Shown: piece by piece, positions 1-64,000 of the stretch
Numbering within the stretch: position 1 is the first letter of the stretch
How the letters are laid out: every line of letters starts with the position of its first letter
Virus record (IMG/VR): IMGVR_UViG_3300021368_000002
Length of the DNA stretch: 64,000 bases
Direction: 5' to 3' (one strand)
DNA from: a virus
Taxonomy: Duplodnaviria > Caudoviricetes
Translations under genes and position numbers: made by a program
The notes under the pieces: model-generated
Told to the model about the DNA's origin: nothing
Seen by the model: the letters and a program-made list of their open reading frames with translations, nothing else
Databases searched by the model: none

Positions 1-36
1 TATAATGTAATTGCATATTGTATTTATTGGATTTAG

Positions 37-408
37 ATGTTATTAAAAGAAATTGCAGAAAACTTTCCCTTTGTTAGCGTTGTTACATACGGCGGGCAAG
101 AGTTTGTCGGAATAGTCATTAACCAGGATCAATGGGTGACTAGTATGTATGTATACACAGATTTAAGAACACAGGAAGAAAAACAACTCTTACTAGATTT
201 AGGAGAGATTTGGTGGTGGGAATCAAATAGAATGATTCCTATTAATATCTTTTTGAGAGAAGAAATGAGTCCTTTCAAATATGCTATTCAAACAATGAAT
301 AGTAAGGACGTAAAGGTAAGCATAGGGCCTGTTGTTAACTTAAATGATATGCAAATAAAACGTGTAAAAAGAAAAAGCGTACAACTTGTGCGTAAACCAA
401 AAAATTAA
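37..408 (+). CDS. hypothetical phage protein (123 aa)
   Basis: Clean ORF with globular composition, converging on and overlapping the next gene by 4 nt; TATAAT at 1-6 may be its -10 box. Confidence 0.7.
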   Translation: MLLKEIAENFPFVSVVTYGGQEFVGIVINQDQWVTSMYVYTDLRTQEEKQLLLDLGEIWWWESNRMIPINIFLREEMSPFKYAIQTMNSKDVKVSIGPVVNLNDMQIKRVKRKSVQLVRKPKN

Positions 409-980
409 CTACCTGCAGACTGAGCAGATATCTTTTCACATATCAAGTTCATATGGACTACTACTGCTACTGCGTAAGATATAGCGTGTGCTTTCTTAAA
501 GTAGTAATCATCATTTTCCGGTTTTATCCATACTTCGTTTAAGATGCTGTTCCACGGCTTCCCAATAAGATGTCGCTTCGCCGGACGAATCATTGCCAAT
601 ACTGCTGCTAACTGTTCTATTGTTTCCGGCTTGGTTTGTTGGAGGATGTGTGAGTGGTCTCCTACGTGAAATAGCTGTTTGCTGAATTCTTCGTGCGTGA
701 GCAGATCCCATAATGGTTCCTTTGTCATAAGTTCTTGTAAATGAGTTTCATTCTTAATGTCTTTGTATATAGACACATTAAGAAAGTCTAGTTTAAAGTA
801 GCCACGGTCTTCTGCTGTTTTATAATCTATTGTGGCTAAATTATCCACAGGATTATGTGGAATTTCTGTTGTATAGATACCAGTATTGTGTTTCTTTTCA
901 GTATTCAACTTTGCTACTCTATGAGTAAGTTTAGATAGAACTTCTTCTCTATTTGCAAAGTCAATGTCGATATCAGGCAT
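405..980 (-). CDS. miniature DNA polymerase III alpha (DnaE, family C)-like catalytic core, 191 aa
   Basis: Starts at MPDIDIDF (DnaE PDxDxDF); also KHNTG (KHAGG), GYFKLDFL, KPETIEQLAAVLAMIRP (xP..FEDL.A..ALxRP) and YFKKAHAISYA (FNKSHS.AY). TAATG coupling to the upstream gene. Confidence 0.85.
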   Translation of the reverse strand: MPDIDIDFANREEVLSKLTHRVAKLNTEKKHNTGIYTTEIPHNPVDNLATIDYKTAEDRGYFKLDFLNVSIYKDIKNETHLQELMTKEPLWDLLTHEEFSKQLFHVGDHSHILQQTKPETIEQLAAVLAMIRPAKRHLIGKPWNSILNEVWIKPENDDYYFKKAHAISYAVAVVVHMNLICEKISAQSAGS

Positions 981-1669
981 TATAAATTTGCTTCCTTTGC
1001 AACATCTTTAACAAGTGCTATATCACTTGGTTGTCTTTTAAATCTCATTGCCCAGTGTTCGGGATTTATAACATGATAAACAAGTTGTAGTTGTTCATCG
1101 TTAAATTTACTTAGCATTTCTTTACCACTTTTACAATTTAAAATAAGCCACGGAGACATCTTTCCGTCTTTAATTTGCCACACAGCTCTATTCAAACTTA
1201 CATAGTAAAAATACGTATTCCATACTGCATCGTTTTCTTCAGCCCATTCCATCATTGTTTGGACACTGCGTTCTAATGCAGTTGTAACATCTTCTTTCAA
1301 AATAAACTGAAGTACATATTTTTCATATAATTCGTCTTTACACCAGTGGTCAAGTTTCACACCAGATTTAACTACATAGTCAATATATTTTTCAGGATAT
1401 AATGGACGAACATTAGAAATATAACTACCGAACCTAACAAACGCATTGTAGTACGGTGATTTGCTAAAGTCTTCATAGGTTTTTTCTTTTTTCGTTCCTG
1501 TACTGAGCGCATAAAATCTTTGAAACGCATAAAGCCCATATCTTACTCTTTTCTCATCTTTCTGTAATGCACGCCTTTTAGGTTCGCACATATGCGCCGC
1601 AAGTGTTTTTTCTTTTACATAACCATTACCGCAGTATTCACACTTATACGGCTTTTCTATCAAATCCAT
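980..1669 (-). CDS. zinc-finger protein; remainder possibly T4 gp59-like helicase loader
   Basis: N-terminal EKPYKCEYCG..(12)..HMC finger; start placed at the ATG at 1669 (MDLIEK); gp59 likeness is an eye alignment only. Confidence 0.55.
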   Translation of the reverse strand: MDLIEKPYKCEYCGNGYVKEKTLAAHMCEPKRRALQKDEKRVRYGLYAFQRFYALSTGTKKEKTYEDFSKSPYYNAFVRFGSYISNVRPLYPEKYIDYVVKSGVKLDHWCKDELYEKYVLQFILKEDVTTALERSVQTMMEWAEENDAVWNTYFYYVSLNRAVWQIKDGKMSPWLILNCKSGKEMLSKFNDEQLQLVYHVINPEHWAMRFKRQPSDIALVKDVAKEANL

Positions 1670-2099
1670 GTTGTTCAGCCAATTCTTGGACTTCTTTTTT
1701 TGTACATATTCTAGCAAGTAATTCTACCTCATCCTGTTTCATGTTAGGGTATATTTGTTCTAGTACTTTTACAACTTTACTATTGTCTGCTGTTTTCTTT
1801 TTAAACCCAACCCAGGGATGATATTCTATTTTTCCAGTTGCGCCGCTCATGCAAAGTAGTTGCCATTGTAATTGCTGGTGCTTACTTACTTCCATGTAGT
1901 TTTTATTGTAATATTCATTTGTTTTAAAAACTGCAAGTTCTTGCTTGTCTCTGTTGCCTTTTACACTACTAACGTATCTATTAAGCAACCAAAAGCTAAC
2001 TTGCTTACGTTCATCGTCAGACAGTTCTTTCCATACGTTTTTTCCGTCCATATCTATAGCAGCAAGTATATCTTTTATTGGTAGTTTTTGCTGTGCCAT
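1644..2099 (-). CDS. probable clamp-loader small subunit (T4 gp62-like)
   Basis: Pattern IKDILAAID..FWLLNRYVS..TNEYYN..QWQLL..YHPWV resembles gp62 (LKDWLNSIN..YIINRCLS..ANEMN..QYEFL..FSPWL). Confidence 0.45.
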   Translation of the reverse strand: MAQQKLPIKDILAAIDMDGKNVWKELSDDERKQVSFWLLNRYVSSVKGNRDKQELAVFKTNEYYNKNYMEVSKHQQLQWQLLCMSGATGKIEYHPWVGFKKKTADNSKVVKVLEQIYPNMKQDEVELLARICTKKEVQELAEQHGFDRKAV

Positions 2100-2761
2100 T
2101 CTTCTACATCCTTAGGTGTATTAATCTCAGTACCTTTATATTGTACACTCAAACAACCTATTTGCCAACCACTTTTTAGCCATCGTAGCTGTTCTAATTT
2201 TTCAACTTGTTCTTCACGTTCTTGTGGCAGCGACATATACATATTCAGTGCATTGCGTTTATAACCATATACACCTAGATGCCATTCGCCGTACCCAGTC
2301 ATACCTCTACCAAACCATAGTGCTTGATCACCTGCACGTACCATTTTTACACTGCTTGGTTCATTTTGTTTTTCTTCTGGCATTTCAGTAAAGACTGTTG
2401 TTACTGAATAATGTTTTAAGTGCCATTCTGCTTTGTCGATCATTTCTTCTGTGACATCAGGCATATCACCTTGTACGTTTATAAAATTATCATACTTGCT
2501 AAGTAAATCACCGTCAATAGCACCAGCACATCTTTCGGTTCCGTTTTCATAACGAACAGTTTGATCAATCCAACAAGTCTGCCAATCGAATAGCCCAGCG
2601 ATCGCCATACTGTCTGTGAGTACGTATGTGTCTCTTCCTGTTGCTTTACATTTTTCATACACAGTCTCGATCATAGTTTTATCGCCTAGCTTAATTAAAG
2701 GCTTGCCAGGTAACCTTGTACTTTTATACCTAGCGGGTATAATTATAGCCGACGATGTCAC
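2075..2761 (-). CDS. kdsB: 3-deoxy-manno-octulosonate cytidylyltransferase (CMP-Kdo synthetase)
   Basis: IIIPARYKSTRLPGKPL, NGTERC, NVQGDMP, HLGVYGY, EQVEKLEQLRWL, INTPKDV; GTG start at 2761 with GAGGAG 7 nt upstream. Confidence 0.93.
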   Translation of the reverse strand: MTSSAIIIPARYKSTRLPGKPLIKLGDKTMIETVYEKCKATGRDTYVLTDSMAIAGLFDWQTCWIDQTVRYENGTERCAGAIDGDLLSKYDNFINVQGDMPDVTEEMIDKAEWHLKHYSVTTVFTEMPEEKQNEPSSVKMVRAGDQALWFGRGMTGYGEWHLGVYGYKRNALNMYMSLPQEREEQVEKLEQLRWLKSGWQIGCLSVQYKGTEINTPKDVEEWHSKNYQ

Positions 2762-3509
2762 GTACAGTCTCCTCAAAATCATCTAGTCGAAGCATATTCG
2801 GACCATCGCTTGGTGCGTTATCAGGCAATTTGTGTACTTCGAGGAAGAAATTGCTGACCCCCAGAGCAGACCCGCTACGAGCGAACCCAGGTACAAGATC
2901 ACGATTGCCCCCACTGCTAGACCCTTGTCCCCCGGGTTTTTGGGCAGAGTGTGTACAATCCAACACGATAGGAACAGAAAGATTACTGAGCATCCAGTCA
3001 ATACCAGCGTAATCAACAACAAGGGTGTTATATCCAAAACAAGTACCTCTTTCTGTTATCCAGACTTCCTTAGCACCATTTGTTTTAGAAAGTATTCCTT
3101 TTACATCCCATGGCGCAAGGAATTGTCCTTTTTTAATATTTACTATCTTACCAGTATTTACCGCACTTTTAATGATATCTGTTTGTCTACAAAGAAATGC
3201 AGGTATTTGTATTACGTCTACAGCATTCATCCATTTATCAACGCCTTTAAAACTTTCAATCTCAAAGACACTATGAAAATCAGTTAAAATTTTAACTTTT
3301 AGTTTTTGTTTCAAAATAACAAAATCATCTAATGTTTTACGCATTCCTAACCCACGAATACCGTCAACACTTGTGCGATTGGCTTTATCAAAACTTGCTT
3401 TAAAATAATATTCGATTCCGTATTTGTCACATACACGTTTACATTCTGTTGCAATTTCTAAACTTTGTTCTATACTTTCGTGTTGGCACGGACCGGCTAT
3501 TATTCTCAT
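2730..3509 (-). CDS. kdsA: Kdo-8-phosphate synthase
   Basis: IIAGPC, FKASFDKANRTS, QIPAFLCRQTD, NIKKGQF, ERG, DCTHSAQ, PDNAPSDGPN. Confidence 0.95.
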   Translation of the reverse strand: MRIIAGPCQHESIEQSLEIATECKRVCDKYGIEYYFKASFDKANRTSVDGIRGLGMRKTLDDFVILKQKLKVKILTDFHSVFEIESFKGVDKWMNAVDVIQIPAFLCRQTDIIKSAVNTGKIVNIKKGQFLAPWDVKGILSKTNGAKEVWITERGTCFGYNTLVVDYAGIDWMLSNLSVPIVLDCTHSAQKPGGQGSSSGGNRDLVPGFARSGSALGVSNFFLEVHKLPDNAPSDGPNMLRLDDFEETVRDIVGYNYTR

Positions 3510-3772
3510 TTGTTATCCTTAAGTATATAATATGTTGTTAATAGTTTTTTCATTTGGTTTTTTAATGTAGGATATTCTTTTGCGAGTTCCATCATTTCTC
3601 GCCATTCACCGTAACTAAACAAATTACCTTCTGCTTTACTTACACCTTCAGGTGACCCACCAATTATCCATCTTGGTATCTGATTGTGCGGCGGGTCTCT
3701 ATAACGGGCATACACCACATCATCGACCCGTTCATAAACTAATGCCTCGCCATTTATAAGTTTAGCCGACAT
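3506..3772 (-). CDS. hypothetical protein (88 aa)
   Basis: Overlaps both neighbours (ATGA coupling to kdsA) inside the operon. Confidence 0.7.
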   Translation of the reverse strand: MSAKLINGEALVYERVDDVVYARYRDPPHNQIPRWIIGGSPEGVSKAEGNLFSYGEWREMMELAKEYPTLKNQMKKLLTTYYILKDNK

Positions 3773-4115
3773 ATGATCCTACAGTGCGTCTTACTATATC
3801 GTCATGGTTAAACTCTGCCCAGTATAGTTCAAATGCTACACCATCTTCAATACCTTCGAACTGATGTATCTTGCCTGGCTTTACTTGCATAAAGTCACCT
3901 GCCTCAAGAATAGTTTCATCTACTAAACCATCTTGGTCTCCGTCCTGCCAAACACGTACAAGCATTTTGCCTGACTCTACAAAGAAGCCATTCCATTTAT
4001 AACGGTGTTCATGTTCGCTACACTTGTAGCCTCCTTTGTATTCAATACGATGAAACTCTAGTACACCGTTAGCGTGAATAAGTTCTGTTTGTCCCCAAAT
4101 CTTTCCTGCTTTCAT
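3762..4115 (-). CDS. cupin protein (sugar-phosphate isomerase-like)
   Basis: KIWG start, CSEHEH..KWNGFFVESG and VKPGKIHQF cupin motifs. Confidence 0.8.
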   Translation of the reverse strand: MKAGKIWGQTELIHANGVLEFHRIEYKGGYKCSEHEHRYKWNGFFVESGKMLVRVWQDGDQDGLVDETILEAGDFMQVKPGKIHQFEGIEDGVAFELYWAEFNHDDIVRRTVGSYVG

Positions 4116-4621
4116 TATAACAACTTTCCATATTCTATAACTTCGCTTTGTCTACTTATTTCTTTTATAAAAAAAGCACACAAAGGATTTTCATCATTTG
4201 TTAATGGTATGCTCAGTAACTGTCCATTTTTTGTTTTAGGAAAGTACCATTTCACATCATTATAAAAATTAATTATTTTTATGCTGTTCCATTCAAATTT
4301 AGATCCAGTTAACGGATTGAAACAAAATGCATCAAATCCTCTATCATTTAAACTTGTTAATGGAAGTATTTCTAAATCAGCATCGGAGAATTGATCTCCT
4401 ACAGCTATACTCCAATCTAGCGGCATAGTAATTTCATTTCCACCTATCTCTAATACCATAGCAGGGGAACTAAAAGATTCTAAAAAGATTAACGGAATAA
4501 AATAAAAGTCAGGATCTTTTGGATCTGAATTATCTAATACACTAAAACGTATATCTTCCTCAATCTCATCAGGCATTTTGTTTAAATCATATGCGCTGTT
4601 TTCTAATGTTAATATTCTCAT
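4115..4621 (-). CDS. hypothetical protein with degenerate Hint (intein-like) fold
   Basis: ATGA overlap with the helicase stop; beta-strand pattern follows Hint blocks but lacks Cys1, TxxH and the terminal HN. Confidence 0.5.
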   Translation of the reverse strand: MRILTLENSAYDLNKMPDEIEEDIRFSVLDNSDPKDPDFYFIPLIFLESFSSPAMVLEIGGNEITMPLDWSIAVGDQFSDADLEILPLTSLNDRGFDAFCFNPLTGSKFEWNSIKIINFYNDVKWYFPKTKNGQLLSIPLTNDENPLCAFFIKEISRQSEVIEYGKLL

Positions 4622-6081
4622 TGCCAATCTACCTTTTCTATTGTAAAGGGATATTGAGCTTCCTTATAAAACTTTTTACGCTGTGTAAGGTGCCGCTTCG
4701 CAAACTTACAAGTACTTGTAAGGTCCCATATTTGTACGAAGTCTTTGTCCTTTGCCTTTCTTACGCCTCTACCTATTGATTGAATAACCCTTACAAATGA
4801 CTTGCCTGGTTCTATAAGAACAAGATTAAAAATACGAGGAATATTAATGCCGACGGCAGCAACGCCATACGTAGCAATGACCACGTGATTTGTTCCTTCG
4901 TTAATTTCGTCATATGCGTCCTTTCTATCTTTTAATTTTACATCGCCTTTAACAAAAACTGATCCTGGAATAAGTTCTTGTAATGCTTCGCCTGCTGATA
5001 TTCTATCTACTAGAATAAGTGTATTGCCTGATTCTTTTACTGTGGTTAACAGCTTGCCTATATATTCTAATCTGTTTGTATTTGTTGTTAAGTATTTTAA
5101 TTCTTCTTGATAGTTTGTATGTGCCGCAGTGTCCATTAATTGTACAATATTAACATGACATTGAGATAGTACGCCTTTGTCTTGTAATTCTTTAGCACTA
5201 ATTTGTCCTATTACTGGGCCTAGCGAAGCGTGTATTGCCTCAAACTCAAAACGTTCTTTAGGAACTGTACCAGTTAGTCCCCAACGTATTGGTGCATTGC
5301 GTAGGTTGCGTGTAAGCAAGTTTTTAAGGACTTCTGCTTTCGCTTGGTGTACTTCGTCAACAATAATAGTGCTAACACCGTCTAAGAACTCTGCGAGGCT
5401 TAGTACTGCACTGCCGTCTTTGAACTTCTTGTCTAGAATGTTCAAGCTCTGCCAAGTACAGATAGTGTGAGTCTTACCTAACTCTTTTCTGTCTCCGAAG
5501 TACACCCCTACGTCTAACCCACAATTGATGTAGTCTTCTTCTGTTTGTGTAACAAGTGATTTGTTAGGCACAATTACAAGACTACGTCCGTACGGCTCAC
5601 TAATGTGTGACAGTGTGGCAGTTGTGATTGTCTTACCTGCTCCTGTTGCAATCTCTTGCAAGCTCTGTGGGTTTTTTAAAAAGTTGTTAATTGCTTCTAC
5701 TTGATAGTCACGGAGAATTATTTCTTCGCCTTCTGCAGGATGTCCTTTGGGCCAGCATACACCTTGGTCAGCCCAGTAGCGTTCTGTAATAGGTTGTAAG
5801 TCTAATTTTATAGGATGACGTCTATCTTCAATGTCTACAATACTTACTTTGTTTTTCTCAAGTACTGAAACAATAGTGTCGAGATGATTAACATAACCTG
5901 TGCCGCCGATACCAAAAAAAGCAACTTTACCGTCCCAGCGTCCAAGTTTATACTGGGGCATATATCTTGCATAAGGCACTTCAAACTTGAGAGCATTTGA
6001 TAACTTTCGCCGTACATCTACTTCAAGTCCTTCTATCTTTATGTTTACTTCATCTTCAATTATTAGTTTACAAGTTGCCAT
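4618..6081 (-). CDS. uvsW: UvsW-like superfamily 2 DNA helicase
   Basis: LRDYQ, ATGAGKT, VDEVH, GLTGT, GINIP, QSIGRGVR. Confidence 0.92.
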   Translation of the reverse strand: MATCKLIIEDEVNIKIEGLEVDVRRKLSNALKFEVPYARYMPQYKLGRWDGKVAFFGIGGTGYVNHLDTIVSVLEKNKVSIVDIEDRRHPIKLDLQPITERYWADQGVCWPKGHPAEGEEIILRDYQVEAINNFLKNPQSLQEIATGAGKTITTATLSHISEPYGRSLVIVPNKSLVTQTEEDYINCGLDVGVYFGDRKELGKTHTICTWQSLNILDKKFKDGSAVLSLAEFLDGVSTIIVDEVHQAKAEVLKNLLTRNLRNAPIRWGLTGTVPKERFEFEAIHASLGPVIGQISAKELQDKGVLSQCHVNIVQLMDTAAHTNYQEELKYLTTNTNRLEYIGKLLTTVKESGNTLILVDRISAGEALQELIPGSVFVKGDVKLKDRKDAYDEINEGTNHVVIATYGVAAVGINIPRIFNLVLIEPGKSFVRVIQSIGRGVRKAKDKDFVQIWDLTSTCKFAKRHLTQRKKFYKEAQYPFTIEKVDWQ

Positions 6082-7256
6082 TATATCTCTTCAAATAAAT
6101 TTCGATTTAACACACTGTTTAGTTCATCGATTGCAATATTCAAATCAGTACTTTTAAATATTGTTTGTCTATGACCTTGATAAGAAGCATCAAATCTTAT
6201 AGTTGCGCCTGCACTCCAATCTGACTGGATAAGAGGTTTTGGAGGCTTTGCATTACTTTTAATATACACTATATCTGGATTATTGTCAAGTGAAACATTC
6301 ATATTGTTATTTTTAATAAAAGTATTAAATGGAGAAATCTCGTTGTCTTTATTTTCTAGTCTAAATAGCACAGAATGTTTTTTGTAAGGACAAGATGAAT
6401 AAATTCTTTCCAGTGTTTTTACATTATCATCTATAAAACACAAAACTGGTAGTCTATTCAAATTGAACAAGGCTTGCATAACATCTTGAATAGAAAACTC
6501 TTTAGGATTAATTATTACATTTATCTTTTTTCTATTAACGATTCTATTTTCTAAGCTGCTATTATCAATGTCGATATCTACAGAATATAATCCATATTTT
6601 ATAGATCTATCTTTTATTAGTTTCAAATCTAAATTAGTTTCTGCGTTTAATAACTCAAGTTTGCTATCCTCAAGATTATATACACCTGTATTATCAGCAT
6701 AAGGCATATATTTTTTAGGATTATCGATAATTTCTGAAACTTTGGCATAATAGTTTAACACATCATCTGATATTGTAAAATCTTTATTTTTAAATTTGTT
6801 TACAATATCATAAACAGTCATTTCAGTTAATTTAAGATAATGAATATGAGAACCTCTCGGGTGTATATGATATTTTCTATGCTTTAATAACACTTCTTCT
6901 AAAGCAAGTATAGTCTTTTTATTAAATGGGAACTTAATTGCAATCCATGTCCATGAGGTTTTAAATTCTTCATACTGTGTACGTTTTATAGGAACATCTG
7001 AAGAATCAACAATTTTAATATATTTTTCTCTGTCTATTTCCCGCAACGGCATACGAAGTTTATCATTAAACTTTACACCATAGTAATTTAATTTTTCAAC
7101 AATTACGTTACGCTGCCTGTCTGTAAGAGCTTTTTGTCTAAAGACTTGCCTGCCAATACTATTTAATATAGTATGGTCGGTACTTTCTATTTTAATATCT
7201 AAACCTTCTTGAAGACCTACAAGGTGTTCAAGAGCATCTTCTATTGTGTTAAACAT
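6081..7256 (-). CDS. hypothetical protein (391 aa), first gene of the helicase/Kdo operon
   Basis: Long ORF directly after a sigma70-type promoter; TAATG coupling to uvsW. Confidence 0.75.
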   Translation of the reverse strand: MFNTIEDALEHLVGLQEGLDIKIESTDHTILNSIGRQVFRQKALTDRQRNVIVEKLNYYGVKFNDKLRMPLREIDREKYIKIVDSSDVPIKRTQYEEFKTSWTWIAIKFPFNKKTILALEEVLLKHRKYHIHPRGSHIHYLKLTEMTVYDIVNKFKNKDFTISDDVLNYYAKVSEIIDNPKKYMPYADNTGVYNLEDSKLELLNAETNLDLKLIKDRSIKYGLYSVDIDIDNSSLENRIVNRKKINVIINPKEFSIQDVMQALFNLNRLPVLCFIDDNVKTLERIYSSCPYKKHSVLFRLENKDNEISPFNTFIKNNNMNVSLDNNPDIVYIKSNAKPPKPLIQSDWSAGATIRFDASYQGHRQTIFKSTDLNIAIDELNSVLNRNLFEEI

Positions 7257-7262
7257 ACAACT

Positions 7263-7291
7263 ATAATAAACTATAAAAGCATATTTGTCAA
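7263..7291 (-). promoter_or_regulatory. sigma70-type promoter TTGACA-17-TATTAT; 6 nt to ATG (probably leaderless)
   Basis: Minus strand TTGACA aatatgcttttatagtt TATTAT agttgt ATG. Confidence 0.75.
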
Positions 7292-8122
7292 GTATTTAAG
7301 TGGCAAACCTTGGGAAATTTCTTCAATTGTATACTCTGTATGTGCATAGTCATTTAGCCATTGAGTTCTATCTGGTCTTAAAGGATTCTCTATATCATGC
7401 AAAAAGTCTATGTCGTTAGCTACATCATATGCTAGGCTATGTGTGCTTACAAATGCAGGTACGCCTTCTATGATACTGTGTATTCCTGGATTACTACTAT
7501 AACTTACAGTAGCAAATACATTATTAAACTGCATATCAAAATCGTCATAAGTTCCACTAATATATTTTGGCTCCTGTCTAAACACATTTCTGTATTGGTG
7601 TTCTATTGCTTCTAATTTACACCTTGGATGAGGTCTAAAAATTATAGGACGGTCACTGTGTTTTTGGATACTTTCAATAGTATCCATTACCCAATTAGAC
7701 ATAGAAGGCATTCCTTGCCATTGTAAACTTTTATCGTGCTGCCCACATATTAAAATGTATTCGCCGTTATTTTGCCAAGGCTTTAGTTCAAGGTCAAGTT
7801 TCTTTGCCCTGTCATCGGTATTTCCTTTTTCACTAAAATATGCATCACGATTTATTCCATTAAGTCCGACTTTCCACGTTTGCCCTCTCTTGATGCCCCC
7901 GACTTCCAGTACAATGGTCGGTTTGGATTGTGCCATGTTTCTTTTCCATATATCACGGTTTCTAGCCATACGGCCGTTGAACAATACGCTCCATATAACA
8001 TCAATACTATTATCAGAGCTATCGTCAACGCTATGCCCAAGAGCCATAGCGCCAGCGTGAAAGGCGTCAAAAACAGGGCCAGAATTAAGTGCGCCATATT
8101 GTCTCCATAATTTAAAATTCAT
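7271..8122 (-). CDS. GT-B glycosyltransferase, KpsS/KpsC (capsule-synthesis)-like
   Basis: YILICGQHDKS, IIFRPHP, YSSNPGIHSIIEGVPAF. Confidence 0.6.
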   Translation of the reverse strand: MNFKLWRQYGALNSGPVFDAFHAGAMALGHSVDDSSDNSIDVIWSVLFNGRMARNRDIWKRNMAQSKPTIVLEVGGIKRGQTWKVGLNGINRDAYFSEKGNTDDRAKKLDLELKPWQNNGEYILICGQHDKSLQWQGMPSMSNWVMDTIESIQKHSDRPIIFRPHPRCKLEAIEHQYRNVFRQEPKYISGTYDDFDMQFNNVFATVSYSSNPGIHSIIEGVPAFVSTHSLAYDVANDIDFLHDIENPLRPDRTQWLNDYAHTEYTIEEISQGLPLKYLTNMLL

Positions 8123-8123
8123 C

Positions 8124-8149
8124 TGTAAATACCTTGTATACTATTTACA
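8124..8149. promoter_or_regulatory. face-to-face pair of late-type promoters (TAAATA on both strands)
   Basis: tgtaaata-N10-tatttaca inverted repeat in the 38-nt gap between two divergent GT genes. Confidence 0.6.
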
Positions 8150-8160
8150 AAGGAATTTAA

Positions 8161-9006
8161 ATGCAAGATATAACTGTGGTTACAACTTTTCATAAACCCG
8201 GCTTAGAAGAATACGGTCAAAGATTTTTAGATAGTTTTGCTGAACGAGTTGATAAGAAAATTAAGTTACTTGTGTACGCAGAAGGCTGTTCACCTACTAT
8301 AGATCCTATGTGTGAAAACATTAGAGTTTTTGACCAATTTGAAGCATTACCTAAACTTAATGCATTTAAAAGCACCTGGAGTGCTGTTCCTAAAGCAAAT
8401 GGTATACCACCAGATGACATTAAAGCAAGAAGACCGAGAGACTGGCATAAAAAGTTCAAATGGGATGCTGTAAGATTTGCTAATAAGGTATATGCTGTAT
8501 TTGATGCTTGTGAACGTAGTAGTGATTGGTGTGTATGGATGGATGCTGATAGCTATATTCATAGCGATTGGAGTTATGAAGATTTTAAAAAACTATTACC
8601 AGACGACAAATGGATTACGTATGTAGGTAGAGGCAAAGGATCACAAACTTGGCCTGAGTGTGGATTTTATGGATTGAACTTAAAGCATGGTGCTTGCCAA
8701 ACATTTTTAGAAGAATTTGAACGGTTCTATGAAGATGCAGAGAATGGAATTTTTACATTAGAAGAATGGCATGATAGTTTTGTGTTTGGACATATTCTAA
8801 ATAAAATGAAAACCTTACGTCCAGATATTTTAGACTACAGTGCTAATATGTATATGCGTGAAGCAAAAACAGGTGGTGGAGGACATCCACTAATTAATGG
8901 ACCATTAGGCAAATTTATGGACCACATGAAAGGTGACAGGAAAGTTACTGGAAAAAGTAAAAAGTCTGATATGCTAGTACAGAGAAAAGAATCTTACTGG
9001 ACATAA
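8161..9006 (+). CDS. GT-A fold glycosyltransferase
   Basis: VVTTF start, RFANKVYA, DxD motif WMDAD, ECGFY, EWHDS. Confidence 0.8.
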   Translation: MQDITVVTTFHKPGLEEYGQRFLDSFAERVDKKIKLLVYAEGCSPTIDPMCENIRVFDQFEALPKLNAFKSTWSAVPKANGIPPDDIKARRPRDWHKKFKWDAVRFANKVYAVFDACERSSDWCVWMDADSYIHSDWSYEDFKKLLPDDKWITYVGRGKGSQTWPECGFYGLNLKHGACQTFLEEFERFYEDAENGIFTLEEWHDSFVFGHILNKMKTLRPDILDYSANMYMREAKTGGGGHPLINGPLGKFMDHMKGDRKVTGKSKKSDMLVQRKESYWT

Positions 9007-9917
9007 GTTCTCATATGTGCCCATGCTTCGCCACTCTGCAATTCTTCAAAGTTCCAATGCGACATACTAAGACGCTCTAGCCATTTTTCTCTATTAAAGG
9101 TTTTAGGGCTTTCTATTAAAGAAAAGTCAGTATTACTTACTTCGTTACATTGGCTATATGTAGGATCGGTAAGAAAGCAATGACACCCTTCTACTATAGG
9201 ACCTACTGCTGCACTGCTGTTATGATTTACTACTGCATAGCAATTTTTGATAGCTTCGTACATAGGAACATTTAGATCGCTAAAAACAACATTATTAAAT
9301 CCTGCAAGAGTTTCTGCTTTATAATATTCTCTAAATTTTTTATCACCAGGATGTGGACGTATCACAATGCGCCTATCAGTATATGAGCGTATTTTAGAAA
9401 GCGTTTCTTTTATCCATGTAGAAACATCATAACCTTTCATACTCCATCCTCCTGTCCTTTGAACAAGTAATATTATTTCTGAACCTTTAGATGTGTATGG
9501 CTTTATATCGATTTTTAGATTTTGTTTTAATTTTTGCCATCTTTGCGGATTAGGATTAGTATCGCAATAAATTCCAGTTCGGGGAAATATTCCGTTAAAA
9601 CTATATCTTAAGTAAGTTCTTTTATTTTTTGGATCAGCAAATAAAAAACAATTTGCATCAGCAGTTACAACGTAGCGATTATTTTTAATTTGATAATCTA
9701 TAACGTTTTTTCTCAACCTTAAATGTGGAGTTGTAACTTGATCATAAACCCAACCTTGAATAACAGCAACATCGCAATCAACTGGTGTATTTGAATTTGA
9801 TAAATCTGCAGAATCACCGCAAGTAATTGCACCTTGTGCAAATCTATGTAGCAGCTCTGTCTTTTGATTATTACTATTTCTAGAAGGCACAGACCCTAAA
9901 TAACTAACTACTTTCAT
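8994..9917 (-). CDS. GT-B glycosyltransferase, KpsS/KpsC-like (paralog of 7271..8122)
   Basis: ILLVQR, IVIRPHP, VVNHNSSAAVGPIVEG, RE.WL..L. Confidence 0.6.
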   Translation of the reverse strand: MKVVSYLGSVPSRNSNNQKTELLHRFAQGAITCGDSADLSNSNTPVDCDVAVIQGWVYDQVTTPHLRLRKNVIDYQIKNNRYVVTADANCFLFADPKNKRTYLRYSFNGIFPRTGIYCDTNPNPQRWQKLKQNLKIDIKPYTSKGSEIILLVQRTGGWSMKGYDVSTWIKETLSKIRSYTDRRIVIRPHPGDKKFREYYKAETLAGFNNVVFSDLNVPMYEAIKNCYAVVNHNSSAAVGPIVEGCHCFLTDPTYSQCNEVSNTDFSLIESPKTFNREKWLERLSMSHWNFEELQSGEAWAHMRTYVQ

Positions 9918-11592
9918 TTAATACTTCCCATGCATAACCACTACGCATTTCTATTTCAGTAAATTGACAATAACTTAAATGAGCTGCAAAAGCCATTATG
10001 TCATCTTCGTATGGCATATACAAGTCGTTTAATTGATCTAATTTGGTATTACACAATACAGTTGCACTATTAGGTGCAAGTGCTATCGCAGGACATCCAT
10101 AGAGTAATGCTTCAGTTGCTGCAATACTATTATATGTTACTACAACATGAGCTTCGTCCATTGCTTTCCAAATAGTGTTTGTTGTAACTCTATCCGATCT
10201 TGAAGGTTTTTGTCTAACTATAATTTGTCTTGATGAATATTTTGATATTTCTGCTATGGTATCTTTTAACCATTTGTCTAAGTCTTGACCATAAAATTTC
10301 ATAACTTTTTCGCTTGGAGGACATATTAAAATTGTCTCTCCTTTTTTCTTTCTTGGTCTAAACTTGTATCTTAACTTTTCTAGTCTATCAAAAGGTCTTT
10401 CTATAATAGGACCAGGATGTTGTAACGCATTTTTTGTAACTCGATGATATTCTTTTTTTGTACCTGGTTGAATATATCCTGTATCAACAGCAAAAAAGTC
10501 TCTACCTTTTGTTCTACAATGTTTAAGAGCTTTTTGACTACTTCCTCCCAATCCTCTGATTACCATAGGAGTTTTTTCATTACTATCTATGTTTTTATCC
10601 CATTTTGTAATATGTCCTTGCGAACCATATGCAAAATTTGTTAACACTGGATCAAACTCTAAATTTTTATGCTCTAAATCAAAGTCTTCAGGATCAGGTG
10701 ATAGAACGATAGTTTTTGGTTTTTTCGTCATGTTATCTACCTTCATCTTTTTAAAAAAATCAAAATTAGGATCTATTGATTTATGAAGCTCATTACTTAA
10801 ATGATTTTTTAAATTTTCCGAAAATCCTATTTCTTCAAATTGTTTTTGTCTATTTTTTTCGGTTCGTAAGTTATCTCTTATAATTCTATTTTCTTTATCT
10901 TTGTATGAGATAGCAACTTGCAACCAATCATTACTATATTCGCAATCAGTATATTCATCAAACCAAGGTCCGCCTTCTGTATAATGTAATGCTTTAGGTT
11001 CGCCGTCTTCAGGTTCATTATACCATCCTACAAGCCAATTCCATTCATGCGACACTTCGCCTATTTCTGAATCGTCAAGCCAACTAAATCTATGTAGGTA
11101 TGCGCCGGTAGTATCTGGGTCATTTACAAGTTCTAAGTCTACTGCTTTATTACTAGGATGTCCGCAGTTCCATAATACCATACTTGACCAGTTTTTTCTT
11201 GGATAGACTGTTTGTTGTTGTCCATCCATTTTTGTTCCTTCTTTAGGAGTGTAATCGTGATGCGCACACATAACTGCATATCTATCATCACACTGATTAA
11301 TTAATTTTTTAATATCAGCTTTGAATAAAAAATCACAATCAATGAATAATGCCCAGCCATCATAATTGCATAAATGGGGAATTAAAAATCTTGTAAATGT
11401 AAACTCGGTACTAGCAAGGGCATCTATTTCTCGTGTATATAATCCCTTTGTTCGTAATTCTTTTTGTTTTATAGGTATAACTGTAACTGGTACAGTTGAC
11501 TTTTTCATAATGCTATGTTTTGCTACTTCATATGCTATATTTTCTCTACTGTCATAACCTACAAAGACCTTGAACGGTTTATTTCCTTTCAA
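9904..11592 (-). CDS. two-domain glycosyltransferase: N-terminal GT-A plus C-terminal KpsS/KpsC-like GT-B
   Basis: VFVGYDSRE, STEFTFTRF, FIDCDFL, YPRKNWSS, HYTEGGPWF; C-domain ILICPP, VTYNSIAATEALLYGCP; probable TTG start at 11592 behind GGAGG. Confidence 0.8.
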   Translation of the reverse strand: MKGNKPFKVFVGYDSRENIAYEVAKHSIMKKSTVPVTVIPIKQKELRTKGLYTREIDALASTEFTFTRFLIPHLCNYDGWALFIDCDFLFKADIKKLINQCDDRYAVMCAHHDYTPKEGTKMDGQQQTVYPRKNWSSMVLWNCGHPSNKAVDLELVNDPDTTGAYLHRFSWLDDSEIGEVSHEWNWLVGWYNEPEDGEPKALHYTEGGPWFDEYTDCEYSNDWLQVAISYKDKENRIIRDNLRTEKNRQKQFEEIGFSENLKNHLSNELHKSIDPNFDFFKKMKVDNMTKKPKTIVLSPDPEDFDLEHKNLEFDPVLTNFAYGSQGHITKWDKNIDSNEKTPMVIRGLGGSSQKALKHCRTKGRDFFAVDTGYIQPGTKKEYHRVTKNALQHPGPIIERPFDRLEKLRYKFRPRKKKGETILICPPSEKVMKFYGQDLDKWLKDTIAEISKYSSRQIIVRQKPSRSDRVTTNTIWKAMDEAHVVVTYNSIAATEALLYGCPAIALAPNSATVLCNTKLDQLNDLYMPYEDDIMAFAAHLSYCQFTEIEMRSGYAWEVLNESS

Positions 11593-12349
11593 TATCTTCC
11601 TCCACACAATTTGTTCCGTACTGTATTTCTATTAATTTCAAAGGTTGTTGGCTTTCATTGCAAAGTTGATGCCATTGTCCTTGATGTATATGCAACGACT
11701 CATGTTCTTTATATCTGCCGTATAATTCTATATCTGTTGATGCATTTAATGTATAAACAGTTGCTTCTCCCTCATCAACAAACCAGTGTTCTGCCCTATG
11801 TTTGTGCCTTTGCATAGACAACCTCTGTCCTGGTTCGACTGTTAATTCTTTTACCTTAACTTCTTTTCTCGGTTCATGTAACACTCTATAATACCCCCAA
11901 TTTCTTATAGTCTTAGGTGCTTTCCATTCGTCTAGCAACCAACTTGAAGAATTTTTTTTGTCAGTACCTCCTACACCAAATGCAAATTGAACATTTGGCA
12001 TATCCCCGTATGTTTTATATTCTGGAGTTGTGAAGTCTGTGCGATCTCCGCCATTGGCGAAAATTATTTTTTTTCTGCCGTTAGTGGCCATCGTTTTATA
12101 AATGGCTCCACACGCAGTACCATCTTTGTCATCGAAGCTGAGGACTCTATCTACAACATCTAATTGTTCTATTACACTTACTCTATCCTTAAAAGGCATA
12201 AAAGGTCTGCCCTTTTTATTAGTAAGCCATTCGTCAGAGTTAACCCCAACGTGGAGTTCATCTCCTAACTTTTTTGCTTCTTTAAAATATTCAATATGAC
12301 CGTGATGAAGTGGATCAAATCCACCTGTGACAAGAACTATGGTTTTCAT
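11579..12349 (-). CDS. cytidylyltransferase-family domain fused to a type II mannose-6-phosphate isomerase-like cupin
   Basis: TGGFDPLHHGH (HxGH), GVNSD, ANGGDR; C-terminal WGYY..PGQRLSMQRHKHRAEHW. Confidence 0.85.
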   Translation of the reverse strand: MKTIVLVTGGFDPLHHGHIEYFKEAKKLGDELHVGVNSDEWLTNKKGRPFMPFKDRVSVIEQLDVVDRVLSFDDKDGTACGAIYKTMATNGRKKIIFANGGDRTDFTTPEYKTYGDMPNVQFAFGVGGTDKKNSSSWLLDEWKAPKTIRNWGYYRVLHEPRKEVKVKELTVEPGQRLSMQRHKHRAEHWFVDEGEATVYTLNASTDIELYGRYKEHESLHIHQGQWHQLCNESQQPLKLIEIQYGTNCVEEDIERK

Positions 12350-12354
12350 GTACG

Positions 12355-12360
12355 TATTTA
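12355..12360 (-). promoter_or_regulatory. late-type promoter TAAATA, 5 nt before ATG
   Basis: gtTAAATAcgtacATG; no Shine-Dalgarno. Confidence 0.6.
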
Positions 12361-12364
12361 ACTG

Positions 12365-12985
12365 TTACCAGCCAAATATGTAATCTTTTCTGATGTTGGT
12401 GATTTCTACTGCGCCTAAACTTTTTAAGTATGTTCCTGCACAGTATTCTGATTCAGGATGCTGTTCTACAACTACAATAGGTTTATATTTTTTGATTGTT
12501 TCTACCCCGCCTTTAATGACTTCTAATTCGTGACCTTCACAATCTATTTTAATAAGTCCAAAAGTTGGTAGATTCAAATCGTCCATTCTACGTATATCTA
12601 TATTGCCTGTGCCAATTTCGCTTACATAACTGCTTCCGGTATTTTCGCTATCGTATATCATTTCTACTTTATCGTTTACACTGCCTAAAGCAAATTTATG
12701 AACTTCTACAGGTAGGCCTTCTACGTTTAATTCTAAACATTTATAAACTTGGGGCAGTGGTTCGAAAGATTTAACGTGTGCAAATTTACTTGCTAATGGT
12801 CTTGCCCATAATCCAACATTTGCACCTACATCTATTGCTAAAGAAAAATCTTTAACATATCTGTATGCTTCATCTCTAACATCATCTTGATACTCTGGAG
12901 GGCCGCCTTTTGATATTCTTTTCGCAATAAGTCTTTCGAAATGATTATCGCTATCTGGCATATAATAATTATAAACTTTTTTCAT
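12365..12985 (-). CDS. FkbM-family SAM methyltransferase
   Basis: IDVGANVG, SFEP, LIKIDCEGHE; start placed at MKKVY. Confidence 0.88.
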   Translation of the reverse strand: MKKVYNYYMPDSDNHFERLIAKRISKGGPPEYQDDVRDEAYRYVKDFSLAIDVGANVGLWARPLASKFAHVKSFEPLPQVYKCLELNVEGLPVEVHKFALGSVNDKVEMIYDSENTGSSYVSEIGTGNIDIRRMDDLNLPTFGLIKIDCEGHELEVIKGGVETIKKYKPIVVVEQHPESEYCAGTYLKSLGAVEITNIRKDYIFGW

Positions 12986-13532
12986 TTTCGAGGACAACAA
13001 TATATTTTATCACATGGACAGGTGGACCTTTTTTTACTTTTGCAACAAAGTCTTTTATATCTTCCTCTACTATTTTCCAGCCTTCTAATTTTTCAATTTT
13101 GTTTTTCCACCATTCTGGGTTTTCAATAATTAGATGTGCATTACGTCCATCACTTAATGCTTTTTTTGCTGGATGACAGGCAATTAAATGATACTGATAT
13201 TTCGATGCTCTATTACAAAGATCTTGTAAAGTTTCATCTATAAGATCAGGTTCGACGTGTTCTAATACATCGCTACTATAAATGAAATCAACCTTTTCTG
13301 GTAGTTCAATAGGAAATGTAACCGGATCGTAAGTATACAATTCAATGTCAGGAAAACGTTCTTTTATACCTGCACTTGTTTTTCCTTGTCCTGCTCCGAA
13401 ATCTAACATACTGGAAATGTTGCCGCTTGATAGCAATTTTTTAACAGATAGAGGAACGGTTTTACCTTTTCCGAAAGTTTTTCTATCGTGCAGTATTTCT
13501 AATTCTTTTTTATATTCTTCACTTAATGCCAT
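12969..13532 (-). CDS. class I SAM-dependent methyltransferase
   Basis: MLDFGAGQG, YDP, SSDVLEHV. Confidence 0.85.
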   Translation of the reverse strand: MALSEEYKKELEILHDRKTFGKGKTVPLSVKKLLSSGNISSMLDFGAGQGKTSAGIKERFPDIELYTYDPVTFPIELPEKVDFIYSSDVLEHVEPDLIDETLQDLCNRASKYQYHLIACHPAKKALSDGRNAHLIIENPEWWKNKIEKLEGWKIVEEDIKDFVAKVKKGPPVHVIKYIVVLENEKSL

Positions 13533-13987
13533 TACAATGTTGCATCCTCCATACCTGCTACTCTTAGCTTTACAACATTAGTTATCTGCCATTGCTTCTG
13601 ATCAAGTGCCTTTAGGACTCCTAACCACTTATTACGTAATAAAGCAAATTCGTTAATAATTTTTTCATAGTCAACAACGTCTGCCTCACCGTCAACGTAT
13701 TTTTCAACGTCACGGCTAGACAGAGCTCGTTGATAGTTTTCGAGATATTTTTTGAAGAAAGAGCTACGCAACCTACGTAGCTCAATATTTAAGTAATTTA
13801 GGATTGCTTCAATCTCTTGAAGCTGATTAAATCGATGTTCAACAATGCCAGGCATTGCTGCCGCCGCACGTTCAACATTACCAGTAAGTTTACATTCAAT
13901 CCTTGCATCATTTAGCTCAGATTCAAAGTATGCAATCGCATTAGGTATTTCTCCTATATTGCGTGAAACCTTACTGTACCAACCCAT
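13532..13987 (-). CDS. uvsY: UvsY recombination mediator
   Basis: Helical protein with YVDGEADVV and KALDQKQWQITNVVKLRVAGMED, next to uvsX. Confidence 0.8.
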   Translation of the reverse strand: MGWYSKVSRNIGEIPNAIAYFESELNDARIECKLTGNVERAAAAMPGIVEHRFNQLQEIEAILNYLNIELRRLRSSFFKKYLENYQRALSSRDVEKYVDGEADVVDYEKIINEFALLRNKWLGVLKALDQKQWQITNVVKLRVAGMEDATL

Positions 13988-14224
13988 TTAGTCATCCCAT
14001 TCATCAATTTCATCGTCAAACATTTCGACAGTTTCGATATCTAGATAATAGTTTATAGCATTATCTAAGTAAGCATCAGTGCCTAAACATTCTTGAAATG
14101 TTTCATCAGCGACACCATAATCTGCTAATAGATCAACATACTTTTCTGCTGCCAAATCTATATGTTTTTTATCTAAAAACTCTTTCATAGTCATCCAGAC
14201 ATCGGATATTTGCGATTCGTCCAT
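13988..14224 (-). CDS. small acidic protein (78 aa, about 31% Asp+Glu)
   Basis: Fills the gap between uvsX and uvsY exactly. Confidence 0.7.
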   Translation of the reverse strand: MDESQISDVWMTMKEFLDKKHIDLAAEKYVDLLADYGVADETFQECLGTDAYLDNAINYYLDIETVEMFDDEIDEWDD

Positions 14225-14227
14225 AGT

Positions 14228-15307
14228 TTACTCCTCGACTAGGTCTTCTTCGATATTAACCTCAATATCGTCAGCGGTATTTACCACAGCTGACTCTTTT
14301 TCGAGATAATCTGACATAACCTTATCGAGCAATTCACCTTTCCAGTTTTTACGATATTCAAGAAGTTCTTCACCGTCTAGTGTAGTGTACTTTAACCTAT
14401 TACCAGACTTTTCAATTACACCTTTTGATTCAAAAAGCTCAAGTAGTCCACTGTAAGGATTCATACCTGTTTCGTATGGAATCTTTACTTGTACACCTTC
14501 AAACGGTTTAGCGTATCTAGTCTTCATAACCTTACAGCCAGCACGAATACCCATAACTTGACTGATCTTGTTGCCATCTTCATCTTCTTTTAGTTTTAGT
14601 TTTTTCATTGCTACAACAATTGAAGATGCATAGATAAAGCCTTGACCACCTGAAATCTTATCATCTGGATCGAACATATCTTGGGATGCATATGTGTGGT
14701 TAGTACATACAAGTCCTACGTTGTGTGAGCCGATCATATTAACAGTGTTACGAACAAGTGCAGTCAATGCTTTAGGCTTACGACCCATATCACCTTTCAT
14801 ATCACCTTTGTTAAACTGATCAACATCGGTGGGTGTTAATAACATACCCAAACTGTCAATTACAAATAACACCTTAGGGCGTTCTTCTTCAGGCATTGCT
14901 TTGTAGTCTGTCATAAACACACTAATAGTTTTAGCAACGTCATCGATCATTGACATATTAAGTTTAAGTAGTTTATCTTCTGACGTGTCAACGTCGAGTG
15001 CGTGTAGCCAACTTTCGTCAAGTGCATTTTCCGAGTCAATAAGGACTACAAAAATACCTTGCTGTTGTGCATACTTTACAATATTACCTGCACAAATATA
15101 AGATTTGCCTGCACCTGATTCGCCTGCAAACACAGTTACCTTGCCCATTGGAACACCTTTGTTCCAATCACCTGAAATAAGATAATTCAATGCATAGTTA
15201 CCTGTGCTAATCCAATCAGTTGGATCATTAAATCCTGCACTCATGCCTGTAATAGATTTAGTCAATTGTGTCCGAAACTTGCTCGGATCAAATGCCTTTA
15301 CTGCCAT
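14228..15307 (-). CDS. uvsX: UvsX/RecA-like recombinase
   Basis: ISTGNYALN, AGESGAGKS, VIDSLG, GDMG, TNHTY, SGGQG. Confidence 0.93.
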   Translation of the reverse strand: MAVKAFDPSKFRTQLTKSITGMSAGFNDPTDWISTGNYALNYLISGDWNKGVPMGKVTVFAGESGAGKSYICAGNIVKYAQQQGIFVVLIDSENALDESWLHALDVDTSEDKLLKLNMSMIDDVAKTISVFMTDYKAMPEEERPKVLFVIDSLGMLLTPTDVDQFNKGDMKGDMGRKPKALTALVRNTVNMIGSHNVGLVCTNHTYASQDMFDPDDKISGGQGFIYASSIVVAMKKLKLKEDEDGNKISQVMGIRAGCKVMKTRYAKPFEGVQVKIPYETGMNPYSGLLELFESKGVIEKSGNRLKYTTLDGEELLEYRKNWKGELLDKVMSDYLEKESAVVNTADDIEVNIEEDLVEE

Positions 15308-15328
15308 TAATTTCTCCTATAAAGCCTA

Positions 15329-15350
15329 AGTAGGGGATTGCTCCCCTACT
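15329..15350 (-). terminator. hairpin between gp32 and uvsX (terminator/attenuator or RNA stabiliser)
   Basis: agtagggga-ttgc-tcccctact, perfect 9-bp stem; U-tract weak. Confidence 0.55.
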
Positions 15351-15360
15351 GTTGTATATA

Positions 15361-16368
15361 TTACTGTCCTTGTCTTGCACGGATCATTGCGAGAATGTCC
15401 TGTGCATTGCCGTCACCTGCTGGAGCTTCTTCAGCTGCTGGTGCTGCTGCTGGAGCAACATCTTGCCAACCTGTATCAGTTGTAGTTTCAGCTACTGGTG
15501 CTGGTGCTGGTGCTGGAGCACTTTGGCTTACAGCAGTTGCTTGTGGACTTGCTGTTACGTTAGGATCGCCTGTACGTGCTGCCATACCTGCCGGACGGAA
15601 ATATTGACCCCAACGATCTGCATCATATGCTTCACCGTCAACTGACGCTTCAAACATTTCTTGCATTACTTTGACTTCAACTTCCCCTGGCTTCTTAGGA
15701 AGAAACTCTGACAAATTAAACAAGCCATGTGTTTCAATAGCTTTCATTTCAGCATCGCCTAATGGACGCTCTCTACGTGCCCAATTAGAAGTGCTATAAT
15801 CAGCATATCCGCCTTTTGAAGTTTTATTAAGACGGAAGTCTACACCAGCAGTATAATCTGTTGGTAGCTCTTCCATATCAGGATCCATAAGTGCCTGCTT
15901 AATAATTTGAAAAATTTGCGGACCAATAATGAAGCGTCTGATCGGATTCTCAGGTGCTTCGTCATCCGCTAGTGGATTGTCCGTTACAAAACCTTGGAAG
16001 ATATAAGAACGCTTTTTCCAATACTTACGACCCATATCTTCAAGACTTGGATCTTTAAACCAGCCACGTACTTCGTTAAGAATATTACAAGTATCTCCAT
16101 ACATTTCCATACATGGAACTTGTACTTGTACGGGCTTACTACTAGTTTCGCCTTTTACACCAGCAAATGGAAGTTTAATCATTAAACGCTCAACCCAAAA
16201 GAAGTCTGCGTTAGGATTTCCATCAGGAAGGAATCGGAGTGTTGCACTCTCGCCTTCTTTGATATTCCAAAATGGGTAAATTGGGCTAGGACCACTTGGT
16301 CCAGTATTGCCAGATGAGCGATTCTCTTGCTCTTTTAGTTTTGCACGAATTTCTGCTAATGTTGCCAT
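15361..16368 (-). CDS. T4 gp32-like single-stranded DNA binding protein
   Basis: MATLAEIRAKL, LRFLPD, YWKKRSY, DYTAGVDF, GYADYSTS; Ala/Pro linker. Confidence 0.9.
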   Translation of the reverse strand: MATLAEIRAKLKEQENRSSGNTGPSGPSPIYPFWNIKEGESATLRFLPDGNPNADFFWVERLMIKLPFAGVKGETSSKPVQVQVPCMEMYGDTCNILNEVRGWFKDPSLEDMGRKYWKKRSYIFQGFVTDNPLADDEAPENPIRRFIIGPQIFQIIKQALMDPDMEELPTDYTAGVDFRLNKTSKGGYADYSTSNWARRERPLGDAEMKAIETHGLFNLSEFLPKKPGEVEVKVMQEMFEASVDGEAYDADRWGQYFRPAGMAARTGDPNVTASPQATAVSQSAPAPAPAPVAETTTDTGWQDVAPAAAPAAEEAPAGDGNAQDILAMIRARQGQ

Positions 16369-16424
16369 AGTTATGCCTCCTTATAAATGCCTATGTTGTG
16401 TGCCTTTTTTTCAAGCACAGTCTT

Positions 16425-16453
16425 ATATTACTATAGAACTGTGCTTATGTCAA
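16425..16453 (-). promoter_or_regulatory. sigma70-type promoter TTGACA-17-TAATAT with upstream A-tracts, inside a palindrome
   Basis: Seen directly; 9-bp arms at 16413-16421 and 16438-16446 flank the -10 box. Confidence 0.75.
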
Positions 16454-16472
16454 GTGTTTTTTTTAATTTTTT

Positions 16473-18311
16473 TTACATTCCTGCAAGTGCAAGAATATCG
16501 TTTTGTTCTTGATTCATACGTTCGTGTGTAACAAATGTTTCATGAACTTTTTCTATGAATGCCATTGCTGGCTTTACATAATTGTCTCCATAGTCTTTTT
16601 CGACCATAGTAAGTATGGCTGTTTCTCCTTTTGGGAAACTACCTGTTTCTCTATCATAGTATGATAGAATAAATTCGCCTAATGGTGTCTTTTGATCTTT
16701 TTCAATAGTAATATCATCTTCATCATCGTCTGGATGATCAATCTTGTCACCTTTTTTAGCACCGTTCATTTTAGCTTGTCTAACTGCGTGTGCGTATGCA
16801 TTACCTTCTTCAATACCCATATTAGCAAGTAGCTCAGGCACTAGTTCTGCAGGATCAGTTTCACCATCGTTAAATGTTTTGCCTTTTTCAGTTGCTAGTT
16901 GTTCTAGCTCACCGTATAAAAACTTACCTTCTGGACCATCTTTGTCAATTAAATCCATAACCATTTGTTCTGGATCGTCAGCATTTGCAATCATATCTAT
17001 AATTGCTTTTACATTTGACTCACTAAACTGACCCATTAGCTCTTCTATTGTATCTTCTAGTTCTTCGTCTACTGACTTTGCTTTTTTCTTTTTACGCTCT
17101 TTTGCTTCTGCATCTGCTTTAGCATTTCCTGCTTTTTTCATTGCTGCTATACCTGGGCTATCTGCTTCCATAATATCTGGAACACCATTGCCGTTCTCGT
17201 CTCTCCACCATGAACCTGTTTCATCGTGTGAATCGTGTTCGCAGTTACAATCTGGCTTACAGTTATGCATTTGGCAACCGCAATCTTTGCAGTGATATTT
17301 TTCGTATCCTGCCATATGTGCCTCACCTAGTAAATCATCTGGACCTAGTTCAACTGCCTTAGTGCCTTCTTTAACTAGATTGTAAATGTATGGGAAGATG
17401 TCTTGTAGTTCTTCATTAAATTGTTTGATAGTTAATTCGTCAATCCAATTTTCAGCAACGTCACTTGGTACATCTTCTAGTACTGGGGGATTAAACGATT
17501 CAAATGTTTCCTTGTAATATGCTGGCTTTTGTAAACTTTCAATTGTCTTTTTAACTGTAGCAATACGCTCTTTTACCACATCCATGTATCCTGCAAGACT
17601 TTCTGCCATTACTGCTGAACGTCCCATGTAAGTTTTAAACTTACGTAATTTTGATAACTCTTCACTAAGTCCTACAATATGCTTACCAAAATCATCATAA
17701 GCATTGCCGCCTTCTGCTACGTGACGAGCCATTGCTCTAGCACCACTTAGATGTTTAAATGGATACTTAAATCTTTCACCTTCTGGAGACTCTATATAAA
17801 TCTTTCCGATTTTTTGAGTGCGTCCTGTGGCACTTTCTTGATTTATACTTTCGGTATGCTTTAGAATAATACGTGCATTATCTACATTTTGATAACTTAC
17901 CTTACTTGTACCGTATAATTTTGATTCGTTCATGGTGTCCTCTCCGGCAGCGTTTTTTGCTAGAAAATTATAATCTCTTTTTGTTAAATTACTCTTTGTA
18001 ATATCCCTAGTATCAAAATTTAAAAGTCTCTTTTTTGCAAACTGTCTTAGTTCTCTTAAAAAGTTATACCAGTCTTTTAATTCTGATTCACTTTCTCCTG
18101 CTAAAATATCTGCACCGTGCATTACAACAAGTCCATTGTCTTCTGATAAACTAAGGCTTACTTTGCCTTTGTTTTTATAATCAAATTCAATAAATCTTGC
18201 TTCAGATGGATTATTGGTTATCATGCCTTCTTCAGTGCCTATAGTAACACTTGGAAATCTTCCTCTAATCTTGGCAAAAAGCTCTTCACTTATTTTATCT
18301 AGGTTCTGCAT
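16473..18311 (-). CDS. modular virion (probably internal head) protein
   Basis: Start MQNLDK at 18311 behind TAAATA; acidic, with repeated hydrophobic-x-Glu sites and a Cys/His-rich insert. Confidence 0.6.
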   Translation of the reverse strand: MQNLDKISEELFAKIRGRFPSVTIGTEEGMITNNPSEARFIEFDYKNKGKVSLSLSEDNGLVVMHGADILAGESESELKDWYNFLRELRQFAKKRLLNFDTRDITKSNLTKRDYNFLAKNAAGEDTMNESKLYGTSKVSYQNVDNARIILKHTESINQESATGRTQKIGKIYIESPEGERFKYPFKHLSGARAMARHVAEGGNAYDDFGKHIVGLSEELSKLRKFKTYMGRSAVMAESLAGYMDVVKERIATVKKTIESLQKPAYYKETFESFNPPVLEDVPSDVAENWIDELTIKQFNEELQDIFPYIYNLVKEGTKAVELGPDDLLGEAHMAGYEKYHCKDCGCQMHNCKPDCNCEHDSHDETGSWWRDENGNGVPDIMEADSPGIAAMKKAGNAKADAEAKERKKKKAKSVDEELEDTIEELMGQFSESNVKAIIDMIANADDPEQMVMDLIDKDGPEGKFLYGELEQLATEKGKTFNDGETDPAELVPELLANMGIEEGNAYAHAVRQAKMNGAKKGDKIDHPDDDEDDITIEKDQKTPLGEFILSYYDRETGSFPKGETAILTMVEKDYGDNYVKPAMAFIEKVHETFVTHERMNQEQNDILALAGM

Positions 18312-18315
18312 ATTG

Positions 18316-18321
18316 TATTTA
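18316..18321 (-). promoter_or_regulatory. late-type promoter TAAATA, 4 nt before ATG
   Basis: gaTAAATAcaatATG. Confidence 0.65.
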
Positions 18322-19899
18322 TCAATAACTACTAATAAAGATAGGCATTGGCGGTTCGTAATCTTCATCCATCTCGGCTGCATTAAAAGTATTATACACT
18401 CTAGGATCCCAATCTTTCATAACACTCATCATACGTATGCAAAGTAGCGCAGCACTGACTAAGTCGTCAGTCATTCCTACCTTGGCTTGGTAACTAGAAC
18501 CTGTTGCCACATAGCCTTTAAGTTCTGATACAAAAGGTTTGGAATGTATTAACATTTTATCATTCTCTATCATTGTTTTTAATCTTGAACAGGCTGTAAT
18601 CTTTGTGCTATGTGTAGTATTAAATCCTTTACGAAACTTTCTTACGTGTCCTTTACGCATGGGTTCACTTATAAACAATCCGGGAATATTCTCTTCCCCA
18701 AAATCGTTTATAACGATTAGTGCTGCTTCTCCTATGCCGTTGTTTTCTACACTCCAATATATACCTGCAGGATTTTGTGTTTCATTTTCTATATATTTGC
18801 ATATATCAGCAAGCACTCTAACTTGGCCTGGTATAGCTGTTGTATTATGTTGCCATTCTGCAACTTGTTCGTATGTAGGAAGCTCAAAAACTTGTATTGC
18901 TGAATAATCGCCACCAGTTCCCATACTAGGATCTAAACCAACAACGTATGAATATTCACTTGATAATTTTTTATACCAGCGTGTTTGTCCCATATTAAGT
19001 AATGGACTTTGTCCCTCAAGGACAGCAAGTTTTATAGAATTTATAAGTGTTTCATCAAATACTAGAAACTCACAGCCATATTCACGTCTAAATTTTTCTT
19101 CGCCAATACGGCCTATTTCTGCTGTTTTCCATTCTTCATCTCTGTCAGGATGCTCGTCCCAAGTTGCAACAAAACTATGGAAGCCGTTTCTTCCTACCTC
19201 ATTTTCATTTCCATGATCATCAAATTTATCTTCTGCTTGTTTCCAAATTGTAGCAAATGTATCTTCATCTGAGTTTGGTGTGCTTGTAATAATAGCACGA
19301 CCACCTGTTGCTAGTGTAGGAGATATTGAAGTCCAAAACTCTTCTGCAATGTTAGGCATAACAAATGCAAACTCGTCACAGTATAGTAGCGAGATAGACA
19401 TACCACGTCCTGTGTTGCCTGTTGTTGTTTGTGAAACAATCCTACTACCGTTCTCAAACTCTATGCTGCCTTTATTGTAACTTGTAACACCTGCTCTAAT
19501 ATGATCAGGACAAGTTTCGTACACATAGCGTATACGTGCCATAATCTCTTGAGCACCTGTGTACTTATGAGCAGCAATAAGAATAGTTTGATCTGGGTTA
19601 AACATTGCGTACCAAGCAAGATAGATTGCCGCACAAGTTGTTTTACCAGTTTGTCTAGGCATCATATTGATGTTAAATCTATATGAATGATAACTGTGCA
19701 TTAGTCGCAGTTGATACTCGTAAGGATCAAACAACAACTTACCTTGCACAGGATGTTGAATATATGCAAAATTTCTAGCAAAGTGCAAGTAGCCTTCGTC
19801 AGGATCCATACATTTCATAAGATCTTCAATTTGATCTTCTGTATATGTTTCTTTTGTATTTGCTTTTTTTGTTAAAACGCCGTCTAAACTTTTACTCAT
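18322..19899 (-). CDS. terminase large subunit (T4 gp17-like)
   Basis: PRQTGKTT, LLYCDEFAF, STPN, REYGCEF, GLDPSMG, ENNGIG, DDLV; no intein. Confidence 0.95.
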   Translation of the reverse strand: MSKSLDGVLTKKANTKETYTEDQIEDLMKCMDPDEGYLHFARNFAYIQHPVQGKLLFDPYEYQLRLMHSYHSYRFNINMMPRQTGKTTCAAIYLAWYAMFNPDQTILIAAHKYTGAQEIMARIRYVYETCPDHIRAGVTSYNKGSIEFENGSRIVSQTTTGNTGRGMSISLLYCDEFAFVMPNIAEEFWTSISPTLATGGRAIITSTPNSDEDTFATIWKQAEDKFDDHGNENEVGRNGFHSFVATWDEHPDRDEEWKTAEIGRIGEEKFRREYGCEFLVFDETLINSIKLAVLEGQSPLLNMGQTRWYKKLSSEYSYVVGLDPSMGTGGDYSAIQVFELPTYEQVAEWQHNTTAIPGQVRVLADICKYIENETQNPAGIYWSVENNGIGEAALIVINDFGEENIPGLFISEPMRKGHVRKFRKGFNTTHSTKITACSRLKTMIENDKMLIHSKPFVSELKGYVATGSSYQAKVGMTDDLVSAALLCIRMMSVMKDWDPRVYNTFNAAEMDEDYEPPMPIFISSY

Positions 19900-19903
19900 A
19901 TAG

Positions 19904-19909
19904 TATTTA
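19904..19909 (-). promoter_or_regulatory. late-type promoter TAAATA, 4 nt before terminase ATG
   Basis: gtTAAATActatATG. Confidence 0.65.
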
Positions 19910-20257
19910 ACCTATTATATCATCGTAATAACCTGTATCGAATCTCAAGTCAAATAATTTACGTCTACTTTGTTGAATTAATATAGGCACAGGACTGCCG
20001 TAATCTCCGTACTTAGGCTCGCTCCAAAGCCATTCATACTCGTAACTTGTATTAAGTTTTTTTGCTAGTTTTTTTATGCGTCTACGATTTGTATTAGCTA
20101 CAATATAAACAATGGCCTGGTAATTTTCTAAGTGTTGCCACTCACCAGACCATTGCTCTATTTTTATTTCGCCCTTTTTCCAGGCTGCTAAACTCCAAGG
20201 ACAAACAACTTTAATTTTTTTAAAGTATGCTTCCCAATCAACCTTTTCCTCTGCCAC
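19907..20257 (-). CDS. hypothetical protein (VCPWS motif)
   Basis: Probable GTG start at 20257 overlapping the upstream gene; start uncertain. Confidence 0.55.
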   Translation of the reverse strand: MAEEKVDWEAYFKKIKVVCPWSLAAWKKGEIKIEQWSGEWQHLENYQAIVYIVANTNRRRIKKLAKKLNTSYEYEWLWSEPKYGDYGSPVPILIQQSRRKLFDLRFDTGYYDDIIG

Positions 20258-20930
20258 GGCCTTTACCTTTACCACGGCCCTCGGTTGTTTTAATTTCTTC
20301 AGTTTTCTTTTTAGCTTTGCCTCTGCCACGTCCCTCTGCAAATGTATCTTCGCCTACCTTGACACAGTTGTCTACAGTTTTACCGCCTTTTTGTTTAGTG
20401 CCCATACGCTTGTAGCCTTTCCAGCATACTTTGCTATCAACACCTTTTTGCTTTTCTTCGTCTAGTGTGCGCCAGCTTGGGTTACCACAATCTTCGCATA
20501 CTCCGTCCTGTTTTTTCTTTTCAGTTAATGCATTCCAAAGTCTTTCTTTAATAGATTCAACTGCTGGGTCTTTTACACGGATTGCTTTACGGTCTTTTTC
20601 TCTATTAAGTCCACCTGACAAATCTTTTGTCATTAACTGCGTATCGCCATATTCTTCATCAGGCTCATTGGCGTATTCTTCTTCAGTTGTTTCGTCCTTT
20701 GGCCCCATAATAGCTTTAAGTTTTGCCATTTCGCCATCGCCTGTATCCATTGGTGGTTGCGGATGCTCATGTTGTCCGCCCATTAGTTTTATTAAGTCTG
20801 AAATTGCATCAGTACCTTGTGCGTTTAGGTTAACATTCATTGTAACCTTTTCAGGCTCAGGCATTGACGGTTGTGCCATTGGAGGCATAGGACCTTCATC
20901 TAATGCTTTTAGTATTTTTTTCATATCCAT
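20238..20930 (-). CDS. probable internal head protein with CWKGY module and Arg/Gly/Lys-rich tail
   Basis: CWKGYKRMGTKQKGGKTVDNCVK; ends EGRGKGKGRGRGKG. Confidence 0.6.
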   Translation of the reverse strand: MDMKKILKALDEGPMPPMAQPSMPEPEKVTMNVNLNAQGTDAISDLIKLMGGQHEHPQPPMDTGDGEMAKLKAIMGPKDETTEEEYANEPDEEYGDTQLMTKDLSGGLNREKDRKAIRVKDPAVESIKERLWNALTEKKKQDGVCEDCGNPSWRTLDEEKQKGVDSKVCWKGYKRMGTKQKGGKTVDNCVKVGEDTFAEGRGRGKAKKKTEEIKTTEGRGKGKGRGRGKG

Positions 20931-20932
20931 AA

Positions 20933-21490
20933 TTAGCTCCCTACTACACTTTTAGTGTTTTCGCTATCGTTAATGTCTTTAGATTCGCCTGGAGTAACGC
21001 CTTCTAAAGGATTATTATCTCTTTCTTTTCTTGCAGTTTCTAGCTCTTTAAGAAGATCCATTACTCTGTTTCCTGCAACATCTTCTTGTGCATTCATACC
21101 GCCCATATCTTCTTTACCTAAAACTGCTTCGTATGGTTCGTCACTTTTAGGTTCTTGATAAATTTCCTGCATTGCATTAGGATCTCTTACAATGATGTGT
21201 CCTTGGTCAACACCACAGCACTTTCCGATATATTCTTGCATAACTTGTGGTGTAGTAGGATAATTTACTTCTACGTCCCAGTATGTAACTTCCATGTTTT
21301 CTAACTGAGGAAAATCTAATGGTCTTTCTTGGATTGGTGTTTTCTTACCAGCTGAAATATTAGCTAGTTGATATTTGCCTAACGCATTTTCCATCTTATC
21401 AGCAAAACCTTCTGCAAGGCTACCTGCAACTCCAATTTTAAATGCATATGTCTTTTTCGACTCAGTTAAATATTCTGTAAATGACTTCAT
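20933..21490 (-). CDS. probable virion/head protein
   Basis: MKSFTEYLTES start typical of T4-like processed head proteins; late motif at 21515-21520. Confidence 0.6.
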   Translation of the reverse strand: MKSFTEYLTESKKTYAFKIGVAGSLAEGFADKMENALGKYQLANISAGKKTPIQERPLDFPQLENMEVTYWDVEVNYPTTPQVMQEYIGKCCGVDQGHIIVRDPNAMQEIYQEPKSDEPYEAVLGKEDMGGMNAQEDVAGNRVMDLLKELETARKERDNNPLEGVTPGESKDINDSENTKSVVGS

Positions 21491-21506
21491 TTTAACATCC
21501 TAAACT

Positions 21507-22247
21507 TTATATTGTATTTATCCTAGTTAAATATTTTTCTTCTAAGATCTGTGCAAACCTTGCTTGCATTTTTGGCGTTGTATGATAGCCAGGATCTTCT
21601 TCTATCCAGGATCTGTTTAATTCAGAAAGATAAGATAAACTATCTTTTTTCTCGACAAGTATACTATCAAAGTTATAAAACATATTTTTTACATTGTAAT
21701 CTTCGTAATCCCATTCGGCGTTGTGCTGACCCATGAAATAGCCCGGTTGGAAAATTACAGGTATTTTCTTATATGCAAGAAAATTCAAAGCATCTCTAAT
21801 AATCCATTCATCTTGCTGACTTGCCCATTTTTCATCGCCGAAATATTTTAACCATGTTTTCATAATTTTTGATTTATCTTTAGAAAGTTTGGAAACAGAA
21901 GAAATAGCATGGATAGAATATCCTGTATGTCCTTCATTTTTGTCCATATCGGCAATATTACCTAAACTTTTAGTAAGTAACGATTGATCATACGGACCTC
22001 TAAAAATTTCAATTCGAGGGCCGTTTGTTGGAGTATATATTACAACATCTGGATTCCACGCAGCTACTTCTTGTATTTGTAAACGTATGTGAGAATTGCT
22101 TACACCAGTTTTAGCCAAATTTAAAACAGTGTGTCCTTTTCTTTCTAATATTGAGCTAAAATGTGTTCCGACAAACTGTGGTCTAAGTTGTCGATGATAA
22201 TCATCTGGTTTAGCACTTAAACTACACCCACAAACGGCTATTCTCAT
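21507..22247 (-). CDS. SGNH/GDSL-like hydrolase or acyltransferase
   Basis: GCSLS (block I Ser), AKTGVSN (block II), DPGYH (block V). Confidence 0.6.
   Translation of the reverse strand: MRIAVCGCSLSAKPDDYHRQLRPQFVGTHFSSILERKGHTVLNLAKTGVSNSHIRLQIQEVAAWNPDVVIYTPTNGPRIEIFRGPYDQSLLTKSLGNIADMDKNEGHTGYSIHAISSVSKLSKDKSKIMKTWLKYFGDEKWASQQDEWIIRDALNFLAYKKIPVIFQPGYFMGQHNAEWDYEDYNVKNMFYNFDSILVEKKDSLSYLSELNRSWIEEDPGYHTTPKMQARFAQILEEKYLTRINTI
21515..21520 (-). promoter_or_regulatory. late-type promoter gaTAAATA
   Basis: 24 nt upstream of ATG, with AGGA Shine-Dalgarno. Confidence 0.55.
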
Positions 22248-22732
22248 TTATCTAAGCCTTTAAGCCTCTCTAATAAACTATTGCGGTCTGTAACTACGTA
22301 TCCGTCTCCGTTAACAATATCTCCAGTATCAACAGTGTCTCTATCCATCTTTTCTTTTTTCAATTGGAGTTCTATCATTTTAAGTTTTTTATCTAGCTTT
22401 GCAGTTTTTGCATCTAACCCTGTTTTTAACATACTACCTGCAACTTCAAAGACCCTGCCACTATAACGACTTTCCACATTCATACCAAGATCCATAAGGT
22501 CTTCGTAGCTTTGCAAAGCTCTCTGTGCAATATCTTCTAGCTCTGAATCTGCTTTGTCGCCTAAACCTTTTACACTAGGTAATGCTGATGCAATTTTATC
22601 TAATTCAGCAATGTCACGCACAGCATCTTCTTGTTCAACTATTGCTTGCTGTGCTTTTTCTTGTTGTTTTGATTGGTCTATCAAATCTTTTGAATCTTGC
22701 AAATCTAATAGTTCTTCTAGTTTCTTAGTCAT
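22244..22732 (-). CDS. probable terminase small subunit (gp16-like)
   Basis: Coiled-coil with RVFEVAGSMLK resembling RAYEVAGQLIK of T4-like gp16. Confidence 0.55.
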   Translation of the reverse strand: MTKKLEELLDLQDSKDLIDQSKQQEKAQQAIVEQEDAVRDIAELDKIASALPSVKGLGDKADSELEDIAQRALQSYEDLMDLGMNVESRYSGRVFEVAGSMLKTGLDAKTAKLDKKLKMIELQLKKEKMDRDTVDTGDIVNGDGYVVTDRNSLLERLKGLDK

Positions 22733-22761
22733 GGTTGTTTTCCATTATATATGTATATAAC

Positions 22762-22767
22762 TATTTA
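22762..22767 (-). promoter_or_regulatory. late-type promoter gaTAAATA overlapping the gp4 stop codon
   Basis: Seen directly upstream of the gp16-like gene. Confidence 0.5.
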
Positions 22768-23202
22768 TCTTCTAGCACCGTTATGAAATATGTCATCTTC
22801 AGTAACTACTCTAAAGTGTATACCATTTTGCTTGCAGTAAGCTCTAGCAGCTTCCCATTTTGCTTGATTTAGAATCCAATGTGCTTGATTCTTTTGCGAT
22901 CTACCTACTCTTTCTTTTATTGCTTGATTAGCAGGTTTGACTTCTATCAACTCAACTCTTTGTTTACCTTTTTTATCATTATATGCAATAAAAAAATCAG
23001 GAACATAAATTGTATGCTTACCTGATAATGGGTTTCTATAAGGTATTTTGATTGCTTCACTTGCCCATTTATTAATACTAGGGTGTTCGTCGCAAAATTT
23101 CATGAAAGCAAATTCCCAACTGCTTCTGTAAGTTGGTGTTTTTCCGCCTACATATTTTTCTGGATTTTTTAGAGCAAACTTGCCCTGTGCAAAACGTGGC
23201 AT
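22765..23202 (-). CDS. head completion nuclease (T4 gp4-like, TnsA-like PD-(D/E)xK)
   Basis: F..KNPEKY, YRSSWE, YVPDF, IEVKP, NQAKWEAA, VTEDD. Confidence 0.9.
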   Translation of the reverse strand: MPRFAQGKFALKNPEKYVGGKTPTYRSSWEFAFMKFCDEHPSINKWASEAIKIPYRNPLSGKHTIYVPDFFIAYNDKKGKQRVELIEVKPANQAIKERVGRSQKNQAHWILNQAKWEAARAYCKQNGIHFRVVTEDDIFHNGARR

Positions 23203-23531
23203 TATACTACAATATTTCTTGACTCTGTTGTGTTAACTTTTGTATCTGTTTTAACACCAAGCGTTTGTGTTTTATTACTGTTAGCATTAATAACTTCTAA
23301 TACGACTTTATTTAATTTAAGCTGTTCTAAATTGCCAAGGCTTTCTAGTAATTGGAATATTTTAACACCGTCAAGTTTTGCTTGCTTTAATAGTATAGCA
23401 CTAATATTAGCTGCACTTTCGTTACTAAATCCACGCTTTTCAAAAAATGCGATTACTGCATCAACTTGGTTACTTGGAAACGATAGTTCTTTTACAAAAT
23501 AATTATCAAAAAATTTCTGTTCATTTGCCAT
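23202..23531 (-). CDS. hypothetical protein (109 aa)
   Basis: Coupled to gp4 by TAATG within the tail operon. Confidence 0.7.
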   Translation of the reverse strand: MANEQKFFDNYFVKELSFPSNQVDAVIAFFEKRGFSNESAANISAILLKQAKLDGVKIFQLLESLGNLEQLKLNKVVLEVINANSNKTQTLGVKTDTKVNTTESRNIVV

Positions 23532-23543
23532 TTAATCTTCCTT

Positions 23544-24776
23544 TTATCTACTTAGTGCATTACTTGCTAATCTTATAGATTTTGGATTATTATTTCTAAT
23601 ATTTGTAAAAAATTCTTCTATATAATAATCTTGGGTACTCTGCGGCAATGATCTAAAATTATTGCCGTTAGTTGTCAACATAAAATGTTGCTCTACTATA
23701 TTATATTTTAATGTGTTGTTTGTTTGCAAAGTGTTTAAAATGTAGTTAGGATCAAGTTTTCTTTCCTCTGATCCTTTTTGAACTGCATTAGTTAAGTTTT
23801 TTTCATTTTTTGGATTTGCAAAAAACACCCCGTTTATTCCTACTTGGTTCTTTGAGTCTTCTTCGCTAAATGTAAGTTCTAAACCATTTGGACGTAAACC
23901 TTCTAGGGATTTATCTTTTGTATTTTGATATGCATCTATTGTTGCTTGATTTATTTGTGCATAATTAGGTTCATGTTTTGTATAAAATGTGTTATCAAAT
24001 ACTTCATCTAAATTATTAACAGTAGATCCTGATTGGTTAGGACTTTCGCTATTTAATCCTACAAAACTTTTTTCTTGATCATAATGCTCAGGCGATGCAA
24101 ATCCTTTTGGTGATTCTAATTCCTCAATTTTGCCTGTGTCATATATAACACTTTCGTATTGTATTTGCATACTATTTTCTAATATTTCAGCACTGCCATA
24201 TGCGTCTAAATTATCATGTTGCCAGGAAGTAATTTTTGGTAATATTAATTTAGCAGTATGAAACGTATGCCTACTAAGAGCAGTTATTTCTATATTATAG
24301 AAGAAAGGTAAATCACTTCCGTTATCAAGACCATAACGCTGACTTTCTCCCATTGGCTGGTATGTGCTATTAACTAGGTAAGGTGCTTGCGTGTCTGCAT
24401 AATAATAATCGTAATATGCTTGCCAAAGTCTTGAACTTACGCCTTCATTATCATCATGAAATCTCACTAGAACAGGAGAATAATCTAATCTTGTTTGTAC
24501 AACTTTTTTTCTATTGTATTGTTGTAGCGTTGTTGTTTCTATATCAAATTTTGGCAAATCAACATATTTTACAAGAAGTCCGATCTCGTTGCCGTGTTTC
24601 TCAACAAAACCTCCAGCGACTTGACTGTTTATTTGAAATGCAACATGATAGAGGAATTTGTTTTTTGGTGCTAATCTATAAAAGTTTTGCACAAAGGTAT
24701 GCGAGGCGTGCCAATAGTCTGCCTGTGAAACATTACCTTTTTGGTTAGTATTGCCGTATTTTACTGTCTTTGCCAT
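23544..24776 (-). CDS. tail-tube-like baseplate/tube initiator (gp48/gp54-like)
   Basis: Tube-fold pattern LPKFDIET..QYNRK..YSPVLVRFHDD; lies next to gp19. Confidence 0.65.
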   Translation of the reverse strand: MAKTVKYGNTNQKGNVSQADYWHASHTFVQNFYRLAPKNKFLYHVAFQINSQVAGGFVEKHGNEIGLLVKYVDLPKFDIETTTLQQYNRKKVVQTRLDYSPVLVRFHDDNEGVSSRLWQAYYDYYYADTQAPYLVNSTYQPMGESQRYGLDNGSDLPFFYNIEITALSRHTFHTAKLILPKITSWQHDNLDAYGSAEILENSMQIQYESVIYDTGKIEELESPKGFASPEHYDQEKSFVGLNSESPNQSGSTVNNLDEVFDNTFYTKHEPNYAQINQATIDAYQNTKDKSLEGLRPNGLELTFSEEDSKNQVGINGVFFANPKNEKNLTNAVQKGSEERKLDPNYILNTLQTNNTLKYNIVEQHFMLTTNGNNFRSLPQSTQDYYIEEFFTNIRNNNPKSIRLASNALSR

Positions 24777-24781
24777 ACTAA

Positions 24782-24787
24782 TATTTA
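24782..24787 (-). promoter_or_regulatory. late-type promoter TAAATA, 5 nt before ATG
   Basis: gaTAAATAttagtATG. Confidence 0.65.
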
Positions 24788-24813
24788 TCTGTTTTTTTAA
24801 CTACGTATAAAAT

Positions 24814-24837
24814 AAAAAAGGGACCTTATGGCCCCTT
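24814..24837 (-). terminator. intrinsic terminator after tail tube gene
   Basis: aaggggcc-ataa-ggtccctt followed by a U-run on the minus strand. Confidence 0.7.
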
Positions 24838-24863
24838 CTCTATATTAGTCAATTACGGTGCTA

Positions 24864-25481
24864 TTAACCTGTTGATAAAGAGCCGCCACCAGTTGGAACA
24901 GATTCAGCACTAATGCCTCCACCAACTGTTTGCACTGCATTATCATAACGGATTGCAAGTGTAACCTGCACTGGGTCGTTTGTTGCATATGCTAATGTAT
25001 TATAGTTAGCATTTTGTATGAAACAACCGTATAGCTCAAATGTATCTAAAACGCCTACATCTGTGTTTCCGTTGCCCCCGTCTAATATTTCTATTTTTGT
25101 TGTAAACTTGTAATCAATACCTGATGGTGCGCTTGCTTGCTCAAAGAAATCGTATTGTTTCTGAAGCTGTTCACCAACAAGTTTTTGAACGTTATTGTTT
25201 ACATCTTCACGTAAGTTAAGTGTAACTGCTTCCCAGGCAGGTTTTCCTGCTAGGTAAACACGTGAATTGTAAACAGGTAGTTCAATTTCTTCAAAGTTGA
25301 TTACTGGACGAGTTACATCTACTACTTGCTTTGTTAATTCAGTAGTTGCAGTGCCTAGTCCGAAGTTTGTCATTGTGACTCTAAAACGATACTGAAGTTT
25401 TGGCATTAACAAACCTTGTGTCTGATTGCCTCCTCCACCGTCTAGTGGCACAGTAATTTTTGATAGTGTTGAAATTGCCAT
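24864..25481 (-). CDS. tail tube protein (gp19-like)
   Basis: MPKLQYRFRV, YLAGKPAWE, ELYGCF; follows the sheath gene. Confidence 0.88.
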   Translation of the reverse strand: MAISTLSKITVPLDGGGGNQTQGLLMPKLQYRFRVTMTNFGLGTATTELTKQVVDVTRPVINFEEIELPVYNSRVYLAGKPAWEAVTLNLREDVNNNVQKLVGEQLQKQYDFFEQASAPSGIDYKFTTKIEILDGGNGNTDVGVLDTFELYGCFIQNANYNTLAYATNDPVQVTLAIRYDNAVQTVGGGISAESVPTGGGSLSTG

Positions 25482-25501
25482 ATTCTACTCCTGTACGCAA
25501 G

Positions 25502-25507
25502 TATTTA
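25502..25507 (-). promoter_or_regulatory. late-type promoter gaTAAATA for tail tube
   Basis: 20 nt upstream of ATG, with AGGAG Shine-Dalgarno. Confidence 0.6.
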
Positions 25508-25512
25508 TCAAT

Positions 25513-25542
25513 TAATGAGCCCTATATTTCAAGGGCTCATTA
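25513..25542 (-). terminator. 11-bp hairpin after the sheath gene
   Basis: taatgagccct-N8-agggctcatta. Confidence 0.6.
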
Positions 25543-25548
25543 TGTTAT

Positions 25549-28500
25549 TTAAAGACCTGCAATCTCTCCTGTATTTTTCAAGCGTAGCGGAATGTAAATA
25601 AATTCAACTGCCTTGATTGGTTCAATTGCTATATCTAAGTATAGTTCGTTTCTGTCTATTCTTGCAGGTGTGTTGTTTGTTTCATCACACACAACTAAGA
25701 AGTCGTTTAACGCTCTAAGTCCAACTAGTTCAAGTAGTAAACTTTCTGCTGCTGTCTTAATGTCGTCGCGTGTTACCTTATCATTTGGTTCAAAAATGTA
25801 AGGCTTAGCAAGTTTATTAAGCTGGCTGCGTAAGTATACAACGAGTCTTGATACGTTGATTCTGTCTAGTGCGCTTGCATTTCTTGCACGAGTCTTTTGA
25901 CCGAAGTTAACAAGTCCTGCACCAGTAATAAATGTAATTGGGTTTACATTATTGCTGTACAGTGTATCACGCTGTCCTTCGTTAAGTGCAACTGCAACAA
26001 ATTCACCTTCGCTATTTACATAGCCTGTTGATGTTGCATTTGAAATACCACCACGTCTTGTACCTGCTGGTGCAAACCATGGGAACGATACTTGATCACT
26101 TAGTGCCATTGTTCTTAGCATCATATGCGAAGCTGGAACAACAATGTTGTTTCCAAAGTTATCGCTGCTAAATCCGCTTGGATAAAACACACCTAAGTAT
26201 TCATCACTACTTACAAGTCCACGATCATTATCTTCAACTGCTGTGTTAACATTGGTTGCCCAGTTATTCAGTGAAGTTGCATCTGGAGTAAGTCTCATTG
26301 GCGAATCACCTATGATAAATGCACTTAGTCCTCTATCATAGTTTAGTGTAATCATTTCACCAATTAGTTCTGGATAACCAGGTGTTGCCATGATGTTAAA
26401 CAATCTTGCTTCGTCATCACGTATTTCGTCGTTGTTGTTAACAACTGCTTGTAGTCGTTGTACAACAACTTTACGCTGTGCCATACGTCCAAAGCTACCT
26501 GCACCTGTTGCTTGGTTAGCTGACTCAGTGACCCAACGATGTGGATAGTAAGAAGCCATGCTTGGATCGCCTGCTTGTCTTTTGTTTTCAGCTGTTGTAT
26601 CAATATAGTTACGAACAAACTTCTTAACATTAAATCCACTTCTACGTGTGTTCCATAGCAGCATTCCTTTTGGATAAAGTGCTGGATCTGGAGCATCTGG
26701 ATCAAGGTAATCGCTAACTGCTAAGTCTGCAATAGTTGCCTCGTCACTGTTAGCACCAGCATCGCTCCAACGTGCATCGGCGTAAAGTACACCATTTTCT
26801 GTTGTTTGATCTGTGCTATCAAGTAGTACCCAACCTGTTGGAGTTGGCATTGTTGAGTCATATCTATAAACTCTTGGGAAGTTTTCTAAATCTCCTGTAT
26901 CAATCCAAATATCTCCATCAACAAGTGCGCTTGTTCCATCGCTTTGCTTTGTTGGTGTGCTTGCACTTACGATTGGGTCATCAACTCCTGTAAGTCCTGA
27001 ACCTGTATGCTTACGTCCTACCCATGTAGAACCATTGTGTACAAGCATATCAACTTCATCAACAATTGAGTTGTACCATAATGTTCCGTCTGCTGTTAAT
27101 GCAGTTGGAGCATCATCGCTTGCTGTATAAGTCATTACTTTCCAGTTAGAAGCAATAAAGTATACTGTTGAATCTTCAGCCATGTAATCGTATAAGTTTG
27201 TTGTTGTTCCTGGAACAAAACCAGCTGCTGCTAATGCACCATCGTGGTCAACAAATCTAATTTCACCGCCTGTTGCGTGACTTATTACAACTCTGTTTAG
27301 TGCATCAACACTTGCAGTAACATGATTTAAACCAGCAGCGTTAATAGCATTTGCCATATCTTCTGCATCGTTTGCTGTTCCGTTGTAAGCAACAGTTATC
27401 GTAGTAGCTGCACTCATTGCACGGTTACCTTTAACGCTTTCTATAATATCAAATCTAGCTGTAGCGTTTGGAATAGTACTAGTTGTAATTTTGTCTGATG
27501 TTACAACAGTAGCACCTGCAACTTGACGTCTAAAGATTTTAAAGTTTGCTTCTTTTTGACTTACTTCACCTGTGTTAGTTTGAATGTAAACTGTACCTAC
27601 TGTTAAGTTTGCACCGCCACCTGATTTATCAAGGTTAAAAATAGCATCTGCATTATCTTCGTACAGTGGAGCATTTACATCTGCCCAAAGTTTTGTAGTT
27701 GCATTGTACTGCTTTACTGCCCACTTAGAACCACTATTTGGTTCAGTTGTTTTAATCCAAATAGAACCTGTTGGACGTGGAGTAGTGTCGTTTGTTTTCC
27801 ATTCTGGAACACTTGTATGAGCTGCAATAGCAACTGCTGGTGCTGCGTAAGTTCCTGCTGTAATTCCTAGGTCTGTTTCTAGTCCTGGGGTGCCGCCGCC
27901 GTTGCCAATTACAATACTAACCCCGTTTGAAAATAGTGATAGTACTCCGCCAACTGATTGTGCTGTTACTCCAGTTACTAGTACACCAATGTCGTTTGCT
28001 AATGAAGCTGCATCTGTGCCTGAAGCTGTAATTGTAACACCGTTGATTGTCATTGTTTTACCAGCTGTATGTGTTGAGCTTGTTGCAGTTACAGTTGCAT
28101 GGCTATTTTGCCAGTCATCTGTTCCTACTTCAACCCATGTACCAGCTGAATTTTTATACCATAGTTTGTTTAGTGTGCTTACAGCAACTACTGCGTAGTC
28201 GCCAACTGCGCCAACTGAACCTTTTGGTGCGCCCGGTGCTGTTGATGTTCCTGTAACTTTAGAAACTTCTGTAATTACTATAGGTGTTTTTACTGAAAAA
28301 GTTTGTCCGCCAGTTGTTGTTCTAGCTGCTCCATTCCATTCAAATACACCAAATTTTGTATTTTTTGTATCAAACCAATATGTTCCATCTGCAGGAGCAG
28401 CGCCTGGAGCATTTGCTGATGCTTTTAATTGATTTAAATCAATGTCTGCACGTACAACGTATGCTCTATTTGCAACGCCTAAGAATGAATATGCAGCTTG

Positions 28501-28782
28501 CAAACCGTATTCATTAAGCTCTCCTCCGTGGATTGGATTGTTGCCTGAATCTGTATAAAATGTCGGGTCTCCAAAGGTATCTGCAAGATCACGCTGGCTA
28601 GTAATTAGGTATGGTTTGCCAGCATTAGCTTTAGTTGTACCTTGGGCAATACCACTGCCTGAAGCATTGGTTTTATCTTGTGACGATGTCACAAAGATCA
28701 TTGGTACGGTGCCTGGTTCTGCTGGTGTATAGAACGATTCGTCTATTACCTTAACCTCTACACCTGGTGATGTTAATGCCAT
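25549..28782 (-). CDS. tail sheath protein (gp18-like, 1077 aa)
   Basis: MALTSPGVEV, PWFAPAGTRRG, NPI..G.VNFGQKT, LDRINVSRL, FEPND, EFIYIP. Confidence 0.95.
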   Translation of the reverse strand: MALTSPGVEVKVIDESFYTPAEPGTVPMIFVTSSQDKTNASGSGIAQGTTKANAGKPYLITSQRDLADTFGDPTFYTDSGNNPIHGGELNEYGLQAAYSFLGVANRAYVVRADIDLNQLKASANAPGAAPADGTYWFDTKNTKFGVFEWNGAARTTTGGQTFSVKTPIVITEVSKVTGTSTAPGAPKGSVGAVGDYAVVAVSTLNKLWYKNSAGTWVEVGTDDWQNSHATVTATSSTHTAGKTMTINGVTITASGTDAASLANDIGVLVTGVTAQSVGGVLSLFSNGVSIVIGNGGGTPGLETDLGITAGTYAAPAVAIAAHTSVPEWKTNDTTPRPTGSIWIKTTEPNSGSKWAVKQYNATTKLWADVNAPLYEDNADAIFNLDKSGGGANLTVGTVYIQTNTGEVSQKEANFKIFRRQVAGATVVTSDKITTSTIPNATARFDIIESVKGNRAMSAATTITVAYNGTANDAEDMANAINAAGLNHVTASVDALNRVVISHATGGEIRFVDHDGALAAAGFVPGTTTNLYDYMAEDSTVYFIASNWKVMTYTASDDAPTALTADGTLWYNSIVDEVDMLVHNGSTWVGRKHTGSGLTGVDDPIVSASTPTKQSDGTSALVDGDIWIDTGDLENFPRVYRYDSTMPTPTGWVLLDSTDQTTENGVLYADARWSDAGANSDEATIADLAVSDYLDPDAPDPALYPKGMLLWNTRRSGFNVKKFVRNYIDTTAENKRQAGDPSMASYYPHRWVTESANQATGAGSFGRMAQRKVVVQRLQAVVNNNDEIRDDEARLFNIMATPGYPELIGEMITLNYDRGLSAFIIGDSPMRLTPDATSLNNWATNVNTAVEDNDRGLVSSDEYLGVFYPSGFSSDNFGNNIVVPASHMMLRTMALSDQVSFPWFAPAGTRRGGISNATSTGYVNSEGEFVAVALNEGQRDTLYSNNVNPITFITGAGLVNFGQKTRARNASALDRINVSRLVVYLRSQLNKLAKPYIFEPNDKVTRDDIKTAAESLLLELVGLRALNDFLVVCDETNNTPARIDRNELYLDIAIEPIKAVEFIYIPLRLKNTGEIAGL

Positions 28783-28820
28783 TGCGTTTTCTCCTTGAAA
28801 GTAAACTGTTTATGCTACTG

Positions 28821-28826
28821 TATTTA
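28821..28826 (-). promoter_or_regulatory. late-type promoter TAAATA for sheath
   Basis: Upstream of an AAGGAG Shine-Dalgarno. Confidence 0.55.
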
Positions 28827-28882
28827 GCATTATGAAACGAAAACACTGTTGTTTACCCCATTAAAAAGGGGCACAAAAGGTG

Positions 28883-28888
28883 TAAATA
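28883..28888 (+). promoter_or_regulatory. late-type promoter TAAATA, 4 nt before ATG
   Basis: tgTAAATAtagtATG. Confidence 0.6.
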
Positions 28889-28892
28889 TAGT

Positions 28893-29231
28893 ATGAGACC
28901 TTTATGTATATGCGGAATGCGCCCTGCTGCTGTTAATTATAAAAAGGGCAAGAAAACCTACTATAGAAAAAAGTGTGAAATTTGTAATAAACACGGCGGA
29001 TTTGGACACGGCATACCAAAATGGAAAATGAAAGGTTATGAGAAAAAAGATACTTGTGAAAAGTGTGGTTTTAAATCTAAGCATCAAGAACAATTTAATG
29101 TTTTCCATATAGATGGAAATTTAGATAATTGTAGATATAATAATCTAAAAACAATATGTGCCAACTGTCAAAGAATTTTACAAAAAGAAGGCAGTAAGTG
29201 GAAACAAGGAGATCTTATAGCAGATTTTTAG
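28893..29231 (+). CDS. zinc-binding HNH endonuclease-like protein
   Basis: CEKCG..FHIDGNLDNCRYNNLKTICANCQ plus N-terminal Cys pairs. Confidence 0.75.
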   Translation: MRPLCICGMRPAAVNYKKGKKTYYRKKCEICNKHGGFGHGIPKWKMKGYEKKDTCEKCGFKSKHQEQFNVFHIDGNLDNCRYNNLKTICANCQRILQKEGSKWKQGDLIADF

Positions 29232-29232
29232 G

Positions 29233-29261
29233 TTGACTTTTTGTTTGTCATATAGTATAAT
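29233..29261 (+). promoter_or_regulatory. sigma70-type promoter TTGACT-17-TATAAT
   Basis: Near-consensus boxes with exact 17-nt spacer. Confidence 0.8.
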
Positions 29262-29285
29262 TTAACTTATTATTTAGGAGCAATT

Positions 29286-29567
29286 ATGTCTAACAAAATC
29301 GACTACAAATTTGACGAAAAAAAGTACATTGAAGAATTTCAAGCATATATCGATAAAACATACAACGGCCATTATAGTACAAATAAATTTCAGTCAACTG
29401 AAGTAATTATTGACAGAGGACACGGAACTGGGTTCTGTATGGGCAATGTTGACAAGTATTCAAACCGTTATGGTAAAAAAGGTACAGCAGATGATGCTCG
29501 TAAAGATCTAATGAAAATTTTACACTATGCACTAATTCAATTATACGTACACGATAACGATCTTTAG
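29286..29567 (+). CDS. DUF3310 / T7 gp1.7-like putative nucleotide kinase
   Basis: GHY..FCMGNVDKYSNRYGKKG..RKDLMKILHYA; AGGAG Shine-Dalgarno. Confidence 0.7.
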   Translation: MSNKIDYKFDEKKYIEEFQAYIDKTYNGHYSTNKFQSTEVIIDRGHGTGFCMGNVDKYSNRYGKKGTADDARKDLMKILHYALIQLYVHDNDL

Positions 29568-30322
29568 CCGATTAAAAATCCGTAGCCTGTACCGCCTGGC
29601 ACAGCTTGGCTAACTTCTTGCTCTAGTTTTTCCATTTCTTGCTGTGCTTCTGCTTTTAATGCATCACCGTTAAGAGTAGAGCCGCCTTGTGGGCCAGCAA
29701 TAGTAGCAAACTTTGAACGTGCTTCACCTAGCATATATTTACAACCAGCAAGTGTATAGTCTTTGATCCACTGTTTTGCCAAATAATCATCTAATAATTG
29801 TTCGTCTGGACGATAGTTGTAAACATATAAAAGTAATGTTTCTTCTGCTCTAGGTCTTTGTAGTAAAGTTAGCTGCTTAGTTGTACTATTCCATTTAAAT
29901 TCAATAAAAGAACCAAACATACGTCCTACAAGTTCCTGATATTGTGAGAACAAGTCATATGTAGCAAGTCCTCCCATATTCGAACTAGCTAACAAGTATG
30001 TATTTGTGTATGCTAAATTAAATGGTTCAAAGATAGTACCGCCATCGCCGCCACCTGTACGTGATCCTACACTTCTACGGAATAATTTTCTAACTTCCAT
30101 AACTTCATTAGGCAATGTATAAGTATTTTGATCAACAATAGTAGGCATAAACATATATGATTCTTCAACGGAGTTGTCACTGCGTTGTCTAAAACGTGTT
30201 AATGCTTTTGTAAGTGCAGTTTCATAATGTACAGGGTCTAATTCTACATCTATCATACCGCCGCCTAGAAAGGCATTTACATAATCAAATATTTCTTGCT
30301 TTTTTGTTGCTAAATTTGCCAT
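29564..30322 (-). CDS. neck protein (gp13-like)
   Basis: LGGGMIDVELD, WIKDYTLA..K..LGEARSKF, GPQGG..LNG; start MANLAT at 30322 with GGAG. Confidence 0.85.
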   Translation of the reverse strand: MANLATKKQEIFDYVNAFLGGGMIDVELDPVHYETALTKALTRFRQRSDNSVEESYMFMPTIVDQNTYTLPNEVMEVRKLFRRSVGSRTGGGDGGTIFEPFNLAYTNTYLLASSNMGGLATYDLFSQYQELVGRMFGSFIEFKWNSTTKQLTLLQRPRAEETLLLYVYNYRPDEQLLDDYLAKQWIKDYTLAGCKYMLGEARSKFATIAGPQGGSTLNGDALKAEAQQEMEKLEQEVSQAVPGGTGYGFLIG

Positions 30323-30339
30323 ACAAGTTCTCCACATAG

Positions 30340-30360
30340 TATTTATCGTAACGATAAATA
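30340..30360. promoter_or_regulatory. back-to-back late-type promoters (palindrome) for gp13 and gp14
   Basis: tatttatcg-taa-cgataaata, perfect 9-bp inverted repeat. Confidence 0.7.
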
Positions 30361-30365
30361 TACAT

Positions 30366-31514
30366 ATGCCGAGACTTAGTTTATATAGACCAGAAAAAGG
30401 CAAGGATTATAGCTTCCTTGACAGACAAATTTCAGAAATGTTTTCTGTTGGGGGTACAGACGTACATTTACACAAATATTTAGGTCCTGTAAATACAGAA
30501 GAAAGTGCTAGTACAGCAGATAGGCCCCAATACGACAGTGTAAAAGAAACCAACATACAAGACCTCCTGTTTATGGAAAACAGAGACAGGAAATACGATC
30601 CTGATGTATACACAATAAGAGGCATATACAATGTAGCAGATATTGATTTTAATTTAAGCCAGTTTGGTTTGTTTATGAGTAATGATACATTGTTTATGAC
30701 AGTCCATATAAATGATAGTGTTAAAAGTATTGGTAGAAAAATTATGAGCGGAGATGTTATAGAACTTCCGCATCTAAAAGATGAATATGCTTTAAATGAT
30801 TACGAAGTTTCATTAAAAAGATTTTATGTAATAGACGAAATAAGTCGTGCTGCTGAAGGTTTTTCTCAAACTTGGTATCCGCACTTATATAGACTTAAAC
30901 TAAAAAGCATATACGACGGGCAAGAATTTAAAGATATACTCGACTTGCCAGCTAGTGAAGATAGTGATTTAACTTTGCGTAATGTCCTGTCTACATTTGA
31001 AAAAGAAATGCAAGTAAATGAAGCTGTGGTACAACAAGCCGAAGCAGATAGTCCACTTAGTGGATATGAAACTAGCCATTTATACACTAAACGTGTTGCA
31101 GAAGATGGTACAAATATTATTGAACAAAGTTTTCCAGAAGAAGTTCCTGAAACTGTTTTTGAGCGTATCACAGAAGAAGGCATCAAAGATGATTACGATG
31201 GATACTTAGTTGGCGATGGGTTAGCACCAAATGGCGAATCTTTCGGCTTTGGTATTAACTTTCCATTAGGTGCAGATAGCGGAGATTATTTTTTGAGAAC
31301 AGATTTTTTACCTAATAAATTGTTTAGGTACAATGGATCAAAATGGGTTAGACAAGAAGATAGTGTAAGAATGACTCTGTCTAATACTACAACAAGACAG
31401 ACACAAAAAACTTCGTTTATTAACAATACAAGTACTAGTACAATTAACGGTAGTGAAGTTAAAGAAAGACAAAGTTTAAGTAAGGCTCTAAAAGCTAAGG
31501 CGGATAATAGCTAA
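30366..31514 (+). CDS. neck/head-closure protein (gp14-like) with C-terminal extension
   Basis: IQDLLFMENRDRKYD, LSQFGLF, GDVIELPHL, WYPHL. Confidence 0.8.
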   Translation: MPRLSLYRPEKGKDYSFLDRQISEMFSVGGTDVHLHKYLGPVNTEESASTADRPQYDSVKETNIQDLLFMENRDRKYDPDVYTIRGIYNVADIDFNLSQFGLFMSNDTLFMTVHINDSVKSIGRKIMSGDVIELPHLKDEYALNDYEVSLKRFYVIDEISRAAEGFSQTWYPHLYRLKLKSIYDGQEFKDILDLPASEDSDLTLRNVLSTFEKEMQVNEAVVQQAEADSPLSGYETSHLYTKRVAEDGTNIIEQSFPEEVPETVFERITEEGIKDDYDGYLVGDGLAPNGESFGFGINFPLGADSGDYFLRTDFLPNKLFRYNGSKWVRQEDSVRMTLSNTTTRQTQKTSFINNTSTSTINGSEVKERQSLSKALKAKADNS

Positions 31515-32941
31515 TGCAACACTTTTATGACGGACAAATTAGAAGATATATTACTCAAATTATAAGATTAATGAGTAATTTTCAATATCAAGATAATTCT
31601 GGCAATTTTACTGGTATTCCTGTGATGTACGGTGACTTAACAAGGCAAGTGGCAAGTATTATACGTGATAACTCTGAAAACAAAATACCGTCAGCACCTC
31701 GTATGGCCGTTTATGTAACAACATTAGAAATGGATAGATCTAGAACGAGTGATGCTAGTTATGTTAGTAAGCTAAATGTTAGAGAAAGATCATACAATAC
31801 AGCAACAGGAGAATATGGTTCAGAGGCAGGTCCGGCCTACACTGTAGAACGTATTATGCCTGTGCCTTATATATTAGGAGTCAATGTAGATGTTTGGTCT
31901 ACAAGCACTGATCAAAAATTACAAATATTAGAACAATTACTATGCCTATTTAATCCTAGCTTAGAAATACAAACAACAGATAATTATGTAGATTGGACAA
32001 GTTTAACTGTTGTACATTTAGAAAATGTGAATTGGAGTAATAGATCAATACCTGTCGGTGTTGATAGTGAAATAGATGTAAGCACAATTAGTTTTACAAC
32101 ACCTATCTATATAACTCCGCCTGCTAAAGTAAAACGCCTTGGTGTTATCACTAATATCATAACAAGTGTGTTTAATGAAGATGCGGGAGTAATTGATTTC
32201 GGTGAAGCCAGACCAGTGTTAGACGCATACCAAAATAATCCTCTAGGTGCTACAAGCGAAAATAGAGATGGCGAGCAGAGACAGAGCGTGAGGGGCGATG
32301 TTGATGCATTAGCAAATGTAAATTACAATAATTATAACATTGTAGTAATTAATAACACTGCACAGATAGTAGAAGGCAGCACTGTAGGTGAAATTAGCTG
32401 GGAACCTATGTTCGAACAATTTGCTGGACCGTATCAAGCAGGTATAAGTAGGCTATTTTTAACAAGATCTGACCTAGACGGGGAAGTAGTTGCTACATTT
32501 ACCCTTAATCTAACAAACACTAACCAATTGCTTTTAGATTTTGATGAAGATACACTTCCAACAGATTCAATTATTAGTAGTGATTTACAAGATAAATCAA
32601 AAATTGATTACATAATTGATCCTACTACTTATAATCCATCAGCTATTAAGGCAACTGGTGTTAGATTGTTGCTTTTAGATAGTATAGGACCTCATGGGGC
32701 AAATTTTGGGCCCTCGGCTTGGCAAAATACAGACGGAACTTATTTAGAAGCTGGAGAAAACGACATCATCGAGTGGGATGGAACAAAATGGGTCGTTGTT
32801 TTTGATGCAAGTAATTATGATAGTAGTGTTATTTTCACAACAAATCTAAACACAGGTGTACAATATAAATTTAATGGTGTTGAATGGGTTAAATCTTTCG
32901 AAGGTGAATACCAAGTTGGCACCTGGAGAATCACCCTTTAA
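31514..32941 (+). CDS. tail terminator / sheath stabiliser (gp15-like) with extension
   Basis: HFYDGQIRRY, IPVMYG, APRMA, PVPY, QILEQL..FNP. Confidence 0.85.
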   Translation: MQHFYDGQIRRYITQIIRLMSNFQYQDNSGNFTGIPVMYGDLTRQVASIIRDNSENKIPSAPRMAVYVTTLEMDRSRTSDASYVSKLNVRERSYNTATGEYGSEAGPAYTVERIMPVPYILGVNVDVWSTSTDQKLQILEQLLCLFNPSLEIQTTDNYVDWTSLTVVHLENVNWSNRSIPVGVDSEIDVSTISFTTPIYITPPAKVKRLGVITNIITSVFNEDAGVIDFGEARPVLDAYQNNPLGATSENRDGEQRQSVRGDVDALANVNYNNYNIVVINNTAQIVEGSTVGEISWEPMFEQFAGPYQAGISRLFLTRSDLDGEVVATFTLNLTNTNQLLLDFDEDTLPTDSIISSDLQDKSKIDYIIDPTTYNPSAIKATGVRLLLLDSIGPHGANFGPSAWQNTDGTYLEAGENDIIEWDGTKWVVVFDASNYDSSVIFTTNLNTGVQYKFNGVEWVKSFEGEYQVGTWRITL

Positions 32942-32953
32942 GATACATACTAT

Positions 32954-33397
32954 ATGAGCGCAGATATAGTATGTAGCGGAGCATTAATTTTCGCAAAATC
33001 TACCCAAAGATTTTTACTTTTGCATAGAGCAAACGGTAAACGTAATAATATGTGGGGATTAGTTGGTGGCACAAATGAAGGTAAAGAAACTCCATGGGAA
33101 GGTTTACGGCGTGAAATCACCGAAGAAGTAGGTCACTTACCCAATATTAAAAAAACAATGCCATTAGAAAGTTTTATAAGTAATGATGAAAAGTTTCATT
33201 TTCATACATATCTTTGTGTTATAGAAGATGAATTTATTCCAAAATTAAACGATGAACACGACGGTTATGCTTGGGTTAAATTAGGCAATTGGCCTAAGCC
33301 TCTCCATCATGGGTTACGTAACACTCTTACAAGTAAAATTAACCAATCTAAACTAAAAACAGTATTCCAAGTAATATCGTTACTTGACGAACAATAA
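32954..33397 (+). CDS. NUDIX hydrolase
   Basis: Nudix box GTNEGKETPWEGLRREITEEVG. Confidence 0.92.
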   Translation: MSADIVCSGALIFAKSTQRFLLLHRANGKRNNMWGLVGGTNEGKETPWEGLRREITEEVGHLPNIKKTMPLESFISNDEKFHFHTYLCVIEDEFIPKLNDEHDGYAWVKLGNWPKPLHHGLRNTLTSKINQSKLKTVFQVISLLDEQ

Positions 33398-33412
33398 TTT
33401 TAATGTTATAAT
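33384..33412 (+). promoter_or_regulatory. sigma70-type promoter TTGACG-17-TATAAT with extended TG; 5 nt to ATG
   Basis: Seen directly before hldE; no Shine-Dalgarno. Confidence 0.8.
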
Positions 33413-33417
33413 AAGAT

Positions 33418-34581
33418 ATGTCAAAAGTACTAGTAATCGGTGATATTATAATTGACAAATACATTTACGGAACAAGCACACGCTTGAGTCCAGAGGCACC
33501 TGTGCCTGTTGTTACTCAAGAACGCACTATAGAAACACAAGGCGGTGCAGGACTAGTTTACGAAAATCTACAAAGTCTAGGTGTTGACGTAGATTTATTT
33601 GACTATTACTATCCTAAAAGCACTAAAACAAGAGTACTATGTGACGGACATTACATTACACGTATAGACGACGATGTTATTGTACCTGGTGAAAACACAC
33701 TAGAAGACATCCTTAAAAAAGATTTTAGTGAATACACATATGTTATACTAAGCGATTATAAAAAAGGTGTTCTAGAAAAATCATACGAGATTATAGAACA
33801 TATTAACAAGTTTGGGTGTAAAGTAATAGTAGATCCAAAAGACCACTATACTTTCTATAATGGTGCCTGGATTGTAAAACCCAATGAAAAAGAATTTACA
33901 GAACTAGACTTTGATCTTTGGCAGGGCAATATTGTAATTACCAAAGCTAGTAATAATGTAATTGCTAAAATTGACGAAAAATTTTACGATGTTCCTGTAG
34001 AGCCTGTAGAAGTGTCGGACGTTACAGGTGCAGGAGATTGCTTTTTAGCAGCATTTGTTTATGCACTAACTAAAGATTACGACTATGGAACAGCATTAAA
34101 ACTAGCTGTTCAAGGATCGACTGAAAGTGTTAAACACGTAGGTACATACATTTTAAAAGAATCCGATTTAAAAAAGAAAGTAGTGTTTACAAATGGGTGT
34201 TTTGACATACTACACAAAGGCCATTTAACACTATTGAAAGAGGCACGCGAATTAGGCGATAAATTAATTGTTGGTCTAAACAGTGACAGTAGTGTAAAAC
34301 TATTAAAAGGTAACAACCGTCCAATCAATGACCAAAACACACGCCAAGAACAGCTAGAGCTCATACCATACGTAGACGAGGTAGTAATTTTTGAAGAAAA
34401 AACACCCTATGAATTGATAAAATCACTATCACCAGACCTTATTGTAAAAGGTGGTGATTATACTGTAGAAGAAATAGTCGGGCATGACCTTGCTCCTGTA
34501 CATATTGTACCAACTGTAAAAGGTCATAGCACTACAAAAATTATAGAGGAAGCAAATGAAGATATTAATTACAGGCTATAA
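33418..34581 (+). CDS. hldE: bifunctional heptose-7-phosphate kinase / heptose-1-phosphate adenylyltransferase
   Basis: GDIIID..RLSPEAPVPV, DVTGAGD; FTNGCFDILHKGH, GLNSD, KGGDY, GHSTT. Confidence 0.93.
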   Translation: MSKVLVIGDIIIDKYIYGTSTRLSPEAPVPVVTQERTIETQGGAGLVYENLQSLGVDVDLFDYYYPKSTKTRVLCDGHYITRIDDDVIVPGENTLEDILKKDFSEYTYVILSDYKKGVLEKSYEIIEHINKFGCKVIVDPKDHYTFYNGAWIVKPNEKEFTELDFDLWQGNIVITKASNNVIAKIDEKFYDVPVEPVEVSDVTGAGDCFLAAFVYALTKDYDYGTALKLAVQGSTESVKHVGTYILKESDLKKKVVFTNGCFDILHKGHLTLLKEARELGDKLIVGLNSDSSVKLLKGNNRPINDQNTRQEQLELIPYVDEVVIFEEKTPYELIKSLSPDLIVKGGDYTVEEIVGHDLAPVHIVPTVKGHSTTKIIEEANEDINYRL

Positions 34582-35386
34582 AGGATTTATTGCCCAAAAT
34601 TTAGGAAGATACCTACATTCCCGTGGACACGATGTAGAAGGGTTTGACTGGATTCCTAACACTTTGCCAGCAGTTGACTATTATGACCAAATTATTCACC
34701 TAGGTGCAATTAGTAGTACCACTTGTACTGACGTTGATGCTGTTATGGAACAAAATTTAGACTTTTCTACGAGACTTTTAGGCCTCTGCGAAGCTCATGG
34801 TGTTAATTTAATGTATGCATCAAGTGCAAGCGTATATGGTCCATTGCCTGAATGTAAAGAAGATGGTCCTGTCTTGCCAAAATCACCCTATGCATGGTCA
34901 AAATACCTATTTGATAGAATTATTAATGCTACTGATATTGACAGTTTTGGGTGCAGGGTTCAAGGTTTTAGATATTTTAATGTATATGGTGAATTTGAAG
35001 AGCATAAAGGTCCTCAAGCAAGCATATTCCACCAGTTCAAACGTCAAGCAACTGAAGGAAGGATTAAACCTTTTGTAAACAGCGACAACTATTACAGAGA
35101 CTTTATCTATGTAGGTGATATTTGCCGTATCACTGAGATGTTTTTGAACGTAGATGAAAATGGAATATGGAATTTAGGTACAGGTAAAGCTGAAAGTATT
35201 GGTAACATTGCAAAATATATGAGTGAGACACTAAATGTGCCAATTGAAGAGGTAGAAATGCCTATAGAACTGAAAGATCAGTACCAAAAGTACACAAAAA
35301 GTGATAATACCAAGCTAATCAACTCAATTGGCGACTATAAATTTTTAACACCTTACGAATGGATGGATCAATGGCTACAAGACTAG
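34556..35386 (+). CDS. hldD: ADP-L-glycero-D-manno-heptose 6-epimerase
   Basis: ITGYKGFI, HLGAISST, YASSASVYG, YAWSK, RYFNVYG..EHKG.QAS. Confidence 0.88.
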   Translation: MKILITGYKGFIAQNLGRYLHSRGHDVEGFDWIPNTLPAVDYYDQIIHLGAISSTTCTDVDAVMEQNLDFSTRLLGLCEAHGVNLMYASSASVYGPLPECKEDGPVLPKSPYAWSKYLFDRIINATDIDSFGCRVQGFRYFNVYGEFEEHKGPQASIFHQFKRQATEGRIKPFVNSDNYYRDFIYVGDICRITEMFLNVDENGIWNLGTGKAESIGNIAKYMSETLNVPIEEVEMPIELKDQYQKYTKSDNTKLINSIGDYKFLTPYEWMDQWLQD

Positions 35387-35763
35387 AAGGAAAAGTAGAA
35401 AAAGGTTGGGGTTTCGAGCTAATATGGGCTACAAACGAGCATTATTGCGGGAAAATCCTATTTTTTGAAAAAGCAGGTGCAAAATTTTCAATGCACTTCC
35501 ATAAAGAGAAGGACGAAACGTGGTTTATTAACAATGGCCGCTTTATAGTCCGGTGGATTGACACAAAAACAGCCCAGTTGCATACACAAGAGCTAAAAGA
35601 AGGAGATGTTTGGCATAATCCTCCATTGCAACCTCATCAATTAGAGTGTATTGTTGCTGGAAGCAGTTTAACAGAAGTATCTACTCCAGATTCTGTTGAA
35701 GATAACTATAGAGTTGCGCCAGGCGACAGCCAAAGTGCTATGCCTGGGCCTCACCCCACTTAA
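35371..35763 (+). CDS. cupin (lyxose/mannose-phosphate isomerase-like)
   Basis: KGWG.E.IW, FSMHFHKEKDETW, PHQL, TEVST. Confidence 0.8.
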   Translation: MATRLEGKVEKGWGFELIWATNEHYCGKILFFEKAGAKFSMHFHKEKDETWFINNGRFIVRWIDTKTAQLHTQELKEGDVWHNPPLQPHQLECIVAGSSLTEVSTPDSVEDNYRVAPGDSQSAMPGPHPT

Positions 35764-38700
35764 GAATAACGTTTGAAGGAATAGCATTTCCTGAAGTTTT
35801 GTAAACATTAAGTGCTAACACGTCTGGACCGTTAGGAAATGTACCTCTACCACCTAAACTTGTGTTTGTAAGTTCTTTGATTGATGTAAGATCAATAACA
35901 GAACGTTCTCCCGGCACAGCGATAAATTTAAATATTGTTTCGCCTGGCTGTGCGTATACAGGTGGTGTTAAGCTCATAACAATAGTTGACCCAGCAGTCA
36001 ACCCTGTACCAGTTTGTGAGTATGTAATCCTATAAAATGTTGTAGTGTCAACTGTAATTTTCTGCACAGAAACAACCTGTGTACCAGCTGGGAAGTGTGT
36101 ATCAGTAGAATCTATGTTAGTTCCTTCTGTAGCATTTGAGGCTTCCCAACTTAATGCGGTAACAAGAGCATAGTTTGCATTTTCAGGTCCTAATGGATAT
36201 CCAAAAGTATAAGATGTGCCTGCATTAACTCTGTCTTTTGTTCTTCTGCTAAGTTGTACTCGTATGTAAGAACCATATGTGTTTACCTGAGTTACAGTTG
36301 TGTTGTTTCTAATATAATCACTAGGAGTTCCTGGTCCATTATATTCAACTGTCATACCTACTTGTATTGAACTACCACTTGGAACTGAACTTGTTGCAAT
36401 GTAAATTACATTTGTATTATTCCATGCCTGATAATATAGTGTAGCGTTAAAGCTAGGGGCAGTTGATAGTGTGGTTAAATTTGCTGTAACAGGCGTTGCA
36501 TCACCCCAGACAATAGCACCACTTGGCGCAATTTGAGCAAAACTAGGCTGTCCACCTTGTGCTTCGCCTCCTAGGTCTGTCCAACCAACATCTGCTGGAT
36601 TTTCAGGATAGTTCTGTGGATTTAAGATACCTTCAACAACAATACCTCCTGTATCACTTGCAGCTAATGGTTCGGAAGTAATTTCAATACCATTTAATAG
36701 CAACTGGGCTCTGTTTAATAATTCTCTATCACCAAGGTCGCCTGTAATAGCGTTAGAAACACTAGGCGCAAGTCTAATCATTAATGCAGTATTACGAACT
36801 GTACTTGCTTCAATGTTTGTAGCAGCATAAGAGAAAATGTAACCACGATCTTCATCAAAGCCACCATCTGTAATAAATGCTGATCCCCAGTGACTGATAA
36901 TAGGTGTAATAGTATTACTAATTAACACAACACCTGTTCTTCTTTCATGTTCAACAGCTGGTCCTGCTGTATACTGTCTTTGAGCGCCTGCTTGGAAGTT
37001 TGTCATTGTTGTACCTCTTGTACAACCTGTCAAATCATTTCCACTAACTCCTGTAAATGTTATAATTTCGTTATCAATTAACAATGTGCCGCCATCTGGA
37101 GGAAAGAAACTAGCGTCTTCTAATGTAATAGTAGTTTCAACATCATCTAAGTGTTCTGCAAGTTTGCCTGGAGGTCCTTCATTAGTAACTTCATAACGCA
37201 CAGGCAAGTTTCCTGAACGCATGAACGCTTCTGTGTTTACGTTTGAGTTACGCATTCTGTGACAGAATATAAAGTTACCATCTGCACCACGCAACATAAA
37301 GTCGATAAATCCAGCACCATACCAAGAATATTGAATTCCAATCATTTGCATTTTAGATATATCAGTATCGTATCCACTTTGCCCAGTTCCGTCTAATCTA
37401 TCTAAATTAAATGAATCTTGCTTGACTTTTTTATCTATTACAATACAACCTTTTGCATTGTAAGCAGGTGATACGCCTCTATAATCAGGTGTAACAATCA
37501 TTTCTGTTTGAGAATTTACATGAGCAACAACGTGTGTCATTCCTCTAATAACAATTCTATCACCTGCTTTTAATTGATCTTTAAATCTAGTTCCTGTGCC
37601 AGAAATAACATTTTCATCTGGATTTACATTAAGTGTACCTGCTATCTGGAACGTTGAACTTCTTTGTACAACAGAAATATTTCTCCCATCGTATTCCCAG
37701 AAAATTCCGTTTTGATCATCATATGCACCAGCCCTAACTGTAGCACCGTGCCAATTTAAAACTGATATTTGGCACCCAAATCCTAGTATAGGTATTTTGC
37801 TTCCTAATTGTGTAGTTGCAACTACTCTAAACTTTCTTTCTGAAACAATGTCAGAAACTCTATACGTACCGTCATAGCCTGCTGTGCTTACACCAATAAG
37901 TTTTATTGTACCGCCAACTTGTAATCCGTGATCCACATCGTCAGTTTCGATTGTTAATATATCTCCTACTCCTGTACCTGTGCTTTCTATGCTAAGAACA
38001 TCATAACTAGGTGCAAACAATGCACCAGTAGTATACATAATACCTTTACCTGACTGATATCTAATGTAGTTTTTACTTTGACGTATGGCTTGCGCACCGT
38101 GTTGTGGTCCGCCTGTACCTAGCTGAACACCACCATCATACGGTCTATGAATAAAGAAAGAATCTGGTCTGGTGTAAATAGTTGCAGTAATACTAGTTGC
38201 AATGTCTATTGTACCTGCCGTTCTAGCAACATATCTTAATTTGTTTTTTTCTGGTACATTTGTTGCAATAAATGATCCACCTGCCAAAGCATGGTTATTT
38301 GACCCGTCATCCGATGCAACTGCAACAATGAATGTTCCGCCCGGTATTAATCCATGAGGATTATCAAACTGAACTTCTATTGTTGCTAGACTTTCAAAAT
38401 CAATACTTGTTGTAGCAGGTAATGCTGCTGTAGTAGTTTCTGTAAATGTAACAGTTCCATAAAAATTAATAGCTGCTGCTGCTGTCACTGTACCTGTGAT
38501 TGTTGCTGTTAATATTGCACCTACACTATCTATACTTTCTACAACAATAGTTGCATCATTTGTTGGAGATGCGCCTCCTAAAGATTCGCCGCTAATAAAA
38601 ATAGTATTACCAGGATAATAGCCTGTGCCTGTACCGCCTGGATCAACTTCTATGCTATACGCACTGACTGTTCTAGTTATATCAAATGCTGCTGCTGTTC

Positions 38701-41700
38701 CATTAAGTGGAGAGTATGTGCTGTTTGTATTAGTATATGTACCCGATCCGTTTCCGCCTGTTCCTGAAACAGTTGCAGTTAAAATTTGTCCGCTCGAATC
38801 TACTGTCGATACGGTTATTGTTGCATCATTAGCCGGAGTTACACCGCCGATTTCATTACCTGGAACAACAATAGTATCGTTCTGTCTATAGCCTAAACCA
38901 CCATTATCTACAGATTGAACAGTGTAAACTTGACTAGCAAGGTTAATTGTAAATACAGCACCTGCACCTGCTACGTTTGTTCCTGAAATGCCGATTGCTT
39001 CCCCTACGTTTGCTGCTGTTCCTGAATGGTTAATTTGGGTGATTTCGCCTGTGCCTAAATCTATATCAGCCACAGTAATTGTTAAATCATTTGTCGGTGA
39101 TGTACCTCCTAGATTTGCACCAGAAATAGTTAGAGTATCGCCTATATTATATGCTGTACCACCGTTTTGCACTGATGGAGAGTATGTAGTTCCTGTTCTG
39201 CTAACAATAAATGCTGCATCTGCTCCGCCACTTGCAGTTGTATACGCAGGATCAATATAATTTCCAAATCCGTCCGGTGCTGTTCCAGATACAGTTACGC
39301 TTGTAATTTCTCCGTTTGAACCAACTGTGCTTACAGTAACTATTAAATCATTTGCAGGTGTTGCTCCGCCTACTTGATCACCAGTTATAGTGATTTCGTC
39401 TGTCGTAGTATAATTAGCACCCCTTAAATCAGGAGCTGTACCTGCAATGCTTGCTGTTAGAACTGCACCTGTTCCATCAACTGTCAAAACAGTTATAGTT
39501 GCATCATTAGCTGGAGATGATCCGCCTACTTGTGCACCTGTAAGTAAAAGTTGATCACCTTGTGAATATTCTTGACCGCCGCCGACTACAGTAACACTAT
39601 AGCTAGATCCTGTTGCACTTATGTCAAAACTTGCACCAGTACCATAAATTACATTTCCTGTTTGAGCTCCATAGTTTGCCTCATTTACTGCCAAACCTGC
39701 TCCGCTTACTCCAGTGATTCCTCCACTGCCGTCTACACTAGTTATTGTAATGGTACAGTCGTTAGTAGGACTAGATCCACCTAAATCTGTACCTGGTACA
39801 ACAAATGTTTCATTTTGAGAATACCCTGTACCTGGATTTGTAATTTGAGGGCTATATGAAGTACCGTTTGTTTGCACAACAAAACTTGCATCTACGCCGC
39901 TGCCGCCGCTATAATTAAGAGTCACAGATGCATAGTTATTTTGGGCATCTACTGCTGTTCCAGCAACACTTACACTTAAAATTTCTCCAGTAACACCGTC
40001 TACACTTGCTACAGTTACAATACAATCATTTGTACCATCGACGCCACCTAAGTTACTACCTAATATTCTTATATTGTCGCCTTGCTGATAAGATAAACCA
40101 CCATTCTGGACAGTGGCAAAATATGAATTATTTCCTGTTGTGATTAATAAAATAGCACCATTGCCGTCAGGTTCTTCTGCATCTATAGGAAATCCATTTA
40201 AGGCAATTTGACTTGTAGTAGCCGAGTAAACATTATTAGTGTATGTTATATCAAATGCTGCACCAGTACCTTGACCGTTTTGAAGTTGTCCTGCTATATT
40301 AGGAAATAATCCGTCAGCAGGTGCAGCAGTTCCCGTACTTGATATACTAGTAATGTCTCCGCTTGCGCCTACACCTGTTACCCTAATAAATAAATCATGT
40401 GTTGGCGATGTTCCGCCTAATAAATTACCTGCAATCTGTAGCGAATCATTTACATCATATCCCGAACCAGCATTATTTATAGTAGGAGTATACGATCCTG
40501 CAGATCTAACTACATCAAATCTTGCATCAATACCGCCTGATGTTGTTTTAAGTGTGCCAACGACTCCTGTATACTCAACATTAGAACCAGGAATAGGAGA
40601 TGTAATTGGACCACTTAAAGTAACAGTATTTCCACTTACTTGAGTAACAGTTACACCTTCTCCGTCACCCCTGTCCATTCCGTAACCAACTAGTATGCCT
40701 GAAGCACTTGTAACATCAAATTCACTTACTCCTGATGGAATATCTTGTGCAGTGTCTGCGGTGAATTCTATACCAGCACCTGTGCCGTTTATTGCTGTAA
40801 CCTGAGCACCAGTAGGAATAGCACCAGTTGCATCAACTAAAGGAGCACCAATTTCTGGAACATCTCCTGAAAATCCAATTGTGTCACTTTCGCTTGGCCA
40901 ATCTAAATTTACAGCAAAAGTACCAGAACTACCATTACTTGCTACTGTAAATTCTGGATCGCCTATTGCAGCGCCAGTAAAATAGCCTGCTTTCCTTAGC
41001 TGTGTATAGGTTGTAGAAATGACTTCGCCATTAGTTGTTCCTACTTTTGATTTGGCATAAAAATTAAATTGTTTATCGTTTACAACTTGATTTACTGCAA
41101 AGCTGCCTTCAGCTCTGCCAAATCCTAGTGCAGAACTACCTAATCCTTTTATTGTAAAAGGACCGCCTTGAGATAATCCATGAGTAACAATAGTGTTAAC
41201 AGTTATTAAACTAGAACCAATGCCTTGTGTTCCAGAAGAAGCATCTGTAGTCACAGACTCTACGCTTATTTCTGTACCAGGTATTTCGTAAATAGAAGGG
41301 TAACCTCTTGCCATACCAATCGCTTGCCATTTGGTTGGCTGTAGTCCATATTCAAAGTCAGCATCAAGCATAGACTGAGCGTTAGCAACTCTGTTTCTTT
41401 CGATTGCATCTGTACCAAAATCATATGGTCTTACACGTTGTTCTTTTTCTTCAACAAAGATTTGTAATCTATCAGTTGATGCATGAGTTGCTGTATTGTA
41501 GTATAATTTTAATGATGTAATAGTATCAGCTGTTTGATCAAAGCTAGGAAAATCTGTTTCGTTTAAGTTATCACTATCTTTTAAAAATTCAACTTCTGCA
41601 AGTTTTGTTGGATCGCTAAAGCTATATACAACATGGCCTTTTGTAACATTTGTTATTAACAAAATGTCTTCTTCGTTATAACGACCTTGGAAACGTATAG

Positions 41701-42742
41701 TTCCTAGTCCGTTTGTTTTTGTTCCCATATTACTAGTACCATTTTGTATGGTATTTGTTAATAGTAATGTAAGCGCAGTTAAATTATCTGTTGTTCCTGC
41801 TTCTGTGCTAATTTGAGGATCAAAAGATTGTTGTGTAACAACAGGTGTTTGTAAAGTCGTATGAGCTACTTGAGGTAAAATATTATTGTTAATTAAATCT
41901 CTTATCCAATTATGTGTTTCTATTTCAGGTGTCCTAGGTCCATCAATCTGAGGAACATCTTGTACCCAATATTTTTCTGCGGTTTCGAATGTTTCTTTGT
42001 TTCCACCATACTGTAAATCTTTAATATATGCATCTAATACATAACCTACGTCTCTTTCGCATTTATATGTATTGTAGGTATAATCAGCAAAAGCATATCC
42101 ATATGTTGCTGTAGGCAAACTACCTAGTCCATTGTTTACAACAGCTAGAGCACTTGTAAGAATATTGCCTACCTTAATTTGGGCTGCTGGTTCGCCGTTG
42201 TTTGAATTAGTTGCTTGAACTTGACCGACTTGCTGTACAGGATTTTTTATAGTATTAATAAGAATAAAATCCGTAATTAATGCTTCTAGCTCTACATAAA
42301 CATCATTATAAACATCAAAGGTAGGTTCATGTAAAGAAGTTTCGTCATTCCAGTTATTAGACATATGAGCATTAGTTTTATAATTACCGCCATATCTTAC
42401 ATCATATTCTAATGCATTTAAGAAATTTGTCAAATCTGTATTCCAGTAAGCATCATCATATGTAATACCTATAAAGTTGCCCTGGTTTGTAGAAATTTGT
42501 GATTGTATCCATGCTTTCATTTCTGCTACTATAAACTGTTTATTGATGTTCAACAGAGTATAGGCAAATGGATAATCGTTTTGAGCAGTATCTGTTGTAA
42601 TTCTTCCGTTAATATAACCAACTGATTCGTCTTTAATAAATTCTTTATTTGCTTCTAGTAAAGCAGTTGCATTTGGACGTTCATTATCTAGAAGTCCATT
42701 TCCCGGATTAAAAACGTATGTAGGTATTTTTCTCTTTGCCAT
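35738..42742 (-). CDS. 2334-aa virion structural (tail/baseplate appendage) protein
   Basis: N-terminal phycobiliprotein-like helical domains, eight Gly/Thr-rich repeats, RQSKNYIRYQSGKG domain typical of T4-like marine phage structural proteins. Confidence 0.75.
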   Translation of the reverse strand: MAKRKIPTYVFNPGNGLLDNERPNATALLEANKEFIKDESVGYINGRITTDTAQNDYPFAYTLLNINKQFIVAEMKAWIQSQISTNQGNFIGITYDDAYWNTDLTNFLNALEYDVRYGGNYKTNAHMSNNWNDETSLHEPTFDVYNDVYVELEALITDFILINTIKNPVQQVGQVQATNSNNGEPAAQIKVGNILTSALAVVNNGLGSLPTATYGYAFADYTYNTYKCERDVGYVLDAYIKDLQYGGNKETFETAEKYWVQDVPQIDGPRTPEIETHNWIRDLINNNILPQVAHTTLQTPVVTQQSFDPQISTEAGTTDNLTALTLLLTNTIQNGTSNMGTKTNGLGTIRFQGRYNEEDILLITNVTKGHVVYSFSDPTKLAEVEFLKDSDNLNETDFPSFDQTADTITSLKLYYNTATHASTDRLQIFVEEKEQRVRPYDFGTDAIERNRVANAQSMLDADFEYGLQPTKWQAIGMARGYPSIYEIPGTEISVESVTTDASSGTQGIGSSLITVNTIVTHGLSQGGPFTIKGLGSSALGFGRAEGSFAVNQVVNDKQFNFYAKSKVGTTNGEVISTTYTQLRKAGYFTGAAIGDPEFTVASNGSSGTFAVNLDWPSESDTIGFSGDVPEIGAPLVDATGAIPTGAQVTAINGTGAGIEFTADTAQDIPSGVSEFDVTSASGILVGYGMDRGDGEGVTVTQVSGNTVTLSGPITSPIPGSNVEYTGVVGTLKTTSGGIDARFDVVRSAGSYTPTINNAGSGYDVNDSLQIAGNLLGGTSPTHDLFIRVTGVGASGDITSISSTGTAAPADGLFPNIAGQLQNGQGTGAAFDITYTNNVYSATTSQIALNGFPIDAEEPDGNGAILLITTGNNSYFATVQNGGLSYQQGDNIRILGSNLGGVDGTNDCIVTVASVDGVTGEILSVSVAGTAVDAQNNYASVTLNYSGGSGVDASFVVQTNGTSYSPQITNPGTGYSQNETFVVPGTDLGGSSPTNDCTITITSVDGSGGITGVSGAGLAVNEANYGAQTGNVIYGTGASFDISATGSSYSVTVVGGGQEYSQGDQLLLTGAQVGGSSPANDATITVLTVDGTGAVLTASIAGTAPDLRGANYTTTDEITITGDQVGGATPANDLIVTVSTVGSNGEITSVTVSGTAPDGFGNYIDPAYTTASGGADAAFIVSRTGTTYSPSVQNGGTAYNIGDTLTISGANLGGTSPTNDLTITVADIDLGTGEITQINHSGTAANVGEAIGISGTNVAGAGAVFTINLASQVYTVQSVDNGGLGYRQNDTIVVPGNEIGGVTPANDATITVSTVDSSGQILTATVSGTGGNGSGTYTNTNSTYSPLNGTAAAFDITRTVSAYSIEVDPGGTGTGYYPGNTIFISGESLGGASPTNDATIVVESIDSVGAILTATITGTVTAAAAINFYGTVTFTETTTAALPATTSIDFESLATIEVQFDNPHGLIPGGTFIVAVASDDGSNNHALAGGSFIATNVPEKNKLRYVARTAGTIDIATSITATIYTRPDSFFIHRPYDGGVQLGTGGPQHGAQAIRQSKNYIRYQSGKGIMYTTGALFAPSYDVLSIESTGTGVGDILTIETDDVDHGLQVGGTIKLIGVSTAGYDGTYRVSDIVSERKFRVVATTQLGSKIPILGFGCQISVLNWHGATVRAGAYDDQNGIFWEYDGRNISVVQRSSTFQIAGTLNVNPDENVISGTGTRFKDQLKAGDRIVIRGMTHVVAHVNSQTEMIVTPDYRGVSPAYNAKGCIVIDKKVKQDSFNLDRLDGTGQSGYDTDISKMQMIGIQYSWYGAGFIDFMLRGADGNFIFCHRMRNSNVNTEAFMRSGNLPVRYEVTNEGPPGKLAEHLDDVETTITLEDASFFPPDGGTLLIDNEIITFTGVSGNDLTGCTRGTTMTNFQAGAQRQYTAGPAVEHERRTGVVLISNTITPIISHWGSAFITDGGFDEDRGYIFSYAATNIEASTVRNTALMIRLAPSVSNAITGDLGDRELLNRAQLLLNGIEITSEPLAASDTGGIVVEGILNPQNYPENPADVGWTDLGGEAQGGQPSFAQIAPSGAIVWGDATPVTANLTTLSTAPSFNATLYYQAWNNTNVIYIATSSVPSGSSIQVGMTVEYNGPGTPSDYIRNNTTVTQVNTYGSYIRVQLSRRTKDRVNAGTSYTFGYPLGPENANYALVTALSWEASNATEGTNIDSTDTHFPAGTQVVSVQKITVDTTTFYRITYSQTGTGLTAGSTIVMSLTPPVYAQPGETIFKFIAVPGERSVIDLTSIKELTNTSLGGRGTFPNGPDVLALNVYKTSGNAIPSNVILKWGEAQA
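38490..40490 (-). repeat. eight protein-level repeats G.GY..GD.I.I.G..LGG.SPTND..I.V..VD..G.I
   Basis: Counted in the translation; diverged at DNA level. Confidence 0.85.
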
Positions 42743-42746
42743 ATTT

Positions 42747-43706
42747 TTAACTTCCTAATGCGATTGCAAATGCAATGCTATTATTATCTACGTAACTTTT
42801 GTTTGTAAGATCATTAGCACTTGTAGGTGTTCCTGTTGCCGAGACAGTTGTAAATGATCCAGAAGCAGGAGTTGTTGTGCCTATTGATATTCCGTTTAAA
42901 GATCCACTTGTAGCAGTCAAAGCTGTAAAAGTTCCAGCAGCAGGAACAGTTGTTCCTACATCCATATTATTTATTGTTCCTTTAGCGCCGCTATTGATAG
43001 TAAGTGTTCCTGTGCCTGTTGGGATAATTGTGACATTTTGATCTACAGGCTGTAATGTAACTTCACTTGTTGCACTTAGAGTATTTGCTGTGATATCTAA
43101 GCCTGATATAGATCCACTACCAGCACTTATTCTTACAGTTCCTATACCTGTAGGCTGTAATCTAATATCTGCATCAGTGCCTAAAGCATTTAAATTTCCT
43201 GCAACAGTAAGTGTTCTAAAACTTGCGTTACCTGTGATTACAGGTTCTTGAACAGTAATAAGTCCAAAAGGTAATCCATCAGCATCTGAAAATCTAAGTG
43301 TATCAGGAGCATCTACAGGTACATTAAATGTAAATGTTCCTGTTGTTCTATTTTGTGCATCAGCTCCTGTAAAAGTGTTTCCTCCTACAACAACTGAAAT
43401 ACCTTCGTTATACGGACTCGATCCATCTCCAGTTTTTATGTTCCATGTTAGTGTAGATAAAGTAATATCAAAACTATATGTAGAACCTTTTTCTAAAGTT
43501 ATTGTCGGATTATCGCCTACAACGCCCGCAAAATTAAAGCCAGTTCCTGCAATGTTCTGGGTGACTTGGTAATCAGCAGTTGAGTCTTCTTCTTCAATTA
43601 CACTGTATGTAATAGATCTTAAAGTTACGTTACCTTCGTCGTCAACTTCAAACCCTGGACTTTTAAATCCGAACTCTGATTCAAACTTATTATACTGAAG
43701 CGGCAT
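42747..43706 (-). CDS. fibre-like structural protein with ligand-less cupredoxin-like domain
   Basis: NPTITLEKGSTYSF..DAPDTL module; fibre motifs IGTTTPASGSFT and TNKSYVD. Confidence 0.65.
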   Translation of the reverse strand: MPLQYNKFESEFGFKSPGFEVDDEGNVTLRSITYSVIEEEDSTADYQVTQNIAGTGFNFAGVVGDNPTITLEKGSTYSFDITLSTLTWNIKTGDGSSPYNEGISVVVGGNTFTGADAQNRTTGTFTFNVPVDAPDTLRFSDADGLPFGLITVQEPVITGNASFRTLTVAGNLNALGTDADIRLQPTGIGTVRISAGSGSISGLDITANTLSATSEVTLQPVDQNVTIIPTGTGTLTINSGAKGTINNMDVGTTVPAAGTFTALTATSGSLNGISIGTTTPASGSFTTVSATGTPTSANDLTNKSYVDNNSIAFAIALGS

Positions 43707-43725
43707 TTATATACTCCTACTAACA

Positions 43726-43731
43726 TATTTA
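43726..43731 (-). promoter_or_regulatory. late-type promoter gaTAAATA
   Basis: Upstream of a TAGGAG Shine-Dalgarno. Confidence 0.55.
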
Positions 43732-43735
43732 TCCA

Positions 43736-44146
43736 TTAGATACGTTCTAATAAATTTTGGTTGTTGAAGTAAAATGCATTAACAACTACCTTACTGTTTT
43801 TGACTGCATCTGAAGCGGGTGTTGCTTTTATTGTAACAAATGATTCATTTACTGTTGCACTTAAATTAATTAAATCGCTACCTATAGACGATCTTCCGTA
43901 AACAACTAGTGATGCATTTTCTATACTTGCAGCTACTAAACATTTTATAATTTCTTTATTACGTGTATCAAAGTCACACATAATAGTATATTCAGCAGCA
44001 CAAAAGTCGCCTAAGAAAAATCTATCAATTTCAGTTTCCTGTGGAATCGCTATCCAAGGACCTGTTCTTGAAAGATTTGTATCATTTTTTAATGCAATAG
44101 TATTTTTTCTACCAACTTGTAGAAATTTATCTATAAAGATTGCCAT
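43736..44146 (-). CDS. small beta-rich structural protein
   Basis: AEY.I..KE..LV..VYG..L..ATV..ATP pattern; own late motif at 44164-44169. Confidence 0.6.
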   Translation of the reverse strand: MAIFIDKFLQVGRKNTIALKNDTNLSRTGPWIAIPQETEIDRFFLGDFCAAEYTIMCDFDTRNKEIIKCLVAASIENASLVVYGRSSIGSDLINLSATVNESFVTIKATPASDAVKNSKVVVNAFYFNNQNLLERI

Positions 44147-44163
44147 ACATTACCCCTTTGTAT

Positions 44164-44169
44164 TATTTA
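44164..44169 (-). promoter_or_regulatory. late-type promoter gaTAAATA
   Basis: Upstream of an AAGGGG Shine-Dalgarno. Confidence 0.55.
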
Positions 44170-45939
44170 TCGCAAGGTAACTAACTTTCCGTACTCAGGC
44201 AAGTACAAGTAATCCAGATCACTTTGTTGTAAAGTCCAAAATGCATCTTCTAATGTTTCTACCAATGGTTCGCCACCTAAATTAAAACTCGTGTTGAAAA
44301 TAATAGGGCAGCCGGTCTTATCTTTAAATGTTTTAATTAGATCATAATAATTTGGATTCTGTTCTCTATTAACAGTTTGTATACGACAAGTACCATCTAC
44401 ATGAATAATAGCAGGAATCTTTTTCTCAATGCCAGGTTGACAGTTTACAGCATACATCATTGTAGGAGACGACTTCATACCACGTAGATCAAACCATTCA
44501 TGTGCATCTTCTTCAAGAATTGATCCAGCAAACGGACGGAAGTATTCTCTACGTTTAACTTCATTCACAAAATCCTTGCCATTAGGATCTGTAGGATCAT
44601 ATAGTATACTTCTGTTACCTAATGCACGTGGTCCATTTTCTGATCTTCCTTGGAAAATACATACAATATTTTTTTCTGTAATTAAATTTACTACATCCTC
44701 ATTAGTAGCGTCTTCTACAGTTGCTCCCCACTCTTCAGCTAAAGTTTCTATTTTATTTGAATAATCGTATTCAAATCCTAAGTACAATATATCTTGTCTA
44801 CCGTTATTTTTTGTAATTTTAGTTAAACTACGCCAATGTAGATATGCTGCACCAATAGCTGTACCGCAATCATTACTTACAGGTTCTACATATATTTCTA
44901 TACCGTCTTTTTGAAGATGCTGCAAATAAAAATAGTTAGCTACACAATTTAATCCATACCCGCCACTTATTACTACTTTTTTATGTCCTGTTAGTTCAAC
45001 TGCTTTATAAATTAAATTTAGAACTTGCTGTTGTGTTTGGGTTTGAACAGCATATGCCATGTCTCTCCTATTTTGTAATAGAGTAAGATCTTGACTATCG
45101 TGGTTGTCTAAATATTCAAAGTGTCCAGAGTTAACAAACGCTCCGTTTGGATAATTAGGAGTTATTATATTTCTATTAGAATATTCGCCTCTATCTGTTT
45201 TTTCAAATAGCGGCGGTATATCATCATTAGGTTTACCGTAAGGAAACAACCCCATTGTTTTTCCTGCTTCAATAAAATCCCAACCACAATAATTTGTTAC
45301 TGCTTCATACGTTTTTGTAATACCAGCTTTTTCAGTTACTGCTAATTCTATAGTTCCTTTTTCGTCGATAAAATCTGCATTACTTTCTTTATTGTAGCTA
45401 CTAAGCATAGGACCTCTTCCGCCTAAGTGCTTGTATTTTGTTTCAAAAATATCAGGATATCTACAATCAAAAATAGACTCAACTTCCCATATAGTTTCAT
45501 ATTCATTTGCAGGAATAAATGTACCTGCGCCATCAACTACGACTGCTGCTGCTTCATCAAACCCACTTCTGTAAAATGCACAAGCTGCATGAAGTTTGTG
45601 ATGATATTTTGCCATATCTATTACTTGGGGATGCTCTCCTGGCATTGCTTGTTTTTGTATCAATCCTAGCTTGCGAGCTAATGCTGTATAAATGTCCTCT
45701 CCTGTAAAGTCATTCTTGCCAGCTGTTTCCTGCAATGGTTGAGTATGAGCAATAACCAACCAGTCTAGTTTATCAGTATATTCTAATATTTTTGTCATCG
45801 ATGCAAGAGGTCCGCCGTCATATTTGACACGACTTAAACGTTCTTCTTCTATACTGAATACAACTTCACCGTCCTTAAGTAATGCAACACTTGCATTATG
45901 TCCTCTTGCTATTGCAGCAATCCATGTACTACTTTTCAT
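44167..45939 (-). CDS. carbamoyltransferase (NodU/CmcH/TobZ family)
   Basis: GHNASVA, EEERLSRVK, HH..HA, VVDGAG, GKTMGL..YG, SGGYGLN, GPRALGNRS, KRRE.FRPF, HVDGT.R.QT, NTSFN..GEP. Confidence 0.95.
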   Translation of the reverse strand: MKSSTWIAAIARGHNASVALLKDGEVVFSIEEERLSRVKYDGGPLASMTKILEYTDKLDWLVIAHTQPLQETAGKNDFTGEDIYTALARKLGLIQKQAMPGEHPQVIDMAKYHHKLHAACAFYRSGFDEAAAVVVDGAGTFIPANEYETIWEVESIFDCRYPDIFETKYKHLGGRGPMLSSYNKESNADFIDEKGTIELAVTEKAGITKTYEAVTNYCGWDFIEAGKTMGLFPYGKPNDDIPPLFEKTDRGEYSNRNIITPNYPNGAFVNSGHFEYLDNHDSQDLTLLQNRRDMAYAVQTQTQQQVLNLIYKAVELTGHKKVVISGGYGLNCVANYFYLQHLQKDGIEIYVEPVSNDCGTAIGAAYLHWRSLTKITKNNGRQDILYLGFEYDYSNKIETLAEEWGATVEDATNEDVVNLITEKNIVCIFQGRSENGPRALGNRSILYDPTDPNGKDFVNEVKRREYFRPFAGSILEEDAHEWFDLRGMKSSPTMMYAVNCQPGIEKKIPAIIHVDGTCRIQTVNREQNPNYYDLIKTFKDKTGCPIIFNTSFNLGGEPLVETLEDAFWTLQQSDLDYLYLPEYGKLVTLR

Positions 45940-45941
45940 AA

Positions 45942-46907
45942 TTATGCAGCCACCTGCGGTTTACCATTCCATTTTTTTTGATTGTTAACAACACTCTTAA
46001 CAATAACTTCTTCAATTTTTCCATTCATCACCATAACACCTTCATTAGTTCTATCTGCTAATTCATCTGCTGTAATTCTAATTGGACTATAAACACGAGC
46101 GCCTTCTCCCATGTCGAGTATATCAAAGTACTTACAATCTGGATAACTGATGTTTTCTTTAAATGTGCTTCCTATTACAACTGTGCTAGGAGTTTGCATA
46201 GAATAGGCAATATGTTGACCTACACTATCACATCCTAAGAAATAATCTGCGCAATTTATTATAGCAGCCCATTCTCTAATACTTGTGTTTAAAGGAACAG
46301 CAATAGGCTCGGTTACACCGTATTCATTAAACTGAATAGCAACTTCTCCCATAAACACTACAGCCATTTTTTTACTTAGAGCTTTAACAAGATTAATGAC
46401 AGATTCTGGTTCAAAACTTCTTCCGCTTGGATCCATTATTAATCCTTCTTGATTAACAACTCCCCTGCCGAACGGTTGAAAAACTAATACTTTATCTTTT
46501 TTAGTTTTTTCTTTTACTTCTTTAAGCAACTTAGTTGCCTGAAACATTTCTTCTTTGCCTAAATAAATATTTGGTTTAGGTAAGTCACGTAATCCTTTGT
46601 TGTTAATAGCAATATCATATGCCTGATTTAAGTGTGCTTTTTGATTGTAATATTCCCAAACTCTGTAAGGTTCTGGACTTAACAACTCCATGTCTTTTAA
46701 TTTTTCTTCAAATAGATTCTTATGCCATACGTCATAAGCTCTCTTAAATAAGGTCGGGTGACCTTTATAAAAATCTGTTCCGCCTTCGCATACAATTATA
46801 AAGTCGTCATCAGGATTTTCTTTTTCATATAATTCTAATGCAGGAATGCTAGAAATTACTCTGCCTGCACCACCGTTTATAAAAATAGCTGTATTTCGTT
46901 TGGTCAT
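45942..46907 (-). CDS. GT9 (heptosyltransferase)-like glycosyltransferase
   Basis: FQPFG, ADYFLGCDSVGQHIAYS..P..V..G (GT9 DSG..H.A motif); N-terminal GGAGRVI. Confidence 0.7.
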   Translation of the reverse strand: MTKRNTAIFINGGAGRVISSIPALELYEKENPDDDFIIVCEGGTDFYKGHPTLFKRAYDVWHKNLFEEKLKDMELLSPEPYRVWEYYNQKAHLNQAYDIAINNKGLRDLPKPNIYLGKEEMFQATKLLKEVKEKTKKDKVLVFQPFGRGVVNQEGLIMDPSGRSFEPESVINLVKALSKKMAVVFMGEVAIQFNEYGVTEPIAVPLNTSIREWAAIINCADYFLGCDSVGQHIAYSMQTPSTVVIGSTFKENISYPDCKYFDILDMGEGARVYSPIRITADELADRTNEGVMVMNGKIEEVIVKSVVNNQKKWNGKPQVAA

Positions 46908-46912
46908 AAAAA

Positions 46913-46948
46913 ATCCTCTCTAAATATGAAAATATTTATAGAGAGGAT
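46913..46948 (-). promoter_or_regulatory. 10-bp hairpin whose loop holds TATAAATA and whose 3' arm holds the Shine-Dalgarno; followed by T6 then ATG
   Basis: atcctctcta / tagagaggat arms; TATAAATA at 46940-46933. Confidence 0.75.
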
Positions 46949-46971
46949 CTTAAACTTTAATTAAATATGGC

Positions 46972-47619
46972 TTATTGATCTTCTTCAGTTTCTGGTGGTT
47001 TAATTCCAGCAGTTGGCTGAACAGGAAATAAAACTTCCCAGGGCTCTTTGTCTGCCCAAGTTGAAGGAATATCTCTTAGTTTCTGTCTCCAAGTAATCCA
47101 TTCATTTTTAATTGAATCTGGAACATCTGGTCTAACTCTTGCATCGCTGCCGGCTAATAGAAAATCTCTCGCACCTCTAACATCATCCCAAGTCATATCT
47201 TTAGTTGCAAATGCAAACGTCCATCCTGCAACAGGGTCATATGTAATATCTTCATACCTATGTATTTCATTAGGGCTAGGATATTCGTGTTCCATATGTG
47301 TTTCGTCGTCCGGAGTATCTAGCTCAATCTCTGGTAAATCGCTATCATCATAATCCATAGCAACTATGGTTGCAAGTAACGGCTCATCTGCTGCACTTAC
47401 TTCCACTTTTAGTTCTCCTGGAGGAGGAGAATATGTTTCTCCGTCCATATCAGCAGTCATGTAGGCCCTTGGAGCAAGTTTTCCTGTTTCTCTTTCCACA
47501 AACACCCAAAATCTATCAGGACCTTCATATGTCCAGTCTGCTGTTTTGTTTAATGTTCTAGCTGTTGACCAAATTTTATCTGGTACAGGATAGCTAAAAT
47601 TTACAGTTATATTTGGCAT
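46972..47619 (-). CDS. tail fibre assembly chaperone-like protein
   Basis: VRGARDFLLAGSD..W..WRQKLRDIP. Confidence 0.75.
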   Translation of the reverse strand: MPNITVNFSYPVPDKIWSTARTLNKTADWTYEGPDRFWVFVERETGKLAPRAYMTADMDGETYSPPPGELKVEVSAADEPLLATIVAMDYDDSDLPEIELDTPDDETHMEHEYPSPNEIHRYEDITYDPVAGWTFAFATKDMTWDDVRGARDFLLAGSDARVRPDVPDSIKNEWITWRQKLRDIPSTWADKEPWEVLFPVQPTAGIKPPETEEDQ

Positions 47620-47630
47620 ATTATTTTATC

Positions 47631-48365
47631 CTATCTAAATACTAAGTAAACCATTCCACCTGCGCCAGCGCCACCGCAATTACTGCTGCCGCCAAATCGT
47701 CCTGCTGTAAAGCCGCCGCCTCCTGGGAAGTGTCCAAACAATATAGCTCCCGAGCAAGTACAGCAACCGTTAATACCCATAGACATATGTCCTGTCATAG
47801 GTGCACCTGGTTGTACGCTAAATCCATGATTGTAACAATAGCTGTTTGACCACCAAAAGCCTTTATTACCTTGTATACACATAACATTATGTGAATCACC
47901 ATTGTATGATACTGGTGTTGTTTGCAATGATCCACAACATCTGTAACAGTAATGTCCATTACATTGATACCATCCATGACATCCGCCTTGAGCTCTAGCA
48001 CACCATTCGCCATTCAAACATACATATGAGTCAAAGCCGTTCTGACATGATCCAGTGCTTCTGCAACAAGTTGATCCTGCTGCACAAATTATCAGTGTAT
48101 CGCCCGGTGATACAGTTTTTGAACCTGCAATATATCCGCCTGCGTCTGCACCCATACCAATTGTACAGCATTGTCCTCCAGCGCCGGCGCCACCGCCTCC
48201 CCAGATTTCCCATGCTACAACAGTTTTATCTCCAGGAACAATAAATTCACAGCACGCCCCACCATTATTAACAGTTGTAGTGTTAGTATTGTATACCACG
48301 AGTTCCTGCGGAACTACTGCTCCGCCTTCATCATAACCATACAAGTAATCTCTAAGTGTTGCCAT
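47631..48365 (-). CDS. Cys/Gly-rich gp38-like adhesin paralog A (21 Cys in 244 aa)
   Basis: CC..VP..EIWGGGG.G..CC ... PGGGG..GAGG.V. Confidence 0.65.
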   Translation of the reverse strand: MATLRDYLYGYDEGGAVVPQELVVYNTNTTTVNNGGACCEFIVPGDKTVVAWEIWGGGGAGAGGQCCTIGMGADAGGYIAGSKTVSPGDTLIICAAGSTCCRSTGSCQNGFDSYVCLNGEWCARAQGGCHGWYQCNGHYCYRCCGSLQTTPVSYNGDSHNVMCIQGNKGFWWSNSYCYNHGFSVQPGAPMTGHMSMGINGCCTCSGAILFGHFPGGGGFTAGRFGGSSNCGGAGAGGMVYLVFR

Positions 48366-48377
48366 TATCTAAATTCC

Positions 48378-49139
48378 TTACGATGCTTCCGTTATGTACA
48401 TAATTTGTACCATTCCACTGCCGCCTTTTGCGCCGCAATATCTTGTTGATGTTCCGCCATTATTACTAGCCATACCGCTTGAACCTGGAATAGATTGACA
48501 GTTTCCTTGGCGAGCGTGTCCTGATTCATTTACACATCCGTTTCTACTCCACCAGCCGCCTGTCCATCCATATGGTGCTCCTGGTGCAAAATTTTTAAAA
48601 TGACACTTGTTGCCATATGTCCATTTTGCTTGTCCGTTCATACCGCAAATATGCATTGATGCTCCTGTAACACACCCACAAGCACATTGTCTTATTTGAC
48701 AGTTACCGTAACTACAATGTCCTAAACAAATTGTGCATCCTGGCTGTCCGCCATATGCTCTTAATTCGCAAGTTGAAGCTTTACAAATATAAGAATTATA
48801 TCCCTGTGTTCCTGTACAACCTGTACAACAATTCGTTGTACCGCCTGCACATATTGTCCATTGATCTCCTGGTGTTACTTCAAAAACTTTACGTCCGTAA
48901 CTACCGGCGCCACCAGGCTTGTTTGACCTATTACAACAGGATCCTGCACCTGAACCTCCGCCGCTCCAAAGTTCAACAGCGATCCATGTTACACCTGTAG
49001 GAACTGTCCATAAGCAACATTGTCCGCCATTGTTTACTGTGTTGGTATTTGTATTATAAATCCTTAACGTAGCCATTGTACCATTTGTTGGTGCTGTTGC
49101 TCCTGCGGAATATTCTAACAATGTTCTTAAGCCTGCCAT
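48378..49139 (-). CDS. Cys/Gly-rich gp38-like adhesin paralog B (22 Cys in 253 aa)
   Basis: Same scaffold: CCLWTVPTGVT..ELWSGGG..CC..GGAGSY..GGSGMV. Confidence 0.65.
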   Translation of the reverse strand: MAGLRTLLEYSAGATAPTNGTMATLRIYNTNTNTVNNGGQCCLWTVPTGVTWIAVELWSGGGSGAGSCCNRSNKPGGAGSYGRKVFEVTPGDQWTICAGGTTNCCTGCTGTQGYNSYICKASTCELRAYGGQPGCTICLGHCSYGNCQIRQCACGCVTGASMHICGMNGQAKWTYGNKCHFKNFAPGAPYGWTGGWWSRNGCVNESGHARQGNCQSIPGSSGMASNNGGTSTRYCGAKGGSGMVQIMYITEAS

Positions 49140-49150
49140 TTTTTATTTCC

Positions 49151-49789
49151 TTAATCTGATCCTGCGTCTGGAGTGTTGGGCAACGTTACTTTATGTGCAG
49201 GAATGCCGTTCCACGTAGCTGGTAAATCCCTTAGTGCAGCTCTATAGTCTAACCAAGGTTGTTTAACCGCTGCCGGCATATCTTCTGCAATATTACCGTC
49301 CGTTGCTTCTAACATTCTATCTCTAATTTCTCTTAACATTTCCCAAGTAATTTCTGGCTCTAGCATATCATATGTCCATGAACCGTCTGCATATGTTAAC
49401 GTATCTAAGTCAACAAATTCATCTGGTTCTAAAGGATATGAATATACCCAAGTCTCGCCGTTTGAAAGTGTTTGTGTTACATCTGATGCAGCAGTAGTCA
49501 TTGTAAACGCTGTTGGATCAATTAATGATGCAACTAAAGGATCTTGTTGACTATCTACTAGAACTTTTGTTGTACCTTCTGGTGCAGCAGCATTTTCACC
49601 GTCATTAGCTTCATCATAAAATGGATAAGTGTTTTCAATAACGCCAGTTGTTGCGTCTACAAATACCCACCATTTGGATGGACCTGTATATGAAGCATTT
49701 ACAGTTGTATTGTCCGCTACGCTTGATGATCTAAGCTCGTCTGGGCAAACATATGTAAATGTTTGTGTTATGGTTGTGTTTGTTGGCAT
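49151..49789 (-). CDS. tail fibre assembly chaperone-like protein (paralog of 46972..47619)
   Basis: LREIRDRMLEATD..W..YRAALRDLP. Confidence 0.75.
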   Translation of the reverse strand: MPTNTTITQTFTYVCPDELRSSSVADNTTVNASYTGPSKWWVFVDATTGVIENTYPFYDEANDGENAAAPEGTTKVLVDSQQDPLVASLIDPTAFTMTTAASDVTQTLSNGETWVYSYPLEPDEFVDLDTLTYADGSWTYDMLEPEITWEMLREIRDRMLEATDGNIAEDMPAAVKQPWLDYRAALRDLPATWNGIPAHKVTLPNTPDAGSD

Positions 49790-49801
49790 TTCTCTTTTCC
49801 T

Positions 49802-50533
49802 CTATGCAAATGATACTTTTACAATTCCGCCGGCGCCTTGGTCTCCACAATAGCAGTTATAATAACAGCAACTTCTTCCGTTAGGTCCTCCGCCTGATGG
49901 AAAGTTTGTACAAGTATAAGCACACCCATGTGCTCTATTTCCTACGTTACAAACTGAGCGTTCACCAACACTTTGGCCAAATTGATATGAGTGTCCTAGC
50001 CAATCGTTCCAGTGATGCAAACATCCGTCTTTGAGTGAGTTACCTCTAATTGATCCTAATGTAAAGTCTCCTGCTGCTCCCGGTGTGCAATAATACATCG
50101 GACAGCAAGTGCTTCCGTAAGCATAAAAACATTGTGTTCTGCCTCCACATCCTCCGCCTGCACAAGTAGTCGAAATACCTGATCCGCTAACGAATGATGT
50201 GTATCCTGTACAACCTACACAGTAATTAGATCTACAGCTAGATCCTCCTGCACAAATTGTATATTGACAGCCAGCTACTGTAGAAATCGTTCTAGTACTA
50301 TATGCTCCGCCTGCTGCTGTTTGAGAAGATGATTGACAGCATCTTGCGCCAGCACCGCCGCCGCCACCTCCCCATAATTCAAATGTTACCTGTGTTACAC
50401 CATCGGGCACAGTCCATAGACAACATTTACCACCAGAGTTGTGTGCTCTTGACATATTATATACATAAAATGTTTGCATTGCCGGCGGTGCAGCCGGTGC
50501 TACATCTGATTTCAAACTTTGTAATGTTGCCAT
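49802..50533 (-). CDS. Cys/Gly-rich gp38-like adhesin paralog C (23 Cys in 243 aa)
   Basis: CCLWTVPDGVT..FELWGGGGGG..CC..GGAY..GAGGIV. Confidence 0.65.
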   Translation of the reverse strand: MATLQSLKSDVAPAAPPAMQTFYVYNMSRAHNSGGKCCLWTVPDGVTQVTFELWGGGGGGAGARCCQSSSQTAAGGAYSTRTISTVAGCQYTICAGGSSCRSNYCVGCTGYTSFVSGSGISTTCAGGGCGGRTQCFYAYGSTCCPMYYCTPGAAGDFTLGSIRGNSLKDGCLHHWNDWLGHSYQFGQSVGERSVCNVGNRAHGCAYTCTNFPSGGGPNGRSCCYYNCYCGDQGAGGIVKVSFA

Positions 50534-50546
50534 TTTTTATTCCTTA

Positions 50547-50879
50547 TTAAGATCCTGCTAAGACCCAACCGTATGTTGCTCCGCTGTATACTAGTGTTGC
50601 TGCGCTGTTGCCGATGTCTAATGATAGATCCTCTGTAAGTCCATGTATCTTATGTCCATTACGAGCAACAGTAGCGTTGTTTGTTCCAAAGTTACCTCCA
50701 ATATCAATAAATTGGATTGTGTCGTTTACTAATGTATCAGACGACCCTGGTAATGTTAATGTAATAGCCCCTGCTGTTGTATCTATCAATAGGCGTTCGT
50801 TAGCGACTGCATTAGTATTTGCAGTGACAGTTCTTACGGTGGTGCCTGCTGACCCAGTTGTTGTAATGTATCTTGCCAT
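50547..50879 (-). CDS. stand-alone T4 gp34-type fibre domain
   Basis: DTTAGAITLTLP..GD-type I.FID..GNF..N..T..RNG.KI.G..DL..LVY..GW. Confidence 0.65.
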   Translation of the reverse strand: MARYITTTGSAGTTVRTVTANTNAVANERLLIDTTAGAITLTLPGSSDTLVNDTIQFIDIGGNFGTNNATVARNGHKIHGLTEDLSLDIGNSAATLVYSGATYGWVLAGS

Positions 50880-50905
50880 TTTAAATTATCCTAACTTCCT
50901 ATTTG

Positions 50906-50911
50906 TATTTA
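50906..50911 (-). promoter_or_regulatory. late-type promoter TAAATA overlapping a stop codon
   Basis: Upstream of AGGA-containing leader of the 110-aa gene. Confidence 0.45.
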
Positions 50912-51229
50912 TGCAGTTGGAGTCTCAACACCAAACGCAACTGCGGTTGTATTAGCTGCACTACTTCTTACAACTAATTTCTGACCTGCACCAACTGCAA
51001 TACCTGTTCTTTCAAGTACGCCTTTGGGCATGATTTCTGTTTCATATTCTATATATTCAGCAGCAGTTGGTGTATCTAAATCTGCAACCGCTAGCCTAAT
51101 AGTTATAGCTTGGTTTCCTCTATTAACAATAGAAACACTTGTAATTGCAAACGTGCTAGTTGGCACTGTATACAAAGTAGTATTTGTATCTGCTAATAAA
51201 TTTTCTGCTCCTAGTCTTCCTGATGCCAT
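50909..51229 (-). CDS. small beta-sandwich structural protein (106 aa)
   Basis: TLYTVP..SVSIVN..IEYE..ERTGI..GQKL..FGVE; tail locus. Confidence 0.65.
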   Translation of the reverse strand: MASGRLGAENLLADTNTTLYTVPTSTFAITSVSIVNRGNQAITIRLAVADLDTPTAAEYIEYETEIMPKGVLERTGIAVGAGQKLVVRSSAANTTAVAFGVETPTA

Positions 51230-51239
51230 TATATTATCC

Positions 51240-54200
51240 TTACGAGTTCAAAAAGTATTGCAGTGCCAAAGGTGTGCCACTTAGTCCTGCTTCAAAATTA
51301 ATTGGTTTATCAATTGTTATTCCGCTACTATCAGTTGTTGTAATAGTGTTACCTGAAATTTGTACCACACCAGCAACAAGCGTATTTACATTAAGAGTAG
51401 CTGCACCGCCACCAATTTGTGAGTTAATATAAGTTCTGATCGCTCGCTGCGTAGGAACAATTTCATCACTATCAGCAGCAAATGTTCCGTCAGTGCTAAA
51501 TTCTTTAATTGTTGCACTTGTACCACCTAATGATACAGAACCTAGTTGTAGTTCTTGCAACCCGCTAACACTAAAGTTGTCAGCATCTAGTGTAGCAGTA
51601 CCAGTTGCCTGTTCAACAGTAAACAAGTCGCCAACTCTAAAGTTACCATCTTGGTCTGTTGATGTATAGAATACTCTACCACCGCCACCTTCTACAGTTT
51701 CATTAGCAGGAGTTGGATTTTGTAGCGGAATACCCGGATAATTGGTTTGTGTGAAATTACCTGTACCAATATCTAGGAAATCGTGTCCTGTTAATCGCAC
51801 TTGTGAATATCTAATTCTATGTGTTACTGCCGCAGCGTGAGCAGGTTCCCCATCTACAGGAATCTCTGGACTTAATTGCAATCTAGCAGTATATGGTCCA
51901 GAACCACCTAATTCAAATAATTGAACAAGTTTGTAGATTGTACTATCGCCTGCTATTTGAATATTTGCTCCAGGTTGCGGTTCGTCGGTTAAATTTTCTA
52001 CATAAACATATTTTCCGCTTTGTAAAATATCAGCATAACCGTCACCAGTTACATCTGCACTTGCTGTCTCATAACCTGTTCCTCTATCAGCAAAGGTAGG
52101 TTGTGCAAGCACTCCGCTACCTACTCTTACCGTATGGGGTACATCTACAGTGTTGTTTGGATCTGTAATTGTCATTGTAGGCGGACTTGCAGGATCATAT
52201 CCAGTGCCCGGTTCTATAATTACAATTTTAAATATTTTATCACCTGCGACTTTTGCTCTTCCTCTTGCAGTTGTTCCAGTTACTGGATCAGCAAACGTAA
52301 CTCTTGGCTCTATTCTATAGTTTGATGTTTGATCTAATGTAGTTTCAATAGCAGTTCCAGGAACAAGATGGTCCCATCCTGCTGTATCGTCACTCATTTT
52401 CTTTACTGTTGCAATTTTTGTACCAGCATTGTATGTGTCAATATAAGCATATTGTCCTACCCCTACGCCGTCTTCTATATAGATTGCCATACCAACATAG
52501 TCTGCACTATTTGCTGTATCTGTGTTCGAAATAGTAATAGTAGTTGATGTACCGCTTTGAGCATTATTGAGTGCTGTTGTGTAATCTGCACCACCATAGT
52601 TATTTGCTGGATTAGTAAGTTGCACTGCAAAAACACCATTTGTCCTTGTATTTACTGCACTAACACTTGCACCTATACCTTCACCTACAAAGCTATAAGA
52701 TGCTGTTGTGTAGTTAACACCTGCATTTTCGTATTCTAGTGCTAATATTCTACTACCATCTGTAAATACGCTATTAATAATAGCTTCTGCATAGTAGTTA
52801 TTTACTGTACCTGTTATAGGTGTTTCAGTAGTATCAATACCTTCAGCTACTGATCCAAAATCACCATAAGAGTTGTTTCCGTTTGTAGCACGAATCTTAC
52901 CACCGTTCTCTGCAAGATATCCAATATGGTTGTAATACGTAAACACTGACACAAGTTCTGAGCGGCCTAAGTTTGTTACCCAGTAACCAATACCATCACT
53001 TAGAATCTGTGTAAAGTCGTTAGCAACAATTGAATCGTTTCCGCCTGCGTGTAGATCACCATCTACTTTTAATCCTATACAAGCTGTACCAAATGTTGAA
53101 ACGTTTTGAATGTAAGGTGATTTGTTATGAATCCATACAAGCCTATCATCTACACCCTCGCCTGGATCTAAACTCACATATGCACCTGCTGATGGACGAC
53201 TTGTGCCATAAGAATTTGCAGCGCCTAAAGTACCTGTAAGTCCTGCTAGTGTGCAATTTCTAATACCACATCCGTTTCTAACATAAAACATATTTTCAGT
53301 TAGTGAATCACCGTCTGGAGTAATTCTTGTACTACGTAATTCGTCTCCAACAATAGCTGTATGTGAAGGAACACTAATCGGTAATGCTTCTGCATATGTT
53401 CCTGTCTTAACATATAGTGTATTATGAATCACTTGTTCTGCAGGTAAACTTGATAAGTTTCCTGCTGTAATCGCTGCTGTTATATGTGAAACAAGTGAGT
53501 CGTAAGTGCTTTCAGCATCTGTTTCTGCTGTGTAGGCTACATCAATTACTTGTGTAACTGGAGTTGCTACACTGTTTTCTGTTTGGTAATTTGTTGCAGG
53601 AGGTGTATTTCCTAAAACTGCTGCTACAACATCTAAACTGTAATTTATTGCTGCAACTGTTTCTGTTTCCTGGCCAGCAACGTAACTTGCACCAGCTGTT
53701 GTAAAATATGACTGCGCTGCTTTTCTTGTTTCTACATTACCGCCATGTGATATATCATACCCTACGTGTTTTACAATTCTTTTCATATCACGTAAACATT
53801 TTGTTTTATCGTATGTAAATGCTCCTGTAAATGGCGCAATCGCATTTGCAATTTGATAATCAACCCATTCAACTGTTTCTGCTGCAATAAAATCAATATT
53901 TTGATCTAAAAGATATTTTGCATTTACACGAGTAGTTGCATTAAGTATTTGTGAACAAGCATATGCAACTGTTAGCCAAGGCCTGTCTGCTGTAATACCA
54001 TATGTCGGAGCAGGAGAGTCTGTACCTTGTGGTGAAACATAATAGACATTATCTACAAGTCCAAAATAATCCCATTCTACACCAGTGCCAGCAGTGTCAA
54101 CTTTTAAAACTTGTCCCGGGTCACCAATTGGTAATCTAGTAGGTCCAGCTCCTGAATAATAAAGAATATCACCATCTGTTGTTAAAACATTTTCTTCAGC

Positions 54201-55508
54201 TGTTGCACCTACTAGATTCCAAAATGTACCATTAGAATCCAAGTCCGGTCTATTGCTTGCATTATCTGAAGTATGGTTTTGTTGAGCTACATAAGCGTTG
54301 TCGCTATATTTAACAAGATCGCCTATTTTGTATGCAGTAGCATCTGCCCAGTCGCCCTGCCATGCAAAACCTTCGTTTAGTTTGCTCCAATATGTTGTGT
54401 TTGGTGGTTCTTGTCCTGTGCTATCTGCTGTTGCAAGATATGTGTATCCATTTACTCGGACAACATCGCCCACTTTGTATGCTGTAGCAACATCCCAATC
54501 ACCTTGTAGGTTAAATCCTGTAATATATACGTCCCAGTCAGTAGTAGCAGTTGAAGGTGTACTACCTGAATGGTTTGTTTTTGCAACATATGTATATCCA
54601 CCGTACGATACAATATCTCCAGGTTGATAAACAGTTGCTACGTTCCAGCTATCTTCAAATTCTAAACCAGGTAAGAAAACTTCCCAATTAGATTGATCTG
54701 TTTGGAATAAACTTGTGCTAGTGTGGTATGTTGTACAAATCCAAAGACTTGGGCCGTTTTTAACAATGTCGTTTACTACATATCTTGTGTTTTGCTGCCA
54801 TGCTGATCTATAATTAATACCTTGATGATAAACATTCCAATTTGCAATATCATTTTCTAATCCTAAAGCAGCATCAGATGTTGATGTGTGTCCTGTGATA
54901 GCAATATAGATAAACCCGTTATATTTTACGATGTCATCTTTCTTGTATCTAGTTGATATTGCCCAATCACCTTTCCAATCAATTCCTGGAGTGAATTCAT
55001 TCCAATTAGCAATATCATCTTCTAAACCATCAGTAACAGTTTCGGCACTAGTATGCGCTGTTGCACATATGTATGTTGTACCGCCATACTTAGCAATGTC
55101 GTTAACTTTATATTTTGTGTTTATTGTCCAAGCGCCAGTATATGAAAGCCCTTCAGCAAAAATATCCCACTTAGACTGATCGTCTTCTAAGCCTAGTGCA
55201 TTTGTAGCAGCAGATGTGTGTCCTGTGTTACAAATGTAAATGTATCCGCCGTTTCTAACAATGTCGTTAACTTTAAAATATTTGTTAACTACCCAGTCGC
55301 CTTCCCATGTTAGACCGTCGCCGAATTGTTGCCATTTAGGTTGAACATCGTTTAAATCAGTTTCTAGGTTTGCAGCACCTGTGTGTGCAAGTATACATAT
55401 GAAGGTTTTACCTCCATACTGTACAATATCATCTCGTACGTACTCAGTTCCTGTCGCCCAGGCACCTTTCCAAATAAATCTAATTCTACCAAGTTTAAAC
55501 TCAGCCAT
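51240..55508 (-). CDS. large tail fibre/spike: eight CBM5/12-like repeats, phycobiliprotein-like insert, beta-helix, conserved C-terminus
   Basis: W...T.Y..DIV..GG..Y.C...H repeats; YYVSPQG.D; start MAEFKL at 55508 behind GGGGAG. Confidence 0.8.
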   Translation of the reverse strand: MAEFKLGRIRFIWKGAWATGTEYVRDDIVQYGGKTFICILAHTGAANLETDLNDVQPKWQQFGDGLTWEGDWVVNKYFKVNDIVRNGGYIYICNTGHTSAATNALGLEDDQSKWDIFAEGLSYTGAWTINTKYKVNDIAKYGGTTYICATAHTSAETVTDGLEDDIANWNEFTPGIDWKGDWAISTRYKKDDIVKYNGFIYIAITGHTSTSDAALGLENDIANWNVYHQGINYRSAWQQNTRYVVNDIVKNGPSLWICTTYHTSTSLFQTDQSNWEVFLPGLEFEDSWNVATVYQPGDIVSYGGYTYVAKTNHSGSTPSTATTDWDVYITGFNLQGDWDVATAYKVGDVVRVNGYTYLATADSTGQEPPNTTYWSKLNEGFAWQGDWADATAYKIGDLVKYSDNAYVAQQNHTSDNASNRPDLDSNGTFWNLVGATAEENVLTTDGDILYYSGAGPTRLPIGDPGQVLKVDTAGTGVEWDYFGLVDNVYYVSPQGTDSPAPTYGITADRPWLTVAYACSQILNATTRVNAKYLLDQNIDFIAAETVEWVDYQIANAIAPFTGAFTYDKTKCLRDMKRIVKHVGYDISHGGNVETRKAAQSYFTTAGASYVAGQETETVAAINYSLDVVAAVLGNTPPATNYQTENSVATPVTQVIDVAYTAETDAESTYDSLVSHITAAITAGNLSSLPAEQVIHNTLYVKTGTYAEALPISVPSHTAIVGDELRSTRITPDGDSLTENMFYVRNGCGIRNCTLAGLTGTLGAANSYGTSRPSAGAYVSLDPGEGVDDRLVWIHNKSPYIQNVSTFGTACIGLKVDGDLHAGGNDSIVANDFTQILSDGIGYWVTNLGRSELVSVFTYYNHIGYLAENGGKIRATNGNNSYGDFGSVAEGIDTTETPITGTVNNYYAEAIINSVFTDGSRILALEYENAGVNYTTASYSFVGEGIGASVSAVNTRTNGVFAVQLTNPANNYGGADYTTALNNAQSGTSTTITISNTDTANSADYVGMAIYIEDGVGVGQYAYIDTYNAGTKIATVKKMSDDTAGWDHLVPGTAIETTLDQTSNYRIEPRVTFADPVTGTTARGRAKVAGDKIFKIVIIEPGTGYDPASPPTMTITDPNNTVDVPHTVRVGSGVLAQPTFADRGTGYETASADVTGDGYADILQSGKYVYVENLTDEPQPGANIQIAGDSTIYKLVQLFELGGSGPYTARLQLSPEIPVDGEPAHAAAVTHRIRYSQVRLTGHDFLDIGTGNFTQTNYPGIPLQNPTPANETVEGGGGRVFYTSTDQDGNFRVGDLFTVEQATGTATLDADNFSVSGLQELQLGSVSLGGTSATIKEFSTDGTFAADSDEIVPTQRAIRTYINSQIGGGAATLNVNTLVAGVVQISGNTITTTDSSGITIDKPINFEAGLSGTPLALQYFLNS
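51628..51686. repeat. 59-nt direct repeat copy 1 (58/59 identical to 55956..56014)
   Basis: Base-by-base comparison. Confidence 0.95.
52990..53027. repeat. 38-nt direct repeat copy 1 (37/38 identical to 58263..58300)
   Basis: Base-by-base comparison. Confidence 0.95.
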
Positions 55509-55542
55509 CCGGTTCACTCTCCCCTAACTGGCGTTATACAGT

Positions 55543-55548
55543 TATTTA
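55543..55548 (-). promoter_or_regulatory. late-type promoter gaTAAATA
   Basis: In the intergenic gap between the two fibre paralogs. Confidence 0.6.
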
Positions 55549-55558
55549 TCACTTTCCA

Positions 55559-58500
55559 CTACTTAGCTGTGAAAAGGTTTTGTTGTAGTCCCACTCCTGA
55601 CATTCCTCCAATAGCAGTGACAGGTGCTGTAACTTTCAAAGACGTGCTTTCGCCCGACGGTAACAATCCTATTGTTTTATTTTGTATTTGAACGTCTCCT
55701 GCAATAAGTGTGTTAGCATTAACAACAGCACCACCACTTGAAATACGTGCTTCAAAATATCCTGCAATCGCTCGTTGAGTAGGCACAATATTGTCGCTAT
55801 TAGCAACAAATGTTTGGTCTTTTGAAAATTCTCTAACAACAGCACTTGTACCGCCTAATACAATACCACCTAATACAAGCTCATCTAATCCAGATAAGTC
55901 AAACTGGCTTGCACTAATTGTCACAACACCAGTAGCTTGGTCAACTTTAAACAGTTCGCCAACTCTAAAGTTACCATCTTGATCTGTTGATGTATAGAAT
56001 ACTCTACCACCGCCTGAACCAACTGTTTCTTGGAACTGTCGAGGTGTATTTTCACTTGTGTATCCAAATACATATCTATTAGGATATGCAGTTTCTGTAA
56101 AGTTACCTGTGCCTATATCTAAGAAGTCATGTCCTGTTAATCTTATTTGACTATATTTTTGTCTAATTTCTACTTGCGTGTCATGTTGTGGAGCAGTATT
56201 AGTATCTAAATTTGGAGTAATTTGTAATCTAGCTGTAAGATTTGGTTCTGTACCCGTTACATCTTCAATTTTTTGTATACTAAATTGTGCTCCTGGTAAT
56301 GATCCAAATGTAAGAGCATCACCTGGACCAGGAATTCTTAAAAGATCTTTAACAAATATAATACCACTGCTTGGGAATATATCTGCATATCCATCTCCTA
56401 ATATTTCTACAGATGCCCGTGTATATTCGATACCGCCACTAGTTAAAAACGGTTGTGCTAAAACGCCATCGTTTACTCTAAATTGATACACAGCATCTAT
56501 AGTTGAGTTTTGATCGTAAATTATTCCCTCTGGCAGAGTGTTATACCCAGCACCTGGATTTACAATATTAATCTGGTCTAAGCTCTGACTTCTCACACTA
56601 CATCTTGCAATAGCAGGTGTACCATATGTAATAGGAGTAATAGTGCTTGCACTACTGTTATTGGCAGGAATGTAATAGTGCTGCCCTGTGCATGAAATCA
56701 AATTAACTGCTCTAACGTCAACACCTCCAGTAGGAGTAAGTGGATACCAATTAATTGCATCAACACTAGCAACTGTTGCACCTGTATTTGCCATAGCAAA
56801 ATATAATCCTTGTTCACCTGTTACATACCATGTAGCAATACTTGTTTCTGTAAGATTACTTGGATTTGGTTTAATGCTTTCTTGTAAATTAAATACAGGT
56901 GTTTGATCACCTGAAACATGGGCAACTACAGTTCTTGCCGGATTAACAGAAGTTGAGTCTCTAACCATTGCTACAAATGATCTCGGTCCACCATCAAAAT
57001 CTGTTACAATGTAATTAGCAGGTAAAGGTAATCCTGACTGATTGTTACCTTGTATCCATGAACTTCCACTATCTTTTGATTCGTAGATATTTCCGTTTGT
57101 ATCGCAAACCATCCAATAATCGCCAGATACTCCTACAAAATTAAACCCAGATCCTAATCCAGTTGTTGATGTAGTCCAGCTGCTTCCGCCATCGGTAGAT
57201 ACATAAATGGCATCTGCTGACGGATTAGTAACCATAACAACATTACCTTGTGCTTTTATGTCGCTAAATGCTGTTCCTGGTATTGTGCCTGCGCTCCAAT
57301 TTATTCCATCTGCTGATGTTTTACTATTTCCACTTGCGCCTATTGCAATAAATTTGTCATTTACCCAAACACATCCTATCCAGTCATCGGAGTCAGAAAC
57401 TGATGCATTTGTCCAACTTGTACCTCCGTCTGTACTGTATGAAAACACACTGCCTTGAACACTTGTTAAAACTACAGTATTTTCACCATCAGTAGCAGAA
57501 GCACCAATTCTCTTAAAACTACCAGTAGATACAGATCCAGCGTTAAATCCAGGTTTGTTTATGTCTAAATATGGCTCTATAGAATATCTTGTAGTTCCAT
57601 CTAAACTAGATTCTATTGGTTTGCCTTCTATTATTGTATTCCATCCCGGTTGACCCCATATGTTAGTAATTGTTGCAACTTTTGTGGAAAAATCATATGT
57701 ATCGATTTTGCCCCATTGACCTGCACCTATACCTTTAATAATCCATATACACATACCTACATAATCATTAGACACATTTTCGTCAGCTGCTGCTAATGTA
57801 ATTTGTGTTTCAGATCCAGCTTGAGCATTATTTTCAATTCTTCTAAATCCAAAACCACCAGCTGTTGAAGAGTCGTCAGCATCTAATAAACGTACTTGAG
57901 ATACTCCGCGTTTTCTAAAATCGTTATAGGTTAAGTTAGCACTTACCCCAGACCCTGTAACTGTTGTAGTTGCGTTTGAATATTCTTGTCCTGCGTGTTC
58001 GTACACCAACCCTACAACCCTATCATCATTGTCAATAATTGTAGCTTCAACTAGTGCTTCACTTGTTCGGTTATCTAAAACTGCACTAATTGCTGATTCT
58101 GCTGTGTTCGATCCTTCTGCAACAGATCCATAATCTCCGTAGGAATTATTTCCGTTTGTAGCTCTTAACTTACCGCCGTTTGTAGCAAGATAACCTATAT
58201 GGCAATAGTATGTAAATACAGAAACAAGTTCAGACTTTCCTTCTTCATTTGCCCAATAACCGATACCATCACTTAGAATTTGTGTAAAGTCGTTAGCAAC
58301 CATTGACTTGTTACCACCATCGTGTAACTCTCCATCAATTTTCATACCTATACATCCTGTTCCAAATGTTGTAACATTTTGGACGTAAGGAGATTTACTA
58401 GTAATCCAAACACTTTGGTCTGTAGGTCCTGTTCCAGGATCTAGTGCAACATATGCTCCTGCATTAGGTCTACGTGTAAAATATGAATTTTGTTCACCTA

Positions 58501-60673
58501 ATTCACCATTTAATCCTTGTAAAGTACAATTTCTTAACCCTGTTCCATTATGCATTCTAAACATATCACTTAGTTCAAATGTTGGAGCAGGTTTTATTAC
58601 TGTGCTTCTAAGTTCGTCACCTACTATAGCAGTATCTGTAGGAACAACTATAGGAAGAACTTCTGAATATGTACCCGTTTTTACAAATATTGTTGCAGGG
58701 CGTCTACCTGCATCAGCACCAACATATTCACAAGCATATTTAATTGTTCTAAACGGACTTCCTTCAGTTCCTGCTGTAGGAATATCTTGCCCTCGTAGCG
58801 AAACATAATATGTATTATCGGCGAAATTTAACGAATCCCAAGTAACAATATTTGTGTTATCTACTACTAATGTAGATCCTACAGAACCTACAGGTTTTCT
58901 TACATCTGCTCCGTCTTCTCTAGTTTTAAGGTCTCCCCTGTTGTTTAGAACGTTTGTTGCACTGCCTTCATAAAAAGTTTCCCAGTAACTGCCGTCGTCA
59001 ACATTAGGAGCAACTAAACTACTATCATCTGACGAGTGAGATTGTATACATACATATGAACTGCCTGCAAAACCGACTACATCGCCTAAAGTATAATATG
59101 TTGCTTCTTGCCAAGGGCCTTTCCAATCGTTACCTGTAACAATTTTAACCCAACTTGAACTATCACTAGTAAATGTAATACCATTAGTGTCATACATTCC
59201 TGAATGGTTAACACATACAATGTAAATAGTACCTGCGTTTGGAGCAACTAATTCTATACTTCTTGAGGTTTCAGCATCGTCAAAGTTATCAAAATAATCT
59301 TCTCGTGTGCTTGCCACTCCGTCTATTCTATATGTAACATTTGTTTCATAATAATTGTAACTACCGCCATCATGATGACCGTTTTGTGTTGTGCTAAAAT
59401 ATATTGCGTGTCCTGAATTTGTAATACTTGATTGATCAAAAACGTAAGTATTACCAGCTACTAAATTAAGTGCAGGGGATTGAGTATTATTTACAAAATA
59501 CTTATTAGAAGAATTTACGTTTTCTACTGTAACTGTATAAGTTATAGTCTGAATAGGTTCAAAAGGATAAGAACTTGTATCTTGGATTGCACTAAAAATA
59601 TTACCGCCTTCACGAATTGTATCTCCTGAATAATAATATGTATTTTCAGTCCATTGACCTCTCCAATTATAACCTTCAACTACGATTTCCCAATTTGGAC
59701 TTCCTGCAGGTAAGTTACCTAAATTGTTATCTAGCAAACTTCTATAACTATATCCACCATACATAACAATATCACCATACTGATATGTTGTTAGTGAATT
59801 ATATAATGTTTCGTATCCTGTTCCTGGAATATAAAGTTGAAATGCGCCTTGTGGAAACTCTGTAGTGTTTGTAAGTGTGATACATTTTTGGAGACTACTT
59901 CCTACTCTTACAACATCGCCTACAAGATAAGTTGTATTGGCTGTCCATGTGCCCATGTAACGAACACCATCTAAAATTAATTCCCAGTTGCTACTATTGC
60001 CTTCTAAACCTATTAACGCACTTGCATCACTTGAATGTCCTACTGTACATCTGTATAGTCTTGCACCATATCTTACAATATTATCTTTATAATATCTAGT
60101 TGCTACGGTCCAGGTATTTCTCCATTGTGACCCTCTGTTTACATAGGTCCAATTTACAATATCGTTTTCTAAGCCTTGCGAAGCATCTGACGCAATATGT
60201 CCGGTAGTACAAATATATGTTGATCCGTTGTAATTTATTACATCACCTAATTCATACTGTCTACCTGCAACCCAAAAATCTCGCCAGTCAAAAGTTGTAG
60301 CGACAAAATCCCAATAGTCTATATTTTCAACTAGTCCGTCTATAGATAAATCAGCACTTGTATGACCTGTATTTGCTTTATATAAAGTTGCACCATACTT
60401 GACTATTTCGTTTTGTTCATACTTTGTTTGTGTTGTCCACAAACCTCTCCATTTTTGTCCATCTGACATTAATTCCCAGCGTGGTTCTGGATTGCCATAT
60501 TGATCTACTGCGTTTAAATCATTATCAAATGTGGCCGGATCAGCAATGTGTCCTATTAAACAAACGTAAATTTTACCGCCATTTGATACAATATCGTCTT
60601 GATTGTAAGATATGCCAGATCCGTGTGGACCTCTCCAAACATATTTAAATCGTGTAATATTAAACTCTGCCAT
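55559..60673 (-). CDS. large tail fibre/spike paralog: eight CBM5/12-like repeats, cupredoxin insert, beta-helix, BNR propeller
   Basis: Same scaffold as the 1425-aa protein; S.DGG.SW BNR repeats; CVNHSGM. Confidence 0.8.
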   Translation of the reverse strand: MAEFNITRFKYVWRGPHGSGISYNQDDIVSNGGKIYVCLIGHIADPATFDNDLNAVDQYGNPEPRWELMSDGQKWRGLWTTQTKYEQNEIVKYGATLYKANTGHTSADLSIDGLVENIDYWDFVATTFDWRDFWVAGRQYELGDVINYNGSTYICTTGHIASDASQGLENDIVNWTYVNRGSQWRNTWTVATRYYKDNIVRYGARLYRCTVGHSSDASALIGLEGNSSNWELILDGVRYMGTWTANTTYLVGDVVRVGSSLQKCITLTNTTEFPQGAFQLYIPGTGYETLYNSLTTYQYGDIVMYGGYSYRSLLDNNLGNLPAGSPNWEIVVEGYNWRGQWTENTYYYSGDTIREGGNIFSAIQDTSSYPFEPIQTITYTVTVENVNSSNKYFVNNTQSPALNLVAGNTYVFDQSSITNSGHAIYFSTTQNGHHDGGSYNYYETNVTYRIDGVASTREDYFDNFDDAETSRSIELVAPNAGTIYIVCVNHSGMYDTNGITFTSDSSSWVKIVTGNDWKGPWQEATYYTLGDVVGFAGSSYVCIQSHSSDDSSLVAPNVDDGSYWETFYEGSATNVLNNRGDLKTREDGADVRKPVGSVGSTLVVDNTNIVTWDSLNFADNTYYVSLRGQDIPTAGTEGSPFRTIKYACEYVGADAGRRPATIFVKTGTYSEVLPIVVPTDTAIVGDELRSTVIKPAPTFELSDMFRMHNGTGLRNCTLQGLNGELGEQNSYFTRRPNAGAYVALDPGTGPTDQSVWITSKSPYVQNVTTFGTGCIGMKIDGELHDGGNKSMVANDFTQILSDGIGYWANEEGKSELVSVFTYYCHIGYLATNGGKLRATNGNNSYGDYGSVAEGSNTAESAISAVLDNRTSEALVEATIIDNDDRVVGLVYEHAGQEYSNATTTVTGSGVSANLTYNDFRKRGVSQVRLLDADDSSTAGGFGFRRIENNAQAGSETQITLAAADENVSNDYVGMCIWIIKGIGAGQWGKIDTYDFSTKVATITNIWGQPGWNTIIEGKPIESSLDGTTRYSIEPYLDINKPGFNAGSVSTGSFKRIGASATDGENTVVLTSVQGSVFSYSTDGGTSWTNASVSDSDDWIGCVWVNDKFIAIGASGNSKTSADGINWSAGTIPGTAFSDIKAQGNVVMVTNPSADAIYVSTDGGSSWTTSTTGLGSGFNFVGVSGDYWMVCDTNGNIYESKDSGSSWIQGNNQSGLPLPANYIVTDFDGGPRSFVAMVRDSTSVNPARTVVAHVSGDQTPVFNLQESIKPNPSNLTETSIATWYVTGEQGLYFAMANTGATVASVDAINWYPLTPTGGVDVRAVNLISCTGQHYYIPANNSSASTITPITYGTPAIARCSVRSQSLDQINIVNPGAGYNTLPEGIIYDQNSTIDAVYQFRVNDGVLAQPFLTSGGIEYTRASVEILGDGYADIFPSSGIIFVKDLLRIPGPGDALTFGSLPGAQFSIQKIEDVTGTEPNLTARLQITPNLDTNTAPQHDTQVEIRQKYSQIRLTGHDFLDIGTGNFTETAYPNRYVFGYTSENTPRQFQETVGSGGGRVFYTSTDQDGNFRVGELFKVDQATGVVTISASQFDLSGLDELVLGGIVLGGTSAVVREFSKDQTFVANSDNIVPTQRAIAGYFEARISSGGAVVNANTLIAGDVQIQNKTIGLLPSGESTSLKVTAPVTAIGGMSGVGLQQNLFTAK
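55956..56014. repeat. 59-nt direct repeat copy 2
   Basis: Matches 51628..51686. Confidence 0.95.
58263..58300. repeat. 38-nt direct repeat copy 2
   Basis: Matches 52990..53027. Confidence 0.95.
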
Positions 60674-60686
60674 ATTCTACTTCTTC

Positions 60687-61055
60687 CTAAACATCGGTTG
60701 GATATTCGTAACCTTGGTTAATTCTAACAACAAATTCGCCGTCATCGTTTATGTAATAATATACGTTTCTATCATCCCAACGGAATTGTTCATAATTTAA
60801 ATTCCTATAAACTATATTATGATACGTATCTCTACCTTCAAAAAAGTCTTGTCCTGGTTGGAAATTAGGGTAATCTTGGCTAGGATCATCACCAACGTTA
60901 TTAATTTGAATACCGTCGGCTACGTCAAGTTGATCAACTTTTGCAAAATGTAAATATCCGTCTGGGTCTCTTCTAAGTCCATAAAAATATCTTGCACCCT
61001 GTAAGGAATCTTGTAAAACTCCTACATCATTACCTACATAAAAATCTGACATCAT
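60687..61055 (-). CDS. hypothetical tail-locus protein (122 aa)
   Basis: GGAG Shine-Dalgarno and late motif at 61072-61077. Confidence 0.7.
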   Translation of the reverse strand: MMSDFYVGNDVGVLQDSLQGARYFYGLRRDPDGYLHFAKVDQLDVADGIQINNVGDDPSQDYPNFQPGQDFFEGRDTYHNIVYRNLNYEQFRWDDRNVYYYINDDGEFVVRINQGYEYPTDV

Positions 61056-61071
61056 TTATCTCCAGTTATTG

Positions 61072-61077
61072 TATTTA
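61072..61077 (-). promoter_or_regulatory. late-type promoter gaTAAATA
   Basis: Intergenic, upstream of the 122-aa gene. Confidence 0.6.
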
Positions 61078-61089
61078 TCAAGTTACGTT

Positions 61090-64000
61090 TTATAGATCGC
61101 CTGTATTTGTGCTAGGATATGCTCTATTTGGTCCCCATATAATTCTTACTGCGCCGTCACCGCCATCACCGCCTCTATGTGTACTACCGTTAACTGTTGC
61201 TGCGGATGCTGCACCGCCTCCTCCTCCATATGAACCGCCATAACCGCCATTTGTTGCGTTATAGCCGCCTGGATTAGAGCCACCGCTATTACCTCCAGAT
61301 CCTCCACGACCTCCAGACCCAGCACCTCCTGCTGCACCTGATGACCCTTCACCTAACAATCCAACACCGCCTCCTGCAGGTGCACCTACTAATCCATAAG
61401 TTTGTCCGCTACCGCCGCCACCACCTCCGGCTCCATTAGTACCCGAAGTTGTGCCATACCCGCCATCACCGCCGCGGCCGCTATAACCGCCAGCGCCACC
61501 ACCGCCACCGCCCCAGCTATTAGGCGCCGCAACACCACCACTTTGTCCTCCACGACCTCCGAATCCGTTACTTAGAGGACTGGTACTATATATGTAATTT
61601 CCACCTTTTGAACTACTGGTACTTGTGTAGACAACATTTCCGCTTGCTGCAAGGCCGCCTTGTCCGCCACTAGCCCATAGGTAGCCAGTCCCTTGATAAT
61701 CTATTCTAGATTCACCACCTCTAGCTCCATTTCCAGTACCACCAGTACCGCCTGCTCCTACAGTAATGTCTAAAACTTGTCCGCCAGTTACAGGTATTGA
61801 AACAGCAAATCCAAGGTTGCCTCCGCTGCCGCCAGACCCAGAATACGATCCTGTGCTGCCGCCGCCACCTGCTCCGCCGCCACCTACTACTACAGCACTT
61901 ATTGAAGTAACACCTGTTGGTACAGTCCAAGTAGTTGTTCCTGGAGTAGTAAATGCAACTTGTCCTACTGGATTAGCGGTAATTGTTATATCACTTGATG
62001 TGGCTCTAGTAATGCTCGAATCTATTTCATCGGTTATTTTTACTGTAAATGTTTCATCTGTGTTGTCTGCATCATCAGATGTTCCTACATTAATAACAGC
62101 AGAATTATTGTAAACATAAATTTGTTTGCTGTCTGGATTAGGAGTTTTTATATTTAAAATATTGCTCATTCCATAATGGTATTCACAAATATAGTAAAGA
62201 GTGTCAGGAGCAGTCAACGGAACTGTAAATACAACTGCTCCAGATTCAGCACCATTTCCTGTTACTCCGTTGCTGAACAAACTACCCGTTCCTGTTCCTC
62301 GTGCAGTTTTTATGTAAAAAGGATGCCCTGACGCACTAATATTGAATGTGTACGTAAATCCTCTGTATAATGTCATTTCTGGATTATTTACACTAGACAA
62401 CTCTTCACCGTTAAATGTATAAGCACTTGCACCACTATTAGTTACAGCATATGTAAACGAAGTTTGAGCATTTGCAAAATCGCTCTGTGTAGTACCTGTA
62501 CTCGAAGCTAACCAGTTTAATTTTGTTCCATCATTAATGTTAGTTGTTGTTAGATTAATTGCTAAACTATTACCTTCCAATACACTAGTACCATTTGGAT
62601 AAGAAAATGTATAAGTAGGAGCAACATTATTATCAGTTATCGTAACAGTAACTAGATTGCCATTTGTAGGATATGTATATCCGCCACTTAAATTGTATAT
62701 TTCAAAAATATTATTTGTGTCACCTATATAACTTGTTGCATCCGTAGTAGGTACCCCAATAGTGACAGATGTTTGTCCAGCATTAAATTGTCCAGTTCCG
62801 CTTGATAAACTAATGCGCTGATCCCCTGTTCCTACGACTCTCCATGCAAATGTTGGTGTATCGGAATAATTTTCTACTCCGTCTACTGTGCTTGTTCTGG
62901 TAACTACAAGGCTAATACTATTACCTTCTTCTACAGAACTTTCAGCTACTGAAATCGACATTAGTTTTACCACTGCAAGAACATCTTGAATAGTAATTGT
63001 ACAAGTGTCCCCGACGATAGTATAGTTATTAGTTGCTGTTATTAACCTTAGAGTGTTTGTTGTATTAGTTTGGGCACCTGATTCTGACGAAATAGGAATT
63101 ACAATAGTTGCTGTAGATTCTCCAGATATAAAGTTTACAGTTCCTACATTTTGGCTTATTCTATCATCGTTAGCTGTAGTAATTCTCCAAGAAACAGAAG
63201 ATCCTTCATTAGGTGTAGCTGCAACTCCGTTGATTTTGTAAACTCTTGAAACTTCTATTGCAGTGCTGTTGCCTTCTTCTACTGTTTCAGTTGATGCTAC
63301 ACTAATTGACCTAAATACGTTATTTAAATTTAATGTTGCTGAAGAAGTTGAAATAGTATATTTAGGATCCGATATATTAGTTATGTTTATAGTATTAGTA
63401 GTTGAATCACTGTCGGTGTTACCTGCAGACATAGAAACGTTAAATGATGCTGTATTTTCTCCTGCAGGAATTACAACTGTTCCTGAAGTGGGCGAAATAC
63501 GACTATCTGGATTTGATATTGACCAACTAACTGTTATGTCATGATTGTTATTTACTATACCATTTCTAGTTGCTGTTCTAGAAACTGTAATTGCACTTGT
63601 AGTACCTTCGGTTAAGTTATACGAGTTAGCTAAAAATCCTGCCGTATATGTAGGAGGATTAGGATTTGCAGTTATTTCTATATCTACTGTAACTCCTGTT
63701 TGATTAGCAGTAAATAGATATTGATCGCTAAGACTTCTTGCACAAACTCTATAAGTTCCTACGCTATTTCCTACTTGTCCAACAGAGTCATCTAACACAG
63801 GTATACATAATGTTTTTGTTACAGTATTAGCAGATGCATCAGGTTTAAATTGATGAAGTAACCAACAAGTCCCTGTTGCATTTGTTGATAAACTTGAAGG
63901 AATACTTAATGTTGATCCGCGTGTGCTAACATTGTATTCAAAAGTTGGTGTATCGCTAGTATAATAAACAGTTCCTGGTTGAGATGTATTTTCGTACAAA
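61090..64000 (-). CDS. partial fibre protein (5' end outside window): four Calx-beta-like Ig domains, cupredoxin insert, Gly-rich gp38-like tip
   Basis: V.EG....I.V.R repeats; SGHPF..YYICEYHYGM; WTVPTGVTSISAVVVGGGG..GAVRIIWG. Confidence 0.75.
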   Translation of the reverse strand, partial: LYENTSQPGTVYYTSDTPTFEYNVSTRGSTLSIPSSLSTNATGTCWLLHQFKPDASANTVTKTLCIPVLDDSVGQVGNSVGTYRVCARSLSDQYLFTANQTGVTVDIEITANPNPPTYTAGFLANSYNLTEGTTSAITVSRTATRNGIVNNNHDITVSWSISNPDSRISPTSGTVVIPAGENTASFNVSMSAGNTDSDSTTNTINITNISDPKYTISTSSATLNLNNVFRSISVASTETVEEGNSTAIEVSRVYKINGVAATPNEGSSVSWRITTANDDRISQNVGTVNFISGESTATIVIPISSESGAQTNTTNTLRLITATNNYTIVGDTCTITIQDVLAVVKLMSISVAESSVEEGNSISLVVTRTSTVDGVENYSDTPTFAWRVVGTGDQRISLSSGTGQFNAGQTSVTIGVPTTDATSYIGDTNNIFEIYNLSGGYTYPTNGNLVTVTITDNNVAPTYTFSYPNGTSVLEGNSLAINLTTTNINDGTKLNWLASSTGTTQSDFANAQTSFTYAVTNSGASAYTFNGEELSSVNNPEMTLYRGFTYTFNISASGHPFYIKTARGTGTGSLFSNGVTGNGAESGAVVFTVPLTAPDTLYYICEYHYGMSNILNIKTPNPDSKQIYVYNNSAVINVGTSDDADNTDETFTVKITDEIDSSITRATSSDITITANPVGQVAFTTPGTTTWTVPTGVTSISAVVVGGGGAGGGGSTGSYSGSGGSGGNLGFAVSIPVTGGQVLDITVGAGGTGGTGNGARGGESRIDYQGTGYLWASGGQGGLAASGNVVYTSTSSSKGGNYIYSTSPLSNGFGGRGGQSGGVAAPNSWGGGGGGAGGYSGRGGDGGYGTTSGTNGAGGGGGGSGQTYGLVGAPAGGGVGLLGEGSSGAAGGAGSGGRGGSGGNSGGSNPGGYNATNGGYGGSYGGGGGAASAATVNGSTHRGGDGGDGAVRIIWGPNRAYPSTNTGDL

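What the first reader, a model, noticed from the sequence alone, without database searches (positions are those of the whole stretch)
41740..42680. Second and third phycobiliprotein-like copies, one nested inside the other, at the N-terminus of the 2334-aa protein
Seen: the outer copy begins NATALLEANKEFIKDESVGYI. It is interrupted at about 42580-42105 by a complete inner copy (FAYTLLNINKQFIVAE..YDDAYWNTDLTNFLNALEYDVRYGGN) and resumes YNTYKCERDVGYVLDAYIKDLQYGGN (Cys codon 42059-42061). KCERDVGYVL closely matches alpha-phycocyanin KCARDIGYYL. The inner copy lacks the Cys. Inference: a mobile domain duplicated into its own surface loop, giving a covalent pair reminiscent of an alpha/beta heterodimer with one potentially chromophorylated and one bare subunit.
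Basis: partly seen in the sequence, partly recalled or inferred. Interest (0 to 1): 0.8.

Follow-up and report, generated by a model that had tools for sequence, protein, structure and literature searches.

The report
Nested phycobiliprotein-fold domains in phage fibre
The first 345 residues of a giant phage tail-fibre-like protein are two copies of the fold that cyanobacteria use to hold light-harvesting pigments, one inserted inside a loop of the other; the outer copy keeps the pigment-attachment residues and the inner has lost them, so it can now be tested whether phage particles carry a bilin pigment.

Summary
ORF 35738-42742 (-) encodes 2334 aa.
- Residues 22-57 plus 216-345 form an outer domain. 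It is split by a complete inner domain, residues 58-215.
- The outer copy has Cys228-x-Arg230-Asp231. The inner copy has Trp100-Asn-Thr-Asp103 at the same place.
- The spliced outer copy aligns end to end with the inner copy and with the uninterrupted copy in the 1425-aa fibre (shuffle z 12.7-15.5).

A profile of 89 domain copies hits almost only phycocyanin alpha chains in the PDB (best E 8.6e-4, Cys84 aligned). The AlphaFold2 model has pLDDT 90. The inner copy superposes on phycobiliproteins at Z 14.4, and the outer C-part at Z 8.9 onto residues 59-184.

The nest is old and follows a rule. Of 128 orthologues, 60 read N-N-C-C, and others hold two or three inserted domains or deeper nests. The insert sits in the helix B/E loop, where ApcE carries its PB-loop.

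There are no X-Y helices, and most orthologues keep Cys in both copies.

Bilin attachment is untested; I put it at about 0.4. Cys, Arg and Asp are 96-98% conserved over about 1900 copies, and Cys and Arg are lost together.

This scan had already noted phycobiliprotein-like fibre modules on this genome and on at least seven others. The nesting is the new part.

The parts
35738..42742 (-). Gene for the 2334-aa virion structural, tail-fibre-like protein (P0001)
   Evidence: ORF list and translation. PHROG 5838 'virion structural protein', E 2.8e-246; the N-terminal 420 aa hit tail-fibre PHROGs 4527 and 5342. No Pfam hit at E<=1 for residues 1-420.
42680..42742 (-). Conserved N-terminal peptide, residues 1-21 (MAKRKIPTYVFNPG...), disordered in the model
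   Evidence: 137 proteins in the retrieved set start with M-x-K-x-x-[IVL]-x-x-Y-x-F. M1, K3, Y9, F11, P13 and G14 are at least 90% conserved. pLDDT is under 50 for residues 1-11.
42572..42679 (-). Outer copy, N-part (residues 22-57): the equivalent of phycobiliprotein helices A/B, cut off from the rest of its domain
   Evidence: N-part HMM hit E 5.1e-10. Shuffle z 9.4 against the inner N-part. Helices 23-31 and 33-52 with pLDDT 95-98. N32 and E39 are invariant in 40 orthologues, as are the equivalent N67 and E74 of the inner copy.
42098..42571 (-). Inner copy (residues 58-215): a complete phycobiliprotein-fold domain inserted in the B/E loop of the outer copy. The attachment motif is lost (Trp100-Asn-Thr-Asp103).
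   Evidence: HMM hits: N-part 6e-12, C-part 5.3e-16. VIA-align: model 51..203 on phycobiliprotein beta 27..177, Z 14.4, rmsd 2.5 A over 130 residues; 210 chains at Z>=8. It lies on a long branch in a clade with the Cys-less inner copies of P0191 and P0035 (100/98).
42443..42445 (-). Trp100 codon (TGG), at the position of the attachment Cys in the inner copy
   Evidence: Sequence read; alignment columns.
41708..42097 (-). Outer copy, C-part (residues 216-345): the equivalents of helix E to helix H, with Cys228-Glu-Arg230-Asp231, Asp242 and Gly246-Gly-Asn248
   Evidence: C-part HMM hit E 2.8e-37. Modelled alone: pLDDT 86.8, pTM 0.81. In an unbiased search of 48,161 PDB chains the top hit was phycoerythrin beta 5aqd_M, Z 8.9, rmsd 2.6 A over 112 residues, model 6..125 on chain 59..184; 8 of the top 10 are phycobiliproteins or ApcE.
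42059..42061 (-). Cys228 codon (TGC), candidate ligand-attachment residue of the outer copy
   Evidence: Sequence read. C228 and R230 are at least 90% conserved and D231 is invariant in 40 orthologues. The domain Cys aligns with Cys84 of phycocyanin alpha in the profile alignments.
53424..53969 (-). The uninterrupted copy of the same domain in the 1425-aa fibre (P0002 residues about 517-700). It serves as the reference for the splice.
   Evidence: HMM hits: N-part 1.5e-11, C-part 1.9e-30. BLASTP to the spliced outer copy E 6e-12 with a 2-residue gap at the junction. PF00502 hit at 13.4 bits, below the cut-off.

Best explanation
ANATOMY (shown, except the last step).
- The N-terminal 345 residues of a giant virion fibre or baseplate protein of a T4-like jumbo phage are two globin-like domains of the phycobiliprotein fold, arranged as a nest.
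- A complete domain (residues 58-215) is inserted in the loop between the helix B and helix E equivalents of a second domain (22-57 plus 216-345).

HISTORY (shown at the level of sequence comparison).
- The nest arose once, early, by duplication of the domain within the same protein.
- It is inherited by more than 100 orthologues.
- The B/E loop then acted as an expansion slot. It now holds one, two or three complete domains, nests within nests, or, in the closest relative, an unrelated insert.

HOW IT WORKS (inferred).
- The outer domain carries the chain onward into the fibre.
- The inserted domains leave and re-enter at one point, so they project sideways.
- The outer copy keeps Cys228-x-Arg230-Asp231, which is homologous to the bilin-attachment and bilin-contact triad of phycobiliproteins. 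Its single most likely function is to bind a bilin covalently. I put this at about 0.4.
- The bilin would come from the host or from a phage heme oxygenase and bilin reductase. Attachment could be autocatalytic, as in BBAG globins.
- The inner copy of this phage is a degenerate apo domain. It has lost Cys and Arg but keeps the residues that hold the fold together (Asn67, Glu74, Asp114, Gly-Gly-Asn 118-120).
For: NESTING.
- Split HMMs give the order N, N, C, C, with no room for a missing part at either junction.
- The spliced outer copy aligns end to end with uninterrupted copies.
- Among 128 orthologues the domain strings are NNCC 60, NNCNCNCC 13, NNCNCC 7, NNCNNCCC 5 and NNNCCCNC 3.
- 135 proteins have tight N-N or C-C junctions. 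In 121 of them the junctions are balanced, with N-N before C-C.
- N32 and E39 of the separated helix are as invariant as N67 and E74 of the inner copy.

FOLD.
- AlphaFold2 on residues 1-348: pLDDT 90.2, pTM 0.83, with the same helix pattern twice.
- Inner copy on phycobiliproteins: Z 14.4, rmsd 2.5 A over 130 residues.
- Outer C-part on phycoerythrin beta residues 59-184: Z 8.9. It was the top hit among 48,161 chains.

HOMOLOGY.
- With the profile of 89 copies, 32 of 33 PDB hits at E<=10 are phycocyanin alpha chains. The best is E 8.6e-4, with Cys84 aligned.
- PF00502 is the only Pfam family hit by more than 2 of the 89 copies: 13 hits, best 6.4e-5.
- Three relatives carry precomputed PF00502 hits.

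INSERTION SITE.
- In the ApcE rows, helix E starts at residue 134-144, after the PB-loop, while the B region lies around residue 50-76.
- ApcE has a 50-70 aa PB-loop inside its alpha-like domain (PMC11789067).

AGE OF THE NEST.
- All 29 outer C-parts cluster together (89/85).
- The N-terminal block domains separate from the array domains at 98/96.

LIGAND SITE.
- In 1915 copies, Cys is kept in 96%, Arg in 96% and Asp in 98%.
- Among 1870 unique copies, Cys is lost in 59. Arg is also lost in 35 of those, against 30 of the 1811 that keep Cys (odds ratio 87, Fisher 2e-40, not corrected for relatedness).
- Cys is replaced mostly by F, L, W or I. The fold-holding Asp at +14 stays (99.7% of all copies).
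- BBAG globins with CXRD attach bilins without lyases (PMC10151467).
- The purpose of phage hemO plus FDBR genes is called 'enigmatic', and a bilin-binding globin is named as one possibility (PMC11480375).
- The one complete related phage genome I could search has an adjacent heme oxygenase and bilin reductase.
Against: - No coordinates or error map of the model could be read, so contact between helix 22-52 and residues 225-334 was not seen directly.
- A coupling score learned from 525 uninterrupted copies picked native N/C pairs in 69% of held-out comparisons. It did not prefer the outer C-part over the inner one for the outer N-helix (25 of 57 orthologues).
- Foldseek E-values for the whole model are weak, 0.2-1.
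- This protein's own copies give no PF00502 hit at E<=1.
- Nothing shows a bilin on any of these proteins.
- CpeT-type lyase was found in 0 of 5 related phage records, and a bilin reductase in 1 of 10. Nine of the ten are fragments.
- The phage domain has invariant residues of its own (Asp at +9 and +14, Asn at +20) that phycobiliproteins lack. Part of the motif may therefore serve the fold rather than a ligand.
Confidence: 0.7

Rival explanations
1. The anatomy is the same, but the domains are purely architectural. They would be a rigid helical building block for fibres, descended from a bilin-binding globin but no longer binding anything. Cys, Arg and Asp would be kept because they hold the helix E region together.
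For: - The domain is used as a repeated shaft unit, up to 36 matched stretches in one protein.
- It has its own invariant polar residues next to the motif (Asp at +9 and +14, Asn at +20) that phycobiliproteins lack.
- No lyase was found in 5 related records, and a bilin reductase in only 1 of 10.
- To my knowledge no coloured phage particles have been reported, and my literature searches found none.
Against: - Copies that lost Cys and Arg, including this inner copy, still keep the fold-holding residues. This inner copy is modelled with high confidence. Cys and Arg are therefore not needed for the fold, yet they are kept in 96% of about 1900 copies and lost together (odds ratio 87).
- The triad is homologous in position to the bilin triad of phycobiliproteins.
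Confidence: 0.3
2. There is no nest. Residues 22-57 would be an orphan N-terminal helix, comparable to the X/Y arm that precedes the globin core of phycobiliproteins and belonging with the complete domain 58-215. Residues 216-345 would be a truncated second domain without its first helices.
For: - Some superpositions extend from model residue 32-37 onto phycobiliprotein residue 12-14, which places helix 33-52 roughly where helix Y lies (rmsd about 6 A).
- The coupling score did not link the outer N-helix to the outer C-part (25 of 57).
- Contacts could not be inspected.
Against: - The helix is homologous to the N-part (helices A/B) of the domain itself (HMM E 5.1e-10, z 9.4), with the same invariant Asn and Glu.
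- The extra N-part at the start is matched by exactly one extra C-part at the end, however many complete domains lie between. Only 1 of 128 strings has one N too many.
- The extended superpositions are poor, about 6 A against 2.5 A.
Confidence: 0.12
3. The nested pair would be a covalent mimic of the phycobiliprotein alpha/beta heterodimer, with one pigmented and one bare subunit, selected as a pair.
For: - In this phage one copy has the motif and one does not.
- pTM 0.83 suggests that the two domains are held in a fixed relative position.
Against: - There is no counterpart of the X-Y hairpin that makes the alpha/beta interface (plus established knowledge of phycobiliprotein structure).
- Orthologues carry one to three inserted domains.
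- 32 of 40 orthologues keep Cys in both copies.
- The relative orientation could not be compared with an alpha/beta monomer.
Confidence: 0.05
4. The site is functional but the ligand or chemistry is not a bilin. Examples would be another tetrapyrrole, a metal, or a thiol-based cross-link between fibre subunits.
For: - Cys, Arg and Asp are strongly conserved and lost together.
- Bilin genes are scarce in the related records searched.
Against: - The whole helix B, loop and helix E region aligns with phycocyanin alpha, not just the Cys.
- Related globins with CXRD bind bilins (PMC10151467).
Confidence: 0.15

Closest known systems
Light-harvesting phycobiliproteins (Pfam PF00502; phycocyanin, phycoerythrin and allophycocyanin alpha and beta chains)
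   Same: - Globin-like core from helices A/B to H. Inner copy: Z 14.4, rmsd 2.5 A over 130 residues. Outer C-part: Z 8.9 on residues 59-184.
- Cys-x-Arg-Asp on helix E, aligned with Cys84, Arg86 and Asp87 of phycocyanin alpha. The Gly-Tyr after the motif and the Gly-Gly at the helix end also coincide.
   Different: - No X-Y hairpin.
- About 12% identity.
- Below Pfam's cut-off for this protein.
- Part of a 2334-aa virion protein rather than a free 160-180 aa subunit.
- Has its own invariant residues (Asp at +9 and +14, Asn at +20).
- One domain is nested in another.
- No pigment has been shown.
ApcE (core-membrane linker) alpha-like domain with its PB-loop
   Same: It is a phycobiliprotein-fold domain interrupted by an insertion just before helix E. 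In the superpositions, ApcE's B region lies around residue 50-76 and helix E starts at 134-144. The PB-loop is 50-70 aa and lies inside the alpha domain (PMC11789067). The fold tolerates the insertion, and ApcE still carries its bilin.
   Different: - ApcE's insert is a loop, not a folded copy of the same domain.
- ApcE attaches its bilin through a different Cys (my own knowledge, not tested here).
BBAGs, the bilin biosynthesis-associated globins (PMC10151467)
   Same: - Distant phycobiliprotein paralogues found outside light harvesting.
- Many carry CXRD.
- They attach bilins without lyases.
- They are linked to heme oxygenase and bilin reductase genes.
- They were proposed as a possible target of phage-made bilins (PMC11480375).
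   Different: - BBAGs are free-standing cellular proteins.
Phycobiliprotein-like modules in phage fibre and baseplate proteins noted earlier in this scan (e1-5341453 on this genome; e1-5342814, e1-5381869, e1-5365264, e1-5365255, e1-5337015 and e1-5357618 on others)
   Same: It is the same domain family. The representative search found 674 proteins at E<=1e-3, many with 10-36 matched stretches.
   Different: Those notes, as far as they were shown to me, describe single or tandem copies. Here one copy is inserted in another, at the conserved N-terminus of one orthologous protein family, and the nesting follows a rule.

Membership tests
Phycobiliprotein (Pfam PF00502) | Match to the Pfam model above its gathering score (22.2 bits) | tested here: not met
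   No PF00502 hit at E<=1 for P0001 or for its residues 1-420. The uninterrupted copy in the window scores 13.4 bits. 13 of 89 family copies hit at E<=1, best 6.4e-5. Three relatives carry precomputed PF00502 hits.
Phycobiliprotein (Pfam PF00502) | Globin-like helical core (helices A/B, E, F, G, H) superposable on solved phycobiliproteins | tested here: met
   Inner copy: Z 14.4, rmsd 2.5 A over 130 residues, model 51..203 on chain 27..177; all 50 rows shown are phycobiliproteins, ApcE or related biliproteins, at Z 12.4 or more, and 210 chains reach Z>=8. Outer C-part alone: top hit of 48,161 chains, Z 8.9, on residues 59..184. Z 8.9 on its own lies in the range common for helical proteins; it counts because 8 of the top 10 hits are phycobiliproteins or ApcE.
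Phycobiliprotein (Pfam PF00502) | N-terminal X-Y helical hairpin that forms the alpha/beta monomer | tested here: not met
   Low-rmsd superpositions begin at phycobiliprotein residue 27-37. They extend to residue 12-14 only by borrowing the outer copy's helix, at rmsd about 6 A. The inner copy starts directly after the outer N-part, which leaves no residues for a hairpin.
Phycobiliprotein (Pfam PF00502) | Cys-x-Arg-Asp on helix E at the Cys84 position | tested here: met
   Outer copy: Cys228-Glu-Arg230-Asp231. The domain Cys aligns with Cys84 in the profile alignments to phycocyanin alpha. Inner copy: not met, Trp100-Asn-Thr-Asp103.
Phycobiliprotein (Pfam PF00502) | Covalently bound bilin chromophore | not testable with these tools
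   Needs expression with bilin synthesis genes, or mass spectrometry of virions.
Phycobiliprotein (Pfam PF00502) | Assembly into alpha/beta monomers and trimeric rings | not tested
BBAG (bilin biosynthesis-associated globin) | Genomic association with heme oxygenase and a ferredoxin-dependent bilin reductase | tested here: inconclusive
The window's whole genome is not held. Of 10 related phage records, 1 has an adjacent heme oxygenase and bilin reductase; it is the only complete one. The other 9 are 20-75% complete.
BBAG (bilin biosynthesis-associated globin) | Sequence or tree placement within the BBAG lineages | not tested
Domain-insertion (nested) architecture of one domain in a copy of itself | Parent domain split into two parts that flank a complete inserted domain, with no room for the missing parts at the junctions | tested here: met
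   Order N(8-45), N(42-83), C(94-214), C(221-345). The spliced parent aligns end to end with uninterrupted copies. Junctions are balanced in 121 of 135 proteins.
Domain-insertion (nested) architecture of one domain in a copy of itself | The two parts of the parent pack together into one fold | tested here: inconclusive
   The model has high confidence (pTM 0.83) and the split helix keeps its invariant Asn and Glu. Contacts could not be read, and the coupling score did not favour the outer pairing (25 of 57).

The most novel reading that the evidence does not exclude
The fibre would be a biliprotein. Cys228 of the outer copy, and the equivalent Cys of the many copies in related fibres, would carry a covalently bound bilin made by the host or by the phage's own heme oxygenase and PcyX-type reductase. 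Virions would then be pigmented. That would give the 'enigmatic' phage hemO-FDBR cassettes an acceptor, and could underlie light-dependent adsorption. The nest would hold a pigmented outer domain and a pigment-free inner domain in fixed geometry.
Probability: 0.33. Interest if true: 0.9.

Novelty: new variant of a known kind. Interest (0 to 1): 0.62.

Why it matters
- Phycobiliproteins are known as free light-harvesting subunits. Here the same fold, with the pigment-attachment residues intact, is a building block of phage particles. I found no paper that describes this.
- The purpose of bilin synthesis genes in phages, above all in those thought to infect non-photosynthetic hosts, is an open question (PMC11480375). 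A bilin-type site in the phage's own fibre is a concrete acceptor that can be tested with one co-expression experiment.
- The nest adds a natural control in a single polypeptide. One copy has the site, and one has lost Cys and Arg but keeps the fold.
- The nest also shows that the B/E loop, the place where ApcE carries its PB-loop, is a general insertion slot of this fold. It takes up to three whole domains and recursive nests. That is of interest for protein evolution and for engineering biliprotein tags.

Tried and rejected
- Complex prediction of the outer N-helix (18-57) with the outer C-part (214-348): no verdict. The chains did not fold without an alignment (pLDDT 32-37). This is no evidence either way.
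- Coupling (mean-field DCA) score from 525 uninterrupted copies. It recognises native N/C pairs in held-out data (69%, p 7e-32) and prefers the inner pair (42 of 57). It does not prefer the outer C-part for the outer N-helix (25 of 57). I count this as inconclusive.
- AlphaFold DB cluster search: only weak rows, with sensor-globin proteins at the top. It gave nothing usable.
- ESM Atlas by features: no usable hit.
- phmmer of residues 1-345 and of 345-2334 against the PDB: no hits.
It was repeated with the single protein.
- Profile search for free-standing single-domain relatives: 7 short proteins, six of them on contigs of 1-2 kb and all without a name or Pfam hit. It gave no cellular relatives.
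- The window's own record was looked for in IMG/VR with an exact 36-mer, without a match. The hemO-pcyX note for this genome therefore could not be checked.
- No near-identical DNA in the phage collection.
- No DNA tandem repeats in the gene.
CpeT was found in 0 of the 5 related records searched, though four of the five are fragments.
Full report
WHAT IS THERE

The window is part of a T4-like phage.
- It encodes gp13-, gp15- and sheath-type genes next to the locus.
- Its GC content is 34-42%.
- It has no near-identical DNA in the phage collection.
- The protein's own contigs reach 303,728 bp, so this is a jumbo phage.

ORF 35738..42742 on the minus strand encodes 2334 aa.
- The whole protein matches PHROG 5838, 'virion structural protein' (E 2.8e-246).
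- Its first 420 residues match tail-fibre PHROGs.
- Pfam finds nothing in the N-terminus at E<=1.

CHECK OF THE OBSERVATION

- The outer copy starts at N24 (nt 42673).
- The inner copy starts at F59 (nt 42568).
- The outer copy resumes around residue 216.
- Cys228 is TGC at 42061-42059.
- At the matching position the inner copy has Trp100 (TGG, 42445-42443), followed by Asn-Thr-Asp103.

I cut out residues 56-215 and joined 20-55 to 216-345 in a script. The spliced outer copy then aligns end to end with two partners:
- the inner copy: 26% identity over 167 columns, E 6e-12;
- the uninterrupted copy in the neighbouring 1425-aa fibre: E 6e-12, with only a 2-residue gap at the splice.

Against 1000 shuffles the scores lie 12.7 to 15.5 standard deviations above the mean. 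The short N-helix alone reaches z 9.4 against the inner N-helix.

THE FAMILY

An exhaustive search with residues 1-345 found 674 proteins at E<=1e-3. Many are giants with up to 36 matched stretches.

From uninterrupted copies I built an alignment of 89 domain instances (A1). I also built two HMMs:
- an N-part, covering the first helices;
- a C-part, running from the Cys-x-Arg-Asp helix to the end of the domain.

In the six-frame translation of the window these HMMs find exactly three N-parts and three C-parts. The order in this protein is N, N, C, C. The 1425-aa fibre has one of each.

RELATION TO PHYCOBILIPROTEINS, TESTED INDEPENDENTLY OF EARLIER NOTES

Sequence:
- The A1 profile searched against all PDB sequences gives 33 hits at E<=10. 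Thirty-two are phycocyanin alpha chains, the best at E 8.6e-4.
- The alignment runs from phycocyanin residue 32 to 104. It covers helix B, the loop and helix E, with the domain Cys on Cys84. The Arg, Asp, Gly-Tyr and the Gly-Gly at the helix end also match.
- Scanning each of the 89 copies against Pfam, PF00502 is the only family hit by more than two copies (13 hits, best 6.4e-5).
- Three relatives carry precomputed PF00502 hits.

Structure:
- AlphaFold2 on residues 1-348 with 40 orthologues gives pLDDT 90.2 and pTM 0.83. The same pattern of secondary structure appears twice.
- Foldseek E-values for the two-domain model are weak (0.2-1), but about 40 of the top 50 rows are phycobiliproteins.
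- VIA-align puts the inner copy (51..203) on phycobiliprotein beta chains (27..177) at Z 14.4, rmsd 2.5 A over 130 residues. 210 chains score Z>=8, and the ApcE bilin-binding domain scores Z 12.6.
- The outer C-part modelled alone has pLDDT 86.8. It was compared with 48,161 PDB representatives without any Foldseek pre-selection.
- The top hit of that search is phycoerythrin beta, Z 8.9, rmsd 2.6 A over 112 residues, model 6..125 on chain 59..184. Eight of the top ten hits are phycobiliproteins or ApcE.

So residues 216-345 correspond to helices E to H. They lack the first helices, which the sequence comparison assigns to residues 22-57.

IS IT REALLY A NEST?

Two readings fit a linear order N, N, C, C. 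Either it is a nest, or it is an orphan helix followed by a complete domain and then a truncated one.

Evidence for the nest:
- There is no room for a missing part at either junction.
- The separated helix is homologous to the domain's own N-part. It keeps the same invariant Asn and Glu: N32 and E39, against N67 and E74 in the inner copy.
- Among 128 orthologues that share the N-terminal peptide M-A-K-K-x-I-x-x-Y-x-F-x-P-G, the domain strings are NNCC (60), NNCNCNCC (13), NNCNCC (7), NNCNNCCC (5) and NNNCCCNC (3). One extra N at the start is always answered by one extra C at the end, however many complete domains lie between.
- 135 proteins have tight N-N or C-C junctions. In 121 of them the junctions are balanced, with N-N first. 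These include 8 double nests and 12 proteins with two separate nests.

These proteins are related, so the counts are not independent. The rule does hold across different architectures.

What I could not do is read the model's contacts. A coupling score learned from 525 uninterrupted copies recognises native pairs in held-out data (69%). It did not link the outer N-helix to the outer C-part (25 of 57). The complex prediction gave no verdict. I therefore put the nest at about 0.85, not higher.

WHERE THE INSERT SITS

The insert sits in the loop between the equivalents of helix B and helix E.

In the superpositions with ApcE chains, the region before the loop lies around residue 50-76 and helix E starts at residue 134-144. 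ApcE is known to carry a PB-loop of 50-70 residues inside its alpha-like domain, and it still binds its bilin (PMC11789067).

The phage protein uses the same slot for whole domains. In the closest relative (P0184, 50% identity), the inner copy's own B/E loop holds a further insert of about 120 residues of another kind.

HISTORY

A maximum-likelihood tree of 89 C-parts shows the following:
- It separates all domains of the N-terminal block from the 13 fibre-array and single copies sampled (98/96).
- It clusters all 29 outer copies together (89/85).
- Extra inserted copies group with each other.

The duplication into the loop therefore happened once, within this protein lineage, before the orthologues diverged. 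The insert later grew by tandem duplication. The root is a midpoint root and the outgroup sample is small, so the direction of events is inferred.

This phage's inner copy sits with the Cys-less inner copies of P0191 and P0035 (100/98). Its branches are long: a terminal branch of 0.85 on a stem of 0.52, against a terminal branch of 0.38 for its outer copy.

THE SITE

Conservation in 1915 C-part instances:

| Residue | Conserved |
|---|---|
| Cys | 96% |
| Arg (+2) | 96% |
| Asp (+3) | 98% |
| Asp (+14) | 99.7% |

- Among 1870 unique instances, Cys is lost in 59. Arg is lost with it in 35 of those, against 30 of the 1811 copies that keep Cys (odds ratio 87, Fisher 2e-40, not corrected for relatedness).
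- Cys is replaced mostly by Phe, Leu, Trp or Ile. The Asp at +14 and Gly-Gly-Asn mostly stay.
- The degenerate copies, this inner copy among them, are still modelled as confident domains.

Cys and Arg are therefore not needed for the fold, yet they are kept almost everywhere. This argues for a function beyond structure. By homology, the obvious candidate is a bilin.

Supporting context:
- BBAG globins, which are distant phycobiliprotein paralogues with CXRD, attach bilins without lyases (PMC10151467).
- The role of phage hemO plus bilin reductase genes is openly called enigmatic, and a bilin-binding globin is named as one possibility (PMC11480375).
I could not verify this, because no whole genome is held and the record is not in IMG/VR.
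- Among ten related IMG/VR records, only the one complete genome has an adjacent heme oxygenase and bilin reductase. None of the five records searched for CpeT has it.

I put covalent bilin binding at about 0.4, a purely structural role at about 0.3, and another ligand or chemistry at about 0.15.

The nested duplication, and the contrast between one copy with the site and one without, are right for this phage. The alpha/beta-heterodimer reading is not supported:
- the X-Y hairpin that builds that interface has no counterpart;
- the number of inserted domains varies from one to three;
- 32 of 40 orthologues keep Cys in both copies.

NOVELTY

Phycobiliprotein-like fibre modules had already been noted by this scan on this genome (e1-5341453) and on at least seven others. 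That part is therefore not new to the scan. I found no publication on it.

New here:
- the rule-bound nesting at the conserved N-terminus of one protein family;
- its location in the ApcE-type slot;
- the statistics of the site over about 1900 copies;
- the natural pairing of an intact and a degenerate site in one polypeptide.

Noticed in passing
window 38539-40417 (-), P0001 residues about 776-1401: Seven copies of a motif G-G-x-S/T-P-T/A-N/H-D-x-x-I/V-x-V, spaced mostly 85-90 residues apart. This suggests a run of roughly 87-residue repeat modules in the middle of the 2334-aa protein. There is no DNA-level tandem repeat, so the repeats are old.
   Followed up: partly
relative P0184 (not in the window), alignment A2 columns about 95-200: The closest relative (50% identity, same N-terminal peptide) has an extra insert of about 120 residues, not of the phycobiliprotein type, inside the B/E loop of its inner copy. 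That makes three levels of nesting. A similar Y-x-P-x-T-G...F-T-C...H-x-Y-P-R module follows the nest in P0035.
   Followed up: no
G002:C1:78448-79546 (record behind L076, IMG/VR, 207,029 bp, rated 100% complete): A related phage genome that encodes a distant relative of the N-terminal module has an adjacent heme oxygenase (PF01126, E 1.6e-12) and ferredoxin-dependent bilin reductase (PF05996, E 2.3e-18). It has no CpeT-type lyase.
   Followed up: partly
relatives P0161-P0165 and P0170-P0172 (not in the window): Deeper nests occur. N N C N N C C C is an outer domain holding one simple insert and one insert that is itself nested. N N N C C C is three levels of the same domain.
   Followed up: partly
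all C-part copies: The most conserved residue of the phage domain is not the Cys but an Asp 14 residues after it (99.7% of 1915 copies). Together with Asp at +9 and Asn at +20, it has no counterpart in phycocyanin alpha, and its role is unknown.
   Followed up: no
window 33418-35763 (+) and 44167-46907 (-): The fibre gene is flanked by sugar-nucleotide genes (PfkB/cytidylyltransferase, epimerase, cupin) and by a carbamoyltransferase (Pfam hits listed). Earlier notes on this window had already remarked on these. I did not examine them further.
   Followed up: no

Follow-up and report, generated by a model that had tools for sequence, protein, structure and literature searches.

A cysteine-packed paralog triplet with assembly chaperones as a candidate tail-fibre tip of marine cyanomyoviruses

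The three cysteine-rich paralogs described here probably represent a known kind of fibre tip in a new form, that of a cysteine-packed paralog triplet. They are encoded in a 64,000-nucleotide stretch of viral DNA (IMG/VR record IMGVR_UViG_3300021368_000002), which we refer to as the window. The best explanation of the results, which we hold with moderate confidence, is that the three proteins (C, B and A) are paralogous subunits of one distal receptor-binding knob on the long tail fibre of this marine T4-like cyanophage, folded by chaperones and braced by their cysteines. The array has the gene order that was originally predicted (C, chaperone, B, A, chaperone), with all genes on the minus strand:

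49802..50533, minus strand: candidate Cys-rich tip subunit C, triplet position 1, 243 aa, 23 Cys (Gly_rich_2, 34.2 bits; phrog_4205, 1e-34; position-1 clade)
49151..49789, minus strand: tail-fibre assembly chaperone, 212 aa (Phage_tail_APC, 39.4 bits, residues 150-208; phrog_9740 and phrog_4912)
48378..49139, minus strand: candidate Cys-rich tip subunit B, position 2, 253 aa, 22 Cys (Gly_rich_2, 30.5 bits; phrog_4205, 7e-25; AF2 model)
47631..48365, minus strand: candidate Cys-rich tip subunit A, position 3, 244 aa, 21 Cys (phrog_4205, 6e-10; paralogy to B and C; position-3 clade)
46972..47619, minus strand: second tail-fibre assembly chaperone, 215 aa (Phage_tail_APC, 30.1 bits; phrog_9740; 33% identity to the first)

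The traits named in the original prediction were all found, that is, three paralogs of 243-253 aa with 21-23 Cys each (about 9% Cys), vicinal CC pairs (five in A, three in B and four in C) and a common scaffold, as the CC..W.VP and W.GGG..G motifs are present in all three at pairwise identities of 35-38%. Cys accounts for 8.6, 8.7 and 9.5% of A, B and C, respectively, which adds up to 66 Cys over the triplet. Across the 44 ORFs of at least 150 aa in the window the mean Cys content is 1.15%, and the three proteins rank first by a more than 3-fold margin. Dense C-x2-C and C-x-C-x-C runs are present as well, for example at residues 135-156 of B. All database relatives (77/77) contain between 6 and 11% Cys, about 16-18 alignment columns hold Cys in at least 60% of the family members, and both codons, TGT and TGC, occur in every one of them, which together indicate that the Cys content is not due to chance. 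At the codon level, the Cys positions are evidently under selection, being kept despite synonymous changes. The stretches between the Gly runs, which had been described as unrelated loops, are poorly conserved, with the highest entropy at residues 131-215 of B, yet they can still be aligned and are therefore not unrelated.

The scores of C and B lie above the Pfam cut-off for Gly_rich_2 (PF21722), set at 24.3 bits, while A stays under it with 14.1 bits and is tied to the family by its phrog_4205 match and its identity to B and C. The phrog_4205 profile, which matches all three proteins, is annotated in PHROG as 'unknown function', and the genes of this family in S-SSM7 and P-SSM2, which are cultured phages, are still annotated as hypothetical. 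Relatives were found at the protein level only, since a megablast of positions 46900-51300 against cultured phages gave no match. PDB sequence searches, whether with C by itself or with the profile of the family, returned nothing meaningful. Among the retrieved sequences, the Cys-rich branch was seen only in marine cyanomyovirus-like contigs, as stand-alone triplets. Two 175-nt contigs from RNA libraries exactly match positions 48250-48424 and 50124-50274, possibly as DNA carry-over.

The AF2 model of B (pLDDT 83.9, pTM 0.83) was compared with solved structures. Model residues 20-253 matched the Pam3 fibre gp24 (7ypx_A) with a Z of 19.6 and an rmsd of 2.7 Å over 195 residues, followed by the Bxb1 tail-tip chain 9d93_Q (Z 13.2) and the TG domains of ALK/LTK (Z 9-11.5), whereas the next unrelated match had a Z of 3.9. 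The modelled fold of the Cys-rich proteins is thus a TNF-like domain plus a polyglycine-II (PGII) domain of the Pam3 gp24 type, and apparently not that of T-even gp38. In C, a short N-terminal MxxLxxL peptide precedes the TNF-like and Gly-rich domains. A single short helix (residues 4-9) stands N-terminal to the fold of B, without a long helical shaft of the Pam3 gp24 type, and the P-SSM2-type relatives have around 100 extra, helical-looking N-terminal residues. The gp38-like family assignment made in the original prediction found no support: a Pfam scan of the Cys-rich proteins at E up to 0.1 found Gly_rich_2 only and no GP38, S16 gp38 was not among the Foldseek or VIA fold matches listed for the B model, and the matches that were found were Pam3 gp24, the Bxb1 tail-tip chain and ALK TG. 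In contrast, its broader idea of tail-fibre tips with a polyglycine lattice similar to those that bind receptors is supported by the Gly_rich_2 and PHROG matches, the fold, the Tfa-type chaperones and the synteny.

Pam3 gp24 forms a trimer, and host binding has been proposed for its TNF-like and Gly-rich domains. The protein requires the chaperone gp25, with which it forms a 3:3 complex; the variable N-domain of gp25 binds the fibre head and its conserved helical C-domain resembles Mu Tfa (PMC9608196). The Pam3 gp24/gp25 pair (PDB 7ypx, 7yfw) shares with the present system the TNF-like plus PGII head, a downstream Tfa-type chaperone that combines a variable N-domain with a conserved helical C-domain, and cyanobacterial hosts. 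The two differ in that the Pam3 trimer has been solved while the one proposed here is modelled only, and in that a single Pam3 gene yields a homotrimer whereas three old paralogs are found here. Moreover, gp24 docks on the baseplate through a long N-terminal helical shaft, which is replaced here by a peptide of about 20 residues in genes that follow long fibres. Sequence identity is about 20%, and the Cys content of around 9% per subunit contrasts with Pam3 papers in which the cysteines of the head go unmentioned, the text of the gp24 paper containing 0 occurrences of 'cysteine' or 'disulfide' (PMC9608196). T-even gp38 (S16 gp38, PDB 6F45) resembles the proposed tip subunits in being a small separate tip protein with a polyglycine-II lattice, variable distal loops and N-terminal attachment, but it is a monomer on the gp37 trimer, and the middle domain of the proteins studied here is TNF-like instead of a beta-helix. 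The alignment of Pam3 gp24 with S16 gp38 published by the Pam3 authors covers only 52 C-alpha atoms, within the Gly lattice (PMC9608196). Other Gly_rich_2 proteins (mycobacteriophage minor tail proteins, Bxb1 9d93_Q and giant-virus 'glycine-rich domain' proteins) belong to the same domain family, which mostly occupies the end of tail proteins, the 61090 fibre of the window included, and are Cys-poor. The extracellular TG domain of ALK/LTK, a ligand-binding module, has the same two-part fold, matched over about 145 residues; it belongs to animal receptor kinases, which do not trimerise through this domain, and we claim no evolutionary link.

The two chaperones interleaved with the paralogs, another element of the original prediction, both exceed the Phage_tail_APC (PF16778) Pfam cut-off of 26.6 bits through their C-termini, which places them by sequence in the Tfa-type/Phage_tail_APC family. 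The AF2 model of the 212-aa chaperone (pLDDT 95.4) comprises a beta-rich N-domain (residues 6-139) and a helical C-domain (149-192). A fold search with this model gave the DnaK lid as its best match (Z 5.1) and thus no assignment, and Pam3 gp25 was not among the matches listed. As in the Mu/P2 tail-fibre assembly proteins, the C-terminal domain is the one matched and the chaperones follow their client genes; unlike them, the N-terminal 140 residues are beta-rich without a clear solved relative, and two chaperones accompany three clients. A chaperone gene is present in nearly all Cys-rich loci.

The array is flanked by further fibre genes and by a putative terminator:

61090..63999, minus strand: fibre protein, open at the window edge, with a Cys-free Gly-rich domain at its end (Gly_rich_2, 26.3 bits, residues 684-895)
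55559..60673, minus strand: second long fibre, 1704 aa, its C-terminus conserved in a similar way (last 140 residues alignable with the end of the 1425-aa fibre)
51240..55517, minus strand: long tail fibre, 1425 aa, candidate tip-bearing shaft (last ~225 residues most conserved)
50909..51229, minus strand: small fibre-related protein of 106 aa, p106 (phrog_11338 tail fiber protein, 1e-11)
50547..50879, minus strand: XD1-like junction module of 110 aa, p110, directly upstream of the triplet (phmmer to 7rej_A residues 90-175, E 2.6e-12)
46905..46950, minus strand: hairpin and T-run directly after the last chaperone, containing TATAAATA (read from the sequence)

The module, in the order long fibre, p106, p110, Cys-rich genes plus chaperone(s), GT9-like transferase and carbamoyltransferase, is kept in about 75 cyanomyovirus contigs as well as in S-SSM7 and P-SSM2. 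Exactly three Cys-rich genes were found in 75 out of 81 loci, arranged as Cys-chap-Cys-Cys-chap in 39 loci and as Cys-Cys-Cys-chap in 36. Type I loci thus have two chaperones per three subunits and type II loci one, while P-SSM2-type loci carry two longer Cys-rich genes instead of three. Not one complete locus with one or four Cys-rich genes was seen among the 81. The C, B and A genes of the window each group with the same-position genes of other loci, the position-3 clade (A) having a support of 98-99. Type II forms a separate clade (SH-aLRT 99.2), inside which the triplets cluster by sub-lineage and the copy number is still three. The N-terminal motif of all three paralogs varies together with the locus type.

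The 61090..63999 protein agreed with the claim that the same Gly-rich domain ends a fibre without Cys, since residues 640-969, around its Gly_rich_2 match, contain 0 Cys. At the core Cys columns it carries the small residues V, A, S, T and G. In the 1425-aa fibre, identity across 55 homologues is 57-59% in the C-terminal part compared to 40-45% in the N-terminal part, and the C-terminal part retains 51-53% even to S-SSM7 and P-SSM2. Many type I loci carry two such long fibres upstream. The p106 gene keeps its place between the long fibre and p110 in almost every type I locus and also, as PSSM2_302, in P-SSM2. The p110 module resembles the XD1 domain of T4 gp9/gp10 and of CBA120 TSP4, the limits of which have been described (PMC8825819), and in S-SSM7-type loci it forms a C-terminal fusion with the long fibre. 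The hairpin and T-run likely mark the end of the fibre/tip transcription unit; only two TATAAATA sites occur in the window, one of them inside this hairpin, and no minus-strand terminators were detected inside the array.

We found in the literature no virion proteomics for any phage carrying the Cys-rich family, so the presence of these proteins in the particle is something we infer. The virion proteomes of S-SM1, S-PM2 and Syn9 do not cover the family, and T4-GC 299 and 301, which correspond to the P-SSM2 genes, occur in that phage only. An 'RBP' reported for S-SCSM2R was also considered, and no tie to the family could be made. This record of no proteomic detection would suit proteins that stay outside the virion and act only in the cell, for instance as assembly factors or as thiol or metal buffers. 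We consider such a role very improbable given the fibre-head fold of the proteins, their own Tfa-type chaperones and the location of the genes inside the fibre operon, ahead of the terminator.

The original prediction had viewed the three proteins as interchangeable tips and proposed a comparison of related genomes for cassette swapping. When related genomes were compared, the fixed number of genes, the grouping of each with its same-position counterparts and their pace of change spoke against interchangeability. By gene-by-gene identities, the Cys-rich proteins diverge no faster than their neighbours, and the six differences between the window and a close strain are synonymous (6/6), so that neither comparison revealed hypervariability. 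The synteny and the fixed triplet are clear from these comparisons, and since each gene of the window groups with the same-position gene of other loci, the three form an old fixed set and not a collection of interchangeable cassettes. Separate gp38-like adhesins, capping the fibres alternately or on different fibres and providing several receptor specificities per virion or population, would nevertheless fit some of the data. All three paralogs have one N-terminal motif and could therefore vie for a single docking site, two or more of the long fibres encoded in the window resemble each other at their C-termini, the paralogs differ most in their C-terminal halves, and a polyglycine lattice is also found in S16 gp38 (PMC9608196). 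This arrangement appears unlikely to us, because Pfam gives no GP38 match, the solved fold relative is a trimer and not a monomeric cap, three genes in position-specific clades are the rule, divergence follows that of the neighbours with only synonymous changes between close strains, and the C+B+A trimer model passed its controls.

In that model, with C as chain 1, the ipSAE was 0.82 compared to 0.20 for the best control, a score that does not distinguish hetero- from homotrimers and that was obtained with our own alignments as input, for chains that are paralogs and with the Pam3 trimer already solved. The 0.82 mark was reached by 58 out of 80 solved complexes and by 2 out of 110 mismatched pairs. 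The C+B+A runs had 40-63% of their contacts in common, with a partner pLDDT of 71-75, and few Cys lay at the modelled interface. Covariation over the modelled B-A contacts (NMI 0.43) did not differ significantly from that over the homo equivalents (0.49 and 0.50). It did not favour hetero over homo pairs, which leaves room for separate homotrimeric knobs or short fibres, three or two in number, that would occupy distinct sites on the fibre or baseplate; the first chaperone might go with C, for example, and the second with B/A. Separate homotrimers would agree with the homotrimeric state of Pam3 gp24, with the placement of the type I chaperones after C and after B-A, and with the N-terminal helices that the two P-SSM2-type genes have of their own. 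We regard them as rather unlikely, since a single chaperone accompanies the three paralogs of type II loci, gains and losses would be expected and yet complete loci with one or four genes were not seen, and the common N-terminal motif speaks against three different sockets.

C, B and A are probably parts of one three-part knob and not swappable tips. Each subunit would consist of an N-terminal docking peptide of about 20 residues (MxxLRxLL type), a TNF-like jelly-roll and a polyglycine-II lattice. The two Tfa/gp25-type chaperones would hold the subunits in register while they fold and then leave. The subunits would then assemble into a trimer, for which a pseudo-threefold C-B-A heterotrimer is the most likely form, given that the loci nearly always hold exactly three old, position-specific paralogs. 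The knob would probably sit on the conserved end of a trimeric fibre, via p106 and the XD1-like p110. A position at the fibre tip is suggested by the fibre C-terminus being its most conserved part, by the fusion of p110 to it in S-SSM7-type loci and by the N-terminal motif tracking the locus type. Several observations run against the knob model: the two chaperones of type I loci could mean two separate assemblies (C alone, and B with A), P-SSM2-type loci have two genes, odd Cys counts occur, and the chaperone gave no gp25 fold match.

The 16-18 or so conserved Cys of each subunit would brace its interior, most likely as disulfides that close once the particle meets oxic seawater, with some thiols perhaps free or metal-bound. 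The sum of Cys over the triplet is even in 16/35 and 17/35 loci, and the count of single proteins in 11-21/35. As odd counts make up about half of the cases, for single proteins and for triplets alike, not all Cys can be paired. In a comparison of Cys columns for paired gain and loss, the strongest correlations only mirrored the division of the loci into types I and II. The original prediction had proposed searching for Erv/Dsb-type oxidases, and a phage-encoded oxidase did not emerge: the complete S-SSM7 and P-SSM2 genomes encode no DsbA, thioredoxin (PF00085) or VKOR, a scan of the window for thioredoxin-, glutaredoxin- and DsbA-type CxxC motifs found none in real ORFs, and a search for Erv-type oxidases gave no match, but the control genomes were equally silent.

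Independently of how the subunits assemble, the conserved Cys might bind metal, as Zn, Fe-S or Cu(I) thiolate clusters, instead of forming disulfides. In lambda, the tail-tip protein gpL contains an Fe-S cluster, and the fibre tips of T4 are binding sites for Fe and Zn. The absence of an even-number bias in the Cys counts, of an oxidase in the relatives S-SSM7 and P-SSM2 and of an oxidising folding compartment, the cytoplasm being reducing, would also be compatible with metal, as would the dense C-x2-C and C-x-C-x-C runs. In our judgement metal is nonetheless a fairly improbable ligand. Across the family there are neither conserved His partners nor a canonical cluster motif, and the small residues at the core Cys columns of the Cys-free fibre are those expected of packing positions. 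Furthermore, metal is scarce for oceanic picocyanobacteria. Finally, disulfides are real in Pam3 virions, as shown by mass spectrometry and DTT treatment (PMC9942802).

The most specific form of the proposal, which we put forward only tentatively, is an obligate heterotrimeric fibre knob of three ancient paralogs, whose three copies would have persisted over three or more separate rounds of triplication or homogenisation and whose subunits would each have about eight disulfide or metal-thiolate braces formed without a phage oxidase. A heterotrimeric tip of three paralogs would be unusual, as the solved heads of the same fold are homotrimers, and, if true, it would triple the evolvable surface. 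A Cys content of 9-12% in a protein synthesised in the reducing environment of the cytoplasm leads to the testable question of when and how the thiols are oxidised or loaded with metal. Whether adsorption responds to redox conditions, in seawater or at the host surface, can likewise be tested; if the braced heterotrimer is real, maturation of the tip, and perhaps adsorption, would be redox-dependent. For the cyanomyoviruses of Prochlorococcus and Synechococcus, whose receptor-binding proteins are largely unassigned, these genes provide a candidate distal tip together with its chaperones and a likely docking chain.

The three cysteine-rich genes lay on the minus strand where the original prediction had placed them: C first, then one chaperone, B and A next, and a second chaperone last.

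Features of the cysteine-rich array
49802-50533, minus strand: C, 243 aa, 23 Cys
49151-49789, minus strand: first chaperone, 212 aa, Phage_tail_APC C-terminus, tail-fibre assembly PHROGs
48378-49139, minus strand: B, 253 aa, 22 Cys
47631-48365, minus strand: A, 244 aa, 21 Cys
46972-47619, minus strand: second chaperone, 215 aa, Phage_tail_APC C-terminus, tail-fibre assembly PHROGs
46905-46950, minus strand: hairpin and T-run directly after the last chaperone

The three proteins contained 8.6-9.5% Cys and 18-21% Gly; the 44 ORFs of at least 150 aa in the window averaged 1.15% Cys, and the richest after A, B and C reached 2.6%. They were 35-38% identical in pairs, shared the motifs CC..W.VP and W.GGG..G, and all fell in phrog_4205 (function: unknown). 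B and C exceeded the curated cut-off of Pfam Gly_rich_2; A scored below it, although it is plainly their paralog. The same domain ended the 61090-63999 fibre, whose last 330 residues held no Cys, confirming the Cys-free copy previously noticed. Tail sheath, tail tube, large terminase and UvsX marked the window as T4-like myovirus DNA.

With 74 relatives as input, AlphaFold2 gave a confident model of B (pLDDT 83.9, pTM 0.83). Its best solved match was gp24 of Pam3 (7ypx_A; Z 19.6, rmsd 2.7 A, 195 residues, model 20-253), followed by a Bxb1 tail-tip chain (Z 13.2) and ALK/LTK TG domains (Z 9-11.5); the match after these fell to Z 3.9. Gp24, the fibre of this freshwater cyanophage, is a trimer whose N-terminal part is a helical shaft. 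Its head, for which host recognition has been proposed, combines a TNF-like domain with a polyglycine lattice of four layers. Gp24 folds in a 3:3 complex with the chaperone gp25, whose variable N-domain grips the head and whose conserved helical C-domain resembles Tfa of phage Mu (PMC9608196). The C-termini of both window chaperones, 33% identical to each other, passed the Phage_tail_APC cut-off. The model of the first was very confident (pLDDT 95.4), with beta structure dominating the N-domain and helices the C-domain, and a fold search with this model retrieved no clear solved relative. Fold and domain matches support reading the array as putative fibre-tip proteins with their chaperones. 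The label "gp38-like" should however be replaced by "Pam3 gp24-like". None of A, B and C matched Pfam GP38, S16 gp38 was absent among the listed fold matches of B, and the Pam3 authors aligned only 52 C-alpha atoms between gp24 and S16 gp38 (PMC9608196), indicating that T-even gp38 is an analogue and not a family member.

A search of 5.8 billion proteins returned 77 relatives with 6-11% Cys each, all unnamed or 'hypothetical', and 1.84 billion representatives, searched with a profile, gave 338 clusters at E <=1e-10, with a median of 8.9% Cys in the top 150. One representative, P0142 (5418 aa, 0.2% Cys), matched the profile seven times and is thus a giant protein of many Gly-rich domains. Cultured carriers were S-SSM7, S-SSM6a, Sf-FS3, P-SSM2, P-SSM5 and S-CAM1. 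The phage of the window was present in seawater, marine, marsh and estuary metagenomes of several studies. IMG/VR yielded 206 relatives. We classified 81 loci (78 fetched from IMG/VR, the window, S-SSM7 and P-SSM2): 39 had the order of the window, Cys-chap-Cys-Cys-chap (type I), and 36 that of S-SSM7, Cys-Cys-Cys-chap (type II). In S-SSM7 itself, the tail fibre is followed by three 261-264-aa genes (11% Cys) and one chaperone. The remaining six were contigs cut at an end or of the P-SSM2 type. In P-SSM2 itself, a chaperone lies between two genes of 355 aa, each with 36 Cys, whose products carry an extra, helical-looking N-terminal stretch of about 100 residues. The wider order was kept: long fibre(s), a 106-aa and a 110-aa protein, triplet, GT9-like transferase and carbamoyltransferase. 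The last two (NodU-type carbamoyltransferase; window 44167-46907, minus strand) followed the triplet in nearly all of about 75 loci and may modify fibre or tip proteins. In Syn9 (8856-12328), the fibre genes gp32-34 are closely followed by gp36, gp38 and gp39, which encode small Gly-rich proteins (22-35% Gly, 0.8-2.5% Cys). These resemble a tip set of this kind that is poor in Cys, and gp39 seems to be an internal duplication.

Comparison of related genomes pointed to a fixed trio instead of the predicted "interchangeable" tips. In trees of 210 and 78 sequences, A, B and C each grouped with same-position genes of other loci. The type I positions formed nearly single clades; type II was a separate clade (SH-aLRT 99.2), inside which whole triplets grouped by sub-lineage. 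Triplication or homogenisation therefore occurred more than once, with the number held at three. Identity between paralogs of one locus was 30-47% for type I and 51-73% for type II. The triplet genes diverged at roughly the rate of the neighbouring enzymes, the chaperones being fastest, and a close strain from another seawater run differed from A, B and C by six changes, every one synonymous. Same-position clades, neighbour-like divergence and synonymous differences do not fit free cassette swapping.

Over 46900-51300, 14 of the 21 differences from that strain lay in the first chaperone, within its helical C-domain (49178-49379, minus strand, residues 137-204); four of the 14 were non-synonymous, and this may be a recombination patch. 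Among type I loci (L010-L042), the first chaperone kept a steady length (212-245 aa; 327 aa in one), and the second, after the third Cys-rich gene, was 205-496 aa long.

A set fixed at three, whose fold is that of a trimer, suggests a heterotrimer. A joint model of C, B and A scored 0.82 against 0.20 for the best control; 58 of 80 solved complexes and 2 of 110 mismatched pairs attained that mark. The runs shared 40-63% of contacts, with partner pLDDT of 71-75. As the chains are paralogous, the Pam3 trimer is solved and we built the alignments, this model is also compatible with homotrimers and supports trimer formation alone, hetero- or homotrimer alike; nor did a covariation test separate the two. 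Having two chaperones in type I loci, and two Cys-rich genes in the P-SSM2 type, leaves room for other stoichiometries. We consider A, B and C to be a fixed trio, probably forming one three-part knob.

The long fibre (51240-55517, minus strand, 1425 aa) was most conserved in its last ~225 residues, which were 57-59% identical over 55 homologues, versus 40-45% upstream, and still 51-53% identical to S-SSM7 and P-SSM2. This is the opposite of the pattern of a receptor-binding end, the usual variable fibre tip. The 110-aa protein (50547-50879, minus strand), encoded directly before the triplet, matched the anchor fragment of CBA120 TSP4 (residues 90-175, E 2.6e-12), the XD1 module common to T4 gp9 and gp10 (PMC8825819). 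This XD1-like module has its own gene in the window and is joined to the long-fibre C-terminus in S-SSM7-type loci (L001, about 8700-8886), so it belongs at the fibre's far end. All three paralogs shared an N-terminal motif that followed locus type: MxxLRxLL in type I, MAxYxSYKK in type II and the ~100-residue extension in the P-SSM2 type. From these sequences, the short N-termini are putative docking peptides onto the fibre end. No minus-strand terminator was found inside the array; the hairpin at 46905-46950 contains TATAAATA, one of only two such sites in the window, and may be a terminator plus late promoter.

At each of 16-18 alignment columns, at least 60% of family members had Cys. Residues 41, 42 and 97 (B numbering) were nearly invariant, and 68-70, 104, 108, 127, 138, 147, 177 and 202 were also conserved. 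Both TGT and TGC were used at each conserved column, indicating selection on the residue itself; the core Cys columns held V, A, S, T or G in the Cys-free 61090 domain. Almost no Cys lay at the modelled interface, which places their role inside each subunit. Odd counts were as frequent as even, per protein and per triplet, so not all Cys can be in disulfides and single ones were gained or lost over evolution; metal-thiolate sites, the other possibility originally raised, are a serious rival. In the search suggested earlier for Dsb-type oxidases, the complete S-SSM7 and P-SSM2 genomes encoded no DsbA, thioredoxin (PF00085) or VKOR, and a motif scan of the window found no thioredoxin-like motif. 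An Erv-type search was uninformative, since its controls were silent too. Functional disulfides are possible in cyanophage virions, as in Pam3 (PMC9942802). The cysteines would most likely form mostly disulfides, made after release into oxic water.
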